Shown here: one piece after another, positions 1 through 64,000 of the stretch
Position numbering within the stretch: position 1 is the stretch's first letter
Layout of the letters: each line of letters opens with the position of its first letter
Assembly: GCF_037042905.1 (NCBI RefSeq)
Contig: NC_087253.1
Coordinates: 11,966,001-12,030,000, forward strand
Origin: Lytechinus pictus
Lineage: Eukaryota
DNA length: 64,000 nucleotides
Reading direction: 5' to 3'
Notes under the pieces: generated by a model
Told to the model about the DNA's origin: nothing
The model's database searches: none
The model's input: the letters and a program-made list of their open reading frames with translations, nothing else
Position numbers and translations under genes: made by a program

Positions 1-89
1 CTCTGCATCTAAACATCTTGGATAAAGGTTTCTTGTGCTGTGTACTTTCTTCGACAAAAGTGTATCAAATTTAAGTAATTGGATCTAGT

Positions 90-781
90 GGGTGCATCAT
101 AAAGCTGTTCGTAAGTTAAGAGCGACTTTAAGAACGACTGGTGAACCTTTCTTACGCGCGTAACCATCGCCAATGAATATGCCATTTACCACAATAAAGG
201 ATCACCAGTCGTTCTTAAAGTCACTCTTAACTTACGAACAGCTTTATGAAACGGCCCCCTGGGTAATATACGTTGAGCATGATGAAAGCAGGTCTATTGC
301 CTCGAAATGAGCAGTTGGACTTTTATGTAATTGGTATAATACTTGGGGCCCGTAACACAAAATTTATCAATGATTGTAGAACATTTTTCTACGGTTGATT
401 CCATTGACTACAATGCACAATCCATCGTGAAAATCAAGCTTATGATCAATCGCTAACCTTTGTGTTACGGGACCCTGGTGGTCTAATTGCCACTTGGTCT
501 AATTTAGTCTGCTGTACAGATGGTCGAATTTCCATTTCGTCTACTTACCTTCTCACACTTTCTCACTTGATCTGGTTCATGCACAGTTCCTCTCATCACA
601 CACTGGTCACATGATTAGACCAGGGCTCCGTAACACAAAGGCTTGCAATCAATCACTTAATACCAATGACCAATCAAGATCGTCGTTGCACGCGCACTCT
701 GTTTAAAATACCGACCGAGAACAAATCGGTGCGGTTCTTTCATACTTGAAATTCATCGCAAACCTTTGTGTTACGGAGCCC
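90..781. mobile_element. Cluster of three short CWG-targeting Harbinger-type MITEs (~90-259, ~346-476, 624-780) downstream of the UGT gene
   Basis: TIR pairs: CATAAAGCTGTTCGTAAGTTAAGAG/CTCTTAACTTACGAACAGCTTTATG; GGGCCCGTAACACAAA/TTTGTGTTACGGGACCC; GGCTCCGTAACACAAAGG/CCTTTGTGTTACGGAGCC with CAG TSD. Other copies at ~36695-36850, ~39852-40009, ~43320-43655, ~47176-47305 and ~50600-50758. Confidence 0.8.
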
Positions 782-1024
782 AGGTGAATATTAGATGTAA
801 TATAGCCTAATTGCACCTAATACAAAATGGTGAATAGACCAAATAGTTAGTAGACGAACTGTTCGAACTAGGATCAAACCACTAGGCCTGAAACCAAAGG
901 GACGTGAAGTAAAGTGTACCAAGTACCAATTTACCCATATACAGTTGCTCGTATAGATATTGCCTTCGATCATTAAGATAATTTAGGAAGTAAAACTGTG
1001 TTCATAGGTCTACATCCTGAATTC

Positions 1025-4000
1025 TTAGTCTTTCTTCGATTTTGTGTTTCTTCTTGCGCACAACCGGCAACAGCAGCTGCACACGACCCACCTCACGGTG
1101 AAGATCACTGTCAAGAACACCAACAATAAAAAGACTACAACGTCGATAGATTCTCGCTGGAGAAAGTTAAGTTCTAAAGCTCTGGATCGGAGATGGCCAC
1201 CGCCGAATTTCAAGACGTGTTCGACCCAGTAGACTACCGTCTCTTGAGGCGCGGCAAGTTGATCTTTCATGATTGCGGATGCACGTGCTGCGTTGGTCCG
1301 ATATCTGAAAAGAAAATAAGATGAGGCTGAAAGTGATTATAGGAGTTTTCGAGTTAGGCGATTCAAACATCCTAGCTCACTCATGGTCTGCTCTTGCTGA
1401 TGTGTAAACTGCGCTGAATGGTTTCGGTTCTGGATTTAAAAAAATATATAATGGAGATGACCCAATCACAAAAATGCGTATATATGCAGCTTAAGATATA
1501 ATCGAAGATATGCAAACACAATCCCAACACCTAGACATTTTTGTTCCTGTGCCAACTACCCTCATTCCCAACCCTAGCGGCCAATATGCCGTCGACGTTT
1601 AGGCTTCGGCCCATTTATATTTCCTTTCTCATTTTTATCATAGCCTCTGAAAAGAACTTTTTAAACATATGCTGAATGCTGCATGTGGACTGCCAATTGA
1701 GATTGCCAAGTGTCTATTCACGCGCGAAGCGCGCCGTGAAAAAATCCATCCTCTACCAAAATCTACTTACTATTTATTGGGGCGAAGATGCGTTTGACCA
1801 TCCAAAAGGGAGCTGTCCCCTGCCCCCGGTCTTTTATGGCACCCTCAGCTGTTATTGCTAAATGCCACAGTCATTGAACTTGCGTCGGAAGAAACAAATA
1901 GGCTCTAATTAAAGGAATTCATAATTACTTAGGGTTGGTGAGGATATCGTTGACAGCCTCCCTGAATTCCTCTTCGGTTAAAGTATTCTTATCAACGGCC
2001 CGTCCGAATCCCTTGGTTTCTACTCTGGCTGCATTTCCCATCTGGTCAGCTGCCAGCGGCATGAGGAGGAGAGGGACGCCGTGGGTTGTGGCTTCATAAA
2101 CACCCGCCGCTCCGCCGTGGTAGATCATCATCCTCGCTTTAGGGTGCCCTGTTTTATAAGTTTAATTGTTCGGAGTTGTTATTTCCCCGGCTTGAGAAGT
2201 TATAGTACGCACAGTCTATAACAGTCAAAGCTATCTAAAGAAGATGTTGACGTAGGTCTATAAAAAGGTCTGTAACTCTTTAAGACAAAGCTAATGTGCC
2301 CTACCATGAGGTTTATTTTATTATTTTTCAAATTATCATTATTATTTATACACCACAGGCCCAACGCATATTTTTTTCTTGGGGGCGAGAGGGGTAAACA
2401 TCTTTTAAAAAAATGAAAGTGAAGAAGCGAAGCGAGTACCAACTTGTCATGGGAGCGTTTTGCATTTTCTAAACTGAAATTGAAAGATTTTGTGAACACT
2501 TTTAGTGAATCGTTTATTTTGGTGAATCTTTTGAAAATTTTCAGTAAAGATGATGTAATTTTTTTCACAATTTCGGGGGATCTACCCCCCCCCCCCCGCT
2601 GCGTAGGCCTACGGCCATGCCACAGTAGTGAAACAGTATAATCATTTAAATTAGGGAGAATGAGGATGACAAAATATATTGGAATCAGCTATGTCTTTTG
2701 TCCGATTCCATTCAATTACAAAGTAAAAAAAAAAAAAAAAGTATAATGAATAGTCAACTTTGTCAATCTAATAGCCGATTTTTCCCCCTTCAAGAAATAA
2801 TATCTATTTCCAATATATCTTTAATATAATCAATGATTTATGACGGTGTTAATTTAACACCAGCCTGGTATCTATATCGGTCCACACCAGAGAGGTGCTG
2901 AAGCAACTCCAGTTAAGAATCAAACTGATAATGGTTTAACACTAATTGATGTTGCTTAAAGGTCAAGTCCACCCCAGAAAAAAGTTGATTTAAATAAATA
3001 GAGAAAAATCAAACATGAATAACGCTGAAAACTTCATCAAAATCGGATGTAAAATAAGAAAGTTATGACATTTTAAAGTTCCGCTTATTTTTCACAAAAT
3101 AGTTATATGCTCAACTCAGTGAATGCAAATGAGAGAGTCGATGATGTCACTCACTCACTATTTTTTTTTTTTTTTTATTGTTTGAATTATACAATATTTC
3201 AATTTTTACAAATTTGACAATTAGGACCCCCTTGCTTGAACCACAAAATGTTAAAATAATGGAATTCCATGTGTTCAGGGAGGAATTAAACTTTGTTTCA
3301 CATGACAGTGACGAGAAAATCAAAATATTTCATATTTCATATAATAAAATACAAAAGAAATAGTGAGTGGGTGATGTCATCAGTTCCCTCATTTGCATAC
3401 TGAACAGGGTGTGCATATAACTGTTTTGTGAAATTAAGCGAAACTTTAAAATGTCATAACTTTCTTATTTTACATCCGATTTTGATGAAATTTTCAGTGT
3501 TATGCTTGTTTGATTTTTCTCTTTCTATTCAAATCAGTTTTTTGTTGGGGTGGACTTGTCCTTTAATGCCATATTGGTGTTAGCCTAACGCCAAACCGCT
3601 GGGTTTTTTTTTCAATACCTCTCTGTTGTGGACCGATACAGATTTCAAGCTGGTGTTAATTTAACACCGGCGTTTTTGCAGTGTACCTAGCAAATCATTC
3701 TGTGGTAGCCAATCAGATATGAGTGTATTATTTCCCACGTTGTCAGGTCTTCTTCCTTTATATCGCCACAGCACCCTCTGCGGTAGCTCGCTGAAAACCT
3801 TCGCGATCGATTCGGCCAACCCCTCGTTCTGGAGTGACGTCACAGCCGAACCCTGTAAGGAAGTCAAGTTGAAATTGAACTATTCAAATGGCAAAAAAAA
3901 TTATTTGATATCAATAACAATTTCTTTATATATTGGAGTAAAAAAAAAGAAGAAAACAAAACGATTTGATTTACTTACGTGTTATGGTTTGGGCCTATAC

Positions 4001-7000
4001 TGTCAACTGATCGGGTATGCCACGTCCACCGACAAAAGTTTCTTGGTAAATGAGGCAAATGTGTCGTTTTTACGGTGGAAATATATAAAGCTATGCTTTT
4101 GAAACGACTATAAATCAGGGGCTTGAGAGCTATGTGACTCCATTCCATTAGCATCATGTAGAGCATGCAGAAAACATCCCAAATCAAGAAAAATATCAAT
4201 TTTATTTGTTTATTTTATTTATTTATTTATTCATTGATTTACTTATATGTTTGTTTATTTATTTACCCAGGGTGGGCTCCTTAGAACAAGTGCTTTTGAA
4301 AATAATTAGTGTTGATTCCTTTTGTCGGTGAATTGCAGAATTGTTTATTATTATTTTAAACATAATTAAAAAAAAAAGTATACAACAATATCTAATGTCT
4401 ATTAGGAACATGCCTCTCTCATACTAACCATGCTAATCATTAGATACTTAGCGATAGTGTCTATAGAGTACCGAATCGATGACGTCAGTTGTCATGGTGT
4501 CATGGCGGCCTGATTCTAAACAAATGAACCCGCCGAATGAAAGCGTGTGTTTCTCATAGGAAAAAATGGCTGATATCGGAATTTGATCGCTTGCAACCTA
4601 TTTCACGGACGAACAAAAGTCATTTGCAAATACAAATGTGTATAGACGATCGTCAGATGCGACTCTGTTTAGAACCCGCCCGTCATGACACCATGGCAAC
4701 TGACGTAACACTTCAGTACTCTATTCTACATTCTGAAGAGTTTGATTAATTTAGAATTATGTAGTGTGTATCAAAACAAGCATTACTAACCAGCGTGAAA
4801 ATAATGAATCCATGTTCTCCAGAACCTTCCACGAATTCTTCCAAATTCTGAAACATTAAACAAAACCAGAAGAATCCCTTAGATGTGTTGCCAGATGATT
4901 GTAATAATTCGATTATTGATGATTTTTTTTAAAGGTCCTATCATTAATAAAAAAAATTAAGAAGGCATTCACAGTACGACAATTTGCACAATCGCACTGG
5001 AAGCTATTCTGGTAGGGTCGTAAACAACCCATTACATGGGTTCATCGTTTGGGAAGTGGGTGCTCATGTCATACATTTTCAACTGCGCGAAGCGCCTTTT
5101 TTATGTTAGAATTTCTGGGATACTCGAAAGCGAGGAACAAAGAGATCGAGTTTATCATGATAGCACTTTTGATATTTTCAATTATGAAAATTAAGTCATA
5201 GGTACAAAATTTAGGTAATTTGGTATAATTTTTTACCAAAAAGTGTAGATCCCAAAGCATCACCACCTTCCCCTCTGCCCACTGCCGGCTCTAGTTTCAT
5301 ACGAAGTGTAACTTTTGTAGGGGAGGGGCGCGATCGAACGAAATTCTGGGCGATGTGCAATATTCCATCGGAGATGGTGCTATTTCGTGCATCAACAAAA
5401 TGTAAAATTTAGTGAAATACATGACGTTGCCCTGAAGACACGGAAAGGCGAATAGACGGGATTTAATTCACATTAATTACAAATATGTATTACTTCAATG
5501 TCAAAGTTATACAGCAATCATTATGAAGTTCAACGTACGTGGCAATTGAAAAAAAAATACCTTGGATAATCCGGGCTATGCTGGTTTTGCGGTTATACCC
5601 GGCCCAATACGTATCCAGTTTGGAGCAGTGGGTTGGGCGAAATCCAGTACGAAATTCGAGTAAATTAATGAGAGCTAATTCTACTTGGCCACACACTTGG
5701 CATAAAGGCAAATCTGGACGTATATTAAGCTTTTTAATTTTGATCGATTTTATATGGCGGGTTATGGCGTATTCAAGGAGGCTGTTCACACCGCAAGGGG
5801 GGACCGTGGGCGGACCGTGGATCGCGCTATCGTAGCGCGATCCACGGTCCGCCCATTGGCATTCGCCGGATTCACACCGCAGTGAGATAGCGCGGTCTAT
5901 CGTAGCACCCCCTTTTTTGAGAGGTCCTGTTGCCATGACGCATTACTTACTATATTTCTATTTTCACGATGTTCCGACGCGTTTTACCCCATAAAATTAG
6001 GAGTGTTGAGTTGTACCGATTCAGATTCAGATCGCACCAAAATAGAATGAGTATAAAATTCCCCGCGTGTAGATGACTTCCGGCGTGCTATCGTAGCTCG
6101 GGTTCACACCGGCAGAGATAGCGCGATCTAGCGCGCGCTAGACCGCGCTATCTCTCGTGGACCACCCCCAAGAGGTGCTCCAGTGGCACGCCGTTTTGGC
6201 TCGCCGTGGCTCGCTGTTGGGCGGACCGAAACGACGTTGTACCTTCCACACCGCAGAGATCTCTGCCGGTCTGAACAGGCTCAAGAAGAGAATGTGATGA
6301 AACGTAGGAAATTGTTTTGAAGTTAGTCTTTCCGGAAATGACATCATGTCAGTGGAGGTTGTAAACAGACTGAAGAGAACTTACGAGGACGGGATGGGTA
6401 TTCCAAAGTGATCTTCTGTTACGACGAAAGACCTACGGGATGGGCTGACAACATTGAACGGAACGCCAAATTATTCTGCAAGAAGACAGTCACAACCCAT
6501 AACAGGCAATGTCAAGATCAAGTCAAAGTTTTCCCTCTTTAAGTAATCCAATCATGGGCGGAAATCCCAGGGGGGACAGGGGGGACGTGTCCCCCCTACT
6601 CAAAATAGTAGGGGGGACACAATATCAAATGTCCCCCCTACTATTTCTGGTCTTTTATGATGGTAAGAAATTCATCATTCAAAATCGAAATAAAACATGT
6701 ATTTTAGGACGAGATGACCTTAATTTTTGGATGATAATTAACCTCCTTTTTTTTTTTTTTTTTTTTTGCTTGTCAAATTTATTTTCGTCGAAATGACCTG
6801 AAATTTGGGGTGATAACCTTTTCTTTTTTTTTTGCTTGTCAAATTTTCCAGCCCCTTGTCCCCCCTACCTTTTGGGAGAGATTTCCGCCCATGAATCCAA
6901 TGTTTCCTGGTCTTTAAACCGTGAGGTAATACAGCCTTCGGATCAAAACTGTAGCCTTTCAGATACCTTATGGACTTTCTCAAGGACTGTTAGTCTTTTG

Positions 7001-9613
7001 TCATTCATGAGAAGGGTAACGACTCCGTTTTCGACTTCTAGATCCTCTCTGGGACGTGAGCTCTGGAAGAAGATGCGATACGTTACTGCTTCTGATGATA
7101 TCCCTTTGATGATCTTGTTCTCAGGTGCAAGGAGGACGACCTGGGGAGCGTTTCATGAAAGGACTTGTCGGACGTTTTATCCGACAAGTCCCACTTTATC
7201 CGACAGTTACCAAAGTAACAGTGCTTCTTAGCCAATCAGAATCAAGGAAAGATGTCAGATCTGACAACTTGTCGGACGGAAATGTTGATGAAACACTCCC
7301 CTGGTGTCGTTTTGCTACGAGAGGTTCAGCCACAGAAGACATCATCACATGTCTGTTCGTAGGGGTGTAGAATGTGGTCATGGCGAGCAAGATCTTTGCT
7401 CCACCGACTTGCCATCAGAGGGAACACCAAAACTACAAGCACGACAAGCGGTGTTAATGATTTTCCCAACCGGGCCATCACTCCGATATGGCAGCAATGT
7501 AGTCGCGTTATTTTAACCAAAACATAGGCCTACTGTATGGGATTTCGCCGGGCCATATAAATATAAGATATTTATACATGACTCTGATTAGGATTATCAG
7601 GGACGATAAATAAATAGATATACTTAGACCAATTATTATTATTGGAGCGTTGTGGCACAATGGATTAGTCTTCTGACTTTGAAACAGGGGGCCGTGGGTT
7701 CGAATCCCAGCCAAGGCGTAATTTCATTCAGCCAGAATTTGTCCACATTGTGCTGCACTCAATCCAGGTTAGGTGAATGGGTACCCGGCAGGATTAATTC
7801 CTTGAAGGTACTGAGCGCTGAAAGGCAGCTCGAGCTAAAGCCGGGGTAATAAGATAATGATAAACAATGCGCCTCGGAATAGATTATTTCTAGATAGATG
7901 GCGCTATATAAATGCCTATTATCATTATATCATTATTATTATTATGTAAACACACAAGTAATGATTGTTGACCCACAACATTTAAAGAGAGCAATGAGCA
8001 CAAACGGGCGCGCTACAGCGAGTGGTGGGGGGTCAGGGGTGACTGCCCACGAGTCTGTATCAAGAAGTGGGAAAAAAAGAATTAGAATAGATGAAGCAAA
8101 AGAGGAAGAAAATTGAAGAAAGAAATAGGAAGAGCATTTAATAAGAGAGGTATAATTTGTGTTAACTCTATCCTGTTATCGAAATTAGAAAAAAAAAAAC
8201 AGATCGCCCCTACCCCTTCCATGAAAATACACTGGCATGAGAGCAATGGAAAGATTTCAAAGTTCATTTCCCGTGTTAATGGTCTTACGGAAGGCGGATT
8301 TGGATCGTTGCTAATGCTGATCTAAGTTACGAACGACTTTACATACGCCATGTACGTGACTGGCTCTTTGGTGCCACCTGAGAATCTCAGTCATCATTTA
8401 AATTCCCTACAGTTAATTTTAATTTCGATCTTTGCCTATTAAAAGTAGTGTTTTAAAATTTGACGAGGGCAATAATGGTAATATAAGTAGCTACTTCGTC
8501 ATACCACTACATTAAAACAAGAAAGTTTTGCGCATATCAAACATAGCATTTCCCAGTCGTTAGTATGCGTTAGGTTGTGCTTAATGATCCCCATCCTGAT
8601 TGTGAAACTATTAAGTATATCGTTACTTTCGAAAATAAGAAAGAAAGGGAAGATTAATCAAACTTAATACTCTCATTATGGCATTGCCACATAACTCCCC
8701 TACCAAGATGCATGACACGCCCCACGTTGCTTACATTAGTGAGTGGCTGAGAAGGCTTAGCCGTGATGCCACCAATGGGTATCCAGTTGGGTGCCAGGGG
8801 CTGAGGGTAGTCCAAGGCGAAACTTAAATAAACGAACGCCAACTCTGCCCGACCCATAAGCTGACGCAGGGTAAGATCTGGACGGATGTTCATTTGTTTC
8901 TTGATTTCCCTTAATCGGTAAGTAGTGATGAACTCTATCAGGGGCTGGGCGACGAAGCGGATGAGAATGTTCTGAAGGCGGTCTTTGAAGGGCATTCTAT
9001 CGGATTGTGTGAAGGAGGAGATGATGCTGAATGGAACGTAGGACGAAGGGACTGGAATTCCAAAGTGATCTTCAGTGACGACCAACGATCTTCTTGCTGG
9101 GCTAATCAAAATGAAAGGGATTTTAAGGTATTCCGCCAGAAGGGCATCACAACCCACAATAGGCATGGTGAGAATCAGATCAAAGTTCGCCTTCTTGAGG
9201 CTGTCCAAGGTTGCATGGTCTTCGAAGAGGTTGGAACATCCTTCTCCAAGCAGATGTAAATGCTGCCTGAAGAGCTGGAAGACTGCGATGGGATTGCTCT
9301 GGCTGAGTCGATGTTGCACTCCTGTGAGATTGTTCATGAACTCCTCGTGTTCTGCCTTGGTCCTGGAGCTTTCGAAGAAGATCTTGTCGGTAACAGCTCC
9401 AGAGGACAAGCCTTTTGTTATTTTGTTTTTAGGGGCGAGCAGAACTACCTGGTGACCTGCTTCAACCAGAGGTTCTGTGACAGCGGACATGACGATGTGT
9501 TGACTTGGAGTATTGATAACAGAAGACATTGCACATAGAATTTTTGCTCCCAAAGAAGGTGACATGGAAGCAACCAAGCTAACCATCAACATTAAACCTC
9601 GTTGGATATTCAT
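1025..9613 (-). CDS. UDP-glucuronosyltransferase (animal UGT, GT1 family), 5 coding exons, ~533 aa
   Basis: Exons (minus): 9613-8735, 4847-4791, 3852-3687, 2148-1929, 1304-1025. All introns are GT-AG and phases (0,0,1,2) join into one 1602-nt frame. Protein has a signal peptide (MNIQRGLMLMVSLVASMSPSLGAKIL), the UGT signature [48 protein letters not shown], the VYWVEHVL motif, a C-terminal TM helix and a KSKKD dilysine ER-retrieval tail. Confidence 0.93.
2960..3562. mobile_element. Kolobok-like (TTAA TSD) non-autonomous DNA transposon
   Basis: TTAA|AGGTCAAGTCCACCCC...GGGGTGGACTTGTCCT|TTAA with long internal inverted repeats; nested in an older GGTGTTAATTTAACACC-bounded element (~2845-3680). 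Confidence 0.85.
5778..6282. mobile_element. Harbinger-like MITE in the UGT pseudo-exon
   Basis: TIR GAGGCTGTTCACACCG...CGGTCTGAACAGGCTC; 3-bp TSD AAG. Removing it restores HSLLEYAITRH, colinear with QPLIEFITTYR of intact exon 1. Confidence 0.78.
6553..6893. mobile_element. hAT-type MITE in the UGT pseudo-exon
   Basis: TIR CATGGGCGGAAATC...GATTTCCGCCCATG; perfect 8-bp TSD AATCCAAT (6545-6552 / 6894-6901). Confidence 0.9.
7144..7300. mobile_element. PIF/Harbinger-type MITE (GGGAGCGTTTCAT family), CTG TSD
   Basis: TIR GGGAGCGTTTCAT...ATGAAACACTCCC flanked by CTG on both sides; it interrupts the ...KRH|QVVLL... codons of the pseudo-exon. Relatives at 53010-53147, 53151-53307, ~35173-35315, ~27280-27415 and ~44868-44995. 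Confidence 0.85.
7644..7945 (+). mobile_element. tRNA-derived SINE with a Deu-domain-like core
   Basis: Head with A box TGGCACAATGG, TTG anticodon-like loop and B box GGTTCGAATCC; core CACTCAATCCAGG...AATGGGTACC; L2-like tail GCGCTATATAAATGC followed by (ATT)n. Confidence 0.85.
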
Positions 9614-10113
9614 GGTTTCACGTGTATATGTTTTCAGCAGTTATCATAAGCATTCCATCTTCACCCGATCATTGGGTTCCCGATATAGGATTAATAGGCG
9701 AGATAGAGGACCCTAAAGGGCAGACTCCTGATGTAGACTTAATAAACCCTCATTTTTTTTCTGAACACGAGAAATAGCACGTAGCCTATTTAGTTTCCAG
9801 GCGGAGATGGTGATGATGTACAAATCACAGAAAGAATATACGATTAAAAAATGTATAAGTACAAAGTTCAAGTCGGTGTAAACGTCAACATTTTGCTTAG
9901 CACGAGGGCAAATCTGTTCGATATCATGTTTCCGTAGCCGTAGGCCTATGATCTGATATGGCAAGGTCCGATCTGTTTTTTTTTAGCGAACTTTGACTCG
10001 AATCAATATAAGGATGTGTGTTTACACTATACAGTTTCCTGTAAGCGATGCAGATGACCTAAATCTGAACAGCGAGTTTCAATCTGATGATAAACACAAT
10101 AGCAGATCAAGGG

Positions 10114-11085
10114 CAGTGGCGTACCGTGGGTCACGGCATTGGGGGCACCAACAAAAAGTTTGAATCACTTAGTGAGCGCGCGAAGTGCGCTCAGTTGCCA
10201 TGTATACTGACCTAATAGAGACATTTTAAGGACAGTGCCATTAAACCATGTAAACGGATAGGTATCTTACTGAGCAAATAATGCGAGCGCGAAGTGCGGG
10301 CTGAAATTTTTGTATATACTAACCCCAAACAGGGACATTTTAAGGACTATAATTTAGGAATCCATTAAGAGTATACATATCTTACCATAGTCATCTAATG
10401 CAAGTGCCAAGCGCTTGCTGATTTTGTTAAAATTACATCTAAACACAAGAAGCACTTTTTGCAGTCATTGTAATCATGATTATCATACGCATCTCACTAA
10501 ATAAATATTGCGAGCGCGAAGCGCGAGCTGAAAATTTTAAGGCTTGTTTGTAGGAATTATTTTAAGACCATACGTATTTCACTAACCAAATGATGCGAGC
10601 GCGAAGCGCGAGCTGAAAATTTTTGATATTCAGATCAGAAAAAGGGAAATTTTAAGGACTGATTTTAGGAATTCATGAAGAGCAGATTATCTCACCAATT
10701 GCGAACGTAAGCACGGACAGGAAATATTTTATTTTAAGACCTTAAAATGGGGCAATCTCTTTAAGTAGTCAAGAGGTTTTAAGAGGTTTTTAAGAGGTTT
10801 TAATACAACAGGATTATATATCTTGTTTAACAGACAATGCGAGCACTCGAATGAAGACATAGGCCCTGAGCAAATTATGTTTCAGAAAGTTATGAAAAAA
10901 TGTTTATGTAATTTAACATACATCATTATAATATAATATAACATTATAATGAACAATAATTTTTCCTTTCCCACTACGTTTCTCTTCCTTTCTCCATCTT
11001 TTTCTCCTTTGCCCCGTTTATTTTTGCCAGCCGATTGGGGGCACGTGCCCCCATGACCCCCCCCCCCCCCGTAGTTACGCCACTT
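10114..11085. mobile_element. hAT-type non-autonomous element upstream of the UGT gene
   Basis: TIR CAGTGGCGTA...TACGCCACTT; perfect 8-bp TSD ATCAAGGG (10106-10113 / 11086-11093); internal GCGAGCGCGAAGCGCGAGCTGAAA repeats. Confidence 0.88.
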
Positions 11086-12022
11086 ATCAAGGGAGTGGGT
11101 GCACATCCGGACCAAGCCCCCCCCCCCCCTCCCCTTGAGCTTGAGGGTCATGTCATGAATAGGTAAGTGAAGACCTCTTTCTTTTGTCTTTTTCTGTTTT
11201 AATTGTCAAATTTTTCGTGACAAAGTCACCTCTATATTCGGGAGTGATCGAAACCTTTTTTTATTTTCATTTGTCTTTATTTATTTATCTATTTTTTTTT
11301 GCTGGTCAGATTTTTCTGAAATAATTGCTCCCCTTTTGAAAAATCCTATATCCCCCCCCCCCCTCTCGGGTAAACCTATAAATTTACTCATTTCGTGTTA
11401 TTTTGGGTTCAAATACATTAATGGTTCGTGATGACTAAACATTTTATTCTCTCAGGAATGGGTGTGAAATTACTTGTATATTGTTTATAAACTAAAGGTA
11501 CAATATAACCCATCTTCAAATTTTCGAGAAAATGACTATTCATTGATTTCTTTCATTCTTGATACATGTGAAGCTGCTCGGATGTGACGTCACAAATAAA
11601 AAAGAATGAAATTCTAACTTATAAAATCTTTGATGGATTTTCCTCAAACCTTCACCAATATTTTTTGTATTTTTCTGCTATTTTTACCATAAACTTTTTG
11701 TCAGGGTGAACTTCCCCTTCAAGCGCCTACGGATTATTGTGCCTGGTGGGAGGTGGATGGATGCAAAACTCATGTTATACCGAGGTATAACTCGGAGGGG
11801 GAGGGCTCATAGCCACATGTGTCCCAATAATTGAAATTCTTATTTATTTAATTAGCGACCGAGATAAGTATTCCGTTCTATAAACTGATAAGAATTAATG
11901 GTCAAGAACACTTAAGCATCAAGTTAAGAGTGTCCTACTTACAATCTACACTACAATTTTAGTTTTCCTAATTTCTGGGGGCAATTGCAGTTTGGGAGGG
12001 GGCAAATGATCTCATCTGCAAG

Positions 12023-12341
12023 CACTAGCGTACCTACGGGGGCAGTATGCCCCCCCTGACGAGCCACAACCCATGCAAAGGACGTATCCCTGCCCCCCTG
12101 ACGAGCTTGAAAGACCTTTTTTGCCCCCCCCCCCCTGACGAGCTTGAAGACCTTATTGCCCCCCCCCCCCCCCTGACGAGCTTGAAGCTCTTTTTTTTTT
12201 TTTTTTTTTTTTTGCTTGTTAATTTTTTTCGGGTACGAAAACCTTAATTTGTGATTGAAGACCTTTTTTTTTTTTTTTGCTTGTCAAATTTTTTGGCGGA
12301 CGGTTTTTCCCCCCCTGTGAAAAATCCTAGGTACGCCACTG
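12023..12341. mobile_element. hAT-type MITE
   Basis: TIR CACTAGCGTACCTA...TAGGTACGCCACTG; TSD TCTGCAAG/TCTGCAGG; internal CCCCTGACGAGC repeats. Confidence 0.8.
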
Positions 12342-12659
12342 TCTGCAGGGGCATCCCCCGGCCATGCCCCATTGGTCATTTTGGTGCCACGATTGGTTGG
12401 TTGGTGTTGGAGTTAAGTTGGCGCTCTTCAATCTGGTAGATTATCTGCGCCAGGTCGTTTCCGAGTTAGTTGCTTAATTCCCGCATCAATGTCCTCGACG
12501 TTAGACTAGTCTGACCTGTTATATAGCGAGGTGCAATATAATTATGATTAGTTACCACCACCATTAAATTGTGCGTTTTTGTACTTCATAGTATGCAAAC
12601 TTATATAAGAAGCTAGGTCGAAGCTCGATCAATTTTAGTAGTCTAAGAATTATCACTAA

Positions 12660-13420
12660 TCATCAGAACAAAAGGAAGAGAGAGAGAGAAAGAGATGGAG
12701 AGAGATCAGTGGAATATTCTTATTCGAATCTCTTTGTTTTTTCACATAATTCAGGATGACTTTATAATCTGCATTTCTTCCCAATAATGTTGCTAGATCT
12801 GATATTGGCTTGTTTAATTTCAGGCTTCTTTGCATAATTCTTCTTTCTCTTTCATATTTCTTACATTGTAGTAAAAAATGTTCTATTGTCTCAGGAACCT
12901 GACAATGGGAACATAGACCATTTTCATGTTGATTACATTTATACAGATAATAATTCAATTTACATTTTCCGAGTCTTAAACGGTGTATCATAGTCTCTTC
13001 AAACCGAATGAGACCTTGATAACTAATTGTATCTGCCACGTTGGGTTGGATGCTAAATAAATGTCTTCCTTTAGATGAGGTTACCCATTGAGCCTGCCAG
13101 ATTTCTTTATAAATCAAAGACATGTGGGTTTTCCATTCCTCTTTGATATATGGAATGTTTAATTCAACTTGTTCTTTTGATGCTCCTTTTTTTTGCTAAA
13201 AGGTCTGCCACATCGTTCCCGTGAATACCACAATGGGATGGTATCCATTCAAAATTGACATAAATATCTGATGATTGTAAAACTTTGATTTTATACAAGA
13301 TATCGACAATAAGATTGTTTTGTATACGATTGCTTTCAAGTGCTTGAAGAGCAGACAACGAATCTGTAAAAATTACAACGGACATACCTCTGTTATCTCC
13401 TAGCCAATCAAGTGCCATTA
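12660..13420 (-). mobile_element. 5'-truncated I/Nimb-clade non-LTR retrotransposon fragment (RNase H plus C-terminal CCHC knuckle)
   Basis: VIFTDSLSALQAL...FEWIPSHCGIHGNDVADLLAK (RNase H), then after a frameshift HRLRLG...CSHCQVPETIEHFLLQC. Confidence 0.88.
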
Positions 13421-13920
13421 TATTACCATTGCTGTTAATTCGGCTCTCATTATACTTACAGAATTTAATTGGGCCAAAGCATATTAACCTTAATTGTTTT
13501 CCCCCTTATATTATGACGAGGGCCTACCAAGGAAACTCCGAGGGGGTACCCCGATAAAGCTGTTCGTTAATTAGACATTATTCAATTTATGCACGACTGC
13601 ATGATTACCCTATCACCCTATCCTGCACTATAGATGATAATCACATGCGTGATGAGCCAAATATTTTGAATTATGTTTGAAAATTATGCAAGTGAACAAA
13701 ACCTAGGCCTTTTAAAATCCACAAGTGTAATTTTGCGATAGATTTTGACATAATATTCAGAAAATAGTATCATATTTCACTAATTTACCTTTCCTTTTCG
13801 GCTTCGTTCCCCCCCCCCCCCCTTTCCCCCATCTATTATACTCCAGTGATGAAAATCCCTATGTAGCTGACATAGCACCTTAAAGTAAAATGCTACAGTC
13901 GTTCGAAAATTCATGCTTAA

Positions 13921-14749
13921 AGAAAAGTCCACCCTAATAAAAAATTTACTTAAAAGAGAGAATTCCAACAAGCATGACACTGAAAATTTCAACAAAATCG
14001 GATGTAAGATAAGAAAGTTATGCTTTTAAAGTTTTGCTTAATCTAAGAAAAAATCCTGTTCTCCTGTTCGGTATGCGAAAGGGGGAACTGATGACATCAT
14101 CAACTCACTGTTTCAATTTTCTCCTCCTTGACAGGGGCGGATCCAGGATTTTCCAAAAGGGGGGCCAATTTTTCGGAGGAAAATTTTGACAAGCAAAAAA
14201 AAAAAATTTTAAACCACAAATTAAGGATATTTCCTACCCGAAGATTTTAGACAAGCAAAAAAAATAAGAAAAAAGGCTTCAATTTCAAAAGACGGGGCAC
14301 ACCTCTGTTTTAATGGCATTTTTACATTACAAATGTTAATTTTGCTTCTCAAAAGGAGGGGGCATGTGCCCGCTGTGCCCCCCCCCCCCCTGGATCCGCC
14401 AGTGTTCTTTGAACATGTGGTATTACCATTGTTTCGGGCATTGTTTTGATGTTTGGTGGTTCAGCAAAGTTGGTCATTAATTCTTGTCCAAGTAAAAATT
14501 TAAATATTGTATATTTCAAACAATAAAAAAAAAAAAAGAAACAGCTAGTGAGTGAGGCACGTCATCGACTCTCTCATTTGCAGAACATAAGTTGTGCATA
14601 ATCGTACTTGTTTTGTGGATAAGTGAATTAAAAAAAAAAGTCATAACTTTGTTATTTTACATCCGATTTTGATGAATTTGTTAGTGTTATGCTTGTTTGA
14701 TCTTTCTCTATTGATTCAAATCAGCATTTTTCTGGACTGGACTTGACCT
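13921..14749. mobile_element. Kolobok-like element (same family as 2960-3562) with a nested hAT-like MITE at ~14132-14404
   Basis: TTAA flanks; shared AAAATCGGATGTAA...AAGAAAGTTATG arms; nested TIR CAGGGGCGGATCCAGG/CCTGGATCCGCCAGTG. Confidence 0.75.
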
Positions 14750-15035
14750 TTAACTTTACGAACAAAACACGCACCATTCGGTATAGTTTCACAGAAGAAT
14801 TAGGAGTTTATAAATGTGTCAAAATGTGTTTGGTTCTTGTCTAAAGATAATCATAGTAAAATATCTTAAACGATTTCATATTTTGGGGTATGCCTAATGG
14901 CTATATACTGTTATCTAACCCGAGTTTGTACAACCCAGAGTATGCTATTTTATCATAAATCATATATATATATATATATATGTATATACATACATATATA
15001 CAGACATTATGCTTGTATAGTGATTTGCTTGCCAT

Positions 15036-15320
15036 ATTTGCTTACCATACCTAAAATTCGTACAAAAACAGGTGATCGCACATTTAGTGTTACTGCTTCT
15101 AAAGAATGGAACAACATCCCCACTTTCATTAAATCATCAAATTCTTCAGATCAATTAAAGAAACTTCTAAAAACATATCTCTTTTCCGATTTATTTCTTT
15201 TGCGTGTATTTGTATTGTAATTATTATGTACTATTGTTTTAAATCGTTTGTAAACGCTGTGATATAGTTAACTATGGATAGCGTACTAAATGCTAGTTAT
15301 TATTATTATTATTATTATAG
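15036..15320 (+). mobile_element. 3' end fragment of an L2/CR1-group LINE
   Basis: LLTIPKIRTKTGDRTFSVTASKEWNNIPTFIKSSNSSDQLKKLLKTYLF, the typical ORF2 C-terminus, followed by an (ATT)n tail. Confidence 0.8.
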
Positions 15321-15352
15321 TGATCGGAAAACAAGTGATCGAATTAAGCTAG

Positions 15353-16335
15353 CCCTTACAAAAAATTCCTGTAGTACTCTGTGATATGTACTGCAGGAAG
15401 TATCGCAGGAAAGTACTGCAGGAATTACGTGCACGTAATTTGGGACGGTACTACAGAAATGTACAACAGGAGTACAACAGGTCCGTGTCCTGTGATACTT
15501 CCTGTGGTAATAACCGCATAAGTATGGCAGGAAGTATGACAGGACACGATCACCACAACCGCTACAACCGCTACAACCACTACCACACTACTATTAGTAC
15601 TACAGGACAGTATCACAGGATAGTATCACAGGATAGTATCACATGATAGTATGACAGGACAGTATGACAGGATAGTATGACAGGACAGTATGACAGGACA
15701 GTACTACAGGAATACCGCAGACCAGTATCACAGGGAAGTACTACAGAACAGTATCGCAGGACAGTACTACAGGAGTACCGCAGGCTTCTGGTACTGTGTC
15801 CTGTAGTACTGTCCTGTGATACTGGTCTGGTATTCCTGTAGTACTGTCCTGTGATACTGGTCTGGTATTCCTGTAGTACTGTCCTGTGATACTGGTCTGG
15901 TATTCCTGTAGTACTGTCCTGTGATACTGGTCTGGTATTCCTGTAGTACTGTCCTGTGATACTATCCTGTGGTGATAAATAGTATCACAGGACAGTATGA
16001 CAGGACAGTACTTTAGGAATTCCGCAGACCAGTATCACAGGAAAGTACTACAGAACAGTACTGCAGGAATACCAAGAGACCTTACCGCAGGACAATTCCT
16101 GCAGTACTGTCCTGTGGTATTCCTGTGATACTGATCTTTGATATCTTCTGTGGCATTATTGGTCTCATCCTGCAGCCTTCTTGTGATACTTTACTGTGGT
16201 AATCCTGCAGGGGTATTCTTGTTGATTTCCTGTGACAATCCTATGGTATTGTCCTGTAGTAGTCTGTGCGATTTTCTCACGACACCGTCCTGCACTGGTT
16301 TGTTAGGCGTAGTAGTTTGTAAGAATTTCCTGTGA
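15353..16335. repeat. Left subterminal repeat array of the large element (13-bp and 35-bp tandem units, both orientations)
   Basis: CAGTATGACAGGA-type 13-mers at ~15590-15720; CTGTAGTACTGTCCTGTGATACTGGTCTGGTATTC repeated with a 35-bp period at 15801, 15836, 15871, 15906 and 15941 (partial). Confidence 0.9.
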
Positions 16336-18252
16336 TCCAGCACAACAACTTTGACATCTTGACTAATGAAAAGAGGCATGAAAAAACCCACAAATTTGCA
16401 AAGACGTTAAAAGCATATTCACATACCTTTATTATGTATGAGCTGTACTATGCACAGTATAGAACATCTTTGATATCATAAATGACTGCTAGAATAATGC
16501 AGTAACATTTCATCTTTAGGATAAGACATGTACAAAGATTTATATCCATGAACATTGAGATGCCACATGAACTACTTTCACTATTCATACATTGCTGCCA
16601 TTTTGAGATCACATAAAGAAAGCTAGATTCGACCCAGAATCCTTCCCTCTAACACAACAATAAGCGATTATTATTAATACCTTGGTCACATTCCTTGACC
16701 GGTTGCCTTACGGCGAGACAAAATCAGCAGTTTTAGGTATTCCTGTACAAACCACCCACGTGTAGCTGGTAGTAGCTGGTACAAGGATGATTAAGACTGT
16801 TAATTTTGACTCGACGTAAGGCCACGAGCCGGCGAATGTAACCAAGGCTTAACCAGTATTATGGTTGCAAAAAAAACTGTAATAGCTGAGCAATTGCATT
16901 TTCCCCTTCTTGTCAACACCCGATTGGCTTAATACTAAAAGCAGAACATCCTTTACTCAACCATGTTATGAAACAATGGATAACCACTTCTGCATGTACA
17001 GATAATGCATGGTGCACATACAGTAAGGGATGAAATTATGATGTGTTGATCACCAGTATAAACTTAAAGTACATGAACGTAATCATAATCACTTCATTTT
17101 GCTCAGAATTCACTTAAGTCCATAAATACTGAAAGATATTTTTGAATGAATTTCACATGATTTAGAACGTTCACCATAGGTTAGAAAAAATATGAACATA
17201 AGATTACTTTGCCAAAACGTAGATCAAATCTATTGAGACATTAACCTTTTTGACATTGAATAGGCATATCATTTTACACAGTCCTCTTGTCTAAGAATTG
17301 CTCCAACTACGTATTGAAGGGTTATATATGAATGTAAGCATGAGCCCATCATAAACACGAAATTGCGGCATGTAATTTGATTTGCTACATGTCATAATTG
17401 ATAACTAAATGACGTTCAATACTTGATGTTGCTACATAAAATAATTAAGGTCATGTGGCAATGTGAATTCATACCTACTCGAGTCATTTAGTAATTTCAA
17501 TTAGTATATGACCTAATTAATTATGACATATAGCTCAAAATTGACTTGAATAATTATGACCAATTTGATTGACCTCAATTATTTGAAGTAGCAACATCAA
17601 TTATTTAACATAAGCACTCTCAATCGAGGTGGAGTAACTCTTCTTTAGGTCATGTTACTATTCGAATTGGAACATGTCATTGTTTAGGTCATGCAGCAAT
17701 TCAAATTACTTGCTCAAGTAAACAATTACAATTGTAATATCACGCAAAATGAATTAGCTGTACATGACATAATTCTGTTCTTTGATGGGCTTATGCTTCC
17801 ATATATTAAGTAAATGGCTTTAATTCTTAATGATTATCCAAAAATTCATATACATAAAATAAACCAATATGAAGAGCATCATATCCAAAGTGATCACCAG
17901 TTCACCCAATGTTACAGTACAAAAATAAAAAGCTGATTTTCTTATGTACTTTCACACATGTTATACATGTGCACTGTATGTCACTTGACCCTGGCAGACA
18001 ATAGAATTGACAAGCAGTGAGTCCTACATGTACATGTAGCTGCCTGGTTTGCATACTTTAATGTTATATGAATTTCAATCATGGCCATGTGCTGTTTATA
18101 CACTAAATGGAGGGATCTTGTCATAATGTTATGTCAATTAAAAACTGAATAAAATCCCAATTATCCTGAATAGCTAGACTAGCCCCCTTGCAATGGACAT
18201 TGTAATCTTGTTTTCTTTTACCTTTCATTATTTTTGAAAATTTTCATACAAC

Positions 18253-19179
18253 TAGGGCTGGGACTAAAACCCGGGTACCCGAGTAGAAAAATCAATACCC
18301 GATACCCGAAAATTGCTCACCAGTATAATGTACATGTATTTGATTTGTATTGCGTAGTGTAAGACATGATTGTAACTCATTACAAAAGTACACAAGCCTC
18401 ATTTTGAATTTCACCAATTACCCTCTAAATATCCATAAATATACAAGTTTTCAAGTGATGATGATGTGACCGAGATCGTTCAATCATCGCCATGTTTCTT
18501 TTGCAGCGCAGTGACGTCATCCAGCCACTGCGACGCAAACCAATTTATGAATGAAAATATAGTAAGCATGCGCATTGCAAGCCTCAGCCCCACGCAGTAT
18601 TACGTCAAAACAAGTCTGCAATACTCTGTCACCTCATACCAAAATCGACCTACGAAGCACCAGCCAATCACGTTCTTGTTACCATTTTTAGTTCATCATA
18701 AACCGAAAATGGGAACACGATCGTGATTGGCTGGCGCATTTGACGCTCCGAAACCCGGAAATCAATTGACTTTGTTCACGTAGCGATACAAACTCACGAA
18801 CACGATGTAATATCGATGCTACTTCGTAAGATTTTGACGGAAAAGCAAGAATAACAATTTGCTTACCTGTGCAGTATCGGTGAGAAAACCTTTTATAATT
18901 CATATGATATATAGGAAAGTGGAATTCTAGGTCGATTTTGGTACGAGGTGACAGAGTATTGAAACTTGTTTCGATGGAATACTGCGTGGGGCACGGGAGG
19001 CTTGCAATGCGCATGCTTACTATATTTTCATTCATAAATTGGCTTGCATCGCATTGGCTTGATGACGTCACCTATGGGGTTTTTCCACCAGTCATATTTC
19101 AAGTGACATGATTTTCAGGTACCCACCCGAAAATTACCACGGGTACCCGAAGAGAAAAAACCCGAAAGTCCCAGGCCTA
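18253..19179. mobile_element. hAT-type element nested in the large element, itself containing a foldback (18511-19071)
   Basis: TIR TAGGGCTGGGACT...AGTCCCAGGCCTA; 8-bp TSD CATACAAC (18245-18252 / 19180-19187); inner ~140-bp inverted arms starting GTGACGTCATC. Confidence 0.88.
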
Positions 19180-20635
19180 CATACAACTCTTTGTTTTTTT
19201 TTATACTTTATCAAAGCTTTTATGATTGTAAATGTAATTAAATAATTTGACTTGATAAATGTATATTACTGGTATACTAATTGTGAATTTTTAGCAAGAA
19301 ACAGTATTTGTGTTGGATTAATACATAAAAATGTTGCGAAATTTCGGAACAGCGTACCCAGGCATCACAAATTTGGTCTCAAAAGATGTGCAAGACTTGA
19401 AAGTAAAAAGGCAGCTAACAGCCTCCCAGTTATTAACCCTTAGTTAAATTGGACCAATTTGACCCCCCCCCTTCCAAAAATTTGGCGACCATGCTGTCGC
19501 ACAATTTTTTTAAAACATGCCTCTTTCTAGTCTTGTGCATCTTTTGAGACCAATCTTGTGTCACCCGGTACGTGGTTCTGTAATAACGTGACATTATGTA
19601 AGTACATGTCATACCAAAAATTGCTCAAAAACGTGATTTTGTGTACAAAGTCAATGCAATAGAGGAAAAAGTATGATTTTGTATTCTAATTACGCATAAA
19701 TTAGTATTATCACTTACTAACAATTTGCGTGAAATAATTTACAATTTAATTTTGTAAATTATGCCCTAGACAACCCATGTGCCAATGTTAGACGCGATTG
19801 TGCGGTCAAGATCTCAAGGAAGGGGGGGGGGCCCTGGAAACCCCCCCTCCCCCCTTCCCCGGCCATATCAACTCCCAAAATACCCTGGCTTTAGTTGACT
19901 TTCTGGCTCCTCTTGAGTAGTCACCATTCATTGGACAGCTTGTTTTTATCCAAGTCTGTATAGCACGAGGCAGCTTAATCTGTAGAAAAAAAAACACATA
20001 CCATTACGATAACATGAACAACATAAAAATACAAGAAATAAGGTGTTTTGCCCCCATCTAGATCTCTTTTCACAAGTACATATCTATCGGATAATGAGGT
20101 CCTTGCGGCTATCTCTCTTAGCATATTCTTGCTTATAAAAGCAAACTAAGCCGAAGAGTGACAAACAATTTATAATGCAAACAAATTGTCATAAGCACAT
20201 ATTGAAACTCTTTAATAAAACAATGAAGAATAAATCTACATCTTCTAACAAGGATTACACTGTATGCCACTGCATGAATACAATCTGCTTAATTTTGTAA
20301 TTATAATATCTACTGAAGTGAATGCCTATATAATCACCTTTTATGAACTCCAACCGTGTCTTGTACAAGAACATGGCCTTTTCTGTGTACACCTGTAGTA
20401 TCTTTCCCACATAATGCTGGACTTGCTGCTCGATCATCCAGAGATCCCTCTTTGAATCTTTAATGAAATGAAATGAATTTGAGTGACATAGTAAAATTTT
20501 ATTTGCAGGTTAATACAAATACATGATGTAATAAAAATACATGATAAAACTTCTTCATTTCCATATTTCAGTGTTACAATTCAGGTGCAAAGAGTCATAT
20601 TCTTTAATAATATTCAACATAAAATCAATGAAAAC

Positions 20636-21610
20636 TAGTGCTGTTGTCGATAGGCCTCATATCGACATTGATGTCGACATACGAAGGATTTTCAAAATTC
20701 CGACATGTCGACATGCACGCACCCACATCGACATGTAAACATAAAATAAAAAGGGGTCTAGCCTACAATCACGAGTGTAAAGATTAGCTGAAAAGTTAGA
20801 AGCATTTATCCACAGTAATTGGCGCGATTAAAAGGTTTATTCAGCTTAGCAGCGCATTAAATGAAAAAAGAATATCTGCGAGCTGTGCGGCAGTAGAAAT
20901 ACGTCAGTGCAGGGCCGGCCTGCCCGATCGAGCCGCCCTCGATATCCCGTTATAGCGAGAGTAGCATTCACCGTACCCATCCACGGAAATATGTACCCAT
21001 CGCGCGCTATTCACCGTGCTTGATAATACGTTGCTCCTCAATGCATTACTTTTCACATAAACGTGAGCAGCAGCGAACACGTGTTTTTGTCAAAGTTGTG
21101 ACTGCCGCAATTGAGCGCTTACTTCATATCACGAAGTCACAGAAAACTTCCCTTCATTCGTTTGGAGATCGCCGCGGAAGTGATACTGAAATTATCGGTC
21201 GATTTTCATTACTTTTCATTGTCAAATTGAGGAGCTTGCGTTTGCAGCAATGATCACTGTTGTAATTGGTGATTCTCAAATTGGCTACGAGTGTTATTGA
21301 GCAATGCTTTCGAAACCGGATCCTGGTACAAAAACTTGATTCTCCAGAAAAAAAATGTGGATTAAATCGGTGATTTTGGAAGCTCAATTCCCGAACTGAG
21401 CCTGTATTATATAGATCTAGTGTGGGGATATCACTCGTGTCAAGGTGAATATATTTGATTGAGAGTGTTGTTCCACGATCGAATGCTTTTTTTTTATGTT
21501 AGGGAGCCCAGGCTAAATTACGGTCCCTTTTTCATGTCGACATTGTCGATGTCGGGATTAATTTTTAAGCGACATGTCGACATGGATTTTTGTTCCCGAC
21601 AACAGCACTA
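20636..21610. mobile_element. hAT-type element nested in the large element
   Basis: TIR TAGTGCTGTTGTCG...CGACAACAGCACTA; 8-bp TSD ATGAAAAC; subterminal CGACATGTCG repeats. Confidence 0.9.
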
Positions 21611-22074
21611 ATGAAAACATTAAAAGTAGAGGAGCATTTTAACCTTACTCACAGTCTGTTATTGTCGCTAAAGTCTTTACAATAAGAAGATTGGGCACTT
21701 TGCCGACATCGCGTAATGCTTTGCATCGATTTACATGTATAATAGTCTTTGTGCCTAGTCTTTTCTATGTAGTGTCTTTAATATGTAGATAAAACATGCG
21801 TCCTTTAGCTAGTTAGACGAACAATTTTGGAAATTAAAGACGGATCCATATTTTATCAACCGGAAGAGAAATTAGTGCTTAAATGAAGCTATTTGAGGGA
21901 TATTGATGATATTTAGGGTGAATTGACTTCACATCTTTTCGTAAGTTTGTCATGTTCATAGAAGGCCGGACTTGATTTTATAGAAACCTCTTTTAAATTT
22001 GTGGGATTGCCTACCTCGAGTGAAGTTTGTGCAGGCTCCACTCCACTTCACTATTGCTACACTACGCTCCACCT

Positions 22075-22619
22075 ACCCAAACTTTGAGACCGTGAACTGG
22101 ATCTGTCGATCTGATATTCCGAGTGACAAAAAGTGGGATCTTATGGGGGGGGGGATATCAAATTCATGCAACATCACGCTCTTTAAAAAAATTAAAACTA
22201 ATATTCTTCCTGCACACAAAGTTTCAGTTCTTCTCCATGCCTCTATCCGTCTCAAAATTGATGATTTAGAGCCAACATGAAGTTTCTCACACGTATCAAT
22301 ATTCAATACATCGCATGCGTGTGAGGTCGGTCGGGTCAGACCAGGCCCGGTATCTCGCGAATATTGCATCCGCATGCAATGTTTTGAAATCGGCAGCGAA
22401 TTATAAATATGTGTGAGGAACTTCATGTTGGCTCTAAATCACCAATTTTGAGACTGATAAAAGCGTGGAACTAAATGAAACTTTGTGTAAAGTAAGAATA
22501 TTAGTTTTAATTCTTTTTAAAAATCAAGATGTTGCATGAATTTTATATTCCCCACCCCCATAAAATCCCACCTCTGTCACTCGGAATATCAGATCGAGTT
22601 CATGGTCTCGAAGTTCGCG
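22075..22619. mobile_element. Foldback (long inverted repeat) element
   Basis: ~210-bp inverted arms (AACTTTGAGACCGTGAAC...GTTCATGGTCTCGAAGTT; GATTTAGAGCCAACATGAAGTT / AACTTCATGTTGGCTCTAAATC). Confidence 0.8.
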
Positions 22620-25600
22620 TCTGTAACGTTGGCGAAGAACAATAGAAAACAAGATGGCGGCGTAAACATCGGGCAAGTCTCTTCCGTCTAATCATGATAT
22701 TTTTCGCATTTTTTGGAATGAATTTCTTCTTCAAAAATAACGACGAGAGCGTAGAAATGTTGGAAATTAAGTTTTATCCCATGTACATGATTTAGGTCTA
22801 ACGTTAGGCTAGATCTTTTAGAAGGAAAGTAGAAATCTCGGGGCCGGGGGTGAAAGTTTCAAGTTTTGGCTTCCTCTGTGTGGGTATATGAGAAAGGATC
22901 CCTGGCTTCATATGAGAGTGACCTTACGAAGTTACGTTAGTAAATGATTTTCACTCTCTAGAAGCCGCCTGGCTAGGCCTACAGCCATTCCCGATCACGA
23001 TATTTTGAAAAGTGGTGGATATATTGACTTCAAATGTGACTGAGAGACTTGTCATGACATTTGGGAACAAATATTGGTGATGAGGTATGCTGGTATTAAT
23101 CGGCCGGTGCGAAACTGCATTAGCGCCCACCCCTGACCTTGCTACAATCATGACAATACAAACATCCTCACCGCCGCCATCAATATACTACTAACTTAGC
23201 CAGCCGTTGGCCGTCCCCGGCCGCGCACACCGCAGATCAGCCCCCACCCGATAAGCGATCGGGAACAACGGCAGTGCAGTGGCCGTACGGTAATGATTAA
23301 AAAGTCGAAGAAATTTAAGTGCATGCCGCGCCAAACTACGAAAAATGGATCTAACTTACTGTTTAGCCTGTTGTGTGAATGTCTTAAGAAGTCGTTGTCC
23401 GAATCTGATCCATATTCTGTTAGTTTTTGTTGAAATATTGACGGCCTTCTTCATCAAGCTTCGGGTTCAGCTGAGCAGTTACGAACGTTTTTTTTCAAAT
23501 GGCGGAACCGGAAACACGTATACGGTACAGTCCGTGCGCGCGTTTGTACGGGGAGCTCGGAGGGGGGGGGGGGGGGGGGGTCTTACTTTTTACTTGGCAA
23601 CCAGACAATTTGACTATTTTCGCCATCATTTATATATCATATTATTAACGTAAAGGAATTGAATAAAGTAAAATTCAAATATTTATTTCTTCTTCCTTTC
23701 TTTTTCTTTTCTATGTCTTTTAATTTTTTTCTTTCTCTTTATTCTTTTTTTTAATATGGATAGGATTTAAAAACATGTCTCACAATTTTACTGAAAATAT
23801 GTTATATAGGCCTACTAGTATGCAAGTAGGATGACAAAGAAAGCAATGAGGAAAATCACAGCTCCAATCCTATGTATTTTTAATTTTATTTCTTTTCAAA
23901 AACACACATTTTATCCTTTCTTGCGATCGAAGGAAAGATCCCTTTATAAGGTTCAAGTAGTAAAAGAAAATAATCTTAGATCAAGTGCCGGCAGGGTATT
24001 TTGATAAGGGGTGGAGGAGCAAGACAAGCAAATATAAAGATACCATTTTGAAGCGAAACATAAGAAAAGATAATAACTTTGCCAACGAGGTAAAAAATAA
24101 TATGATATCGGTTGTGACACTTTAAGGATGGAAAATAGTTTGAAAATATATAGATACAAACTTCATACAAATTAGAAAAAAAGAAGCAAAATAAACTGCC
24201 ATCATATGTGAACAGAGATACAAGATTGTTCTTGCAATTAAAAAACATATTTACAAACTATATATAGCTTCGCATCATAAAAATAGATTGAAAATATCCA
24301 AATTTATTTGATTTAAAAAGAAATAGATATAAACCAGCCTGGCTAACATATTGCAAGGTGGCAAAGATATAAACCGGGGATATAAAGCAAAAAATGGGCC
24401 TTAAAATGGAAATTAAATATCCTATTTTTAGTTTATCCTATTCCACCTGTAAAAAATATTGTGAATAGGAGAACAAATATTGAAGTAATTTTATTTATAA
24501 TAATATATTTGTAAGAAAATAGGTCCTTTTTACAAAAAAAATAAAATAAAAAAATAGATGGGAAACTTGGAAAAATGTATTTTCTCGCAATAAAAACTTT
24601 AAGGGGCCAGAATCGCATTAAAACTTGGTTATGAAACGTGTAAAACAAAATCTTAGATAGCATTTTAACTGAGATTTATTTTTTAATCAACATTCAACGC
24701 TGAACTTTCTTATGTTAATTGTTTATCAATATTTTGTGAAAACAGATAGTGTGCACATCGTCATGAATATTCATTTGGTGGGCTGATGATGTGACATTCC
24801 CATTTTTCTTTTTTAATGTTAGATATGAAATTATGATTATCTATTTTTTCAATACATGTGTAAATAATGTGTCCCCATTGTAAAGTTGCTGCATTAAATA
24901 ACTAATGCGGTTAATTAGTCGTCATTCCAATTGTTTAAGTTCTTGGTAGAAATATGTTGAATAAATCTAATTTCATATATTGTACAAAAGAACATGGGAT
25001 ATGACATCATCAGCCCACCTAATGAATATTCATGAGACATGCCTAAATAAAACTGTTTCATGGGAATATTGCAAATCCTTAAAATTCAACTTAACTTCGT
25101 TATTTGTCATCCGATTTTGAATAAATTTTAAGCATTTTGTTTTGTGAATTTTACTCTATTTATTGATTATCTCTAGCGTTGACCTCCCCTTCAATTATTT
25201 TCTTGTATTGTTAGAAAGAGATGGATGAAGTAGAATAATACGTTCATGCTTATATTTTTATTCATTACAATATCTCTTTGAAATTCAACCCGGCTTCCTC
25301 ACAACCATTAAGCTCTAAGAGTGTTAGGTGTGTCCTGTATATTTCAACACGTACCCTTTTAAATATAGTCATTTTTTTATTATTCATCCTGTTTTTTATG
25401 AAAAATAAGTGGCGAACAAACAAAACAAAAATGATAATTGAAATTTAAAAGAGCGCATGAAAAAGAAATAACCCTGAAAACGAACAATAGTCCTCAAAAT
25501 ATAAGTTGCCCATTTTGGGGTCAATAATTTTTCGCATTTTTCAGTTCGCGCTTTGCTCCTAGTTTTGATCTAGTACGTATAGTACCCTTTCTCGTAGAAA

Positions 25601-25889
25601 TAGAAGCTATCAAACTTAAAACCTCTGAGTCTCAGTAGGCATAACCCCCCCCCCCCTCGCTGATATAGACCTACACAATGGGACAGGGTGAAATATAATT
25701 TTGAAATAGGGCCTATATGTCACAATCTAGCTATCACAAAATTAAATTTTCATATAAAAAATTGTACTTTTTAAAATGAATGGTGCCCTTTTAAGCCATA
25801 TGGCCTTCTAAAAATATAAGACTCAATACGCTACTGACCTCTCCCGAAACTGAAAAAAAAGATAAATCCCTCACTGGAAATAAAAAAAT

Positions 25890-27033
25890 TAGTCTGTGGT
25901 ACAAACAGGGCTTCCATACAAGTACTGAAGGAAACTAATTTTTTCATGTACTGTACCACAGAAAATACACCAGTATAGCGTCTGTGATACACTTTCAGTC
26001 ATATTTCTGGGGTGGCTGCATGAGAAGTACCGCAGGAAATTTTGAAAGTATAGCACTGGGGTTGCCATAGAATTTTAGAAGTGCCTATATTGAGTCCTGC
26101 AGGAAATTTCAAAATTTTCATTTACCACAGAAGTATCACAGGGTTTTCATAGAAGTGTCTTTAATAGGATCGAGTACTGCAGGAAATTTCAAAATGTTCA
26201 TGTACCACAGAAGTATCACAGGGTTTCCATAGAAGTGCTTAGTAATAGGAGTACTGCAGGAAATTTAAAAAATGTTCATATACAACAGAAGTATCGCAGG
26301 GTTGTCATAGAAGTACTGCAGGATATTTTAGAATTTTCATGTACAACAGAAGTACGACATAACTATCACAGAGTGATATTGTATACAGTTATGTACAACA
26401 GAAGTATTACACAGGTACGACAGAGTACCATTAAGGTATTGCATGAAATTTTCATATTTTTACGTACAGAAGTAGAACTATCACAGAGTGATACCACAGG
26501 AGTCCTGTAGTAATTCCTTATACAGTTTTGTACAACAGAAGTATCACACAGGTACGACAGAGTACCATTAAGGTATTGCATGAAATTTTCATATTTTTAT
26601 GTACCACAGAAGTATGACAGAACTATCACAGAGTGATACCACAGAAGTCCTGTTGTAATTCTATATACAGTTTTGTACAACAGCAGTATCACACAGGTAC
26701 GACAGAGTACCATTAAGGTATTGCATGAAATTTTCATATTTTCCTGTACCACAGAAGTATGACAGAACTATCACAGAGTGATACCACAGAAGTCCTGTTG
26801 TAATTCTATATACAGTTTTGTACAACAGAAGTATCACACAGGTACGACAGAGTACCATTAAGGTATTGCAGGAAATTTTCATATTTTCCTGTACCACAGA
26901 AGTATGACAGAACTATCACAGAGTGATACCACAGAAGTCCTGTGGTAATTCTGAGGTACCGTCGTGTATGACAGAAGTATCACACAGGTACAACAGAGTA
27001 CCACTAAAGTACTGCAGGAATTTTTTGTAAGGG
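25890..27033. repeat. Right subterminal repeat array (145-bp tandem unit plus shorter ~65-bp units)
   Basis: A unit starting TACAACAG(A/C)AGTATCACACAGGTACGACAGAGTACC recurs at 26531, 26676 and 26821 (period 145), with a shorter copy at 26394. It uses the same core motif as the left array. Confidence 0.9.
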
Positions 27034-27559
27034 AGGGGCAGCGACAATTAATAAGATTATGAGTTTTATGCCCGGTCCCCCATGCACCACCCCCCCCCCC
27101 CCCAACTTCGGCTCAGCCACCATCCTCAATCTCAAAATCGGAGAGGCCTATTAAAAAATTCGGCTTGGTTTTTTTTTGTATGGTAATTTCTAACTGGGGG
27201 GCAACAATTAAGTATCCTAACAAAATTGACAAAAACGGATCTGGCTCATTACCCCACTAAACAGAAGTCAGTCGCAGTGATATACGTTTCATTAAAGGAC
27301 TTGTCTGATGTTTTATCCGACAAGTCCTGTTCTCAGCCAATCAAAATCAAGGAATTTGTCAGATCTGACAATTATCATGATTATATTGTCAGACAAAAAT
27401 TAATGTTAAACGCTGCATGCATTGGCCATGCATGCAGCTCGGACGTCGGATTAATCTTCTTCTTCTTCTGGAAACAGTGCAGTCCACCGTCTGGTGTATT
27501 GTCGTACTAATCGAGAGCTATAGGACTGCCACAGTCAGCTATAAAAGGTAAAAAGAGAA

Positions 27560-27843
27560 TAACCCAAATATTCGGCAACCCCGCCCTGAGGTCATCTAAG
27601 GTCATCCCGATGCGGGTTGTATTTGCGCGCACTGTGCTTATAGTGAACTTTGACCTTTGTAAACGCACACACATTTTCTTCCGTGCAGCTTGCACAATAC
27701 ATGATACACAATAGGCGGAACTAAGGTGATGACTGCGAAATCGGACAATGTTTTTTCACGAATAGCAGATTGGAGCAGATAGAGACCTTGAATTTTTAAA
27801 AGAAGGAGTTGATGCCAACGAGAAAGTGTTACTGGAATGCACG
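27560..27843 (+). promoter_or_regulatory. Probable UBE2M promoter/5' region with a DR1-type nuclear receptor element
   Basis: CpG-containing segment just upstream of the ATG; TGAACT-T-TGACCT at 27644-27656 (AGGTCA-A-AGTTCA on minus); GC-box-like CCCCGCCC at ~27579. Confidence 0.5.
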
Positions 27844-30800
27844 ATGATTAAATTGTTTTCCTTGAAAAAGCAGGCCGAAGCTGCCGCAGATCGGTCGGAC
27901 GGAGACGGGAAGAGAGCGTCCGCTGCACAGCTGCGACTGCAGAAAGGTGATGTCGAATTGAATGAATGAAATGAAATGAGTGCGTGATCAGCTGAATTGA
28001 ATGTCCATCGCTTTGCTGTTCTGTCTTCGCTTGAATGTTTTTATGACATACTGAACCGTCAAAAAGAAATACCTTCTGAAATTGAAATAAAGTAAATCTA
28101 AATTGATGATTATGAATATGATATAACATTGGAATGCCATGTCAATCAATGATTCAGAATTTCACAAACCTGTTCATTATTATTGATTAGGGGTCTACTC
28201 TAGTATAAAGTATAATAAATTGTCAAATTTCTCAAAATAATGAGGAAATATTTAACTAAAATTAAAAGTAAAAAGAATAAAAATCCAGCCCAAGGCCAGG
28301 TGAGAGTTTCTTAAAGCTGTTTGTAAAATGTAAGTTAAGAGCAACTTTAAGTTTAAGAATAGACAGCAGGCAGCCGTCTGTTTCGAGGAGTTTTTTAACA
28401 TTTTTTTATTTTTTAAATTTCTCCTCATACACAGACGGCTCGCTATCGTGCAGCCACCATCAGGGGACTTACAATGCAAAATCCCCCCGTCGGGGCTCTT
28501 CAATTTTTGTCTTTAATGAATCAATTTTTTGAAAATTAACGCTACCGAAATGCAAATTAATATTCCCTCTTGGCATTAATTGCCAAAAAAGGGGGAAAAT
28601 CAAGTTAAAAGGAACAAAAACAGTGACTTACCTCGGCTGTCGCGCAACTTCACTGCCCTGTTTTATCCGAACTTTATACACATAAACATATGGTCATTGA
28701 GTCCCCTGTACAGATCGCGCTAGAACTTCGGTCTCTGTATTTGGTGAGTGAAGCCAACGGAGTTCAGCTGAACAACCAACATAACAGAGACCGAAGCTTT
28801 TGGTCTACTTTAAGAACAATTGAATTGGTGAACCTTTCTTACCTGCAAAATTATTAATCACAGTTAGAGGGTGAGATCGGTTTGTATTGTCGAATTGTAT
28901 TTATCTATGAACCTTCAGGCGCCTAATGCATATAAAGTGATAAAAATTATTTCACTATAAATGGTAAAAATGAGACGTTTCTTACCAGACCCGATCTCCC
29001 GTAGATCCCTCGATCCATTTGTCGACAAAGCAAAGACAATAGACCTGACCCTTGAATCGCTTCGTGATGACGTACTTCCGACTAGCGATGCCGTTTTGAA
29101 GAACAATGTATAGATAAAAATTATTATTTCACAAATACTAAAATTTATTACGTGATTATAAATAATAACAATACTGCTAATTAAAAATAAATCATGTGTT
29201 AAATTGTAGTATTTGTGAAATGATAATTTTTATCTATAAATTGTTCTTCAAAATGGCTTCGCTAATCGGAAGTACGTCATACATAAGCGGTTCAAGGGTC
29301 GACGCTATTGTATTTGCATTGTGTACATGTGGATCGAGGGATCTACACGACATCAGTCTGGTAAGAAACCTTCATTTTTTTTACATTTTTAGGGACCATT
29401 TTTTAAAACCTTCCTTCGCATTAGGCGTAGGAAGGTGTAGAAATGAATAAAATCAACATATTTTACGTGATTCTTTTATGAAAAGATGGATTTCCTAGGG
29501 AAATCCATCTTTGTTTACCTGGGTCTCATATACATATATGGGCGGGGGTTCAAGACTCCAATGATGAAGAAGTATATGTCAAAGGATTTTAAAAAGACAT
29601 CATCATGGAGTCCTCAAGACTAGATTAAACTACCTTTTTAAATTCGGGCCACTATTTTCATTAAGCTTGAACATAATCTTGTTTTAAAAACAGAATGTGA
29701 AGTTGGTGTAATATTTCTTATTTGTTTTTTTTTTCTCTGTCATGCTCAGATCTTGGGGAGCTGAATCTACCAAAGACATGTCAGATAGATTTCCCTGATC
29801 CTGATGATTTACTTGTTTTCAAACTAGCCATACAGCCAGATGAAGTAAGTGTTTATATTCAATTCTTATATCGGAAACCTTCCTCACATTTGAAAAAATC
29901 AAAACTGGTCACATCTGCATTGATCTTCACTTGTTAATTTGTTACATTCAGGTGGAATTACCCATAGGCCTGTATTCTGAACCTGGACAAAATGCCCATA
30001 TTGCCCCCCCCAAAAAAAAAAAAATTGTTATAGTCTCGCACAATATTTTTAGTATGCAAGTCCAACATTCCATGCAACTTCTTTTTCTAGCTAAAATATA
30101 TGATCGTTTCTTTGACTGCATAGAAACAAGTTTATCAACTATAAATATCAGACATATTTTTTTATGTTAAGGCCACCGCACACCTTGCGATTGGTCTGCG
30201 ACTCAATTTTGGAATAAAACGTAGTAGAATTTGATGCTTATATTGAGACTTGGAATATCTTACTGCGTAATGTTTGAAATCATCGTACGAATCCCTATGT
30301 TCAAATCTGTGACTATGCTAACATCCTTCTTAGAATAAAAGCAAATTTTATATCTAGTCGTAGTGACGTCATAGCAGTCGTACGATTGGCTACGATTTGA
30401 AACTAATTTGGCATTTACTCTAAAATAAAGGCTTACAATCTTACAAAATGGTTAGGCTATATTAGTATTCTTTCAATTAATTTTAACCTCAAATAAAATG
30501 ATATGTTCTATTCACATTTTCAGAAAATTAGCAATATGCGATATGTTCCGAAATCGGATCGTGTTCGGTGGCCTTTACATGTACATCCCCCTTGGCAGTA
30601 TGTTGCACAACAATTTTGTTCCTTCACACGAGGGGGTAATTTTGAAAGGGGGGGATTTCAAGTCCAGAGTTGGTGTTGAAAGCACACTTTGGATTGCGTT
30701 TACTAGCCCCCAAAACCTATTCTGAGTTTACACAATTAATGCCGAATTGCCGATCACAATATTGACTGCTCAACACCTAGTGAGTGACTTTTCAGGACCA

Positions 30801-33800
30801 TCTTCATTTTATGTTTGGAGCAACAACAACAAAAATACACGGTGGCGACGGGCGATTCGCCCCCAAAATCTCTGAAATTGCAAAGGTATAAACCAAAGAC
30901 GAGGGTGAAAAAACCCACATATACTGAAAAATCACCCCATCATAAATTGATGTTTCCTAAACTGTCTAAGTGAAATCTCTTTTTTAGCAACAACCTCCAA
31001 AACTATAAACTTCCATCAACATTCCAAAAGAAAAGAAAGTTTCTTTGACTCAAATTGCAAGCCAGTTTGTTTGCGCTATTTTCTTTGATTGACACACAGA
31101 CACACACAAAGTCAGTAGCAAACTGCAAGGTTATACTAGCAGCCCAGCCAGCTCAGTTAGCTACACATGTAGCAAGGTTAAGGCCACGTGCGCACAGCTA
31201 ATGGTTCTACACTAATACCAGTAGTACTGCTAAGCTTAGGGCGCTTTTCAAAAGTCTGGCTCTGTGAACCTCCACAAAACTGTCAAAATTCACATTTCAC
31301 ACCTATGAAATGCTCTTCTAATGTCCAAATTTCCTTAAAAATTTGGTGTAACTCACTTGCAAGCAGTATAGGGAAATATTATCAACTTCTGTTATAGCTT
31401 AAAAAGATGGAGTTACGATGATATCGTCTGTATCAACACACATTGGTGAGAGTATGTTACAGTCCCATGTATGCATTTGTGTGTGTGTTGATAAGTTACT
31501 TGTCTTTTCTTTATTTTCTCTCTTCATTCTATCCTTTCTTTTTTTTTCCCTCATCTTTTTCCCATACTTTTCTTCATTTTTCTATTCATTCTTTCTACTC
31601 TAGTTTCTTTCCTTTTTTCTTTTACCTTTTTCTTTCCTACTTTCATTCTATTCTCTTTTTCTTTCCTTTCTTTTCCCCCCTATTTTCTCCCCTACATTAT
31701 TCTGTTTGTTCCTTTTTTCTTTCCTGCATTCCTTCATTCTATTCATTCATTCTTTTATTTTTTTTATTTTCTTCCTTTCTTTCCTTCGTTTTATTTCTTT
31801 ATTTTCTCTCTTCTTTCTTTCCTTACTTCCCCCCCCCCTCACCTTTCTTCCATACTTTCCTTCATTTTTTCTTTAGTTTCTTTCTATCCTCACTTTTCTT
31901 TTCCTTTTTTCTTTCCTACTTTCATTCATTCTTCTATTTTTTTTCTTTCAGACTCCATCCTTTTATTCCTCCTTTCTTTCTTTCATCATTTTATTTTTAT
32001 TTTAGAAAACTCACTTTTCATGCCTGCATTTAATAAGTATTACATAAATAAGTGATCATGGGTGTCTGAAACTCTAAATGTCTGCAATGATCTACATGTA
32101 GACTATTATGTTTGACTTTGCTTGAAATTTAAAATTCTACACCCTTTAAAAAAGAACCCCCATGAGCTCCAAAATAGCCACTACAAATATATTAACGGTG
32201 GGTATTTTTTCAGGGGGGGGTAGTCTACAAATGTAGACCCACATCTGCAGTGTGTGTACCACAGCTGATTCAATGAGTCTGCATAGCAGACTAGGTCGAC
32301 TCTACTGTGAATTGGCTCGCTTCGCTCGCCCTTTCAGGCTGGTTTGCTTTGCAAACCAGCAGCAGCACGCGCTGAGATCGCACCTCACGAGCCATTCAGA
32401 GTCGACTAGGGGGGATCTAAAAATAGCCCTCGTAAAAAGAAAAGTTATTTTTTGGTTGGTTTGGAGTTATACTCCTGCCAAAATTGACCAAACACCAAAG
32501 CCAAAGTATCAACACATTTGAAATCACCAATGGTCATAGATATTTCAGACAGCATTTCCAGTGTGCATATGCGTAATGTTAACCTTTATGAATGACATTT
32601 TTTTTTCTCACAGTCCTGAATAAATATTTTGTTGTTGTTGTTAATGGTCTGTTTCTGAAACTGTTATTCTTTTTTTCCTTTCCCCTTTTCTATTCAGGGC
32701 TTTTACAGAAATGGTAGATTTGTTTTTGGTTTTAAGGTAAGTGTGATTTCAGAAATTATGCATTAAAGAATCTAGCATAAACTCTGATCAGAGAATTCAG
32801 AACCACAAGGTTTAAAAATATTAAGTCTTATGATACAGGAACTATTTTATGAACCAAACATTTTGTTGAAAATAATAAGTGGAAATTAAACATTCAGGTC
32901 AACTGACAAAGTGACATGACAAAATGACAGGCAAAGTAATGATTCTACCAAATGGTTATTAGACAAAATTGATATTAGACTAAGTGGGTTTAGCCATTAT
33001 GGTGTTAGACAATCTGAGAATTATGGGTTTAGCCATGATGGTGTCTAGCAGTCTGAGCAAATAGAACATCTACATACAACTATTAGACCAAGTTGGTTTA
33101 ACCATTGAGGTGTTAAATGATCTGAGAAGTATATTACAATTTGCTAGTAGACCAAGTGGGTTTAGCCATGATGGTGTTAGGTGGTCTGAGCATTAGACCA
33201 GCTACTATTAGACCAAGTGGATCTGGCCATGATTGTGTTACTAAGATATGAGAATTAGACCTGGGGCCTGTTGCTGAAAGAGTTGCGATTAAATACAACA
33301 CCAAAATCAAATCTTATGTAATCAAAATACTTGTTAAATTGTTATGCGACTAACCGCGGAATCGCCCAAGCAAATGTTTATTACACTTTAAATGGAAATG
33401 AATGTATGCTTATGTATGCCATTAACAATTTGTCTTTTATATTTTCTCTGTTAGGTATCACCGAACTACCCCCATGAACCTCCTAAAGTCAAATGTGAAA
33501 CAATGGTATACCATCCGAACATCGACTTAGAAGGAAATGTGTGTCTCAATATACTTAGGTAAGAACGAAGTGAAAGAGAGAGGAAAACATAGAGAAAGGA
33601 GGGAGGGGTAGTACATGTATGCATGTAGGGAACTGGGTGGGTCAGGCCCCCCCAAAAATGTTTGCCATAACAGGAAGGAGCAGGCAAAAAAAAAACCCAA
33701 ATTTTTGGAGGCTACTTTTTACAACCTACTGCCTAAATCTGAAACATTGGATACAGTGCAGTGAGTGAATATTATTCTGAGTAACAGAAAAATAAGCTCC

Positions 33801-35952
33801 TACATGTAGATCACCACCACTTCCAAACAAACTTTAGTTGCTTCTGAGGAATACTCTGGGCTGAAAATAACAAACTTCTAAATTAATAAATTTCACCAAT
33901 CAATATGCTGCAAATGTCATCAGAATCTGATAACGAATAATGGAGTTATTTGTTTTCAAATTACTGGTAAAAATATTTTGTAAAAATTGTTATGATTTAT
34001 GAACGCCATCGTGAAGTGGGGAACATCATTAGCTAATCTGTTGCATATTCATGATAATGTTGTTATAGCTTTATTCACAAAATTATGCTAAACCTGACAA
34101 AACATACATTATGCATACACCTGGACAAGCCTGTCTAAGGCTTAAGTCACAACTCAGAGCGGCGACCGACCGATTAGTAGCCTGCTCAGGCGCCGCTGGA
34201 ATTTAGACATCGCCGAACAATTTTTGTAGACGTCGAGCAGGCTTTAAAAATACTTAGCGGTGGCCGAGTAGTGCCCTGTCGATTACCCATTACCCAAGGC
34301 CAAAGCTGGGTCAAATCGGGGAACTTATCTCTTTGGCGTACGAGCAGTAATCCCGGGCGGTCCCCCACCGGCCTATATTTAGGTAATCGCCCGTCCGATC
34401 TTGAATTCGCCGCGAGATCATCGACCGATCTCTGACCGGCCGATAACCTCTCAACAGCTGTTGATCCAACAAGTTCAATTTTCGACCTAAATCGTTCGAC
34501 GGTGACTTCTTGATTACGTTGGCGCCCGGAGGGCGACCGACTGGACGCCGAGTGTATTTCGGGCGGCGAGTGAAAAGTGAGCAGGCGCCGCCAGAATTTT
34601 AGTTTTGCGCTAGATCTTGAGCGGCAACTGAGCGATGCCCCAAAACCATTGGCTAAAAACTCACCACCCGGTCGCCGAGCAGGCTAAAGTTTGGAGTTGT
34701 GACCTTAACCTAAAGTACTGTGTATTTTATTTTTTGCAGTACATGTGCTCTGCTATATCTTTCCCTGTTCTCAATTTGTGTGTCAAGCATATTAAAAAGA
34801 TTTTAGTATGTCTTTTTTCTACCCTGTTTTCAAGATTGTATCAGCTTAATAAGTGAAACCTTTATTATCCTTGGTATAATTCTTTATTTTTCTCTCTCTC
34901 TTTCACAGGGAAGACTGGAAACCAGTTTTAACGATAAATGCAATCGTCTATGGATTACAATTTCTTTTCTTGGTAAGTATATGTTTATGTACAACATCAT
35001 GATTGCAATATCGGCAGGTGTTTACAAGATGGCCATTTGTTAGCCTTTGCGGTTTCGATGTTTTTTTGTTTTTTTCCATTCCATAGGGCACTAATGATAA
35101 CGCCATATCAATAAATTCAGTAAATGGAACTGAGATTGGCATGTCCTGCCTCTCCATTTTAGAAGTGTCTCTGGGGAGCATTTCATGAAAGGATTTAGGG
35201 GATTTTTTTTCTGCAAAACGGACAGATATCCTAGGAACAGTACTTCCCAGTCAATCAGAATCAAAGAAAGTCTTCAGACCCGATGATTTGGAATACAAAT
35301 AAAGTTTATGAAATTCTCAAGTCTCGCTTGTGCACCCAAGTAATGCACGTTTTTTGTTTTGTTTAGGGTTTTTTTTTTGGGGGGGGGGGCAAGGCGTTTT
35401 GAGGAATCTCTGTGCTGGCTCAGGTTATTACCATCATCCAGTTTTCAGTTTTTATACTTACAGGTTCCCAGCCAAGCCGGGGAAATCAGGAAAAATTATT
35501 TTACTTTTTTTTCCAGTCAGGGATAAGTCAGGAAATTTTGAATGCCCCCCCCCAAAAAAAAAAAAAATCAGACTTTGTTACTGTTTTGTTGCATATCGCA
35601 TTTTACATTACAGTGTTTCATACTGCAAATAGTTCACTGCAACAACATTGAAAACATATGACACTGGAAATGAGTTGAAATAATTATTATGGTATTTGAG
35701 ACTTCATGGGAGGAAAATCGGGTAATTTTGTCTTCTTGAAATGCTGTGAACCTTGTACTCTCTCAGGTGTGATTCAGCTTTTTTTTTCTCTCCCTTTCAC
35801 GCAACCAACAGGAACCTAATCCAGATGACCCCCTCAACAAAGAAGCGGCCGAAGCGCTCCAGCAGAACAGAAGACTCTTTGAACAGAACGTGCAGAGGAC
35901 GATGCGAGGCGGCTACGTCGGCAGCACCTATTTTGAACGATGCCTTAGATGA
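27844..35952 (+). CDS. UBE2M: NEDD8-conjugating enzyme Ubc12 (E2), 6 exons, 181 aa
   Basis: Exons 27844-27946, 29750-29844, 32698-32736, 33455-33558, 34909-34972, 35812-35952; GT-AG introns with consistent phases (546 nt). Protein: [10 protein letters not shown] (E1-docking N-terminal peptide)...[13 protein letters not shown]...PDPDDLL...[65 protein letters not shown]...[10 protein letters not shown]. Confidence 0.97.
28911..29436. mobile_element. Foldback MITE in UBE2M intron 1
   Basis: ACCTTCAGGCGCCTAATGC...GCATTAGGCGTAGGAAGGT with ~230-bp diverged inverted arms. Confidence 0.75.
30170..30574. mobile_element. Harbinger-type MITE (TWA TSD)
   Basis: TTA|AGGCCACCGCACAC...GTGTTCGGTGGCCT|TTA; a relative with the same TIR is at 51129-51473. 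Confidence 0.8.
31500..32005. repeat. Pyrimidine-rich low-complexity tract
   Basis: Almost entirely T/C, (TTTC/TTCC/TCAT)n. Confidence 0.9.
32955..33260. repeat. Degenerate ~60-bp tandem repeat in UBE2M intron 3
   Basis: Recurring TATTAGACCAAGTGGGTTTAGCCATGATGGTGTTAG...TCTGAG. Confidence 0.75.
34145..34705. mobile_element. GC-rich Harbinger-like MITE in UBE2M intron 4
   Basis: AGTCACAACTC...GAGTTGTGACCT termini flanked by TTA/TAA; GC-rich island within an AT-rich intron. Confidence 0.65.
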
Positions 35953-36869
35953 ACTTAGACTTGTAGTATTTTAATCTATATTCCCCTTTCCAACTCGCCC
36001 CCTTATCTCTATCTTTTTATCCTCCTCTTTCTCTCTTCCTCCTCCTTTTCTCTCTCTCTCTCCTATACAAATTTTATCATATTCTGCTTGGATATCACAT
36101 TGACATCACCATGTTTTTTATTGTCCTATGTATGTTCCTTCTTGCTCTTGCTGAAAGATTCAGCAAACATTCTTAGAACGTTCAAGAAACGGCCAAACGT
36201 CAAAAGGTTTTGGAAACCCACTAAGAATGCTCAACTGTTTCCGAAATCTCTGAAGGCTTTTGAAACGTCACTTAGAACACATTAAAGAAACAGTCTCAAA
36301 ATGTGTATAGCTTTTGAATATTGTTCTTTGATTGTTCTGGAAACACTCTGAGAAAGCTGGATGAACTCATTGGTGGTGGCGTACCGTGGACTTGCCATGC
36401 CATACTGATACAGAGAGAATCTCATCACCGTATATGTGCATATCTTGTGTGCGTTTTATTTTCATGAAATCACAGAAGTTTCACCGTATTATATGCCAAT
36501 ATGATAATACGGTAGTTCAAAACTTAAGCTGCTGGCTACTGAATTCTGTCATTGTACAGGGCCCACTCAGTTCCAGTGGTAACTGATTAAGAATCACAAT
36601 CCTTAAAATTCAGCTATCATAATTTCCTCAACCAGCCTCAGATTTTGACACATCTCTATACCCATATGTATATGATTTACGAAATACATTCATGGGGGCC
36701 GTTTCATATAGCTGTTCGTAAGTTACGAGCGACTGGTGATCCTTTCTTGTGGTAAATGGTATACACATAGCAAAGGTTAAGCGCGTAAGAAAGGTTCACC
36801 AGTCGTTTTTAAAGTCACTTCTAACTTGCTTGCGAACAACTAGAAACCCACCAGCTCTCAAGGTAATGC

Positions 36870-37505
36870 TTTGAATGCTCCCCAGCGAGTGGAGATTGTG
36901 GCCAACAGTGTGCTTCAAAGCTACCAAAATTATTAATTAAGGCAATAGCAATATAATGCCTTTGGACAGTGTTAGCATGGCTATGTAGAGAAGCCACAAT
37001 CCTCCCCAGGGAGTGGAATGCGCTGTTTATCTACTGAAATCGCAGACTAGGCCATAGGCAATGCTGTGGGACAAAACTGGATGAAGGGGGCAGTTTAAGA
37101 ATGACTAAGAAAACATGTTAGCCACAATCCTCGAACAGGAGTGGACACTGGTTGACTGACAAGGTTTTGCTCCTGAAGTAAGGGTAGTAAAGCGGCTGTA
37201 TTAATGCCATGGGATAGAAACCAGATGAAGGTGTCAGTATAAGCATAAGAAGAAAATCCGCATCCTCCCCAGGAAGTGGAGACTGCGGGTTGGCAGACTA
37301 GTATTGCTACTGATACATGTATATGGGTAATGACACTATTAATGCCTTTGGATAGAAACCTGATGAAGGTGTCAGTGCAAGCATGAGAAGAAAAGCCACA
37401 ATCCTCCCCAGGGAGTGGAGACTGTTGCTACAGTGTGCAGCAGTGCTGATATAGTAGACTAGAATGATATTAAAACTAATGCATTTGGACAGAAACCAGA
37501 TATTG
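36870..37505. repeat. Degenerate ~120-140-bp tandem repeat downstream of the UBE2M stop codon
   Basis: An AGCCACAATCCTCCCCAGGGAGTGGA core and an AATGCCTTTGGA..GAAACC.GATGAAGG block recur about five times. Confidence 0.75.
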
Positions 37506-38934
37506 TGAAGATGTTTGCATGAACAGGATGAAATTATATTATAGTTTGCTATTTTTATTATCACTATTTATGGGATGATGAAGATGGGATCTTTCAAAGG
37601 TGAAATCAAGCAAGAGAAAGTGAATTGGCAATACAATGGATAGTTATGGGTAATTTTCACTCGGTCATTACGCCTCGTGTCCAATATATTTTCTTCTTTT
37701 AACTGACATTGATTAAGTGCAAAGCTCAAATAATGATCTTTATGGATTAAATGTGAGTATTTTCATAAACATATTGATCCAAGAATGATTGTGAATGGCT
37801 ATTATTATTTTCTGATTTCGAGAAGGAAAGAAACAATTTCAAGTCGATTATTTTCAACTCCATAGAATGGGAGTAAGTTGAATCTTTCCTATGAACTAAG
37901 TCAGGTGATATAAATACTCCTCTCCATCTTTTCCTGCTGTCATGTTTGCCTATTTCTGCACACTCCCAAAGTATATAGTACTTCTGTTTACCTCATTTTA
38001 ATATTGATCTTTTGTTCTCAGCTATGAAAGTTCAGGTTTTAGGCCCCAAACAGTTTTAGTCAAATACTGGCTGAAAATTTTGTGTTATACAAATCAAACA
38101 TGCAAGATTTTACTTTTGTGCAGTCATGTTCCATTGCTGTACATGTGTCATTAATGCAGCTACTATTTATTAAAGGTAACTCACATGAACAGTGGTTTTG
38201 TTTATACTGTAACCCTAGTAACACGTGTTGATTTTAGTTTCCTGTGACAAAAGTACCCTTTCATTGTTTGACTCGTTCTCAATTTGTGCTCTTGGTATTT
38301 TATGCACAAAATATGCCAAACCCATCGCTTCGGACTCCATATGCACCCTTTGTGAATTTGTTTGGGCCATAGCATTGAGCATATGGGTTCAATACCTGCT
38401 CTTGTGCACAATACCAAGTCCTTTGGAGAGGAAGGAAAAAACAGCAGTCCCTCGGTTGCTAACTTGCTTTGTGCCTACATGCATCGCATATGGTTTTTAT
38501 AGCAGCCTTGGGGCAATATACTACAAGCTAAATTTTAATTTACTAGTAAATGAAAAACAAAATTTTATGAGATTTCATCTGTCTAGCTTCTCAAAGTTGG
38601 CACTAGACGTTCATGAATATTTTAAAGAGTGATGAATTTCATTATAATTATCTTGGTGCCACTACCACTTATAAAGACAAAGTCTAATGATTCTGTTATA
38701 CGGCATCTAGTTAGTGTCTATTGAGTTTCAGGGCCCCGTCTTCCAAAGAGTTGCAATTGATCCAATCAACCACAACTGAAAAGCCAGCAACACCAACATC
38801 TGAAATGCATGTTCAAAATGTTTTCTAGGTATGGTGTATGTAATACTCATTCTTCCATCGCTATCTTGACAATTCAGTGTACTCTATGTTGACAAAAGAA
38901 TTGTGCAAGTTTCTAATAGTAAAATTTATGACAA

Positions 38935-39218
38935 TAATAATAATATAGGTATATTTACCCAGGGAAGCCACTTCAGTTCTGAAAACTGTTCTCCCAGCGG
39001 GCCCTGCAATTAATATTACCCCGGCTTCAGCTGGGCTGCCTAGGCGCTCAAGCATTCAAGGAATTTCTTCCTACCGGGTACCCATTCACCCCACCTGGGT
39101 TGAGTGCAGCACAATGTGGATAAATTTCTTGCTGAAGGAAATTACGCCATGGCTGGGATTCGAACCAACGACCCTCTGTTTCAAAGTCAGAAGACTAATC
39201 CACTGAGCCCTAACGCTC
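38935..39218 (-). mobile_element. tRNA-derived SINE (same family as 7644-7945)
   Basis: Reverse-complement copy of the head and core of 7644-7945; a more degenerate copy is at ~45626-45810. Confidence 0.85.
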
Positions 39219-41124
39219 AACAATGATGGACTTCCATACAGTTGAGGACTTGAGGTTGATCAGATCAATAACTCTTTGTAAGACAAGAGCCCAGATGTGC
39301 AAGCTCCTTCCAACACCCTATTAACATAAAATGAGGAACTCGACAACATCAAAGAATATCAGCACGAAATGATGATATTCCTCTGTGCTTTATACATCAG
39401 TGATGTCCCCAAGCCATTGCATATATCTAGTGGGAGTTTGAGAGAAAATCCTTTTTTGTTTTATTATTATTTTGTGTGTTAATGGCACTATTAAGGCCTG
39501 TTAGGATATGACTTGATGAGCTCTGTCTGCTGGGCTAATAAGATGAGTCGGGGTGATAATATCCAAGTACCTTTGAAGTGCATCTAGGGACATTACTGTA
39601 CATGTATATCAGAATGTGATATGCGCTATATAAGAACTGAGTATTATATTTGTGATTGTATTAACAAGTGTGAACGTAGAGACTTCCTATTTTATTAAGG
39701 CAGTCATGAACGTATGCACATCAAAGGCATCTTGGGGCCAGTTTCAGAAAAGGTTGTGATCAAAGGCAACTTGATTTACAACCAATCGTGAATGTGCAGG
39801 GCTTGATGGGTATATTTCAAGTTGCATTGAAATGCAAGCCTGTCTACACCAGGACTCCATAACACAAAGATTAGCGATGAATAGCAAATATGAGAGACCA
39901 CTTCTGATTGGTTCCTGGTCAGTATTTTGTGTCAAATGCGCATGTAATGTTGATCTTGATTGGTCAGTTCATTTAGCAATTGATCGCTAATCTTTGTGTT
40001 GCGAAGCCCTGGAGGAGAATACGCCTGCAGTTAGCAATATCACTGTTCATGCCCCTTTGAAAATTACAGGTTTAAGTATTTGGCAGCGAGACAAAACCAG
40101 AATGTAAAATTATATAAGTAGCTTTGGTATATTTCATTGATTTGCCATAAATTTCAATTCAACTTTTAGTTTTTAACAAAGAAATTACAAAAGAATGCAG
40201 TTACTGAGGGATATATGAATAATTTGTTAACATGTCCCTTTTTAACCTTACATGTACACACTCATCTGTTTTTATTTTTATTTTTTTTGTTTAATTGGGT
40301 TTATCACGTCATATCCAACAGGTGTGAGCTGTACTTCAATTCTCATCGTGTGTATAAGATGAATGAGGTCCAGTCTTGTGGTTATATATTTGTGGAAAGC
40401 ATGTATTTAGCTTCTCTGTATGTAATGATACTAGTCAAGATTTTTGTAATATTAACTTAAAAATGTGAAAAGAAAATGAGAGAAAAAAAAATTGTACATT
40501 TTATGAAGGGATGTTAACAGATGCTAATAAAGGTACAGTATTCAAATTGTTTGTATGAAATTATTTTTTTATGGCATGTGCTGTGTACTGTACATGAACA
40601 TACTGATACAAGGAACATTCCAACTCTTGACTAGAATATTGATGATGAGGTTCTGGGTAGCGATACTAGTTATGGTGTTGGTGGTGGTGATGATGATGAT
40701 GGTAAATGTGGTTGGAGTGATCATGATGGTGGTGATATGATGCTGCTGCTATTAACAATTGTGGTCGTGATGGAGGTGATATTTAAAGAAAAACAATTTT
40801 TTTTTAATGGCATGTGCTGTGTACTATCCATGAATATACTAATAAAAGGAACATTCCAACTCTTGACTAGAATATTGATGAGGTTCTGGGTAGCGATACT
40901 AGTAGTTATGGTGGTGGTGATGATGATAATGATAAATGTGGTTGGAGTTATCATGATGGTGATATGATGCTGCTATTAACGACTGTGGTCGTGATGGAGG
41001 TGATATTTAAAGAAAAACAATTTTTCTTTTTTTAATGTCATGTGCTGTGTACTATACATAAATATACTAATACAAGGAACATTCCAACTCTTAATTGATG
41101 AGGCTCTGGGAAGCGGTACTAGTA

Positions 41125-41622
41125 NNNNNNNNNNNNNNNNNNNNNNNNNNNNNNNNNNNNNNNNNNNNNNNNNNNNNNNNNNNNNNNNNNNNNNNNNNNN
41201 NNNNNNNNNNNNNNNNNNNNNNNNNNNNNNNNNNNNNNNNNNNNNNNNNNNNNNNNNNNNNNNNNNNNNNNNNNNNNNNNNNNNNNNNNNNNNNNNNNNN
41301 NNNNNNNNNNNNNNNNNNNNNNNNNNNNNNNNNNNNNNNNNNNNNNNNNNNNNNNNNNNNNNNNNNNNNNNNNNNNNNNNNNNNNNNNNNNNNNNNNNNN
41401 NNNNNNNNNNNNNNNNNNNNNNNNNNNNNNNNNNNNNNNNNNNNNNNNNNNNNNNNNNNNNNNNNNNNNNNNNNNNNNNNNNNNNNNNNNNNNNNNNNNN
41501 NNNNNNNNNNNNNNNNNNNNNNNNNNNNNNNNNNNNNNNNNNNNNNNNNNNNNNNNNNNNNNNNNNNNNNNNNNNNNNNNNNNNNNNNNNNNNNNNNNNN
41601 NNNNNNNNNNNNNNNNNNNNNN
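41125..41622. other. Assembly gap (N run)
   Basis: Run of N bases. Confidence 1.
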
Positions 41623-42065
41623 AGAGTGATCATGATGGTGGTGATATGATGCTGCTGCTATTAACGATTGTGGTAGTGATGGAGGTGATATTTAAAGAAA
41701 AACAATTTTTTTTTAAATGGCATGTGCTGTGTACTATACATGAATATACTAATACAAGGAACATTCCAACTCTTGACTAGAATATTGATGATGAGGTTCT
41801 GGGTAGCGATACTAGTAGTTATGGCGTTGGTGGTGGTAATGATGATGATGGTGATGATGATGATGATGGTGGTAAATGTGGTTGGAGTGATCATGATGGT
41901 CATGATATGATGCTGCTGCTATTAACGATTGTGGTCGTGATGGAGGTGATATTTAAAGAAAAACAATTTTTTTTTTTTAATGGCATGTGCTGTGTACTAT
42001 ACATAAATATACTAATACAAGGAACATTCCAACTCTTAATTGATGAGGCTCTGGGTAGCGGTACT

Positions 42066-42550
42066 NNNNNNNNNNNNNNNNNNNNNNNNNNNNNNNNNNN
42101 NNNNNNNNNNNNNNNNNNNNNNNNNNNNNNNNNNNNNNNNNNNNNNNNNNNNNNNNNNNNNNNNNNNNNNNNNNNNNNNNNNNNNNNNNNNNNNNNNNNN
42201 NNNNNNNNNNNNNNNNNNNNNNNNNNNNNNNNNNNNNNNNNNNNNNNNNNNNNNNNNNNNNNNNNNNNNNNNNNNNNNNNNNNNNNNNNNNNNNNNNNNN
42301 NNNNNNNNNNNNNNNNNNNNNNNNNNNNNNNNNNNNNNNNNNNNNNNNNNNNNNNNNNNNNNNNNNNNNNNNNNNNNNNNNNNNNNNNNNNNNNNNNNNN
42401 NNNNNNNNNNNNNNNNNNNNNNNNNNNNNNNNNNNNNNNNNNNNNNNNNNNNNNNNNNNNNNNNNNNNNNNNNNNNNNNNNNNNNNNNNNNNNNNNNNNN
42501 NNNNNNNNNNNNNNNNNNNNNNNNNNNNNNNNNNNNNNNNNNNNNNNNNN
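42066..42550. other. Assembly gap (N run)
   Basis: Run of N bases. Confidence 1.
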
Positions 42551-43734
42551 ATGTGGTTGGAGTGATCATGAATTCATGATGGTGGTGATATGATGCTGCT
42601 GCTGCTGCTGCTATTAACGATTGTGGTCGTGATGAAGGTGATATTTAAAGAAAAACGATTATAGAATAGACACAATTTGGCCAAAGTAAACGAATAGAAT
42701 TTTACAGAATAGTTCTCTTTTTATTGCAAAATCAGGTCAGCAACAAATAAAATGGCAAAACAACAGTTTTCTTTTCATTATTTACTATAGCAATAAAGAA
42801 CAAGGTGTAATAGAAGAACATGAATAAGTTGGTTATTTCAAGTTCAGTGTTAGTGTTAGAAGCAATATTCAGCATTGAATCGTTAAAAAATTATCTAAAT
42901 CAAATTACTGATATCATTCAACATGTAAAGATATTAAACACAAAACATTGGAAGGTCAACACCAAACATGAAATTGCCCATTTTCCACTTAGAAAATACA
43001 ACCATACAAATGTAACTTTATCGAACATAATTATCAGCATTTTAGTAAAAGTAGTAAATATAATCACAACATATCTAAAACAGAAGATTTCATTGCATTT
43101 TGTCAACAGTAACTTTCGTCAGAAAGATATTCATTGCATTTTGTCAACAATAACTGCCATTCAACATTATATAACATATAAAATCGCTAGATAAACTCAT
43201 GCTAAGGACACGCACTACTGCTTATTAATCAATAATATTGCATGTTACGTATCTTGTGCACGTCAGCATTTAAGCAAGACTCCAAGTCACACATAGCTTT
43301 TTGTGAAACAGCCCCCTGGGGCCCGTAACATAAAGCTTAGCAATGATCGTACAATTTTCTACAATTGATTGCATTGACTCCAATGTACAATCAATCGCTG
43401 ATTGGAGTGTTATAGACACAGTGGATAGAAGAAGAAAAGAAATGGATAGGCGAGAAAGTGGAAATTTGAGAGGAGTGTAATCTTTCTTGAATTTCTTTTC
43501 TTCTATCCACTGTTTCTATAACACTCCACATGGTGTACCGTAAACCACATCAGCTATTGTACATGCCACCACGCAAACCTTCAAACAACAATGTACAATC
43601 TATCGTGAAAATCAAGCAAATGATTAATCCCTAACCTTTGTGTTATGGGACACTTGTGGGTGATTCATAAAGCTGTTCTCAAAGTGATGCAGATTTTAAA
43701 GATAAACACATTTCATTCTACTCCCCCTTATTAA

Positions 43735-44336
43735 AGGTCAAGTCAACCCCAGCAAAATGTTGATGTGAATAAATAGAGAAAAATCAAACTAGCAAAACAC
43801 TGAAAATTTCATAAAAATCGGATGTAAAATAAGAAAGTTATGGCATTTTAAAGTTTCGCTTATTTTTCACAAAACAGTGATATGAACAACTCGGTGACAT
43901 GCAAATGAGTCAGTCGATGATGTCCATCACTCACTATTTCTTTTGTTTTTTATTGTTCGAATTATACGATATTTCATTTTTTACAGATATGACCATAGGG
44001 ACCGAGTTGACTGAATCATTTAGTATTAAGCAATGCTAATATCCCATGTTCAGGGAGGAATTGATCACTGTTTTACTTGACAATGAGGAGAAAATTTGAA
44101 TATTTCATATTTCATATAATAAAATACAAAGGAAGTAGTGAGTGAATGACATCATCAGTCTCCTCATTTGCATGCCAACCAGGATGTGCATATAACTGTT
44201 TAGTGAAATAAAGCGAAACTTTAAAATGTCATAACTTTTTTATTTTACATCCGATTGTGATGAAATTTTCAGTGTTATGCTTGTTGGATTTTTTCTTTTT
44301 AATCAAATCAATTTTTTGTTGGGGTGGACTTGTCCT
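43735..44336. mobile_element. Kolobok-like element (same family as 2960-3562), followed at its TTAA by a second TTAA-flanked element (~44341-44733)
   Basis: TTAA|AGGTCAAGTCAACCCC...GGGGTGGACTTGTCCT|TTAA; closely similar to 2960-3562. Partial relatives at ~11500-11720, ~24680-25190 and ~50100-50330. Confidence 0.85.
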
Positions 44337-45462
44337 TTAAAAGAAGATACACAGTTGTGGTAATGATCTCAAAATGAGTTCAAACAAAATCCAATAAAAT
44401 GACCACCCAAGTGTTTGTACATATAAATAAAAAAAAATATGTGCCAAATGGCTCTGGAGAAAAAAGTGTAATTGATGAGAAATTAGCAAAATAAGCACAG
44501 AATTTAATATAATGTCAGGTATTTCTTCCAAACAATATCAATACACTGTCCCACATATGCTTTTATGTGTTAGCGATCATCAGAATTATCGGTTTTTCAG
44601 CTAAGATTTCGTTATTTCACAAAGATAAGTTTATATCAACGTACCAGAACTAGATATGATATTTTGGCATTTAACCTTGATTTTAAAGACTTTCTCATAA
44701 ATAATGTTTTGCTGCAACTACTTTCTTTTACCTTTAACGAATGACTGAAACATGTTCTAAGGTGCAATGTCAGCTACATAGGGGTACATCATTTAGCGCA
44801 AGAAAGAATCACCAGTCTTGAATAAAGTTATTCATAACTTATCAACAGGTTCATGATACAGCCTCCAGGGATCTGTTTCATAAACCTTCTTACACTAACA
44901 AATTTACAATAACAGTTAAAAGCTACTGAAATCCTCTAATCTGATTGGCTGATAGTGAATGTGTTATTATAACAAGTCTTTATGAAACGGGACCCAGGAT
45001 TTCATTCATCACTGATACTAGGAATATTTCATTTTTTGCTTTAATTGGAAAAAAAGCTGAATCATGATCAAATGAATATAAAATATTCTATCCATAAATT
45101 CCATTAAATTCAAATCATAAAATATAATTTCAGATTCAGAACTACTATAAATGCTAATATTCATTTTCAAGTTGCAGTGTAGCACACAAACTTCATAGAG
45201 ATAGCACCAACAGATTACATGTACATTTAAAAGAATACAATACTTATATATACATCTAGCACTTCCCGGAAATGCCAATATTCATATTCAAATGCTGCAA
45301 AATGTTTTATTAGGTCTAGCCTATCTTACAAAAAAAATCCAAGTCCAACCTAGCAACAAGTTGATTCAATTTTTACAGCGGAGCGACATGTACAATATGC
45401 TTATTTTTCTACTTTGCTTTAATAGTTATACTTGCTTATGTAGCACTTAACGCTTACTTTAT

Positions 45463-45623
45463 ATCTCGGTCACATTTGCTCTACGGCGGCCGTATGGCGA
45501 GTCGAAAACAGCCGTTTTGACATTTTTTGTACCAGCTAAATATAGGTGGTTTGAAAAAAAATGAATAAAACGGCCGTTTTCGACTCGCCGTACGGCCGCT
45601 ATAAAGCAAATGTGACCGAGGTA
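45463..45623. mobile_element. Short palindromic MITE (relative at ~16678-16850)
   Basis: CTCGGTCACATTTGCT...CGGCCGTA..GGCGAGTCGAAAAC / GTTTTCGACTCGCCGTACGGCCG...AGCAAATGTGACCGAG. Confidence 0.75.
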
Positions 45624-48600
45624 TTACTAGAAGTTTCTAAGCGCGCTACAGTAATGCAGCACAATTACCCAGGCTTTAGCAGAGCAGCTGGTGCACACAC
45701 TGTATTCACGGAATAAATTCCTGCCAAGTATCCATTCACATTGCTGATAGAAACATGACATGGGATTTGAACCCACGACCCTCTGTTTGAAAGAAGGGAG
45801 GCAGATCAACTTCAAGAAACAAAACAAACAGTGTTTAGATTATCATATTCTTATTTCAATCAACTTACTGTTGGATTGGACGTGACCTTTTTCTATCTAT
45901 AAAGACAGATTATGCCCCCAAAAATCAAATTCAAATTGGAATTGGTTAGTTTGCAATCGCAAGCCCACGGCCTGTTAACACACATTACTTTAATATAATT
46001 GTATGTACCGGTGTACAGAACATTGAGTCTAGCAAATTTTGAGACCTAATTGTTGAATAAATTGTCGATAGAAAGGGTCTGTCTCCGCAGACTATTGTCA
46101 GTATATTAAGTTTTGTCGTGTGTGGTAATACTCTCTGCAAATACACATGTATATACATACTTTCTAAACTTTACTTTCCGATCCAAAGGGGTATGTCTTA
46201 CTTAGGCCTGTACATCATCTGCATTTATAAAAATATGTAAATTAAAGTATTGTTAATACATCCCTACCCCCCCCCCCTCCTCTCTCTTCCCCCAGTCTGC
46301 GGGCACACACCTTTAGTTTTCACTATTCGCATAGTGCATAATGCAGAGTCTGAAGTAGTGAGACTAGAATCACTATGTACTGTGGCTGCCTCTACCAAAG
46401 ACAGACAGATACTTTGGAGCCTAGACTTCATTCTAGACATAATTGGTTTAAGTGTCAAATATGGTCTTTACTTACAGATTCCCCCCCCCCCCCACCTTAC
46501 CCCAGCTTTCTTGGTAGCTACATGTACATCCTTCTACCCCACTGACATTTTCTTTTCTAAAGCTTAAAACCAGCACACAACGATAGCAACATACTCCAGT
46601 TTAAATATCATACAATATATCAAACTATAAACGCCATCTCTCTAATAGTCATTGAATATGCTGCCGATATACCATGTACATATATGAAAATATAAACTTG
46701 TCATATATTTCAATAATTTGGTCCCTTTCGCTGTAACATGTACAATGTCTATTAAGTAGACAATAATAGCACACATTTCAAAATTCTATCTTGACTTTCT
46801 TTATTAGTCTTTGATTGAATACATGTACTTCATTATCTATTTCCCTACTTAGCTGAATACGATATAGGTACTATTTTATATATGGTCAATGGGTTGTTTT
46901 AAAGTATGGTTCTAGCACTAATGAAGAGTTTTCAGAATGGTAAAAACGTTTTCAAAATGTTTAAAAACATTTTTTTTTTACATTCTCCAAACCACTCATC
47001 TCAAACAAGTAAATGTTGATATTACAGGGGAATCTATCCTGGGTCATAAAATAATCAAATCAGAATGGTGAACGTTTGAAAGAAATCGGACAAGCAATGA
47101 GAAAGTCACAGTTGTTTTCAAATTGAGAAGTTTGACCACAGCTTAATTAGGACCAGAGTTTAACGGGAGTTCAGAGGCCCATAACAAAAAACTTAGCAAA
47201 TGATCGTAGAACAATTTTTTACGATTGATTGCATTGACTAAAAATGTACGATCAATCGTGAAAATCAAGCGTACGATCAATCGCTAACCTTTGTGTTACG
47301 GGACCCAGAATACAGGTCTTGGCATGAAATACTGACATTGCTTGAATACCATTCTGAGTTGAAACAAAGTTATAGTGCTGAGATGATGTTGACGATTAAA
47401 ATATCAGATGCAGCAATGGGGGGGGGCAATACTTTCTCCTCAACCAAAATTCCTAAATTCTAATCTGAGATGGATAATTTTTAATTGAAATTTGGAATAA
47501 AAAAAGAGATGATATTGTCGATTTTGAGTTGATAATTACTGAGGAGGGGCGATAGTGCAGCGAATGGGGGGATCAATACTTCCACTTTCATATCAATTTC
47601 TAATTTGAGATGGAAAAATTTGAATTGAAAGCTGGAATAAATAAGAGATGATTAAGTTGATTTCGAGTTGACGAAAGAACATAATTATAATAGCACCTTT
47701 GCATCATGGCTCTCCTGGCCTTAGAGTACAGTATGTAGGCATTCAGGTGGCACCGGATTGCTCCCAGGGAATGGGGAATGTACACATTGTGCATGTGTGT
47801 GTGTGTGTGTGCAGGCAAGTGTGTGATTACTTTGTTTTTTCTTCACTTGATCAGACTATTACTCTCGAGTACTACAATCTTAAAACAAATGATAGAAAGG
47901 GTATAGTTGAGTTGACTTTGGAATGAGAACGAGTTTAGGAGATGAATAAACTATGCTGCTTTAAATCAATTTCAGCTTTTAAGAGTATTTTTTTAGTTGT
48001 TTCATAAAGATGCCTACAAACACGGCAAGTTTAATCCCATTTCATTATTAGAAACTTTTCAGTAAACCAAATTTGGCCTCTATTTATATTTTTTTTAACT
48101 TTTAAATGTAAAGTTTCAAACAATTGTAAATTGGAAAAAATAAATTTCTCTTATTAAGAAACGAAAAGGCAGTTTTCTCAAAAGTTCCACATGTACCATG
48201 TTACAAAACCATGGACTATACAGATTCCTCATATCATCATGCTTCACTTCGAATGCCAAAAAGATGCATTTAACTGAAAATTTCTTTAGTGTATGCAATA
48301 AAATAAGCCTAATTACATACGCCTAATGTACAACTGAAACCTCTTTTGAGAATATGGGCCAAAGAGTTAAGGGACTTGGTATAAACTATAAAGGGTATAC
48401 AAACATAAACTCTACAAAAACAACAGAAATTAAATGTACATTATTTCAAACCCTGACGATATCAAAATAGTCAATGTGCATTCAATGCACATTATGATCA
48501 GATAAGTACTGAATTTTGGTACATACGTAATACCTTAAACCTTTAAAATATGAACATCCTATGTCATCTTCGGTCTTTTCGTCCGATCGCAAGGTGGACA

Positions 48601-48738
48601 TCACCGGGTAAACCAACACAGCCTGACTGATATCAACAGTCAGATGACGAAGGGGAATCCCCAAAAGGAATTCTGAATCGGTATCTCTTGAAATGAAAGC
48701 AGGGCCCGCAAAAGGAACCACCTCCATGGGATAGCCAA

Positions 48739-51700
48739 TCAAAGATCTTCATACGATGGGGGAGGAGTCTCGTCACCCGCTCTCCGGCGGGAATCCGCAT
48801 CCGACTTGATGACCTCCGAATATGTCGGCGGGATGTCGTTCTCGTCGCCATCGCGATCCTTCGACCTGTCCCTGTTGGAGAGACGCCCCGGCCCACCCGT
48901 CATTTCGAGCGTGGCGAGCAAAACGTCCGGTTCCCCCGTCACCTGGTCCCCGCTGCTCAACGGGTATCCGACCAACCCGTTGACCCTCGGGCACCGGTGC
49001 GGCGGTAGGTGATGACAGAAATTTGCATGCTGGGAGACGTGATACGGCATACTGATGGCGTCGCCGTGGGCATTGAGCGTCCAGCTGACAGGTGAGTAGA
49101 ACCGGCGCTGCGAGCTACGGACACGACGGAAGTAGATGAGGAGGGTTACTATGACGACGGTCATGAGGACGGTGCATGTGATGATAAGAAGGTTGGAGCC
49201 CCCAGATGGAGATTGAGCTGGTTTAGGATCCTGTTCTGGAACATCCTGTAACTGTGTTTCTATTGCAAAACAAGAAAAAAGAACAACACATACATGTATT
49301 ATTACAGGGATCAACCATGTAATGTAATGTAATGTAATGTAATGTGTGTGGAAGGTTTGTTTTAATTTTGTACAGTGCTAAAACAAGTGCTTCTTAATAA
49401 GGTACATTTTTATAACAGATTTGAATCTGTTAAGTTTGTGATTGATCTGATATCACGAGGTAGGATGTTCCACAATGTTGGTGCTATTTTCCCAGAGGCT
49501 CTACCACCAAAGGTCTTGGATTTTACATGCATTTCAGAGAGAAGATCCTTTGATCTTCACTAAGTCACAAACCATGGGGAAATCATATCTATGGTGTCTT
49601 ACGGAATTTGAAATAGGTAAAGAGACTTGCACATTATTCTCCGTACGTCATGCAAGCCTGTAAGACCAATGTGGCAAAAATTGGGTAAGTATGATTTCAA
49701 AAGAACTCAGGATAGCAATTTACTTTGGGTTTTCAAAGTTTGCAAGACCCCATGTCCTAAACTTTTATTATCCTCGACTCTCACCTGGTTATATACAATA
49801 TGTGAAATGACTGATATAATTGTTTGATAAAAAGAAGGGTGTTATTGCATTTTTTTTTTAGTAAGGGGGTACAGAATCAGAGAGAAAACTCTTGACGATT
49901 ATTTCTTTCTTATAAATGTTATTGACTGTAATATGAATACCTTAATTCTCTCCTAATCATAATTTGAATTATGATCACTCCCTGTACATATGTCACTCTA
50001 TAAACCAACTTTATATAACTGTTATCATCGTGACCTATTGTAATTTGTTGAAGAGTTTCCTTCACGTGTAATATGCAAAAAAAATTGAATAGTGTGTTAT
50101 TCAAGCTACAATATACAGAAGAAATAGTGAGTGAGTGATATCATAGATTCCCTCATTTGCATATCACTGTGTTGTGCATGTCACTGTTTTTGTGAAAAGT
50201 AACCGAAAAATTTTTAAATGTCATATTTTTTTTATCTTTACATCAGATTTTGTTGAAATTTATGTTGTGCATGTTTGATTTTTAAAATTTGAATTCAAAT
50301 AAAGCTTTTGTTGGAGTGAGCTTCCCCTTTAATCTTGGAACTTACTGCAGTTAATTTCATCTTCTCCTTTTTGGCAGTCTCTGAATCTATCGCAGCATTT
50401 GTAACGTGGAATGCATGTCATGTCCTCACATTCAAACTCCCAGATTGCACACTGTGAATTAGGCTTCATCGATGCTGCAAGAGGAAGGTAGCATATTAAA
50501 TCAAATAATGAAAAAAAAAATACATGTATCAATCATACCAATACAGGGGAGTCTGTGGAAAACTGGGGACTCTAATATACAGCATGTATTGCACAACCTG
50601 GGCCCCGTAACACAAAGGTTTGCAATCAATCGCTAAATACCAATGACCAATCAAGATCATCGTTGCACGTGCAATCTGTTTAAAATACTGTCCGGGAACC
50701 AATCGGTGCGGTTCTTTCATACTTGCAATTCATCGCAAACCTTTGTGTTTCGGAGCCCTGGTCTGAGAAACTTATTCTTTCAATGGACTTGGAGACTCAC
50801 TAAACCCTAGCATAAAACTATGTTAAAAAAGAGTTCTCTTTCTTGTTACCATTTGCGCCTCTACAGTTACTTTAGCTTCATGAAAAGTAAAATCCATCAA
50901 TTGACATTTCACATTGCCATCAGCTATATATAAAAAGACAAGTCATGTATATAATTATATGTACATCATACATGTAACTAGTGGCCAATATATCACATCA
51001 GTGTATTCCTTAAAACATGAATCAGACACAGGATTGCTTCTGTGCTGGGGGTGGGGAGGGGGGGGGGTGTTAAGGGACTTGGACCATTGTATGAGCACAA
51101 CTTGTTGATCCCTGTACAATATGCATAAAGGCCACCGCACACCTTATGACCCGACTGGTCTACGACTGGCTTGCGACTGAGTAAGGGGAGATGTGACGTC
51201 AGAGCTCTTGTCAGCTTGAGAGTCGCAGACCGGTCAGAGACAAGTCGCAAGGAAAATTGTAAGGATTTGACATGTCGAATCCTTATGACTGACTCGCAAG
51301 CTCAATCTAACTTCCAGCCAATCAGACAGCAGAGTTGCACGACGCGTATATGATATACAACGCACATAAGCTGTAGTAAGTCCCATTTTCTCAGTTGCTA
51401 TGGCAAAAAGCAAAAAGCACACACATGAGCCGCAGACAGCATGGTAGTAGGATCGCAAGGTGTGCGGTGGCCTTTAGAAATACAGAATTCAGTAAGCATA
51501 AAGAAACTAAGGAACCATTGTAATGAGTATGCATGTACTTCCTTAAAGAATATGAAGGAGATACTACTTACAACACGCTATTTCATCACTACCATCAGAA
51601 CAGTCTGGGATCCCATCACATAGGGACTGTCCAACAACGCAGGAGCCATCTCTGCACTGGTAATCACTGGAGCTACAAGACGTCGAGATCGGAGGGGAAT

Positions 51701-54700
51701 CTGGCAAACCTATAGAATAAAAAGAAAATTAAATAAGGGTTGTAAATATCAGTGCTTACATGTACAAGGAGAACATGACATAGAGCCTTCTACAGGCAAA
51801 TGCATTTCCGTGCTTATTCTTGAACATTTAGACTCTTGCATTTGGAACATGATGAATATCATCAATATTATTCATCATACTACCACTGTCAGGTATTTAT
51901 ATATTTACATATATATTATTCTGGGGGGGGGGGGCAGGGGGGTCAAATATGAAAAGAAAAATAATAGTGGGTACTAGGTTTAGGGACAGTGATTTTCCGT
52001 TTCTAAAAATTGCCTTTTCCGTTTCAGAAAATCTCGAATTCCGGTTCAGCATGTCTGAAAACGGAAATTCTGTTTCCCCATAGACTCTGTGTACGTATGA
52101 AAAAGTGACAATTCCGTTTACATAGAAAACCAATACGCAATGAGTAGCGCGATGTCAAAATGCTAGCGTTGGTCAAAATTTGCATCTACCAATGTGCTAA
52201 CATCGCTTTAAAATCCATTTTAATCGAAGAGTTTCGAGCTCAAAAACTATTTAGAGAAACATAATCAACATTAATACATCCTCACCTTTCATATTATTAG
52301 CATTATTTTATGGTTACATGGGATTTTATTGCTGATTTGGGGACTTTTCGGACATCGTTTTGAGCAGTCAACAACTTCTGCCTATCCGCCATTTTGGATT
52401 TGTTGAATCACCGTGATGTATTATGACCGAACACAGAGGGCAGCAACACACGGCCGTATTCTGTCTTACATGCGGACGTCAGTGTAAACTAATTTAGATA
52501 CGATCGAGTGATGGTGGGGCTCGAGTGTAGTTACGATGTGTTGATTGTTGTTGCAAAGTGAGATCGTGTTTTTTTCAGTTGATATTCGTATTTTGTTGAG
52601 GATTTGGGATTAATTTCTGTTGATATTTTGTGCATTTTGAGAAAAAACAAGTTTTCCTTGATTTTCCGTTTGAAAAGCCACTTTCCGTTTCAAAAGGCCG
52701 ATTCCGTGAATTCCGTCCGTTTTCCGCGATCGCGGAAAATCACTGTCCGTATAGGTTTCACTAGGGCCTGTAAGATTAACCAATGAAAGTTTGTTTCTTA
52801 TAACAGAAAGGAGAGGGTTGGTTGATATGAAAGCTCTTTGAGTTTTCGATCTGTTTTTCTTGTCAAAACAAAACTCCTCACACATACGTGTGGGGTGGTA
52901 TATGTACATGCCCACAATAATCGAAGGGAGTTCGAAGGTTTCTCAGAAATGAGTGTCCTCTGCTTACAGTATGGACAATGTTCCATTATCCAGTCTTCAA
53001 GAAGCTCTGGGGAGTATTTTATAAACATTTCTGTCCAACGAGCTGTCAGATCTGGCAACTTTCCTTGCTTTTGATTGGCTGAGAAGCACTGTTACTATGG
53101 TAACTGTCGGATAAAATGTCCGACAAGTCCTTTCATGAAATGCTCCCCTGGGGAGCGTTTCATCAACATTTTCGTCCGACAAGTTGTCAGATCTGACAAC
53201 TTTCCTTGATACTGATTGGCTGTGAGGCACTGTTACTATGGTAACTGTCGGATAAAACAGGTCTAGTCGGATAAAATTTCTGACAAGTCCAGTCATGAAA
53301 CGCTCCCCTGGTCTTTAAAAACTTTTTTGTTTGAAAAGAGCATGATAAAAATCAGTGTAGATCGGTATATTTCCTTCTTACCTTTTATTTATTTATTCTT
53401 TTTTTTTGGGGGGGGGGTCACATCTGAATAAACAGGTTTCAGTCAAGTCCGGTCAGATTACGGCAAACGGACCATATTCTTGGACTTACCTTTGAAATTC
53501 TCACAGAATGTTCCAGTCCAGTAGAGATCACAATGGCACACATAACTGCTTCCTAGCCTCTGAAAGGTACCTCCATTTTTACAAAGCACACTCTTGCAGG
53601 AAATATGGGCTGCAAGATAACAATGGGTACAAGTGCATATTTTAACATACCTTGAACATACCTTGAAGTGCTACACTTCCATCTTCAGGTAGATAGATAT
53701 TAGTGTGGCATGGTTTGAGGGGGCTTTGTAGCCCATTAATAACCCAATTTTTAATATATAATGTAGAGGGAATTTTTTAAGTTATGATAACATTAAAACA
53801 ATTTCACCTTGCTGAAAATTTCAATGTTGATATCACAACATGGTCAAAGCTCATTGACCCTAAATGACCTTTCACCTTGATCATGTGACCTGAAACTTGC
53901 CCAAAATGATCAGTGATACGTGATTGCCCTTTTGCCCAAGTTCCATAAAATAGATCCATTTATTTTCAGTTATCATAACATTTCAAAAACTTAACCCTGG
54001 TTAAGATTTCAATGTCGATACCCCCAACATGGTAAAGTTCATTGCCCATAAATGACCTTTGACATGGGCCATTTACATTAGGATCAGTGGTACTTGATTG
54101 CCATTATGTCCAAGTTTCATAGGTCTGTATACTTTCTAAGTTATGAAAACATTTCAAAAACTTAACCTTGGTCAAGATAATGATGACAATGCTGCCGCTG
54201 TCAGAAAAGCGGCACTGACTATTGTCTCGCTCTGCTATGCGGGTGAAACAGATAATGCTTGTTTGGGGGATGGAAGGGTAGTGGAAGGGGTGACCTAGGC
54301 AGGGGCCTGCTTGGTCCCTTGGATATACCCCCAAATATCAAACTCACCTTGAGTGCAGCGGCATGATGCCTCTCTTGTTTGTTTATCCCTGATGCATGCT
54401 TCAAAGCTAAAACAATCACCATCGATCGTGCAGTTAGATCCAACAGGTAAAGCTGCTAAAATGTTAAAAGAGAAAATTATTTCATTAGTTTTATTTTCTT
54501 CATTTCATCAAAATTCAAATGATGTTTTGTTTAAAATCCATGTATACACACTCTTGGTAAACATGTATATGCACTTGTTTCTTTTAAAAAAATAAGTTTT
54601 CAAAATCATAATTTTTCAAATCCATTTGATAACAAATCCAAAGTTTTTTTACCTCAAATAGCCTTTGGCCTTGACTTGAACTGAACACGACTTAAAAATG

Positions 54701-57023
54701 CAAAAAAATATTCATGTAATTTCTTATCACAGTGAATTGATTTTAAATGACCTCTGACCTTGACCAAGTAACATTTCACTGTAAGAATATACTAGGCTTG
54801 GGCATCAGAGTCGAGTAATCGAGTCTACCCGATTCTTGTCACCAGAGTCGAGGAGTCGACCCCCATTCTTTCAAGGCCCATTACTCGAGCCTGAGGGATC
54901 TACTCTACCAGAGAACCGTTTCTGTTTTATAACAACACATAATAGCCCTGTTGAGGGGAATTCCAGACTTAGTTTATAATTGCAGGCTTAAATCATTGTA
55001 TGAAAATCTAATACACAAGTTAGTTTAATGTGTAGTTGTGCCAGACCATGGCTCTCTAGACCTATTAGTGTCATGTAGGGGCTGTGTAAGTAGACTTATC
55101 CAAACAGAACATGTCTGGCTTCTTATCTACTGACCGCATAATTGCCCCCTTCAAGATACGCACTTTCAAGGTTTCAATAACAAACAAGAAACCCAAAAGG
55201 TTGGTTTTAAAAAGAGAAAGAGAGAGGAGTATAAAAAGAGGGAGTGAGAGGGATATCTTGCTAGTGTACACAGTAGCTCCATTCACTTTATGGACATGAA
55301 AAGAGCTTGGTATGTATCTCATAATTCACTAGTGTGTTAAGTGATGGTGGAGTCGACTCCTCTCGGAACCGAAGCCTTAGGTCAGAGCCGGAGTCGGTTC
55401 TGGGAAAGGTGGGAATCGCCCAAGCCTACAATATACCCATGTAATTGGGGACACAAACCGTTTCATAAATCAAAGTCTAAACAAAATAGAGACTTCTGAT
55501 TTAAAAGTTAAATGGAAAATTCAAAATCCTAACAAAATGGTCAACTTTTTGCCTCTGTTTCATTAAAACAGTTGATCCTGATTGCTTTTAATTGAATATT
55601 CAGTATTATGTAAAAGAGTAAATTCTGGACTTCTTTTTTTTACAAACCTGCACATAATTTATAGGAAAACTTAAAAAAGCTTATTCATTGTTCATTTTCA
55701 TTAGGAACCTAAAATCATGATTTGTTTGTTTACAATACATGTACATGTACATGTATGTACTTTCGAAAACTGACAGTTAATCCTGGTTTTGAATTACCGG
55801 TACTCTATTTTGTGATATAGGCTACCGTAATCTGACAGATAATTATATATTCATAGCTATGTTATCATATAAAAGTCTAAACCTAGAAAATTTACAATTT
55901 TATACTAAGCCAAATACAGACAATTTTTGTCAGGGGCCATGTCATTTCCTAAAAAATGGGGGGAAATAGGGGTGAAATTGTCATAACTTTGACAGGATCT
56001 ATTTAGTATGTCTAAGTTTGGTTAGTATCATTCTCACTATAGCAAATACGTCCTACATCATATATGTATGTATTAATTGTAAAACTACAACAAGATGTCC
56101 ACTTTATAATTTAAAAGAAACACGTAGAACTTGTTTTAAATTAATCTGCAAAAGTGCAAGTCACAATAACTGATACACCACGCAATGTTCACCTTTCAAA
56201 TACGTATGATGTAAATATTTTGAAAACAGAGCAAAAAGCCAAAAAGGGACCTTGCCAAACATGTCAAACCTTATTCAAATGCTCCCATCTACAGTAATTT
56301 GACATATTAATTATTTCTATCAAAGTTATGAATGAAAAGAAATGGTGATTATGACGACATGTCATCGGTCATATGATGTGGTCTGCAGCTACATGTACGC
56401 AATGCCAATGCCAATGTCACCAATGACGGATCTCCAACTCCAATTCGCTGTCGTGATTTTCGCTGCAATTAATTAGCTATCCGATGAACAGTAACTTAAG
56501 TCTTAATCAACCAGATCTGTTATGTCTGTGTTGACTGTTAATTGTTCAGACCTATGTTTAGTTGTCCTAAGTTACTAGTCCTAAAACTCCTATCCTGAAA
56601 AAATAAATTTATGGAAATCCATCCATCTATTTGCCAATGCAATGCACAGGACTACTACTAGTACTAGTATTACTACACACAATGAACGTGTATTACCCAG
56701 AAATGTAGGGTATGTACAATTCTAACTGCTGTATCACAGAAGTATGATGATCCCTATTGGACACGTGTGCATAAGAATTACACGCGCCGGCACATGCGAA
56801 TGACCTACTGCCTGACTGCACTGTGTGTACAGTGTGGTCCCGTTCCGTTCGTTAACGTTACGTGTTGGACGTTGGCTGATAAATCATGATATATGACTAA
56901 TTTTTTTCGAAAAAATGATAAAAATTCATTACCAGAAATATTTGGAATCATATGATGGCAAATCCAATAGCAGCACGAAACAAACAGCTGTGTACGATTG
57001 AAAAGCCGCCAAAAATTAGCCAT
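48739..57023 (-). CDS. Type-I membrane protein: EGF-like x2, LDL-receptor class A x2, TM, cytoplasmic PPxY x2 (LDLRAD3-like), ~368 aa
   Basis: Exons (minus): 57023-56933 (tentative first exon), 54455-54348 (CTIDGDCFSFEAC...CRC), 53609-53490 (CKSVLCKNGGTF...CHCDLYWTGTFC), 51709-51572 (CSSSDYQCRDGSCVVGQSLCDGIPDCSDGSDEIAC), 50474-50346 (CAIWEFECEDMTCIPRYKCCDRFRDCQKGEDEINC), 49259-48739 (TM LLIITCTVLMTVVIVTLLIYF then RRVR; PPTY and PPPSY). All internal exons are phase 1-1 with GT-AG introns. The first exon is the least certain. Confidence 0.82.
49320..49640 (-). mobile_element. Degenerate 3' end of an L2-type LINE with a (CATTA)n tail
   Basis: Minus-strand KSKTFGGRASGKIAPTLWNILPRDIRSI; (AATGT)n at ~49317-49345. 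Confidence 0.7.
51129..51473. mobile_element. Harbinger-type MITE (TWA TSD)
   Basis: TAA|AGGCCACCGCACACCTT...AAGGTGTGCGGTGGCCT|TTA. Confidence 0.8.
53010..53307. mobile_element. Tandem dimer of Harbinger-type MITEs sharing a central CTG
   Basis: CTG|53010-53147|CTG|53151-53307|CTG; same family as 7144-7300. Confidence 0.85.
54793..55428. mobile_element. hAT-type MITE
   Basis: TIR TAGGCTTGGGC...GCCCAAGCCTA; TSD GAATATAC/CAATATAC; GAGTCG subterminal motifs. Confidence 0.8.
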
Positions 57024-57215
57024 CTTCCATCGACAAATAAATATCTGAAGGCGAGGGTACATCAACAATAAAAACATCATGCAACGTCAACCTGTAACCC
57101 GGAAGTGCGCAGCGCTCTCTCAGTCCGTCTCTCTCTTTCTCTATCTCTCTCTCTTCGGGGAAACCCCATGGTGTAGGTGTGAAAAGCGTAATTATAAAGG
57201 GGCGGGGCAGTTAAT
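57010..57215 (-). promoter_or_regulatory. Probable promoter of the LDLa/EGF membrane protein gene
   Basis: ETS-type CCGGAAGT at ~57099, GC box GGGGCGGGGC at ~57199, and a YY1-like AAGATGGC overlapping the tentative ATG. Confidence 0.5.
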
Positions 57216-57429
57216 TGTAAACGCACTTGTCATGAATTTAAGATCATGATTGTCATTTGGGATATTGATGACGTTATCAGGAATGAATATGATAAAGATA
57301 TTTATTCCATTAATGTGTTGTTCATTTAATTTCATGATATAATAAAACAAAGATATTTGTTATTAATATTCCATATAATTACACAGCATTTAACATTATC
57401 AGTATCACTACTCGTGATCTACACCCATG

Positions 57430-58010
57430 AACACAACCAACACCCATGAACACAACCAACACCATCATCTCCATCATTATAACTACAATTATTATTTGAA
57501 TTATAATCATTTTTTATTGTCACCATTAGCCTGGCATAAATTTATAAAATGTCAGTATCGTACATATACTGTTATTATCTTCATCATCCTCACTACCATC
57601 ATCATCAACATCATCTGTATCATCATCATCACCACTACCTCATCATCTCTACCATTATATTTCCACCATCATAATCACCATTATAATCAGCATCAAAATC
57701 AGCCATCACCATTTTTATCATCATCATCATCATTGTGGTCATCATCATCTTCACTATCATCATTTATTAGCAGCAGCACCATTATCAACATCATTATCAT
57801 CTCCAACATCTTCAACACCATAGCCATTATCGTCATCACAATCATCATCTTCACCACCATCACCATAACAATTATCGTCATCATCACAATCATCATGATC
57901 TTAATCGTCATCATAATCACCATCATCATCATCATCTTCATGCATTATCATACCATCATCATCATCCTCTTCTATCATAACCATCATTCTCAACGAAGCC
58001 ACTTTTGACA
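57430..58010. repeat. Degenerate (CAT)n low-complexity tract (similar tract at ~62410-62680)
   Basis: ATC/CAT trinucleotide runs. Confidence 0.9.
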
Positions 58011-58330
58011 TCATTCTCACTCTTCGATGCAATATTGTGCACAAAAACATTTTGTACAAAAGTAACAAAAACAAAACACTGACAAATGGCAATCTGAGTG
58101 TTTTCCTAGAATTATTTCAGTTTTATTACAAGATACTAGCTAGTACAAGAGTGCAGCATAAATACATTTTTTAATGAATCTTCTGGCATCGCAGTAATCA
58201 TCAATCATTATTGATATCAGCTGTATACATTAAGTAAAGAATAACTATACTTTTAACATCAACAACAAAGTCAAAATTGGCCCAACACCAACAAAAAAAT
58301 GTGAACACTGAACTTGAAATCAATCAATGT

Positions 58331-60228
58331 TCAAACTTTATATTCATTCATCTCCTGATAAAGTGGTAAGGCAGCATCCACCAGTCTAAGGACATCTTCC
58401 GTGAGTTCTTCCCGGGTAACAGGTTTACTTGCTGAAGCCACAAACTCACTTGACGTCGCAGCATCGAGGAAAAATATTGGTACATCATGGAGTAGCGTTT
58501 CCCGGCAAGCCTTCCAGGTTTTTACAACCTTGGTTGAAGCATCCCAGCGTAGCAACGAATCACTGTAAGGAAGTCCCGTCTTTGCGCAAAACTTCTTGAG
58601 AACGGCTCCAGGGTCGGTCTTCAGGTCATCTGCGTTGATGACCATTGGGTTCGGGTCAATGTTATGCCGGACGTACTTCCACAAGCTGTGAAGGCTAGGA
58701 AAGAATTCATCAGCAGTCAGATAGGCATCGTCTCTCACGACATCGTACAACTCTTCATCTTTCGGTTTATCGCGGATGATGCAAGCTTTGCGATAGGAAT
58801 GGAAAGCAGACATTGGTTCTCGAATGAGAAACACGTGCTGATATCCGGAAGGTATGTACTTGCGTAGAGTCTCGTCCCGCAATGCAACAGCCATGTCTTT
58901 GACAAGGACGAATTTACTCTGCGTTGAATCCAGGCGTTGTTTCACACTACCATATCTGCAAAGTAAAAGGAAAAAGATTTTATAAGGTTTTTTTTTTACA
59001 TTTTTTAATTGTATACCATGCATTTTCAAATTAAGGATTTCTAAAAGTATACGAGTTTGAAAGAATTAAAAATAAATAATACAATAATAACCACAAAAAA
59101 ATCATAACAAATTGATTTCCTGAGTTACAATCCAACGGGAAGAAAAAATCCATAATAGTAAGTCAGAAAACAAATTATTTAAATGTGCTAATTATCTTCA
59201 GTGAATTTAAAGGAGAATGAAACTCTTGGAGCAAGTTAGCTTTTGTGAAAGCAGAAAAATCAAAGAATAAGATCAACAAAACTTTGAGTAAAATAGGACT
59301 AGCAATAAAAGAGTTATGAGCATTTGAATGTCGAGATCACTAATGCTATGGAGATCCTCCCATTGGCAATGCGACCAAGATCTGTGATGTCACACGCGTA
59401 CAACTCTCCCATTTGGACACTGAAAATATACCCCAAAACATCTCTTTTTGCTCATTCTAATCATATGACAAACGATTCATCAATGATATAATGTTGTGAA
59501 ACCTCTGTACTTGTCATCTCATAAAGAGAACACCTCACCTTGTGATAGACTCTATAAAAGTGAGAATATAAGTTAAATAAGTACTAAAGTAATGAGGGAG
59601 TTGTACGTGTGTGATATCACAGATCTTGGTCGCATTGCCGATGGGAGGATCTACATGGCACTAGTGATCTCAATATTCAAATGCTCATAACTTTCTTATT
59701 ATTCATTCAATCTTCCTCAAACTTTCAACAATATGTTTCTTTGATTTTTCTCTTTGATATGGATTCAGCTGGTTTCAAGGGTTTCATTCTCCTTTAATTA
59801 TTCACACGTGACAGGGAACTTATACTATATCTCTATGCTTATAGATTATACATTTTAAATATTTTTACTTTTATTTTGCATTATCAGAGCATTTACTTTG
59901 GAGGTTGGTTGAGTGATTCTGCAAATCACATCTTAAATTTTACTCACGCAATGCGCTCAGGTTCAATGCTTGACGGCGAAACACCCAGCTGCTCCACAAA
60001 CAATCTGACAGCAGCCGCAAACTCGCCTGCATTCTCAGCCGTGTACTCCGGGGGAAGGTCCTTGCCAGTGTCCGCTCGGTAGAGATTGTTAGGAATATCG
60101 CAGTAAGTGAAAGGTTCAAACCAAACTTCAATGTCCTTGATAAAACTCAAACATTTCGTAAATACGGTTGAGAGAGTACGGGGATAACACCATAATATGA
60201 CGCAAACTTGTCTACTTTCTTGCTCCAT
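58331..60228 (-). CDS. Sulfotransferase-like P-loop protein (Sulfotransfer_5-type, often annotated 'BCAT-like'), 2 exons, 301 aa
   Basis: Exons 60228-59948 and 58955-58331 (phase 2, GTGAGT...CAG). Motifs: LWCYPRTLSTVFTKC (5'-PSB-like loop), WFEPF, VLVKDMA, HVFLIREP (3'-PB-like), VINADDLKTDPGAVLKKFCAKTGLPYSDSLLRW. Confidence 0.85.
59211..59793. mobile_element. Kolobok-like foldback element in the sulfotransferase intron
   Basis: TTAA|AGGAGAATGAAAC...GTTTCATTCTCCT|TTAA with ~200-bp inverted arms. Confidence 0.85.
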
Positions 60229-61423
60229 GATTATAATGAAAAATGCTACAATAATGGCAGAACTCACCGCCCACCGATCGTCGACACCGTTTACGTCCCC
60301 GATCTCATATGGGCGCGCCTCGACATAGTACGGTACATCCGTCCCGATCCCCCAGCTAGGGCAGGGCCCCAGGGCAATCACCCAATCAGGAATAATACAG
60401 TACCCCAAGATAATCTCCCCCTGGGATAACTACACCCAGGAGAACTACTAGCCCCCGGGCCAGCCCCAAGGACAATAACATTAAACCCATATCAACACCC
60501 CTATAGCTAGCTCCCCATATATTTCCACTCCCTATAACTGCATGTAGCTTCTCTCATGCAGGGATTACACCCCGGTCCCTATCTTGCGGCATCATCATGC
60601 GCAACGCCCCCTCCCAAGGTCAAGGATACCCGTTACCTCCTCCCAGGATTGTGCAGTTAGGGATACTTACACTTCGATTCTCACAAGCCCCCCCCCCCCT
60701 AAAAAATACCTCCGAGGAAAATTACTCCGGCCATAATTATATATAGGCCGGATCATCAGTCCGCTCCTCCCAATTTAACATATCCGCCACCCCCCCCCCC
60801 CCCCCCAAAAAAAAAAAAAAAAAAAAAAAAACACCGGACATCCATGCATATAGGGCACTCTTCAGAAAGCATTTTAATTCCAGCTATGCAGTGCGTATTA
60901 AAAAAACGGGACGATTTTGAAGTCTATTAAAAAAATTGTTTCAAATTATGATATCTATATTTTGATGTTAAGTGCTGTGGAAATATTTTCTACATCTTCC
61001 GATCGCGAATTTAACAACCCGCGAAAATGTCGGGACCCCCGCGATTCGCGAAAAATTCTGTACGCGAAAATAACAGCTTCTACAGTAGTTTAAACCCTTT
61101 ACTCTTTTGTCTTTTACTAACACTGAGAATAAATAAACGAGTAAGACTTTAAAGTTTAAAATCGGTGCACCCTGAAGAAAAGTTTATTGTCGTTGTTGTT
61201 GTAAGATCAGACAAGGTAAAATTTATGACTTTATCAAACTCTACCAATATCATCATTCTCCAATAGGGACATTGAGTATTATAACAGGAATTCACTCATA
61301 AAAATGATGACGAAAAAAATGTTGTTAACGCCCTCTATGTTATAGTTGGAACGTGAATTTTCTTGTCGTGTGATAACCAAACGAAATTCTACTAGTTTTC
61401 AGCAAAAAGTCACCTTTTTCATC

Positions 61424-63696
61424 ATGAACATGTTCGCGAAACTTCTATATTATGATACAGCTCGACAAATAAACACATTTGTGTGGAGATCATGCAGTAA
61501 TTGCAAGATGCACTCTTGCACCGCGCCCATCAATAATTCCGCAGCTTTTGAACGGAACGGCGAGAGACTGTCACGCCCGGAGATTCGGCGTCATCTTGGA
61601 ACCGTATCCCGCTTGGGAAAGAGGTTTTCATCCACGTCTTTGTACACTCCGTCATCCGAAGGAGAACATGTCCCATTTGTATTGAAACCTGAATTAGACT
61701 TTAACACTATAATGCTAGAGGAAGAGAAGTTCAAGAAAAGCGTTGATGCAAGGGAAATGAAGGGAATCAATATTTCAGAGATGGTTTGTTTCGAAACAAT
61801 GATTTTTTTCTATTCAATAAGGTTTATCGCTAATCAAAACCGCAATGCATCATGGGATTGAAAAGGGAGCAATCAAGCTAGCTCCGCACATGCATTAGGA
61901 CAGTGCGCAGAGCTAGCTAACGGCCCCCTTTTCGATCCCATGAAGCATTGTGGTTCTGATTAGCGATAAACCTAATTGATTGATGCATGGAATAACTTAA
62001 TAAATAATAATAATATTGACACAATTCTGTCGAGCTGTCTTAACTGAAGTTCATAATCATACAATAATGATAACTGTTGTAGCTGTATGGGTGATGAGCT
62101 ATGCGGGGGTGATGATGGTAGTGTTGAAAAGCTAGGTAAATTATGATGGGGATTGAAAGAGAACTAAATGAGGAAGGAACTGGGGCTGGGCAGGGAATCA
62201 AAACAGATGCATGCAGAGTTGAGAAATATTGGTCCTTGGGAAAACAATAATTGTGATTACATTTTTCTATATTTATGCAGACTCTATGCTAAATTCAATT
62301 AGAGCTGTTTGGATAGCATCAATCTTCTTACAGTGTGAGTTTCACTTTGAACATTGATATATTTAGCGCAGCTCAGCAAATAAACATTGATAATAATGTT
62401 CAATTTTGATTATCATCATCACTAAAATAGAATAATTTGCATCATTATCACTGATTCATGACACCATCATTGTCCTCAGATCATTACTAATACTATCATC
62501 ATCAGCATCATCAGACTTACCAGCATTTCCATCATCATTAGCATTATTGTCAATTTGTCATCATCATCACCATCATCATCATCATTAATTACCATCATCA
62601 TTACCGTCATCTTCACCATCATCATCATTACTATTATCTTCTTCACCAATATTATTATTATTATTATGATTAATTATTATTTGTTTGCCGTCACCTGTGC
62701 CTGGGAGGCGAAAAGTGAACTGAATCACTATGACCCGTAGGTCTCTCCTCCCGATATAACTGATTGGGGGAATGCAGGTGGACCACTACACCGGGGTTTC
62801 CCCCTACTCTTATACGAATAGTGCAGTGGGTTCTTGATGTGCAAAGTATTATTATTGCATCATCACTATATTTTATCCCAACATCACAGATCTCTATTTG
62901 GAACGAGGTATGTAATCTCGAGGAGCAGAAGAATGAGAAGGAAAGAAAGAGAAAAGCCCTCAACACAAGAGCTAAACAACTCAGTAAACAGGTATCGTCT
63001 GATTGTTTGAAAATATTGGAGAGTTTGTGTTATACAACCTTTATACTAAATTACAAATTTGTTGTAAGACTGTTTCTGAGTGAACATTACATGCATTTGA
63101 ACACTTGATTAATGCCGCATCAAATTGCCATGGCATGTTTATCCTGGATCTAATCCCTCTTCCCCAAAAATATGCCTCTTTCATAACACGTCATGACCTC
63201 ACGTCCAAGAGCATATAAAAAAGTGCAAAGATTATTTGCTGACCTCACAAACTGATTTAATGTGATGTCAATGCAATGTTGTTGCTAATAGACTTTCATA
63301 CTTTTTTGGTAACTTTATTTATCACTTCTCATAAGTTTTTAAGGCAAATTTTGACTATTTTGAAGTGATATTGATACCCATTTTTTTATATTCAAAACTA
63401 TTGGCAACAAAATTGTGCAACTCTCTGTTCCCTCATTTTAAGTCCTGGTCCTCCCACTTCTTTAGTTTGGCACATTCACAGTGTTTTTATTTCCTACTCT
63501 AGGCAAGACTGAAAAAAAGTCTTGAATATGAAAGAAAAAGGACATGGTTGTTGAACTCCATCTTTCCTTTTGTGTAAGAATTTGAAATTGAGAGTTGGTT
63601 TCTGTTGTGTTTCTATTTCAGAAAGGAGAAGCTGGGACCAAAGAGAAAATCCAACATGAAGGCAGGAAAATTAGAGAGGAGTTGAAAAGAGTAAAT
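61424..63696 (+). CDS. 5' part (3 exons) of a mitochondrial seryl-tRNA synthetase (SARS2) or SerRS-like SLIMP paralog; continues beyond the window
   Basis: Exons 61424-61783, 62890-62991, 63622-63696, all phase 0 with GT-AG introns. The joined peptide has an Arg/Ser-rich presequence-like N-terminus followed by SLYTPSSEGEHVPFVLKPELDFNTIMLEEEKFKKSVDAREMKGINISEMISIWNEVCNLEEQKNEKERKRKALNTRAKQLSKQKGEAGTKEKIQHEGRKIREELKRVN, resembling the SerRS N-terminal tRNA-binding coiled-coil arm (P-x-LD, ISxW, GRxIRxEL). The start codon is tentative. Confidence 0.72.
62660..62840 (-). mobile_element. 5'-truncated SINE fragment with a V/Meta-domain-like core
   Basis: Minus strand AAGAACCCACTGCACTATTCGTATAAGAGTAGGGGGAAACCCCGGTGT resembles the conserved V/Meta-SINE core (from recall); ends in an (AAT)n tail. 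Confidence 0.5.
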
Positions 63697-64000
63697 GTAA
63701 GTTAAAAAAGTTTAAATGTCAGTTAAAAGTTTACTGGTATGGTATCAATTGGTAAATGCAGCTTTGTGTAACTCATCAGATTGTCTGTCCATTTATCTGC
63801 AGAGTGATTATACAGCATTCGTAATATTTGTTAATATTTTTCATCTGATGTTGAGGGTCTTATTCTCCATTTAAAGCACACAAAGCAAAAGGCTGTCCAT
63901 TGGCTAGAATGGCTCACCTGTCATTGTCCTTGAACCCATCTCATTTTCGGGTATTGTTGTGACATGGTGGTAGTGAATCTTTCTTGCCCGTGCCTGATGT

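Follow-up and report, generated by a model that had tools for sequence, protein, structure and literature searches.

We describe a UDP-glycosyltransferase (UGT) locus in the sea urchin Lytechinus pictus that most plausibly, at a probability we place at roughly 0.6, represents a former UGT1A-like locus, in which two variable first exons (1A and 1B) were served by one set of shared exons 2-5 and which has now been reduced to one isoform. In vertebrate UGT1A, alternative aglycone-binding first exons are spliced to common UDP-sugar-binding exons to generate multiple enzymes, and the combination of shared constant exons with variable first exons has provided vertebrates with a cheap means of diversifying both detoxification enzymes and protocadherins. 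A full-text literature search returned no description of constant-exon sharing among UGT genes outside vertebrates. The locus lies within a 64-kb stretch of L. pictus DNA (the window), for which an original prediction had put forward a UGT1A-like strategy; the layout on which that proposal rested, two first exons ahead of one constant set, is borne out here, but present-day RNA contains no junction between 1B and exon 2.

The living gene is encoded on the minus strand in five exons, with an open-reading frame (ORF) of 533 aa that matches the Pfam UDPGT profile. Its first exon, 1A (8735-9613; 879 nt, 293 codons), is a phase-0 exon with an intact ORF that begins with an ATG and a signal-peptide-like sequence and closes on a GTAAGC donor at 8734, in agreement with the original prediction. 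This exon specifies the signal peptide as well as the N-terminal half of a UGT, which binds the aglycone (PF00201, E=3e-35, profile positions 11-262), and its comparison with L. variegatus yields 96.4 % nucleotide identity and a dN/dS of 0.08. The constant exons, also on the minus strand and with AG/GT borders throughout, comprise exon 2 (4791-4847, 57 nt), exon 3 (3687-3852, 166 nt, conserved in L. variegatus), exon 4 (1929-2148, 220 nt), which carries the UDP-sugar binding signature (UDPGT E=6e-20, profile positions 338-409), and exon 5 (1025-1304, 280 nt; UDPGT E=2.4e-16, profile positions 411-498), which encodes a transmembrane helix followed by a basic tail ending in KSKKD (KXKXX type) and contains the stop codon. 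Read by eye, the model protein displays a hydrophobic start, a hydrophobic stretch of ~17 residues near the C-terminus and the KSKKD tail, and its profile matches span the N- and C-terminal halves, as in an animal ER-resident UDP-glycosyltransferase (GT1 fold). The nearest named proteins to 1A are urchin UDP-glucuronosyltransferases.

Transcript contigs cover 1A and exit it exactly at 8735/8736, one of them measuring 1986 nt, and the joint between 8735 and 4847 that connects 1A to exon 2, with GT..AG ends, is present in run X19. The 5′ untranslated leader of this transcript occupies at least positions 9614-9811 (minus strand), the contigs from runs X1 and X19 extending to 9728 and 9811, respectively.

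Inside intron 1 lies pseudo-exon 1B (5561-7478, minus strand), a dead exon paralogous to 1A; its ATG is at 7478, and a GT occupies 5560-5559. The locus therefore holds a tandem pair of paralogous first exons in the same orientation, both provided with an ATG and a signal peptide, the second of them degraded. A tblastn search with the 1A peptide recovers 1B as a second, collinear copy split into four blocks that span 7402 to 5573, with identities (44-62 %) and E values (down to 7e-26) that place the match far above chance, and a frameshift-aware alignment extends the collinearity to codons 1-293 of 1A, at 54 % amino-acid identity. The coding remnants of 1B fall at 7478-7302, 7142-6894, 6552-6281 and 5781-5561, and the last of them ends in CCAAG/GT at 5561/5560, the position equivalent to the 1A donor, so that the description of 1B as a diverged paralogue with a donor at the corresponding place holds. 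In L. pictus the two donors read ACTAAT/GTAAGC (1A) and CCAAG/GTATTT (1B); the GT of the former 1B donor is retained in L. variegatus also, and a phase-0 donor at the end of exon 1 is found family-wide. The L. pictus copy has accumulated about eight stops or frameshifts, with stops at 6945, 6473, 6383 and 5578, frameshifts near 7403, 6292 and 5672, and a 4-nt insertion with a TAA at 6326, as well as three transposon insertions. It had been taken to be dead in this haplotype; it is dead in L. pictus as a species and also in its sister species L. variegatus, where 1B is free of transposons and broken at different places.

The three transposons make up much of the 1.9-kb span originally assigned to 1B, and all are absent from the corresponding sites in L. 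variegatus 1B. TE1 (7143-7301, minus strand, 159 nt) has inverted ends and is inserted at codon 55; further copies occur in the window at 53150-53308 (89 %) and 53009-53148, and at L028 (91 %), and its read depth in the RNA runs is at repeat level. TE2 (6553-6893, minus strand, 341 nt), inserted at codon 135, carries the terminal inverted repeats CATGGGCGGAAATC and sits between the two copies of an 8-bp duplication, ATTGGATT (6901-6894 and 6552-6545); at least 40 full-length genome copies at 86-93 % identity were identified among 3558 candidates. TE3 (approximately 5782-6280, minus strand, about 480-500 nt), inserted at codon 222, where an imperfect direct duplication borders it on both sides (CTTCTTGA and CTCCTTGA), has more than 30 copies in the genome that are 99-100 % identical over 479 nt and hence belongs to a very young family. 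Directly upstream of 1B, a high-copy repeat (7633-7993, minus strand) reaches a contig depth in the thousands; the repeat region there measures 437 nt in L. pictus vs 116 nt in L. variegatus, and 7806-7633 matches two further places at the L. variegatus locus (L031). A tRNA-derived SINE was considered for this region and rejected, as ARAGORN detects no tRNA there. The candidate TATA box of 1B put forward in the original prediction, TATAAATA, is present upstream of the exon, with its position corrected from ~7571-7578 to 7576-7569 on the minus strand, a shift of two bases; it falls within roughly 42 nt that are missing from L. variegatus.

A tblastn search with the constant part of the gene detected no duplicate of exons 2-5 between 1A and 1B, as had been claimed, nor elsewhere in the 64-kb window. 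The orthologous locus of L. variegatus (L031), the closest related genome, exhibits the same layout, with a broken 1B and a single constant set, none of it between 1A and 1B; the relative thus provides no instance of a 1B with its own exons 2-5, which would have pointed to simple tandem genes. For genome annotation, the dead exon explains the UGT-like sequence that fills the 3.9-kb intron and cautions against calling a second gene there.

The mode of divergence of 1B differs before and after the separation of the two Lytechinus species. Between 1A and 1B, divergence is strongly structured by codon position (39 %, 27 % and 60-66 % at positions 1, 2 and 3), which is at odds with neutral evolution of 1B from the time of duplication. 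Synonymous differences between the two exons are saturated (pS 0.83-0.85), with dN at 0.36-0.45; since this saturation (pS about 0.84) makes a dN/dS for the stem unobtainable, we relied instead on codon-position divergence and on tree branch lengths, which assign 0.49 to the 1B stem, running from the duplication down to the ancestor shared by both 1B copies, vs 0.43 to the matching 1A path. Between species, 1B diverges by 13.5 %, 13.8 % and 16.6 % at positions 1, 2 and 3, a flat pattern typical of neutral DNA and near the intron level of about 11 %, and 1A by 1.7 %, 1.0 % and 8.2 %. The interspecies dN/dS of 1B is 0.66 (0.47-0.91) and not 1, a value biased downwards by the placement of codons according to their similarity to 1A. 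The lesions of 1B number about eight in L. pictus and at least eight in L. variegatus, and none is clearly common to both; a frameshift in the signal-peptide region may be shared, the two sequences differing there by 1-nt and 4-nt indels that need an outgroup to be polarised. Considered jointly, the codon-structured divergence from 1A and the flat divergence between species indicate that 1B was under purifying selection through most of its history, that this constraint was lost at about the L. pictus/L. variegatus split, and that each copy then decayed separately. In trees built from echinoid sequences only, 1B is sister to the 1A lineage, apart from the neighbouring paralogues. The AU test (p=0.0075) places the 1A/1B duplication before the lineage of transcript P0003, which represents a further urchin lineage; the smaller tree does not fix the order of 1B with respect to the Diadema and ENA clades.

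The RNA data agree with the death of 1B. The 8735-4847 junction proposed for the live gene was observed, as noted above, but its proposed counterpart from 5561 to 4847 was not, and no other junction from 5561 occurs in any of the four RNA runs; with 1B dead, RNA joining it to exon 2 is not to be expected today. In run X1, the contigs of which look like mature mRNA, coverage is zero on the repeat-free parts of 1B at 6938-7113 and 7466-7641. Coverage in run X19 is low and even on parts of intron 1, and could equally derive from DNA or from unspliced RNA. In the raw-read runs X21 and X22, of each of which about 6 % was read, reads fell on repeats alone, with none on 1A or on repeat-free 1B, and the gene is silent or rare in these samples. 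The locus makes a single isoform today.

Under the reading we favour, an old local duplication of exon 1 would have created 1B before one or more other urchin lineages branched off, and 1A and 1B would each have encoded their own signal peptide and aglycone-binding domain ahead of a single constant set specifying the UDP-sugar-binding domain, the membrane anchor and the ER-retention tail. Like the first exons of vertebrate UGT1A, 1B would have been transcribed from its own promoter and start site and spliced to exon 2, the shared constant exons being the only ones available to it. Purifying selection maintained it as a coding exon for most of its life, until constraint was lost around the divergence of L. 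pictus and L. variegatus and the copy of each species began to decay separately, that of L. pictus gaining stops, frameshifts and three transposons, one of them very recent. At present, transcription begins upstream of 1A, and splicing from the donor of 1A to exon 2 removes a 3.9-kb intron with the dead exon inside it.

The same arrangement could descend from a tandem duplication of the whole gene, if a deletion shortly before the species split had removed the upstream constant exons, and perhaps the promoter of 1B, from a pair of complete genes; 1A would then have adopted the downstream constant exons, 1B would have died at once, and functional sharing would never have occurred. A single deletion just before the split would fit the timing of events, constraint on 1B having been lost at about the species split with no lesions in common, and the 1A donor and the start of 1B lie only about 1 kb apart; complete tandem genes, moreover, exist at a related locus in Diadema antillarum. 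This history predicts, however, that the surviving constant exons are those of gene B, and hence as distant from the constant part of P0003 as the duplication is old. The observed Lytechinus-P0003 distance for the constant part is 0.215, or 0.63-0.65 of the exon-1A distance, which is the ratio usual for orthologues in this family, so that the constant exons do not seem to have been acquired recently from a separate gene B; they share the history of 1A, and a recent deletion that fused two genes is accordingly disfavoured. Such a distance signal could be hidden if gene conversion had acted between two sets of constant exons. A deletion old enough to conform to the observed distances would nonetheless have been followed by a long time of sharing, given that the AU test dates the duplication before the P0003 split, and on balance we judge a late deletion to be unlikely.

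Exon sharing would also be unnecessary if 1B had been dead on arrival, that is, if a fragment of a separate UGT gene containing exon 1 alone had been copied into intron 1 shortly before the Lytechinus split and its parent had later been lost. In that case the codon structure of the divergence would record selection acting on the parent instead of on the intronic copy, accounting for both the long constraint and the neutrality since the split. Such a course of events requires an additional gene loss, and no trace of the parent was found: with a 65-aa piece of 1B as query, no closer relative was detected elsewhere in the L. pictus genome, where the best matches are 1A and three neighbours on C9 (36-66 % identity over partial lengths), and among the database proteins sharing words with 1A, from any species, there is no live 1B and none that groups with it. 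In addition, 1B keeps the orientation, ATG, full length and homologous donor that a local tandem duplication would confer, which points to a local origin of the exon-1 duplication and renders the arrival of a ready-made fragment improbable. It is more doubtful still that the remnant retains a role, for instance in regulation or as an alternative leader, in either case non-coding. The persistence of the old donor GT in both species and the X19 coverage of intron 1, with its two equally valid origins, are compatible with such a role, but interspecies divergence of 1B varies little with codon position and equals or exceeds that of the intron, the sequence has absorbed three transposons and many indels, no junctions depart from 5561, X1 lacks coverage on repeat-free 1B at 6938-7113 and 7466-7641, and X21 and X22 are without reads on any repeat-free part of 1B, making continued function highly improbable.

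The locus resembles vertebrate UGT1A in several respects. In both, a single first exon accounts for the signal peptide and all of the aglycone-binding half, its tandem copies share strand, donor position and donor phase, and four downstream exons encode the UDP-sugar-binding half, the membrane anchor and a basic tail. Exon 4 measures 220 nt in the human locus too, and the same motifs mark the boundaries of exon 4 with exons 3 and 5; unlike human UGT1A, in which exons 2 and 3 span 132 and 88 nt, the urchin gene has exons 2 and 3 of 57 and 166 nt. The urchin locus further departs from vertebrate UGT1A in having two first exons only, one of them alive, in generating no isoform diversity now and in residing in an echinoderm. 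Birth and death of variable exons, with lineage-specific frameshifts, is another common trait: dead variable exons are known from the human locus (UGT1A2P, 11P, 12P and 13P; PMC1885805, PMC3325998) and from vertebrate UGT1 and UGT2 clusters (PMC1885805, PMC2819257). The zebrafish Ugt2a/Ugt2b clusters and mammalian UGT2A1/2A2 likewise place a few variable first exons on shared constant exons, and in zebrafish Ugt2b2 and Ugt2b4 are frame-shifted variable exons (PMC2819257). As in zebrafish Ugt2, the urchin cluster is small, it has lost variable-exon function to insertions and frameshifts with the rest of the locus in use, and complete single genes of the same subfamily adjoin it (here L002 and L003 on C9). 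Every live variable exon of zebrafish has been cloned as a cDNA joined to the constant exons (PMC2819257), but in the urchin locus the joining of a first exon to the constant exons in cDNA or RNA is seen for 1A only.

Other UGT loci with multiple first exons are present in the L. pictus genome. At C14:14406424-14430448, ten first-exon copies recur with a 2.57-kb period ahead of one downstream constant set, and at C11:19908559-19925425 five to seven copies precede another; no constant exons lie between the first-exon copies of either array. A protein search with the proximal C11 first exon returned only one L. pictus protein, that of the proximal exon itself. The arrays resemble the window locus in belonging to the UGT family, in the position and phase of the exon-1 donor and in their single constant set, and differ from it in that their first exons are mostly intact, belong to other UGT subfamilies and are 25-33 % identical to 1A along the exon. 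Among such loci, that in the window is the smallest and already decayed, but it is the one with a history that can be dated against a sister species. Annotated proteins were also considered as possible isoforms with a common constant half, and this was rejected, since in the pairs from S. purpuratus, L. pictus and Diadema the differences extend to the C-terminal parts, so that these proteins come from separate genes. Separately, an 18.3-kb ENA contig contains four same-strand exon-1 ORFs with no C-terminal ORF between them and may be a further array of this kind.

In the outgroup Diadema, the related locus consists of plain genes and complete tandem genes, so that, as far as seen, the subfamily as a whole does not descend from an exon-sharing ancestor, and the design probably arose within echinoids. 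Whether sea urchins evolved the shared-constant-exon design apart from vertebrates, complete with birth and death of first exons, is in our view evenly balanced; if they did, the window would record a datable death, and 1B, lacking its own constant exons, would have been a working exon since before the further urchin lineage branched off and until about the Lytechinus divergence. The value of the locus lies in the evidence it furnishes, through comparison with a sister species, that a first exon lacking its own constant exons was probably long kept by selection, which would constitute indirect but datable support for exon sharing having functioned in an echinoderm. Together with the C14 and C11 arrays, it suggests that the old deuterostome UGT structure, with one large substrate-binding first exon, may have lent itself to this design more than once.

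The UGT gene in the window (G000:C9:11966001-12030000) lies on the minus strand and comprises five exons encoding a 533-aa product: exon 1A (9613-8735, 879 nt, phase 0, donor GTAAGC), exon 2 (4847-4791, 57 nt), exon 3 (3852-3687, 166 nt), exon 4 (2148-1929, 220 nt) and exon 5 (1304-1025, 280 nt, with the stop codon next). Every intron of this model has GT..AG borders, and exons 1A, 4 and 5 separately match the Pfam UDPGT domain. As read from the model protein, the N-terminus is hydrophobic and signal-like, and at the C-terminus a hydrophobic helix precedes a basic tail (KSKKD), an arrangement shared with ER-resident animal UGTs. The 533-aa model and its L. variegatus orthologue (P0002) are mutually consistent, unlike the public L. 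pictus model P0001 (nr, 469 aa), which over 8735-1025 continues for ~10 codons past the 1A donor and then enters exon 4, omitting exons 2 and 3. Proteins that NCBI assigns to Lytechinus pictus match the window, and other loci of its assembly, at 99-100 % identity. Runs of N in the window are located at 41125-41622 and 42066-42550.

Intron 1 harbors a second, degraded first exon (1B), as originally observed. Searching with the 1A peptide (tblastn) yields four collinear blocks within 7402-5573, with 44-62 % identity and E-values down to 7e-26, and a frameshift-aware alignment extends the copy from an ATG at 7478 to ...CCAAG|GT at 5561/5560, the counterpart of the 1A donor position, with 54 % identity across 280 aligned codons. 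Collinearity is broken by three blocks corresponding to transposon insertions. Near-full copies of TE1 (7301-7143) occur elsewhere in the window as well as at another locus. TE2 (6893-6553) carries inverted ends, is flanked by an 8-bp target duplication (ATTGGATT) and has thousands of candidate genomic copies at 86-93 % identity. TE3 (about 6280-5782), bounded by inverted ends and by an imperfect ~8-bp target duplication, belongs to a family of >30 copies that are scattered across many chromosomes and 99-100 % identical over 479 nt; its insertion was therefore very recent, and it has the appearance of a non-autonomous DNA transposon that was active in L. pictus until very recently. After excision of the three elements, 1B still contains frameshifts near 7403, 6292 and 5672, stops at 6945, 6473, 6383 and 5578, and a TAA created by a 4-nt insertion at 6326. 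Exon 1B is thoroughly dead. The only matches to the constant part (tblastn) in the 64 kb fall at 4847-1025, so that a single set of exons 2-5 serves the locus and no duplicate lies between 1A and 1B.

Transcript data bear out only one of the two splice junctions that had been envisaged. In run X1 (Logan contigs), a 1986-nt contig matches 9728-8736 without differences and departs exactly at the 1A donor, its remaining 993 nt equaling the length of exons 2-5 plus a trailer of about 270 nt; coverage on unique intron parts is zero, so these contigs behave as mature mRNA. A contig from run X19 (Logan contigs) links 8735 to 4847 with GT..AG ends. Raw RNA reads from X21 and X22 (about 6 % read) fall on repeats alone, with none on UGT exons. 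Repeats in or beside 1B (7114-7289, 6410-6937 and 7642-7993) are abundant in X21 and X22 on both strands, and since these reads differ from the window at many positions, they derive from other copies. No joint from 5561, and no 1B coverage suggestive of use, was found in these four runs. Splicing of 1A to exon 2 is thus demonstrated, and splicing of 1B is not. The proposed 1B promoter element, TATAAATA at 7576-7569, sits inside about 42 nt that are absent from L. variegatus, and gives no evidence for a 1B promoter.

The orthologous L. variegatus locus (L031, on CM031023.1), whose protein P0002 is 98 % identical, is collinear with the window: it contains 1A, 1B about 1 kb downstream (L031:11873-12756) and a single constant set, rather than separate exons 2-5 for each first exon. 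TE1, TE2, TE3 and the repeat just upstream of 1B are all absent from it. The L. variegatus copy of 1B is likewise dead and damaged at other sites: codon 5 is a stop, the frame shifts near codons 36, 41, 52, 137, 154, 180 and 244, and 13 nt are deleted before the donor. No lesion clearly common to both species was found in 1B; only the signal-peptide region is ambiguous, being out of frame in both species, yet differing by 1-nt and 4-nt indels.

Divergence between L. pictus and L. variegatus at codon positions 1, 2 and 3 is 1.7 %, 1.0 % and 8.2 % for 1A (dN/dS = 0.08), versus 13.5 %, 13.8 % and 16.6 % for 1B. The flat 1B profile, at or above the intron level (about 11 % mismatches), indicates that 1B has been drifting for about the entire time since the species split. 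Neutrality from the duplication onward is another matter: 1A and 1B differ by 39 %, 27 % and 60-66 % at the three positions, with saturated synonymous differences and dN of 0.36-0.45, and this strong codon structure argues against it. In the protein tree, the path from the duplication to the ancestor of both 1B copies measures 0.49 and the corresponding 1A path 0.43, whereas after the species split the 1B branches reach 0.13 and 0.28, against 0.01-0.04 for 1A. Together with the codon-position pattern, these branches indicate that selection maintained 1B as a coding exon through most of its history and that constraint was lost near the species split. The absence of shared lesions fits either a single silent event not long before that split or two events not long after it.

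Three results bear indirectly on whether 1B once shared exons 2-5. The first two concern the origin of 1B. P0003, a 522-aa protein encoded by a transcript that was assembled from three RNA runs of another urchin, groups with 1A, excluding 1B, and a tree joining the Lytechinus 1A with 1B to the exclusion of P0003 is rejected (AU test, p=0.0075), so the 1A/1B duplication predates the P0003 lineage. No closer relative of 1B was found elsewhere in the L. pictus genome; 1B is no stray duplicate of a gene that still exists there. The third concerns the constant exons: had 1A only lately acquired them from a separate gene B, the constant-part distance to P0003 should be two to three times larger. The observed C/N distance ratio between Lytechinus and P0003 (0.63-0.65) is mid-range for the family, and the constant exons follow the history of 1A, their distance to P0003 being that expected for exon-1A orthologues. 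In combination, these results place a selected 1B between 1A and constant exons with 1A's history, over an interval that opened before the P0003 lineage split off and closed at about the L. pictus/L. variegatus divergence. Exon sharing by 1A and 1B is the simplest reading of the sequence comparisons, although the pattern could also be mimicked by gene conversion or by a nested gene since lost.

Other urchins present varied arrangements. Diadema setosum (L032) has a plain gene at a related, syntenic place. It adjoins a ubiquitin-conjugating enzyme gene, a neighbor also present in L. variegatus, and this supports synteny of the UGT locus across distant urchins. The neighbor (Pfam UQ_con; L031:1-1631 and L032:24028-25269) differs in relative orientation. 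In D. antillarum, two complete genes stand in tandem. An 18,324-bp ENA contig (sample ERZ26222911) carries at least four same-strand exon-1-type ORFs of 295-325 aa (P0004-P0007), 3-5 kb apart, which match the UGT N-terminal half only and have no C-terminal UGT ORF between them; together with Diadema, these proteins make up a clade sister to the 1A/1B group.

A whole-assembly search with exons 1A, 4 and 5, of the kind originally proposed, identified several L. pictus loci in which many first exons accompany each constant set. On C14 (14393672-14430448, L014-L023), ten near-identical first exons on one strand, spaced by 2.57 kb, come before one exon 4 (at 14402260) and two matches to exon 5 (at 14400813 and 14393672). 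No constant exon lies between copies in the examined pieces, each exceeding one period, and one copy (L020) carries a TAA stop. On C11 (19908559-19929045, L043-L045), five to seven first exons, some broken, precede one constant set of three exons, and the only isoform recovered by a protein-database search is that of the first exon nearest to them. The layout of both putative alternative-exon arrays was confirmed. Judged from coordinates alone, further candidates at C3:79716980-79738617, C20:10997922-11061571, C20:12451610-12457803 and C2:36491784-36522445 have two to four exon-1 matches ahead of one match each to exons 4 and 5. On C9, some 60-80 kb from the window, a partial first exon (loci L034 and L004; 11884324-11885058, with a further piece at 11891412-11891654) is 74 % identical to the neighboring gene and truncated at codon 245; its last part, 6.4 kb further on, is apparently fused to exon-2 sequence, and no constant exons of its own occur before the next complete UGT gene downstream, at 11903590.

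In layout, the window locus matches vertebrate UGT1A and the small Ugt2 clusters of zebrafish, which include variable exons killed by frameshifts or insertions and species-specific deaths (PMC1885805, PMC2819257, PMC3325998). A full-text search found no paper, within the literature covered, on a shared-constant-exon UGT arrangement outside vertebrates. The original observation is confirmed and its interpretation supported in part: the locus is UGT1A-like structurally, in that two tandem first exons precede one constant set, but not functionally today, since a single first exon is live, no junction from 1B was seen and the 1B promoter is putative. The most fitting view of the locus is a UGT gene that formerly had two variable exons and is now an ordinary single-isoform gene with a decayed exon in intron 1. 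Alone it is a modest finding, one that draws its interest from a history that can be dated and from the larger arrays elsewhere in the L. pictus genome.

What the first reader, a model, noticed from the sequence alone, without database searches (positions are those of the whole stretch)
15353..27033. 11.7-kb 'Pack'-like CACTA/CMC element with no transposase, carrying promoter-like and exon-like cargo between the UGT and UBE2M genes
Seen: 26-bp TIRs beginning CCC, a 2-bp AG TSD, ~1-kb subterminal arrays of one motif at both ends, no transposase ORF, and an interior with CpG-rich first-exon-like segments, spliceable exons and several nested MITEs. Known: short TIRs, 2-3-bp TSDs and repeated subterminal binding sites define the CACTA/CMC superfamily, and gene-fragment-carrying Pack elements are best described in plants. 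Inference: this may be an animal Pack-type element that mobilises host 5' ends or a non-coding gene. It ends only ~810 bp upstream of the UBE2M ATG.
Basis: partly seen in the sequence, partly recalled or inferred. Interest (0 to 1): 0.8.

Follow-up and report, generated by a model that had tools for sequence, protein, structure and literature searches.

The report
Fossil non-coding transposon beside UBE2M
This is a real but ordinary 11.7-kb dead "jumping gene" shell in a sea-urchin genome, with no enzyme gene of its own and many smaller transposons lodged inside it; nothing found supports the idea that it carries captured host gene starts.

Summary
The structure is real. A 26-nt inverted repeat (25/26) lies at 15353-15378 and 27008-27033, its only two copies in 64 kb. 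An 11-nt motif, GTAYNRCAGGA, occurs 40 times in the window, always within about 1 kb of these ends (0.28 expected). AG flanks both ends. No open frame exceeds 138 aa, and 41 pieces gave no Pfam match.

The interpretation mostly fails.
- The ends read CCC...GGG, not the CAC...GTG that defines CACTA/Chapaev/Mirage elements. The AG "duplication" is a 1-in-16 coincidence with no empty site to confirm it.
- The CpG-rich "promoter/exon-like cargo" is mostly nested repeats: two hAT-type MITEs with perfect 8-bp duplications, several hairpin elements and high-copy repeats, about 43% of the interior.
- RNA reads were absent from the unique interior tested.
- A DNA run with near-identical sequence shows that interior at single-contig depth, so no parental second copy is seen.
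- A related species holds the same interior and subterminal sequence in several diverged variants.

Best reading: an old, low-copy, non-autonomous transposon of unassigned superfamily, swollen by later insertions, ending 668 bp upstream of the UBE2M transcript start. Pack-type transposons in animals are already published. Interest is low.

The parts
15351..15352 (.). AG dinucleotide outside the left end; possible 2-bp target-site duplication
   Evidence: matches the AG at 27034-27035; chance 1/16; no empty site seen
15353..15378 (+). left terminal inverted repeat, CCCTTACAAAAAATTCCTGTAGTACT
   Evidence: one of only two matches in the window, 0 expected; extends the pairing to about 34 nt with one gap
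15379..16260 (.). left subterminal arrays of the GTAYNRCAGGA motif in alternating + and - blocks; includes 13-bp x 13.5 and a 35-bp unit x 4.7 at 100% identity; can fold back on itself
   Evidence: 34 strict motif hits at 15367-16131, on both strands
16680..16847 (.). small nested hairpin element with 76-nt arms, 72% complementary; accounts for the CpG-rich window near 16550-16850
17414..17609 (.). nested 196-bp inverted-repeat (MITE-like) element
   Evidence: 40-nt arms, 88%
18253..19179 (.). nested hAT-type MITE, ends TAGGGCTGGGACT / TAGGCCTGGGACT, perfect 8-bp duplication CATACAAC; carries the 18511-19071 element inside it
18511..19071 (.). 561-bp long-TIR element (146-nt arms, 90%) nested in the hAT MITE; CpG-rich, arms hold TGACGTCA and CCAAT-like words
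19322..19604 (.). nested 283-bp inverted-repeat element
20636..21610 (.). nested 975-bp hAT-type MITE, ends TAGTGCTGTTGTCG (14/14), perfect 8-bp duplication ATGAAAAC, ATGTCGACAT-type subterminal words; holds the CpG-rich 20750-21500 block
22080..22615 (.). nested 536-bp near-palindromic element with 200-nt arms
22621..23127 (.). high-copy repeat holding part of the CpG-rich block; word depth in the related species is 1,000-3,000 times single copy; contigs break at 23127
   Evidence: depth bins 22534-23133 and pieces 1, 2, 17
23134..24760 (.). interior with no recognised nested element; one contig in the matching DNA run, several diverged variants in the related species; no RNA on 23934-24533
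24761..25035 (.). nested 275-bp MITE, very high copy and transcribed elsewhere in the genome
25047..25333 (.). fragment of a dispersed repeat also present at 2993-3529, 14644-14716 and 43768-43878
25960..27007 (+). right subterminal arrays: 80-bp unit x 2.8 and 145-bp unit x 4.5 (93%), motif always on the + strand; the outermost unit runs into the TIR, so the units carry TIR-like inner halves
   Evidence: (families D2, D4, D7)
27008..27033 (-). right terminal inverted repeat, CCCTTACAAAAAATTCCTGCAGTACT on the - strand
27034..27035 (.). AG dinucleotide outside the right end
27701..27946 (+). UBE2M exon 1 (context, not part of the element); transcript contig begins at 27701, ATG at 27844
   Evidence: piece 8 (depth 135) and stranded reads

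Best explanation
An old, low-copy, non-autonomous cut-and-paste DNA transposon of unassigned superfamily, 15353-27033 (11,681 bp). It would have been moved in trans by a transposase that recognises the 26-nt ends. That enzyme, or a partner DNA-binding protein, would also recognise the 11-nt GTAYNRCAGGA sites stacked in the roughly 1 kb inside each end. This mechanism is inferred by analogy with Ac/Ds and En/Spm-type elements.

Its interior is non-coding. About 43% of it consists of later insertions of other small transposons. The rest looks like the family's own filler, because a related species holds it in several diverged variants, as it does the subterminal sequence.

It is probably now immobile. 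It ends 668 bp upstream of the UBE2M transcript start, and no read-through from the element was seen.

Shown: ends, arrays, lack of coding capacity, nested elements, lack of RNA on the tested interior, lack of a second copy in the matching DNA run. Inferred: mobility in trans, age, the 2-bp duplication, and that the interior is shared family sequence.
For: - TIR pair unique in the window, 0 expected.
- 40 of 40 strict motif hits confined to the two ends, 0.28 expected.
- No frame over 138 aa and no Pfam match in 41 pieces.
- Nested elements with their own ends, two with perfect 8-bp duplications.
- CpG-rich blocks coincide with those nested elements.
- Run X5 (DNA, near-identical to the window) covers 23150-24802 and 25019-26548 with one contig each at depth 7-11. 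Its bin depths equal that single contig, so it holds no second copy at 85% likeness or more.
- Run X8 (related species) gives four different contigs at 85-93% over 25832-26069 and 3-4 contigs over 24203-24272. Its summed depth is 2-13 times its UBE2M contigs.
- Raw RNA run X23 has zero reads on 23934-24533 and 25334-26533, while UBE2M exon 1 has depth 52.
- The 1/26 TIR mismatch is compatible with an age near the roughly 4-5% divergence seen on UBE2M promoter contigs between the two species.
Against: - No empty site, no second full copy and no autonomous partner were obtained, so mobility as one unit and the 2-bp duplication are unproven.
- Only the right 4.5 kb of the element was laid on reads. 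The left interior (16400-22500) has no copy-number or RNA test.
- Single-copy depth of X5 could not be calibrated on the flank, because that stretch gave no contigs, probably through filtering.
- The several variants in the related species could be unrelated low-copy repeats rather than copies of this family.
- 'RNA?' runs X1-X4 hold 59-88% of the element's words. That could be low-level transcription rather than DNA carry-over.
Confidence: 0.6

Rival explanations
1. Two independent events. The left end and the right end are remnants of two separate, truncated copies of one family, or the two outer ends of a pair of copies. The 9.7 kb between them is ordinary intergenic DNA. If a transposase used the two outer ends, the pair could still move as a composite 'macro-transposon'.
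For: - The interior carries nested repeats at about the density of ordinary spacer DNA: about 43%, against similar repeat loads in the flanks.
- Left and right subterminal regions share only the TIR and the 11-nt motif, with no longer block in common.
- The AG match is weak evidence (1/16).
Against: - Only one left-type and one right-type TIR exist in the window, correctly inverted.
- The family is very low copy in the matching DNA run: right-array bins are 1-3 times the interior depth. Two truncated copies landing 11.7 kb apart in the right orientation with matching flanks is therefore unlikely.
- Asymmetric subterminal regions are normal for single elements.
Confidence: 0.17
2. True Pack-type element. 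The two ends flank host DNA (promoter or non-coding gene pieces) copied in by gap repair.
For: - No transposase, and a large non-array interior.
- One CpG-rich block, 23134-23560, is not inside a delineated nested element.
- A few minus-strand RNA reads fall on 23134-23533.
- Pack-TIRs do exist in animals (PMC8277862).
Against: - No coding similarity in 41 pieces.
- Most CpG-rich blocks are nested hAT-type MITEs or repeats.
- The RNA reads on 23134-23533 carry other letters, so they may come from another copy or another allele rather than this exact sequence (table 3).
- There are no reads on the rest of the unique interior.
- Single-contig depth in X5 argues against a parental second copy for 23.1-26.1 kb.
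- The related species has the interior in several variants, like the family's own ends.
Confidence: 0.08
3. Decayed autonomous element. The interior is what remains of the family's own transposase gene or genes, eroded beyond recognition and broken up by nested insertions.
For: - The size of 11.7 kb is typical of autonomous two-gene elements. First-stage notes report such elements elsewhere in this genome (unchecked).
- The interior appears to be shared by family variants in the related species.
Against: - No frame over 138 aa and no Pfam match even at E<=0.1-1.
- Three-frame reading of the least repetitive stretches shows stops every few dozen codons and nothing protein-like.
- The TIRs are still 25/26, so a coding region of the same age should still be detectable.
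Confidence: 0.1

Closest known systems
Non-autonomous En/Spm (dSpm) and Ac/Ds-type elements: short TIRs plus arrays of a short protein-binding motif in both subterminal regions
   Same: A 26-nt TIR whose inner half is itself a copy of the motif. About 1 kb of 11-13-nt motif repeats inside each end, in both orientations at the left end. No transposase. These features imply mobilisation in trans.
   Different: Termini are CCC...GGG, not CACTA (En/Spm) or YAG with an 8-bp duplication (hAT). The flanks match over only 2 bp. No partner element is known. The arrays are unusually long and partly recent tandem expansions (35-bp x 4.7 at 100%).
Pack-TIR / Pack-MULE / Pack-CACTA elements (animals: Tan et al. 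2021, PMC8277862)
   Same: TE ends on both sides of a large interior that lacks a transposase.
   Different: The defining internal sequence with a non-TE parental copy was not found. The interior is non-coding, rich in nested TEs, untranscribed where tested, and single-contig in the matching DNA run.
piggyBac superfamily termini
   Same: 5'-CCCT...AGGG-3' terminal bases.
   Different: No TTAA at either junction. The flanks are GCTAG| and |AGGGG, and the nearest TTAA lie 5 and 14 bp away. Membership fails.
ISL2EU (PHIS) and Mirage (CMC), the groups with 2-bp duplications other than Tc1/mariner
   Same: A possible 2-bp duplication.
   Different: The ISL2EU duplication is typically AT (PMC4122938), and here it is AG. 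CMC termini are CAC...GTG (PMC4079192). The 2-bp figure for Mirage is from my own memory, not checked here.

Membership tests
CMC (CACTA/EnSpm, Mirage, Chapaev) | Invariant 5'-CAC...GTG-3' (CACTA-type) termini | tested here: not met
   Termini are CCCTTAC...GTAAGGG. Hallmark as stated in PMC4079192.
CMC (CACTA/EnSpm, Mirage, Chapaev) | Target-site duplication of 2-4 bp | tested here: inconclusive
   AG on both sides, but the chance match is 1/16. No empty or paralogous site was found in the window, and none could be fetched.
CMC (CACTA/EnSpm, Mirage, Chapaev) | CMC-type DDE transposase in the element or in an autonomous partner with the same ends | not testable with these tools
   No coding capacity here. 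The rest of the genome cannot be searched. The TIR scan of metagenome contigs found 0.
CMC (CACTA/EnSpm, Mirage, Chapaev) | Repeated subterminal motifs (typical, not exclusive) | tested here: met
   40 of 40 strict motif hits lie within about 1 kb of the ends.
Pack-type TIR element (Pack-TIR) | TE terminal sequences on both sides and no transposase | tested here: met
Pack-type TIR element (Pack-TIR) | Internal sequence derived from a non-TE host locus, with a parental copy identifiable elsewhere (>=90% identity in PMC8277862) | tested here: not met
   For 23.1-26.1 kb, the matching DNA run shows one contig at depth 7-11 and no extra depth. The CpG-rich blocks are nested TEs. 16400-22500 was not tested for copy number.
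Pack-type TIR element (Pack-TIR) | Captured exon or gene fragments recognisable by protein similarity or transcription | tested here: not met
   No Pfam match in 41 pieces. No RNA reads or splice joints on the unique interior laid.
piggyBac | TTAA target-site duplication abutting CCC...GGG termini | tested here: not met
   Termini fit, but the flanks are CTAG| and |AGGG.
ISL2EU | 2-bp duplication, typically AT; THAP-DDE transposase and YqaJ gene in autonomous copies | tested here: inconclusive
   The 2-bp flank is AG, not AT (PMC4122938). The proteins are not testable.
hAT (for the nested elements 18253-19179 and 20636-21610 only) | 8-bp target-site duplication and short TIRs starting TAG/CAG | tested here: met
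   Perfect 8-bp CATACAAC and ATGAAAAC duplications; TIRs TAGGSCTGGGACT and TAGTGCTGTTGTCG (for the second).

The most novel reading that the evidence does not exclude
The element is the first sighted member of an undescribed lineage of echinoderm cut-and-paste transposons, with CCC...GGG ends, a non-TA 2-bp duplication and kilobase arrays of an 11-nt binding motif. Its autonomous partner is still unknown. This copy may have carried about 5 kb of non-TE spacer DNA as a passenger.
Probability: 0.12. Interest if true: 0.45.

Novelty: new member of a known kind. Interest (0 to 1): 0.2.

Why it matters
It matters little as it stands. This is one more fossil non-autonomous DNA transposon in a repeat-rich sea-urchin spacer. 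The case is useful as a caution: CpG-rich, promoter-looking blocks inside a large TIR element were nested MITEs, not captured host 5' ends.

If the combination of ends and duplication were confirmed genome-wide and tied to a transposase, it would add a family, possibly a new clade, to the echinoderm transposon catalogue. The element ends 668 bp from the UBE2M transcript start, but no read-through transcription from the element was seen.

Tried and rejected
1. Finding other family copies through spurious ORFs. The search for homologous proteins on the 138-aa array frame gave nothing. The look-up of encoding contigs on four window ORFs (UBE2M exon 1, its antisense ORF, an interior ORF, the left-end ORF) found none on record.
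2. An exact TIR scan of JGI metagenome contigs gave 0 hits.
3. Fetching the orthologous locus through the full UBE2M protein. The six exons are each too short for the length filter, and a spliced protein has no reference, so I did not type it in.
4. A paralogous empty site in the window. The immediate flanks are unique and the joined flanks match nothing.
5. Rfam and tRNA scans of the whole window found nothing.
6. I first read the nested element at 20636-21610 as a true CACTA element. The end alignment showed TAG... ends and an 8-bp duplication, so it is hAT-type.
7. piggyBac was considered because of the CCCT ends and rejected for lack of TTAA.
8. A strict TIR+TSD scan of the interior recovered only the 20636-21610 element plus three low-complexity chance pairs.
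9. The scan's notebook had no note with this TIR and no look-alike by sequence.
10. The search of protein representatives was not used. No interior frame looked protein-like enough to justify the single job.
Full report
**Observation**

The two ends are real. CCCTTACAAAAAATTCCTGYAGTACT occurs at 15353-15378 on the + strand and 27008-27033 on the - strand. It occurs nowhere else in the 64-kb window even at three mismatches, and none is expected in shuffles. The arms differ at one of 26 positions. With one gap the pairing extends to about 34 nt. Outward from the CCC/GGG ends the flanks are unrelated, except that both begin with AG.

Inside each end lies about 1 kb built from one short motif.
- The strict form GTAYNRCAGGA has 40 matches in the window. 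All are at 15367-16131 or 26027-27019, against 0.28 expected.
- A looser form gives 56 of 58 matches in the same two stretches.
- The left arrays alternate in orientation. They comprise 13-bp units x 13.5, then a 35-bp unit x 4.7 at 100% identity on the other strand, then two more flips. This end can fold back on itself.
- The right arrays are all in one orientation (80 bp x 2.8 and 145 bp x 4.5 at 93%).
- The outermost right unit runs into the TIR, so the units carry TIR-like inner halves (families D2, D4, D7).

**Coding capacity**

No stop-free frame exceeds 138 aa, and the longest ones lie in the arrays. All 41 interior pieces of 55 aa or more were scanned against Pfam at E<=0.1 to 1. Only three sub-threshold noise hits appeared. 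Three-frame reading of the least repetitive stretches shows nothing protein-like. Rfam and tRNA scans of the window are empty. The element therefore carries no recognisable transposase.

**What the 'cargo' is**

The CpG-rich windows map almost one-to-one onto nested repeats.
- 16680-16847: a 76-nt-arm hairpin.
- 18253-19179: a hAT-type MITE with TAGGSCTGGGACT ends and a perfect 8-bp duplication, CATACAAC. It contains a 561-bp element with 146-nt arms at 18511-19071.
- 20636-21610: a 975-bp hAT-type MITE with 14/14 TAGTGCTGTTGTCG ends and a perfect 8-bp duplication, ATGAAAAC. It holds the strongest CpG block.
- 22080-22615: a near-palindrome with 200-nt arms.
- 22621-23127: a repeat whose summed word depth in the related species is three orders of magnitude above single copy. 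Contigs break at its edge.

Further nested elements lie at 17414-17609, 19322-19604, 24761-25035 and 25047-25333. Together these make about 4.15 kb of the 9.7-kb interior (43%). Only 23134-23560 is CpG-rich without a delineated element, and in the related species it too is present at 5-8 times single-copy depth.

**Reads**

I laid 22534-28533 on four runs.

Run X5 (DNA) matches the window almost letter for letter.
- It covers 23150-24802 and 25019-26548 with one contig per place at depth 7-11.
- The bin depths equal those single contigs. That genome therefore holds no second copy at 85% or more of the interior tested or of the inner right array.
- The family is thus very low copy there, and a parental locus for that part of the 'cargo' is not seen.
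- I could not calibrate X5's single-copy depth on the flank, because 27534-28133 gave no contigs. The tool warns that this can be filtering.

Run X8 is DNA of a related species. Its UBE2M promoter and exon 1 contigs are about 95-96% identical to the window at depth 28-30.
- It gives four different contigs at 85-93% over 25832-26069.
- It gives three to four contigs over 24203-24272.
- Summed depth is 52-173 on 23934-24533 and 114-368 on 25334-26133.
- Both the subterminal sequence and this interior therefore exist there as several diverged variants. This is what a shared family interior predicts, though unrelated low-copy repeats are not excluded.

Raw stranded RNA (X23, about 6% of the run read) has zero reads on 23934-24533 and 25334-26533. 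UBE2M exon 1 has depth 52 on the expected strand.
- The few reads on 23134-23533 carry other letters than the window, so they may come from another copy or another allele.
- Most other reads are partial matches from dispersed repeats.

'RNA?' contig runs of one study hold 59-88% of the element's words. In X3 the depth is a flat 7-12 over the interior and array, with 8.8 on the bin inside UBE2M intron 1, against 135 on the exon. I read that as DNA carry-over or unspliced background. This is not proven.

A transcript contig places UBE2M exon 1 at 27701-27946, so the element ends 668 bp upstream of the transcript start and 811 bp from the ATG.

**Classification**

- Chapaev-Mirage-CACTA: this group is defined by invariant CAC...GTG termini, with 3-4-bp duplications for Chapaev (PMC4079192). 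This element ends CCC...GGG, so that defining feature is tested and not met.
- piggyBac: CCC...GGG ends recall this superfamily, but there is no TTAA at either junction.
- ISL2EU: it makes 2-bp duplications, typically AT (PMC4122938). Here the flank is AG.
- hAT, Mutator, P and PIF: their duplication lengths do not fit the flanks.

The superfamily is therefore unassigned. The 2-bp duplication itself rests on a 1-in-16 coincidence.

**Pack-type elements**

They are already described in animals: 370 young Pack-TIRs in 100 genomes, defined by TE ends plus an internal sequence with an identifiable parental copy (PMC8277862). That criterion is not met here where it could be tested.

**Best reading (about 0.6)**

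This is an old, low-copy, non-autonomous TIR transposon. It was once mobilised in trans through its 26-nt ends and the stacked 11-nt sites. Its non-coding interior has since been swollen by at least nine nested insertions.

The 1/26 TIR mismatch and the presence of related sequence in the sister species at about the divergence of the flanking promoter fit an insertion around or before the split of the two species. Orthology was not shown.

**Rivals**

- Two independent ends around ordinary spacer DNA, or a composite of two copies (0.17).
- A decayed autonomous element (0.10).
- A true Pack-type capture (0.08).

**Limits**

- No empty site, second copy or partner element could be fetched. The protein-based routes to other assemblies all failed, as did the metagenome scan.
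- The single read-laying run covered only the right 4.5 kb of the element.
- According to earlier follow-up notes of this scan, the genome is the painted sea urchin, Lytechinus pictus. I did not verify that.
- The N runs at 41125-41622 and 42066-42550 were left alone.

Noticed in passing
window 27285-27371: A short, very high-copy and heavily transcribed repeat core lies 250 bp right of the element. RNA depth is about 90-165 on both strands. This copy lacks about 30 nt that most reads carry between 27327 and 27331. Related copies lie at 7149-7267 and 53044-53302.
   Followed up: partly
window 18511-19071: A 561-bp element with 146-nt arms (90%) whose arms hold TGACGTCA (CRE-like) and CCAAT-like words. 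It is CpG-rich and nested in a hAT-type MITE. It could pass for a bidirectional promoter by eye.
   Followed up: partly
window 15799-15963: A 35-bp unit repeated 4.7 times at 100% identity inside an otherwise old element. This points to recent slippage or conversion within the left array.
   Followed up: no
window 12656-13123 (-): A 155-aa ORF ending in a CxxC...HxxxC knuckle, typical of the C-terminus of a non-LTR retrotransposon ORF2. Probably a LINE fragment between the UGT gene and the element.
   Followed up: no
window 13914-14753, 2953-3566, 43731-44341, 50079-50332: A dispersed repeat family in both orientations. A fragment of it also sits inside the element at 25047-25164.
   Followed up: partly
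window 40558-42660: A tandem-repeat region (139-300-nt units with an 8-nt sub-period) interrupted by two N runs (41125-41622 and 42066-42550).
   Followed up: no
window 23563-23581 and 27090-27105: Long G and C homopolymer runs (about 19 and 16 nt) inside the element and just outside its right end. Similar G/C-rich tracts occur at 19823-19860.
   Followed up: no
window 27844-35949 (+): UBE2M is split into six short exons (27844-27963, 29749-29844, 32695-32739, 33455-33556, 34907-34972, 35812-35949 by tblastn with a remembered human sequence used only as a locator). A low-complexity 196-aa S/F-rich frame lies in intron 2 at 31443-32033.
   Followed up: partly
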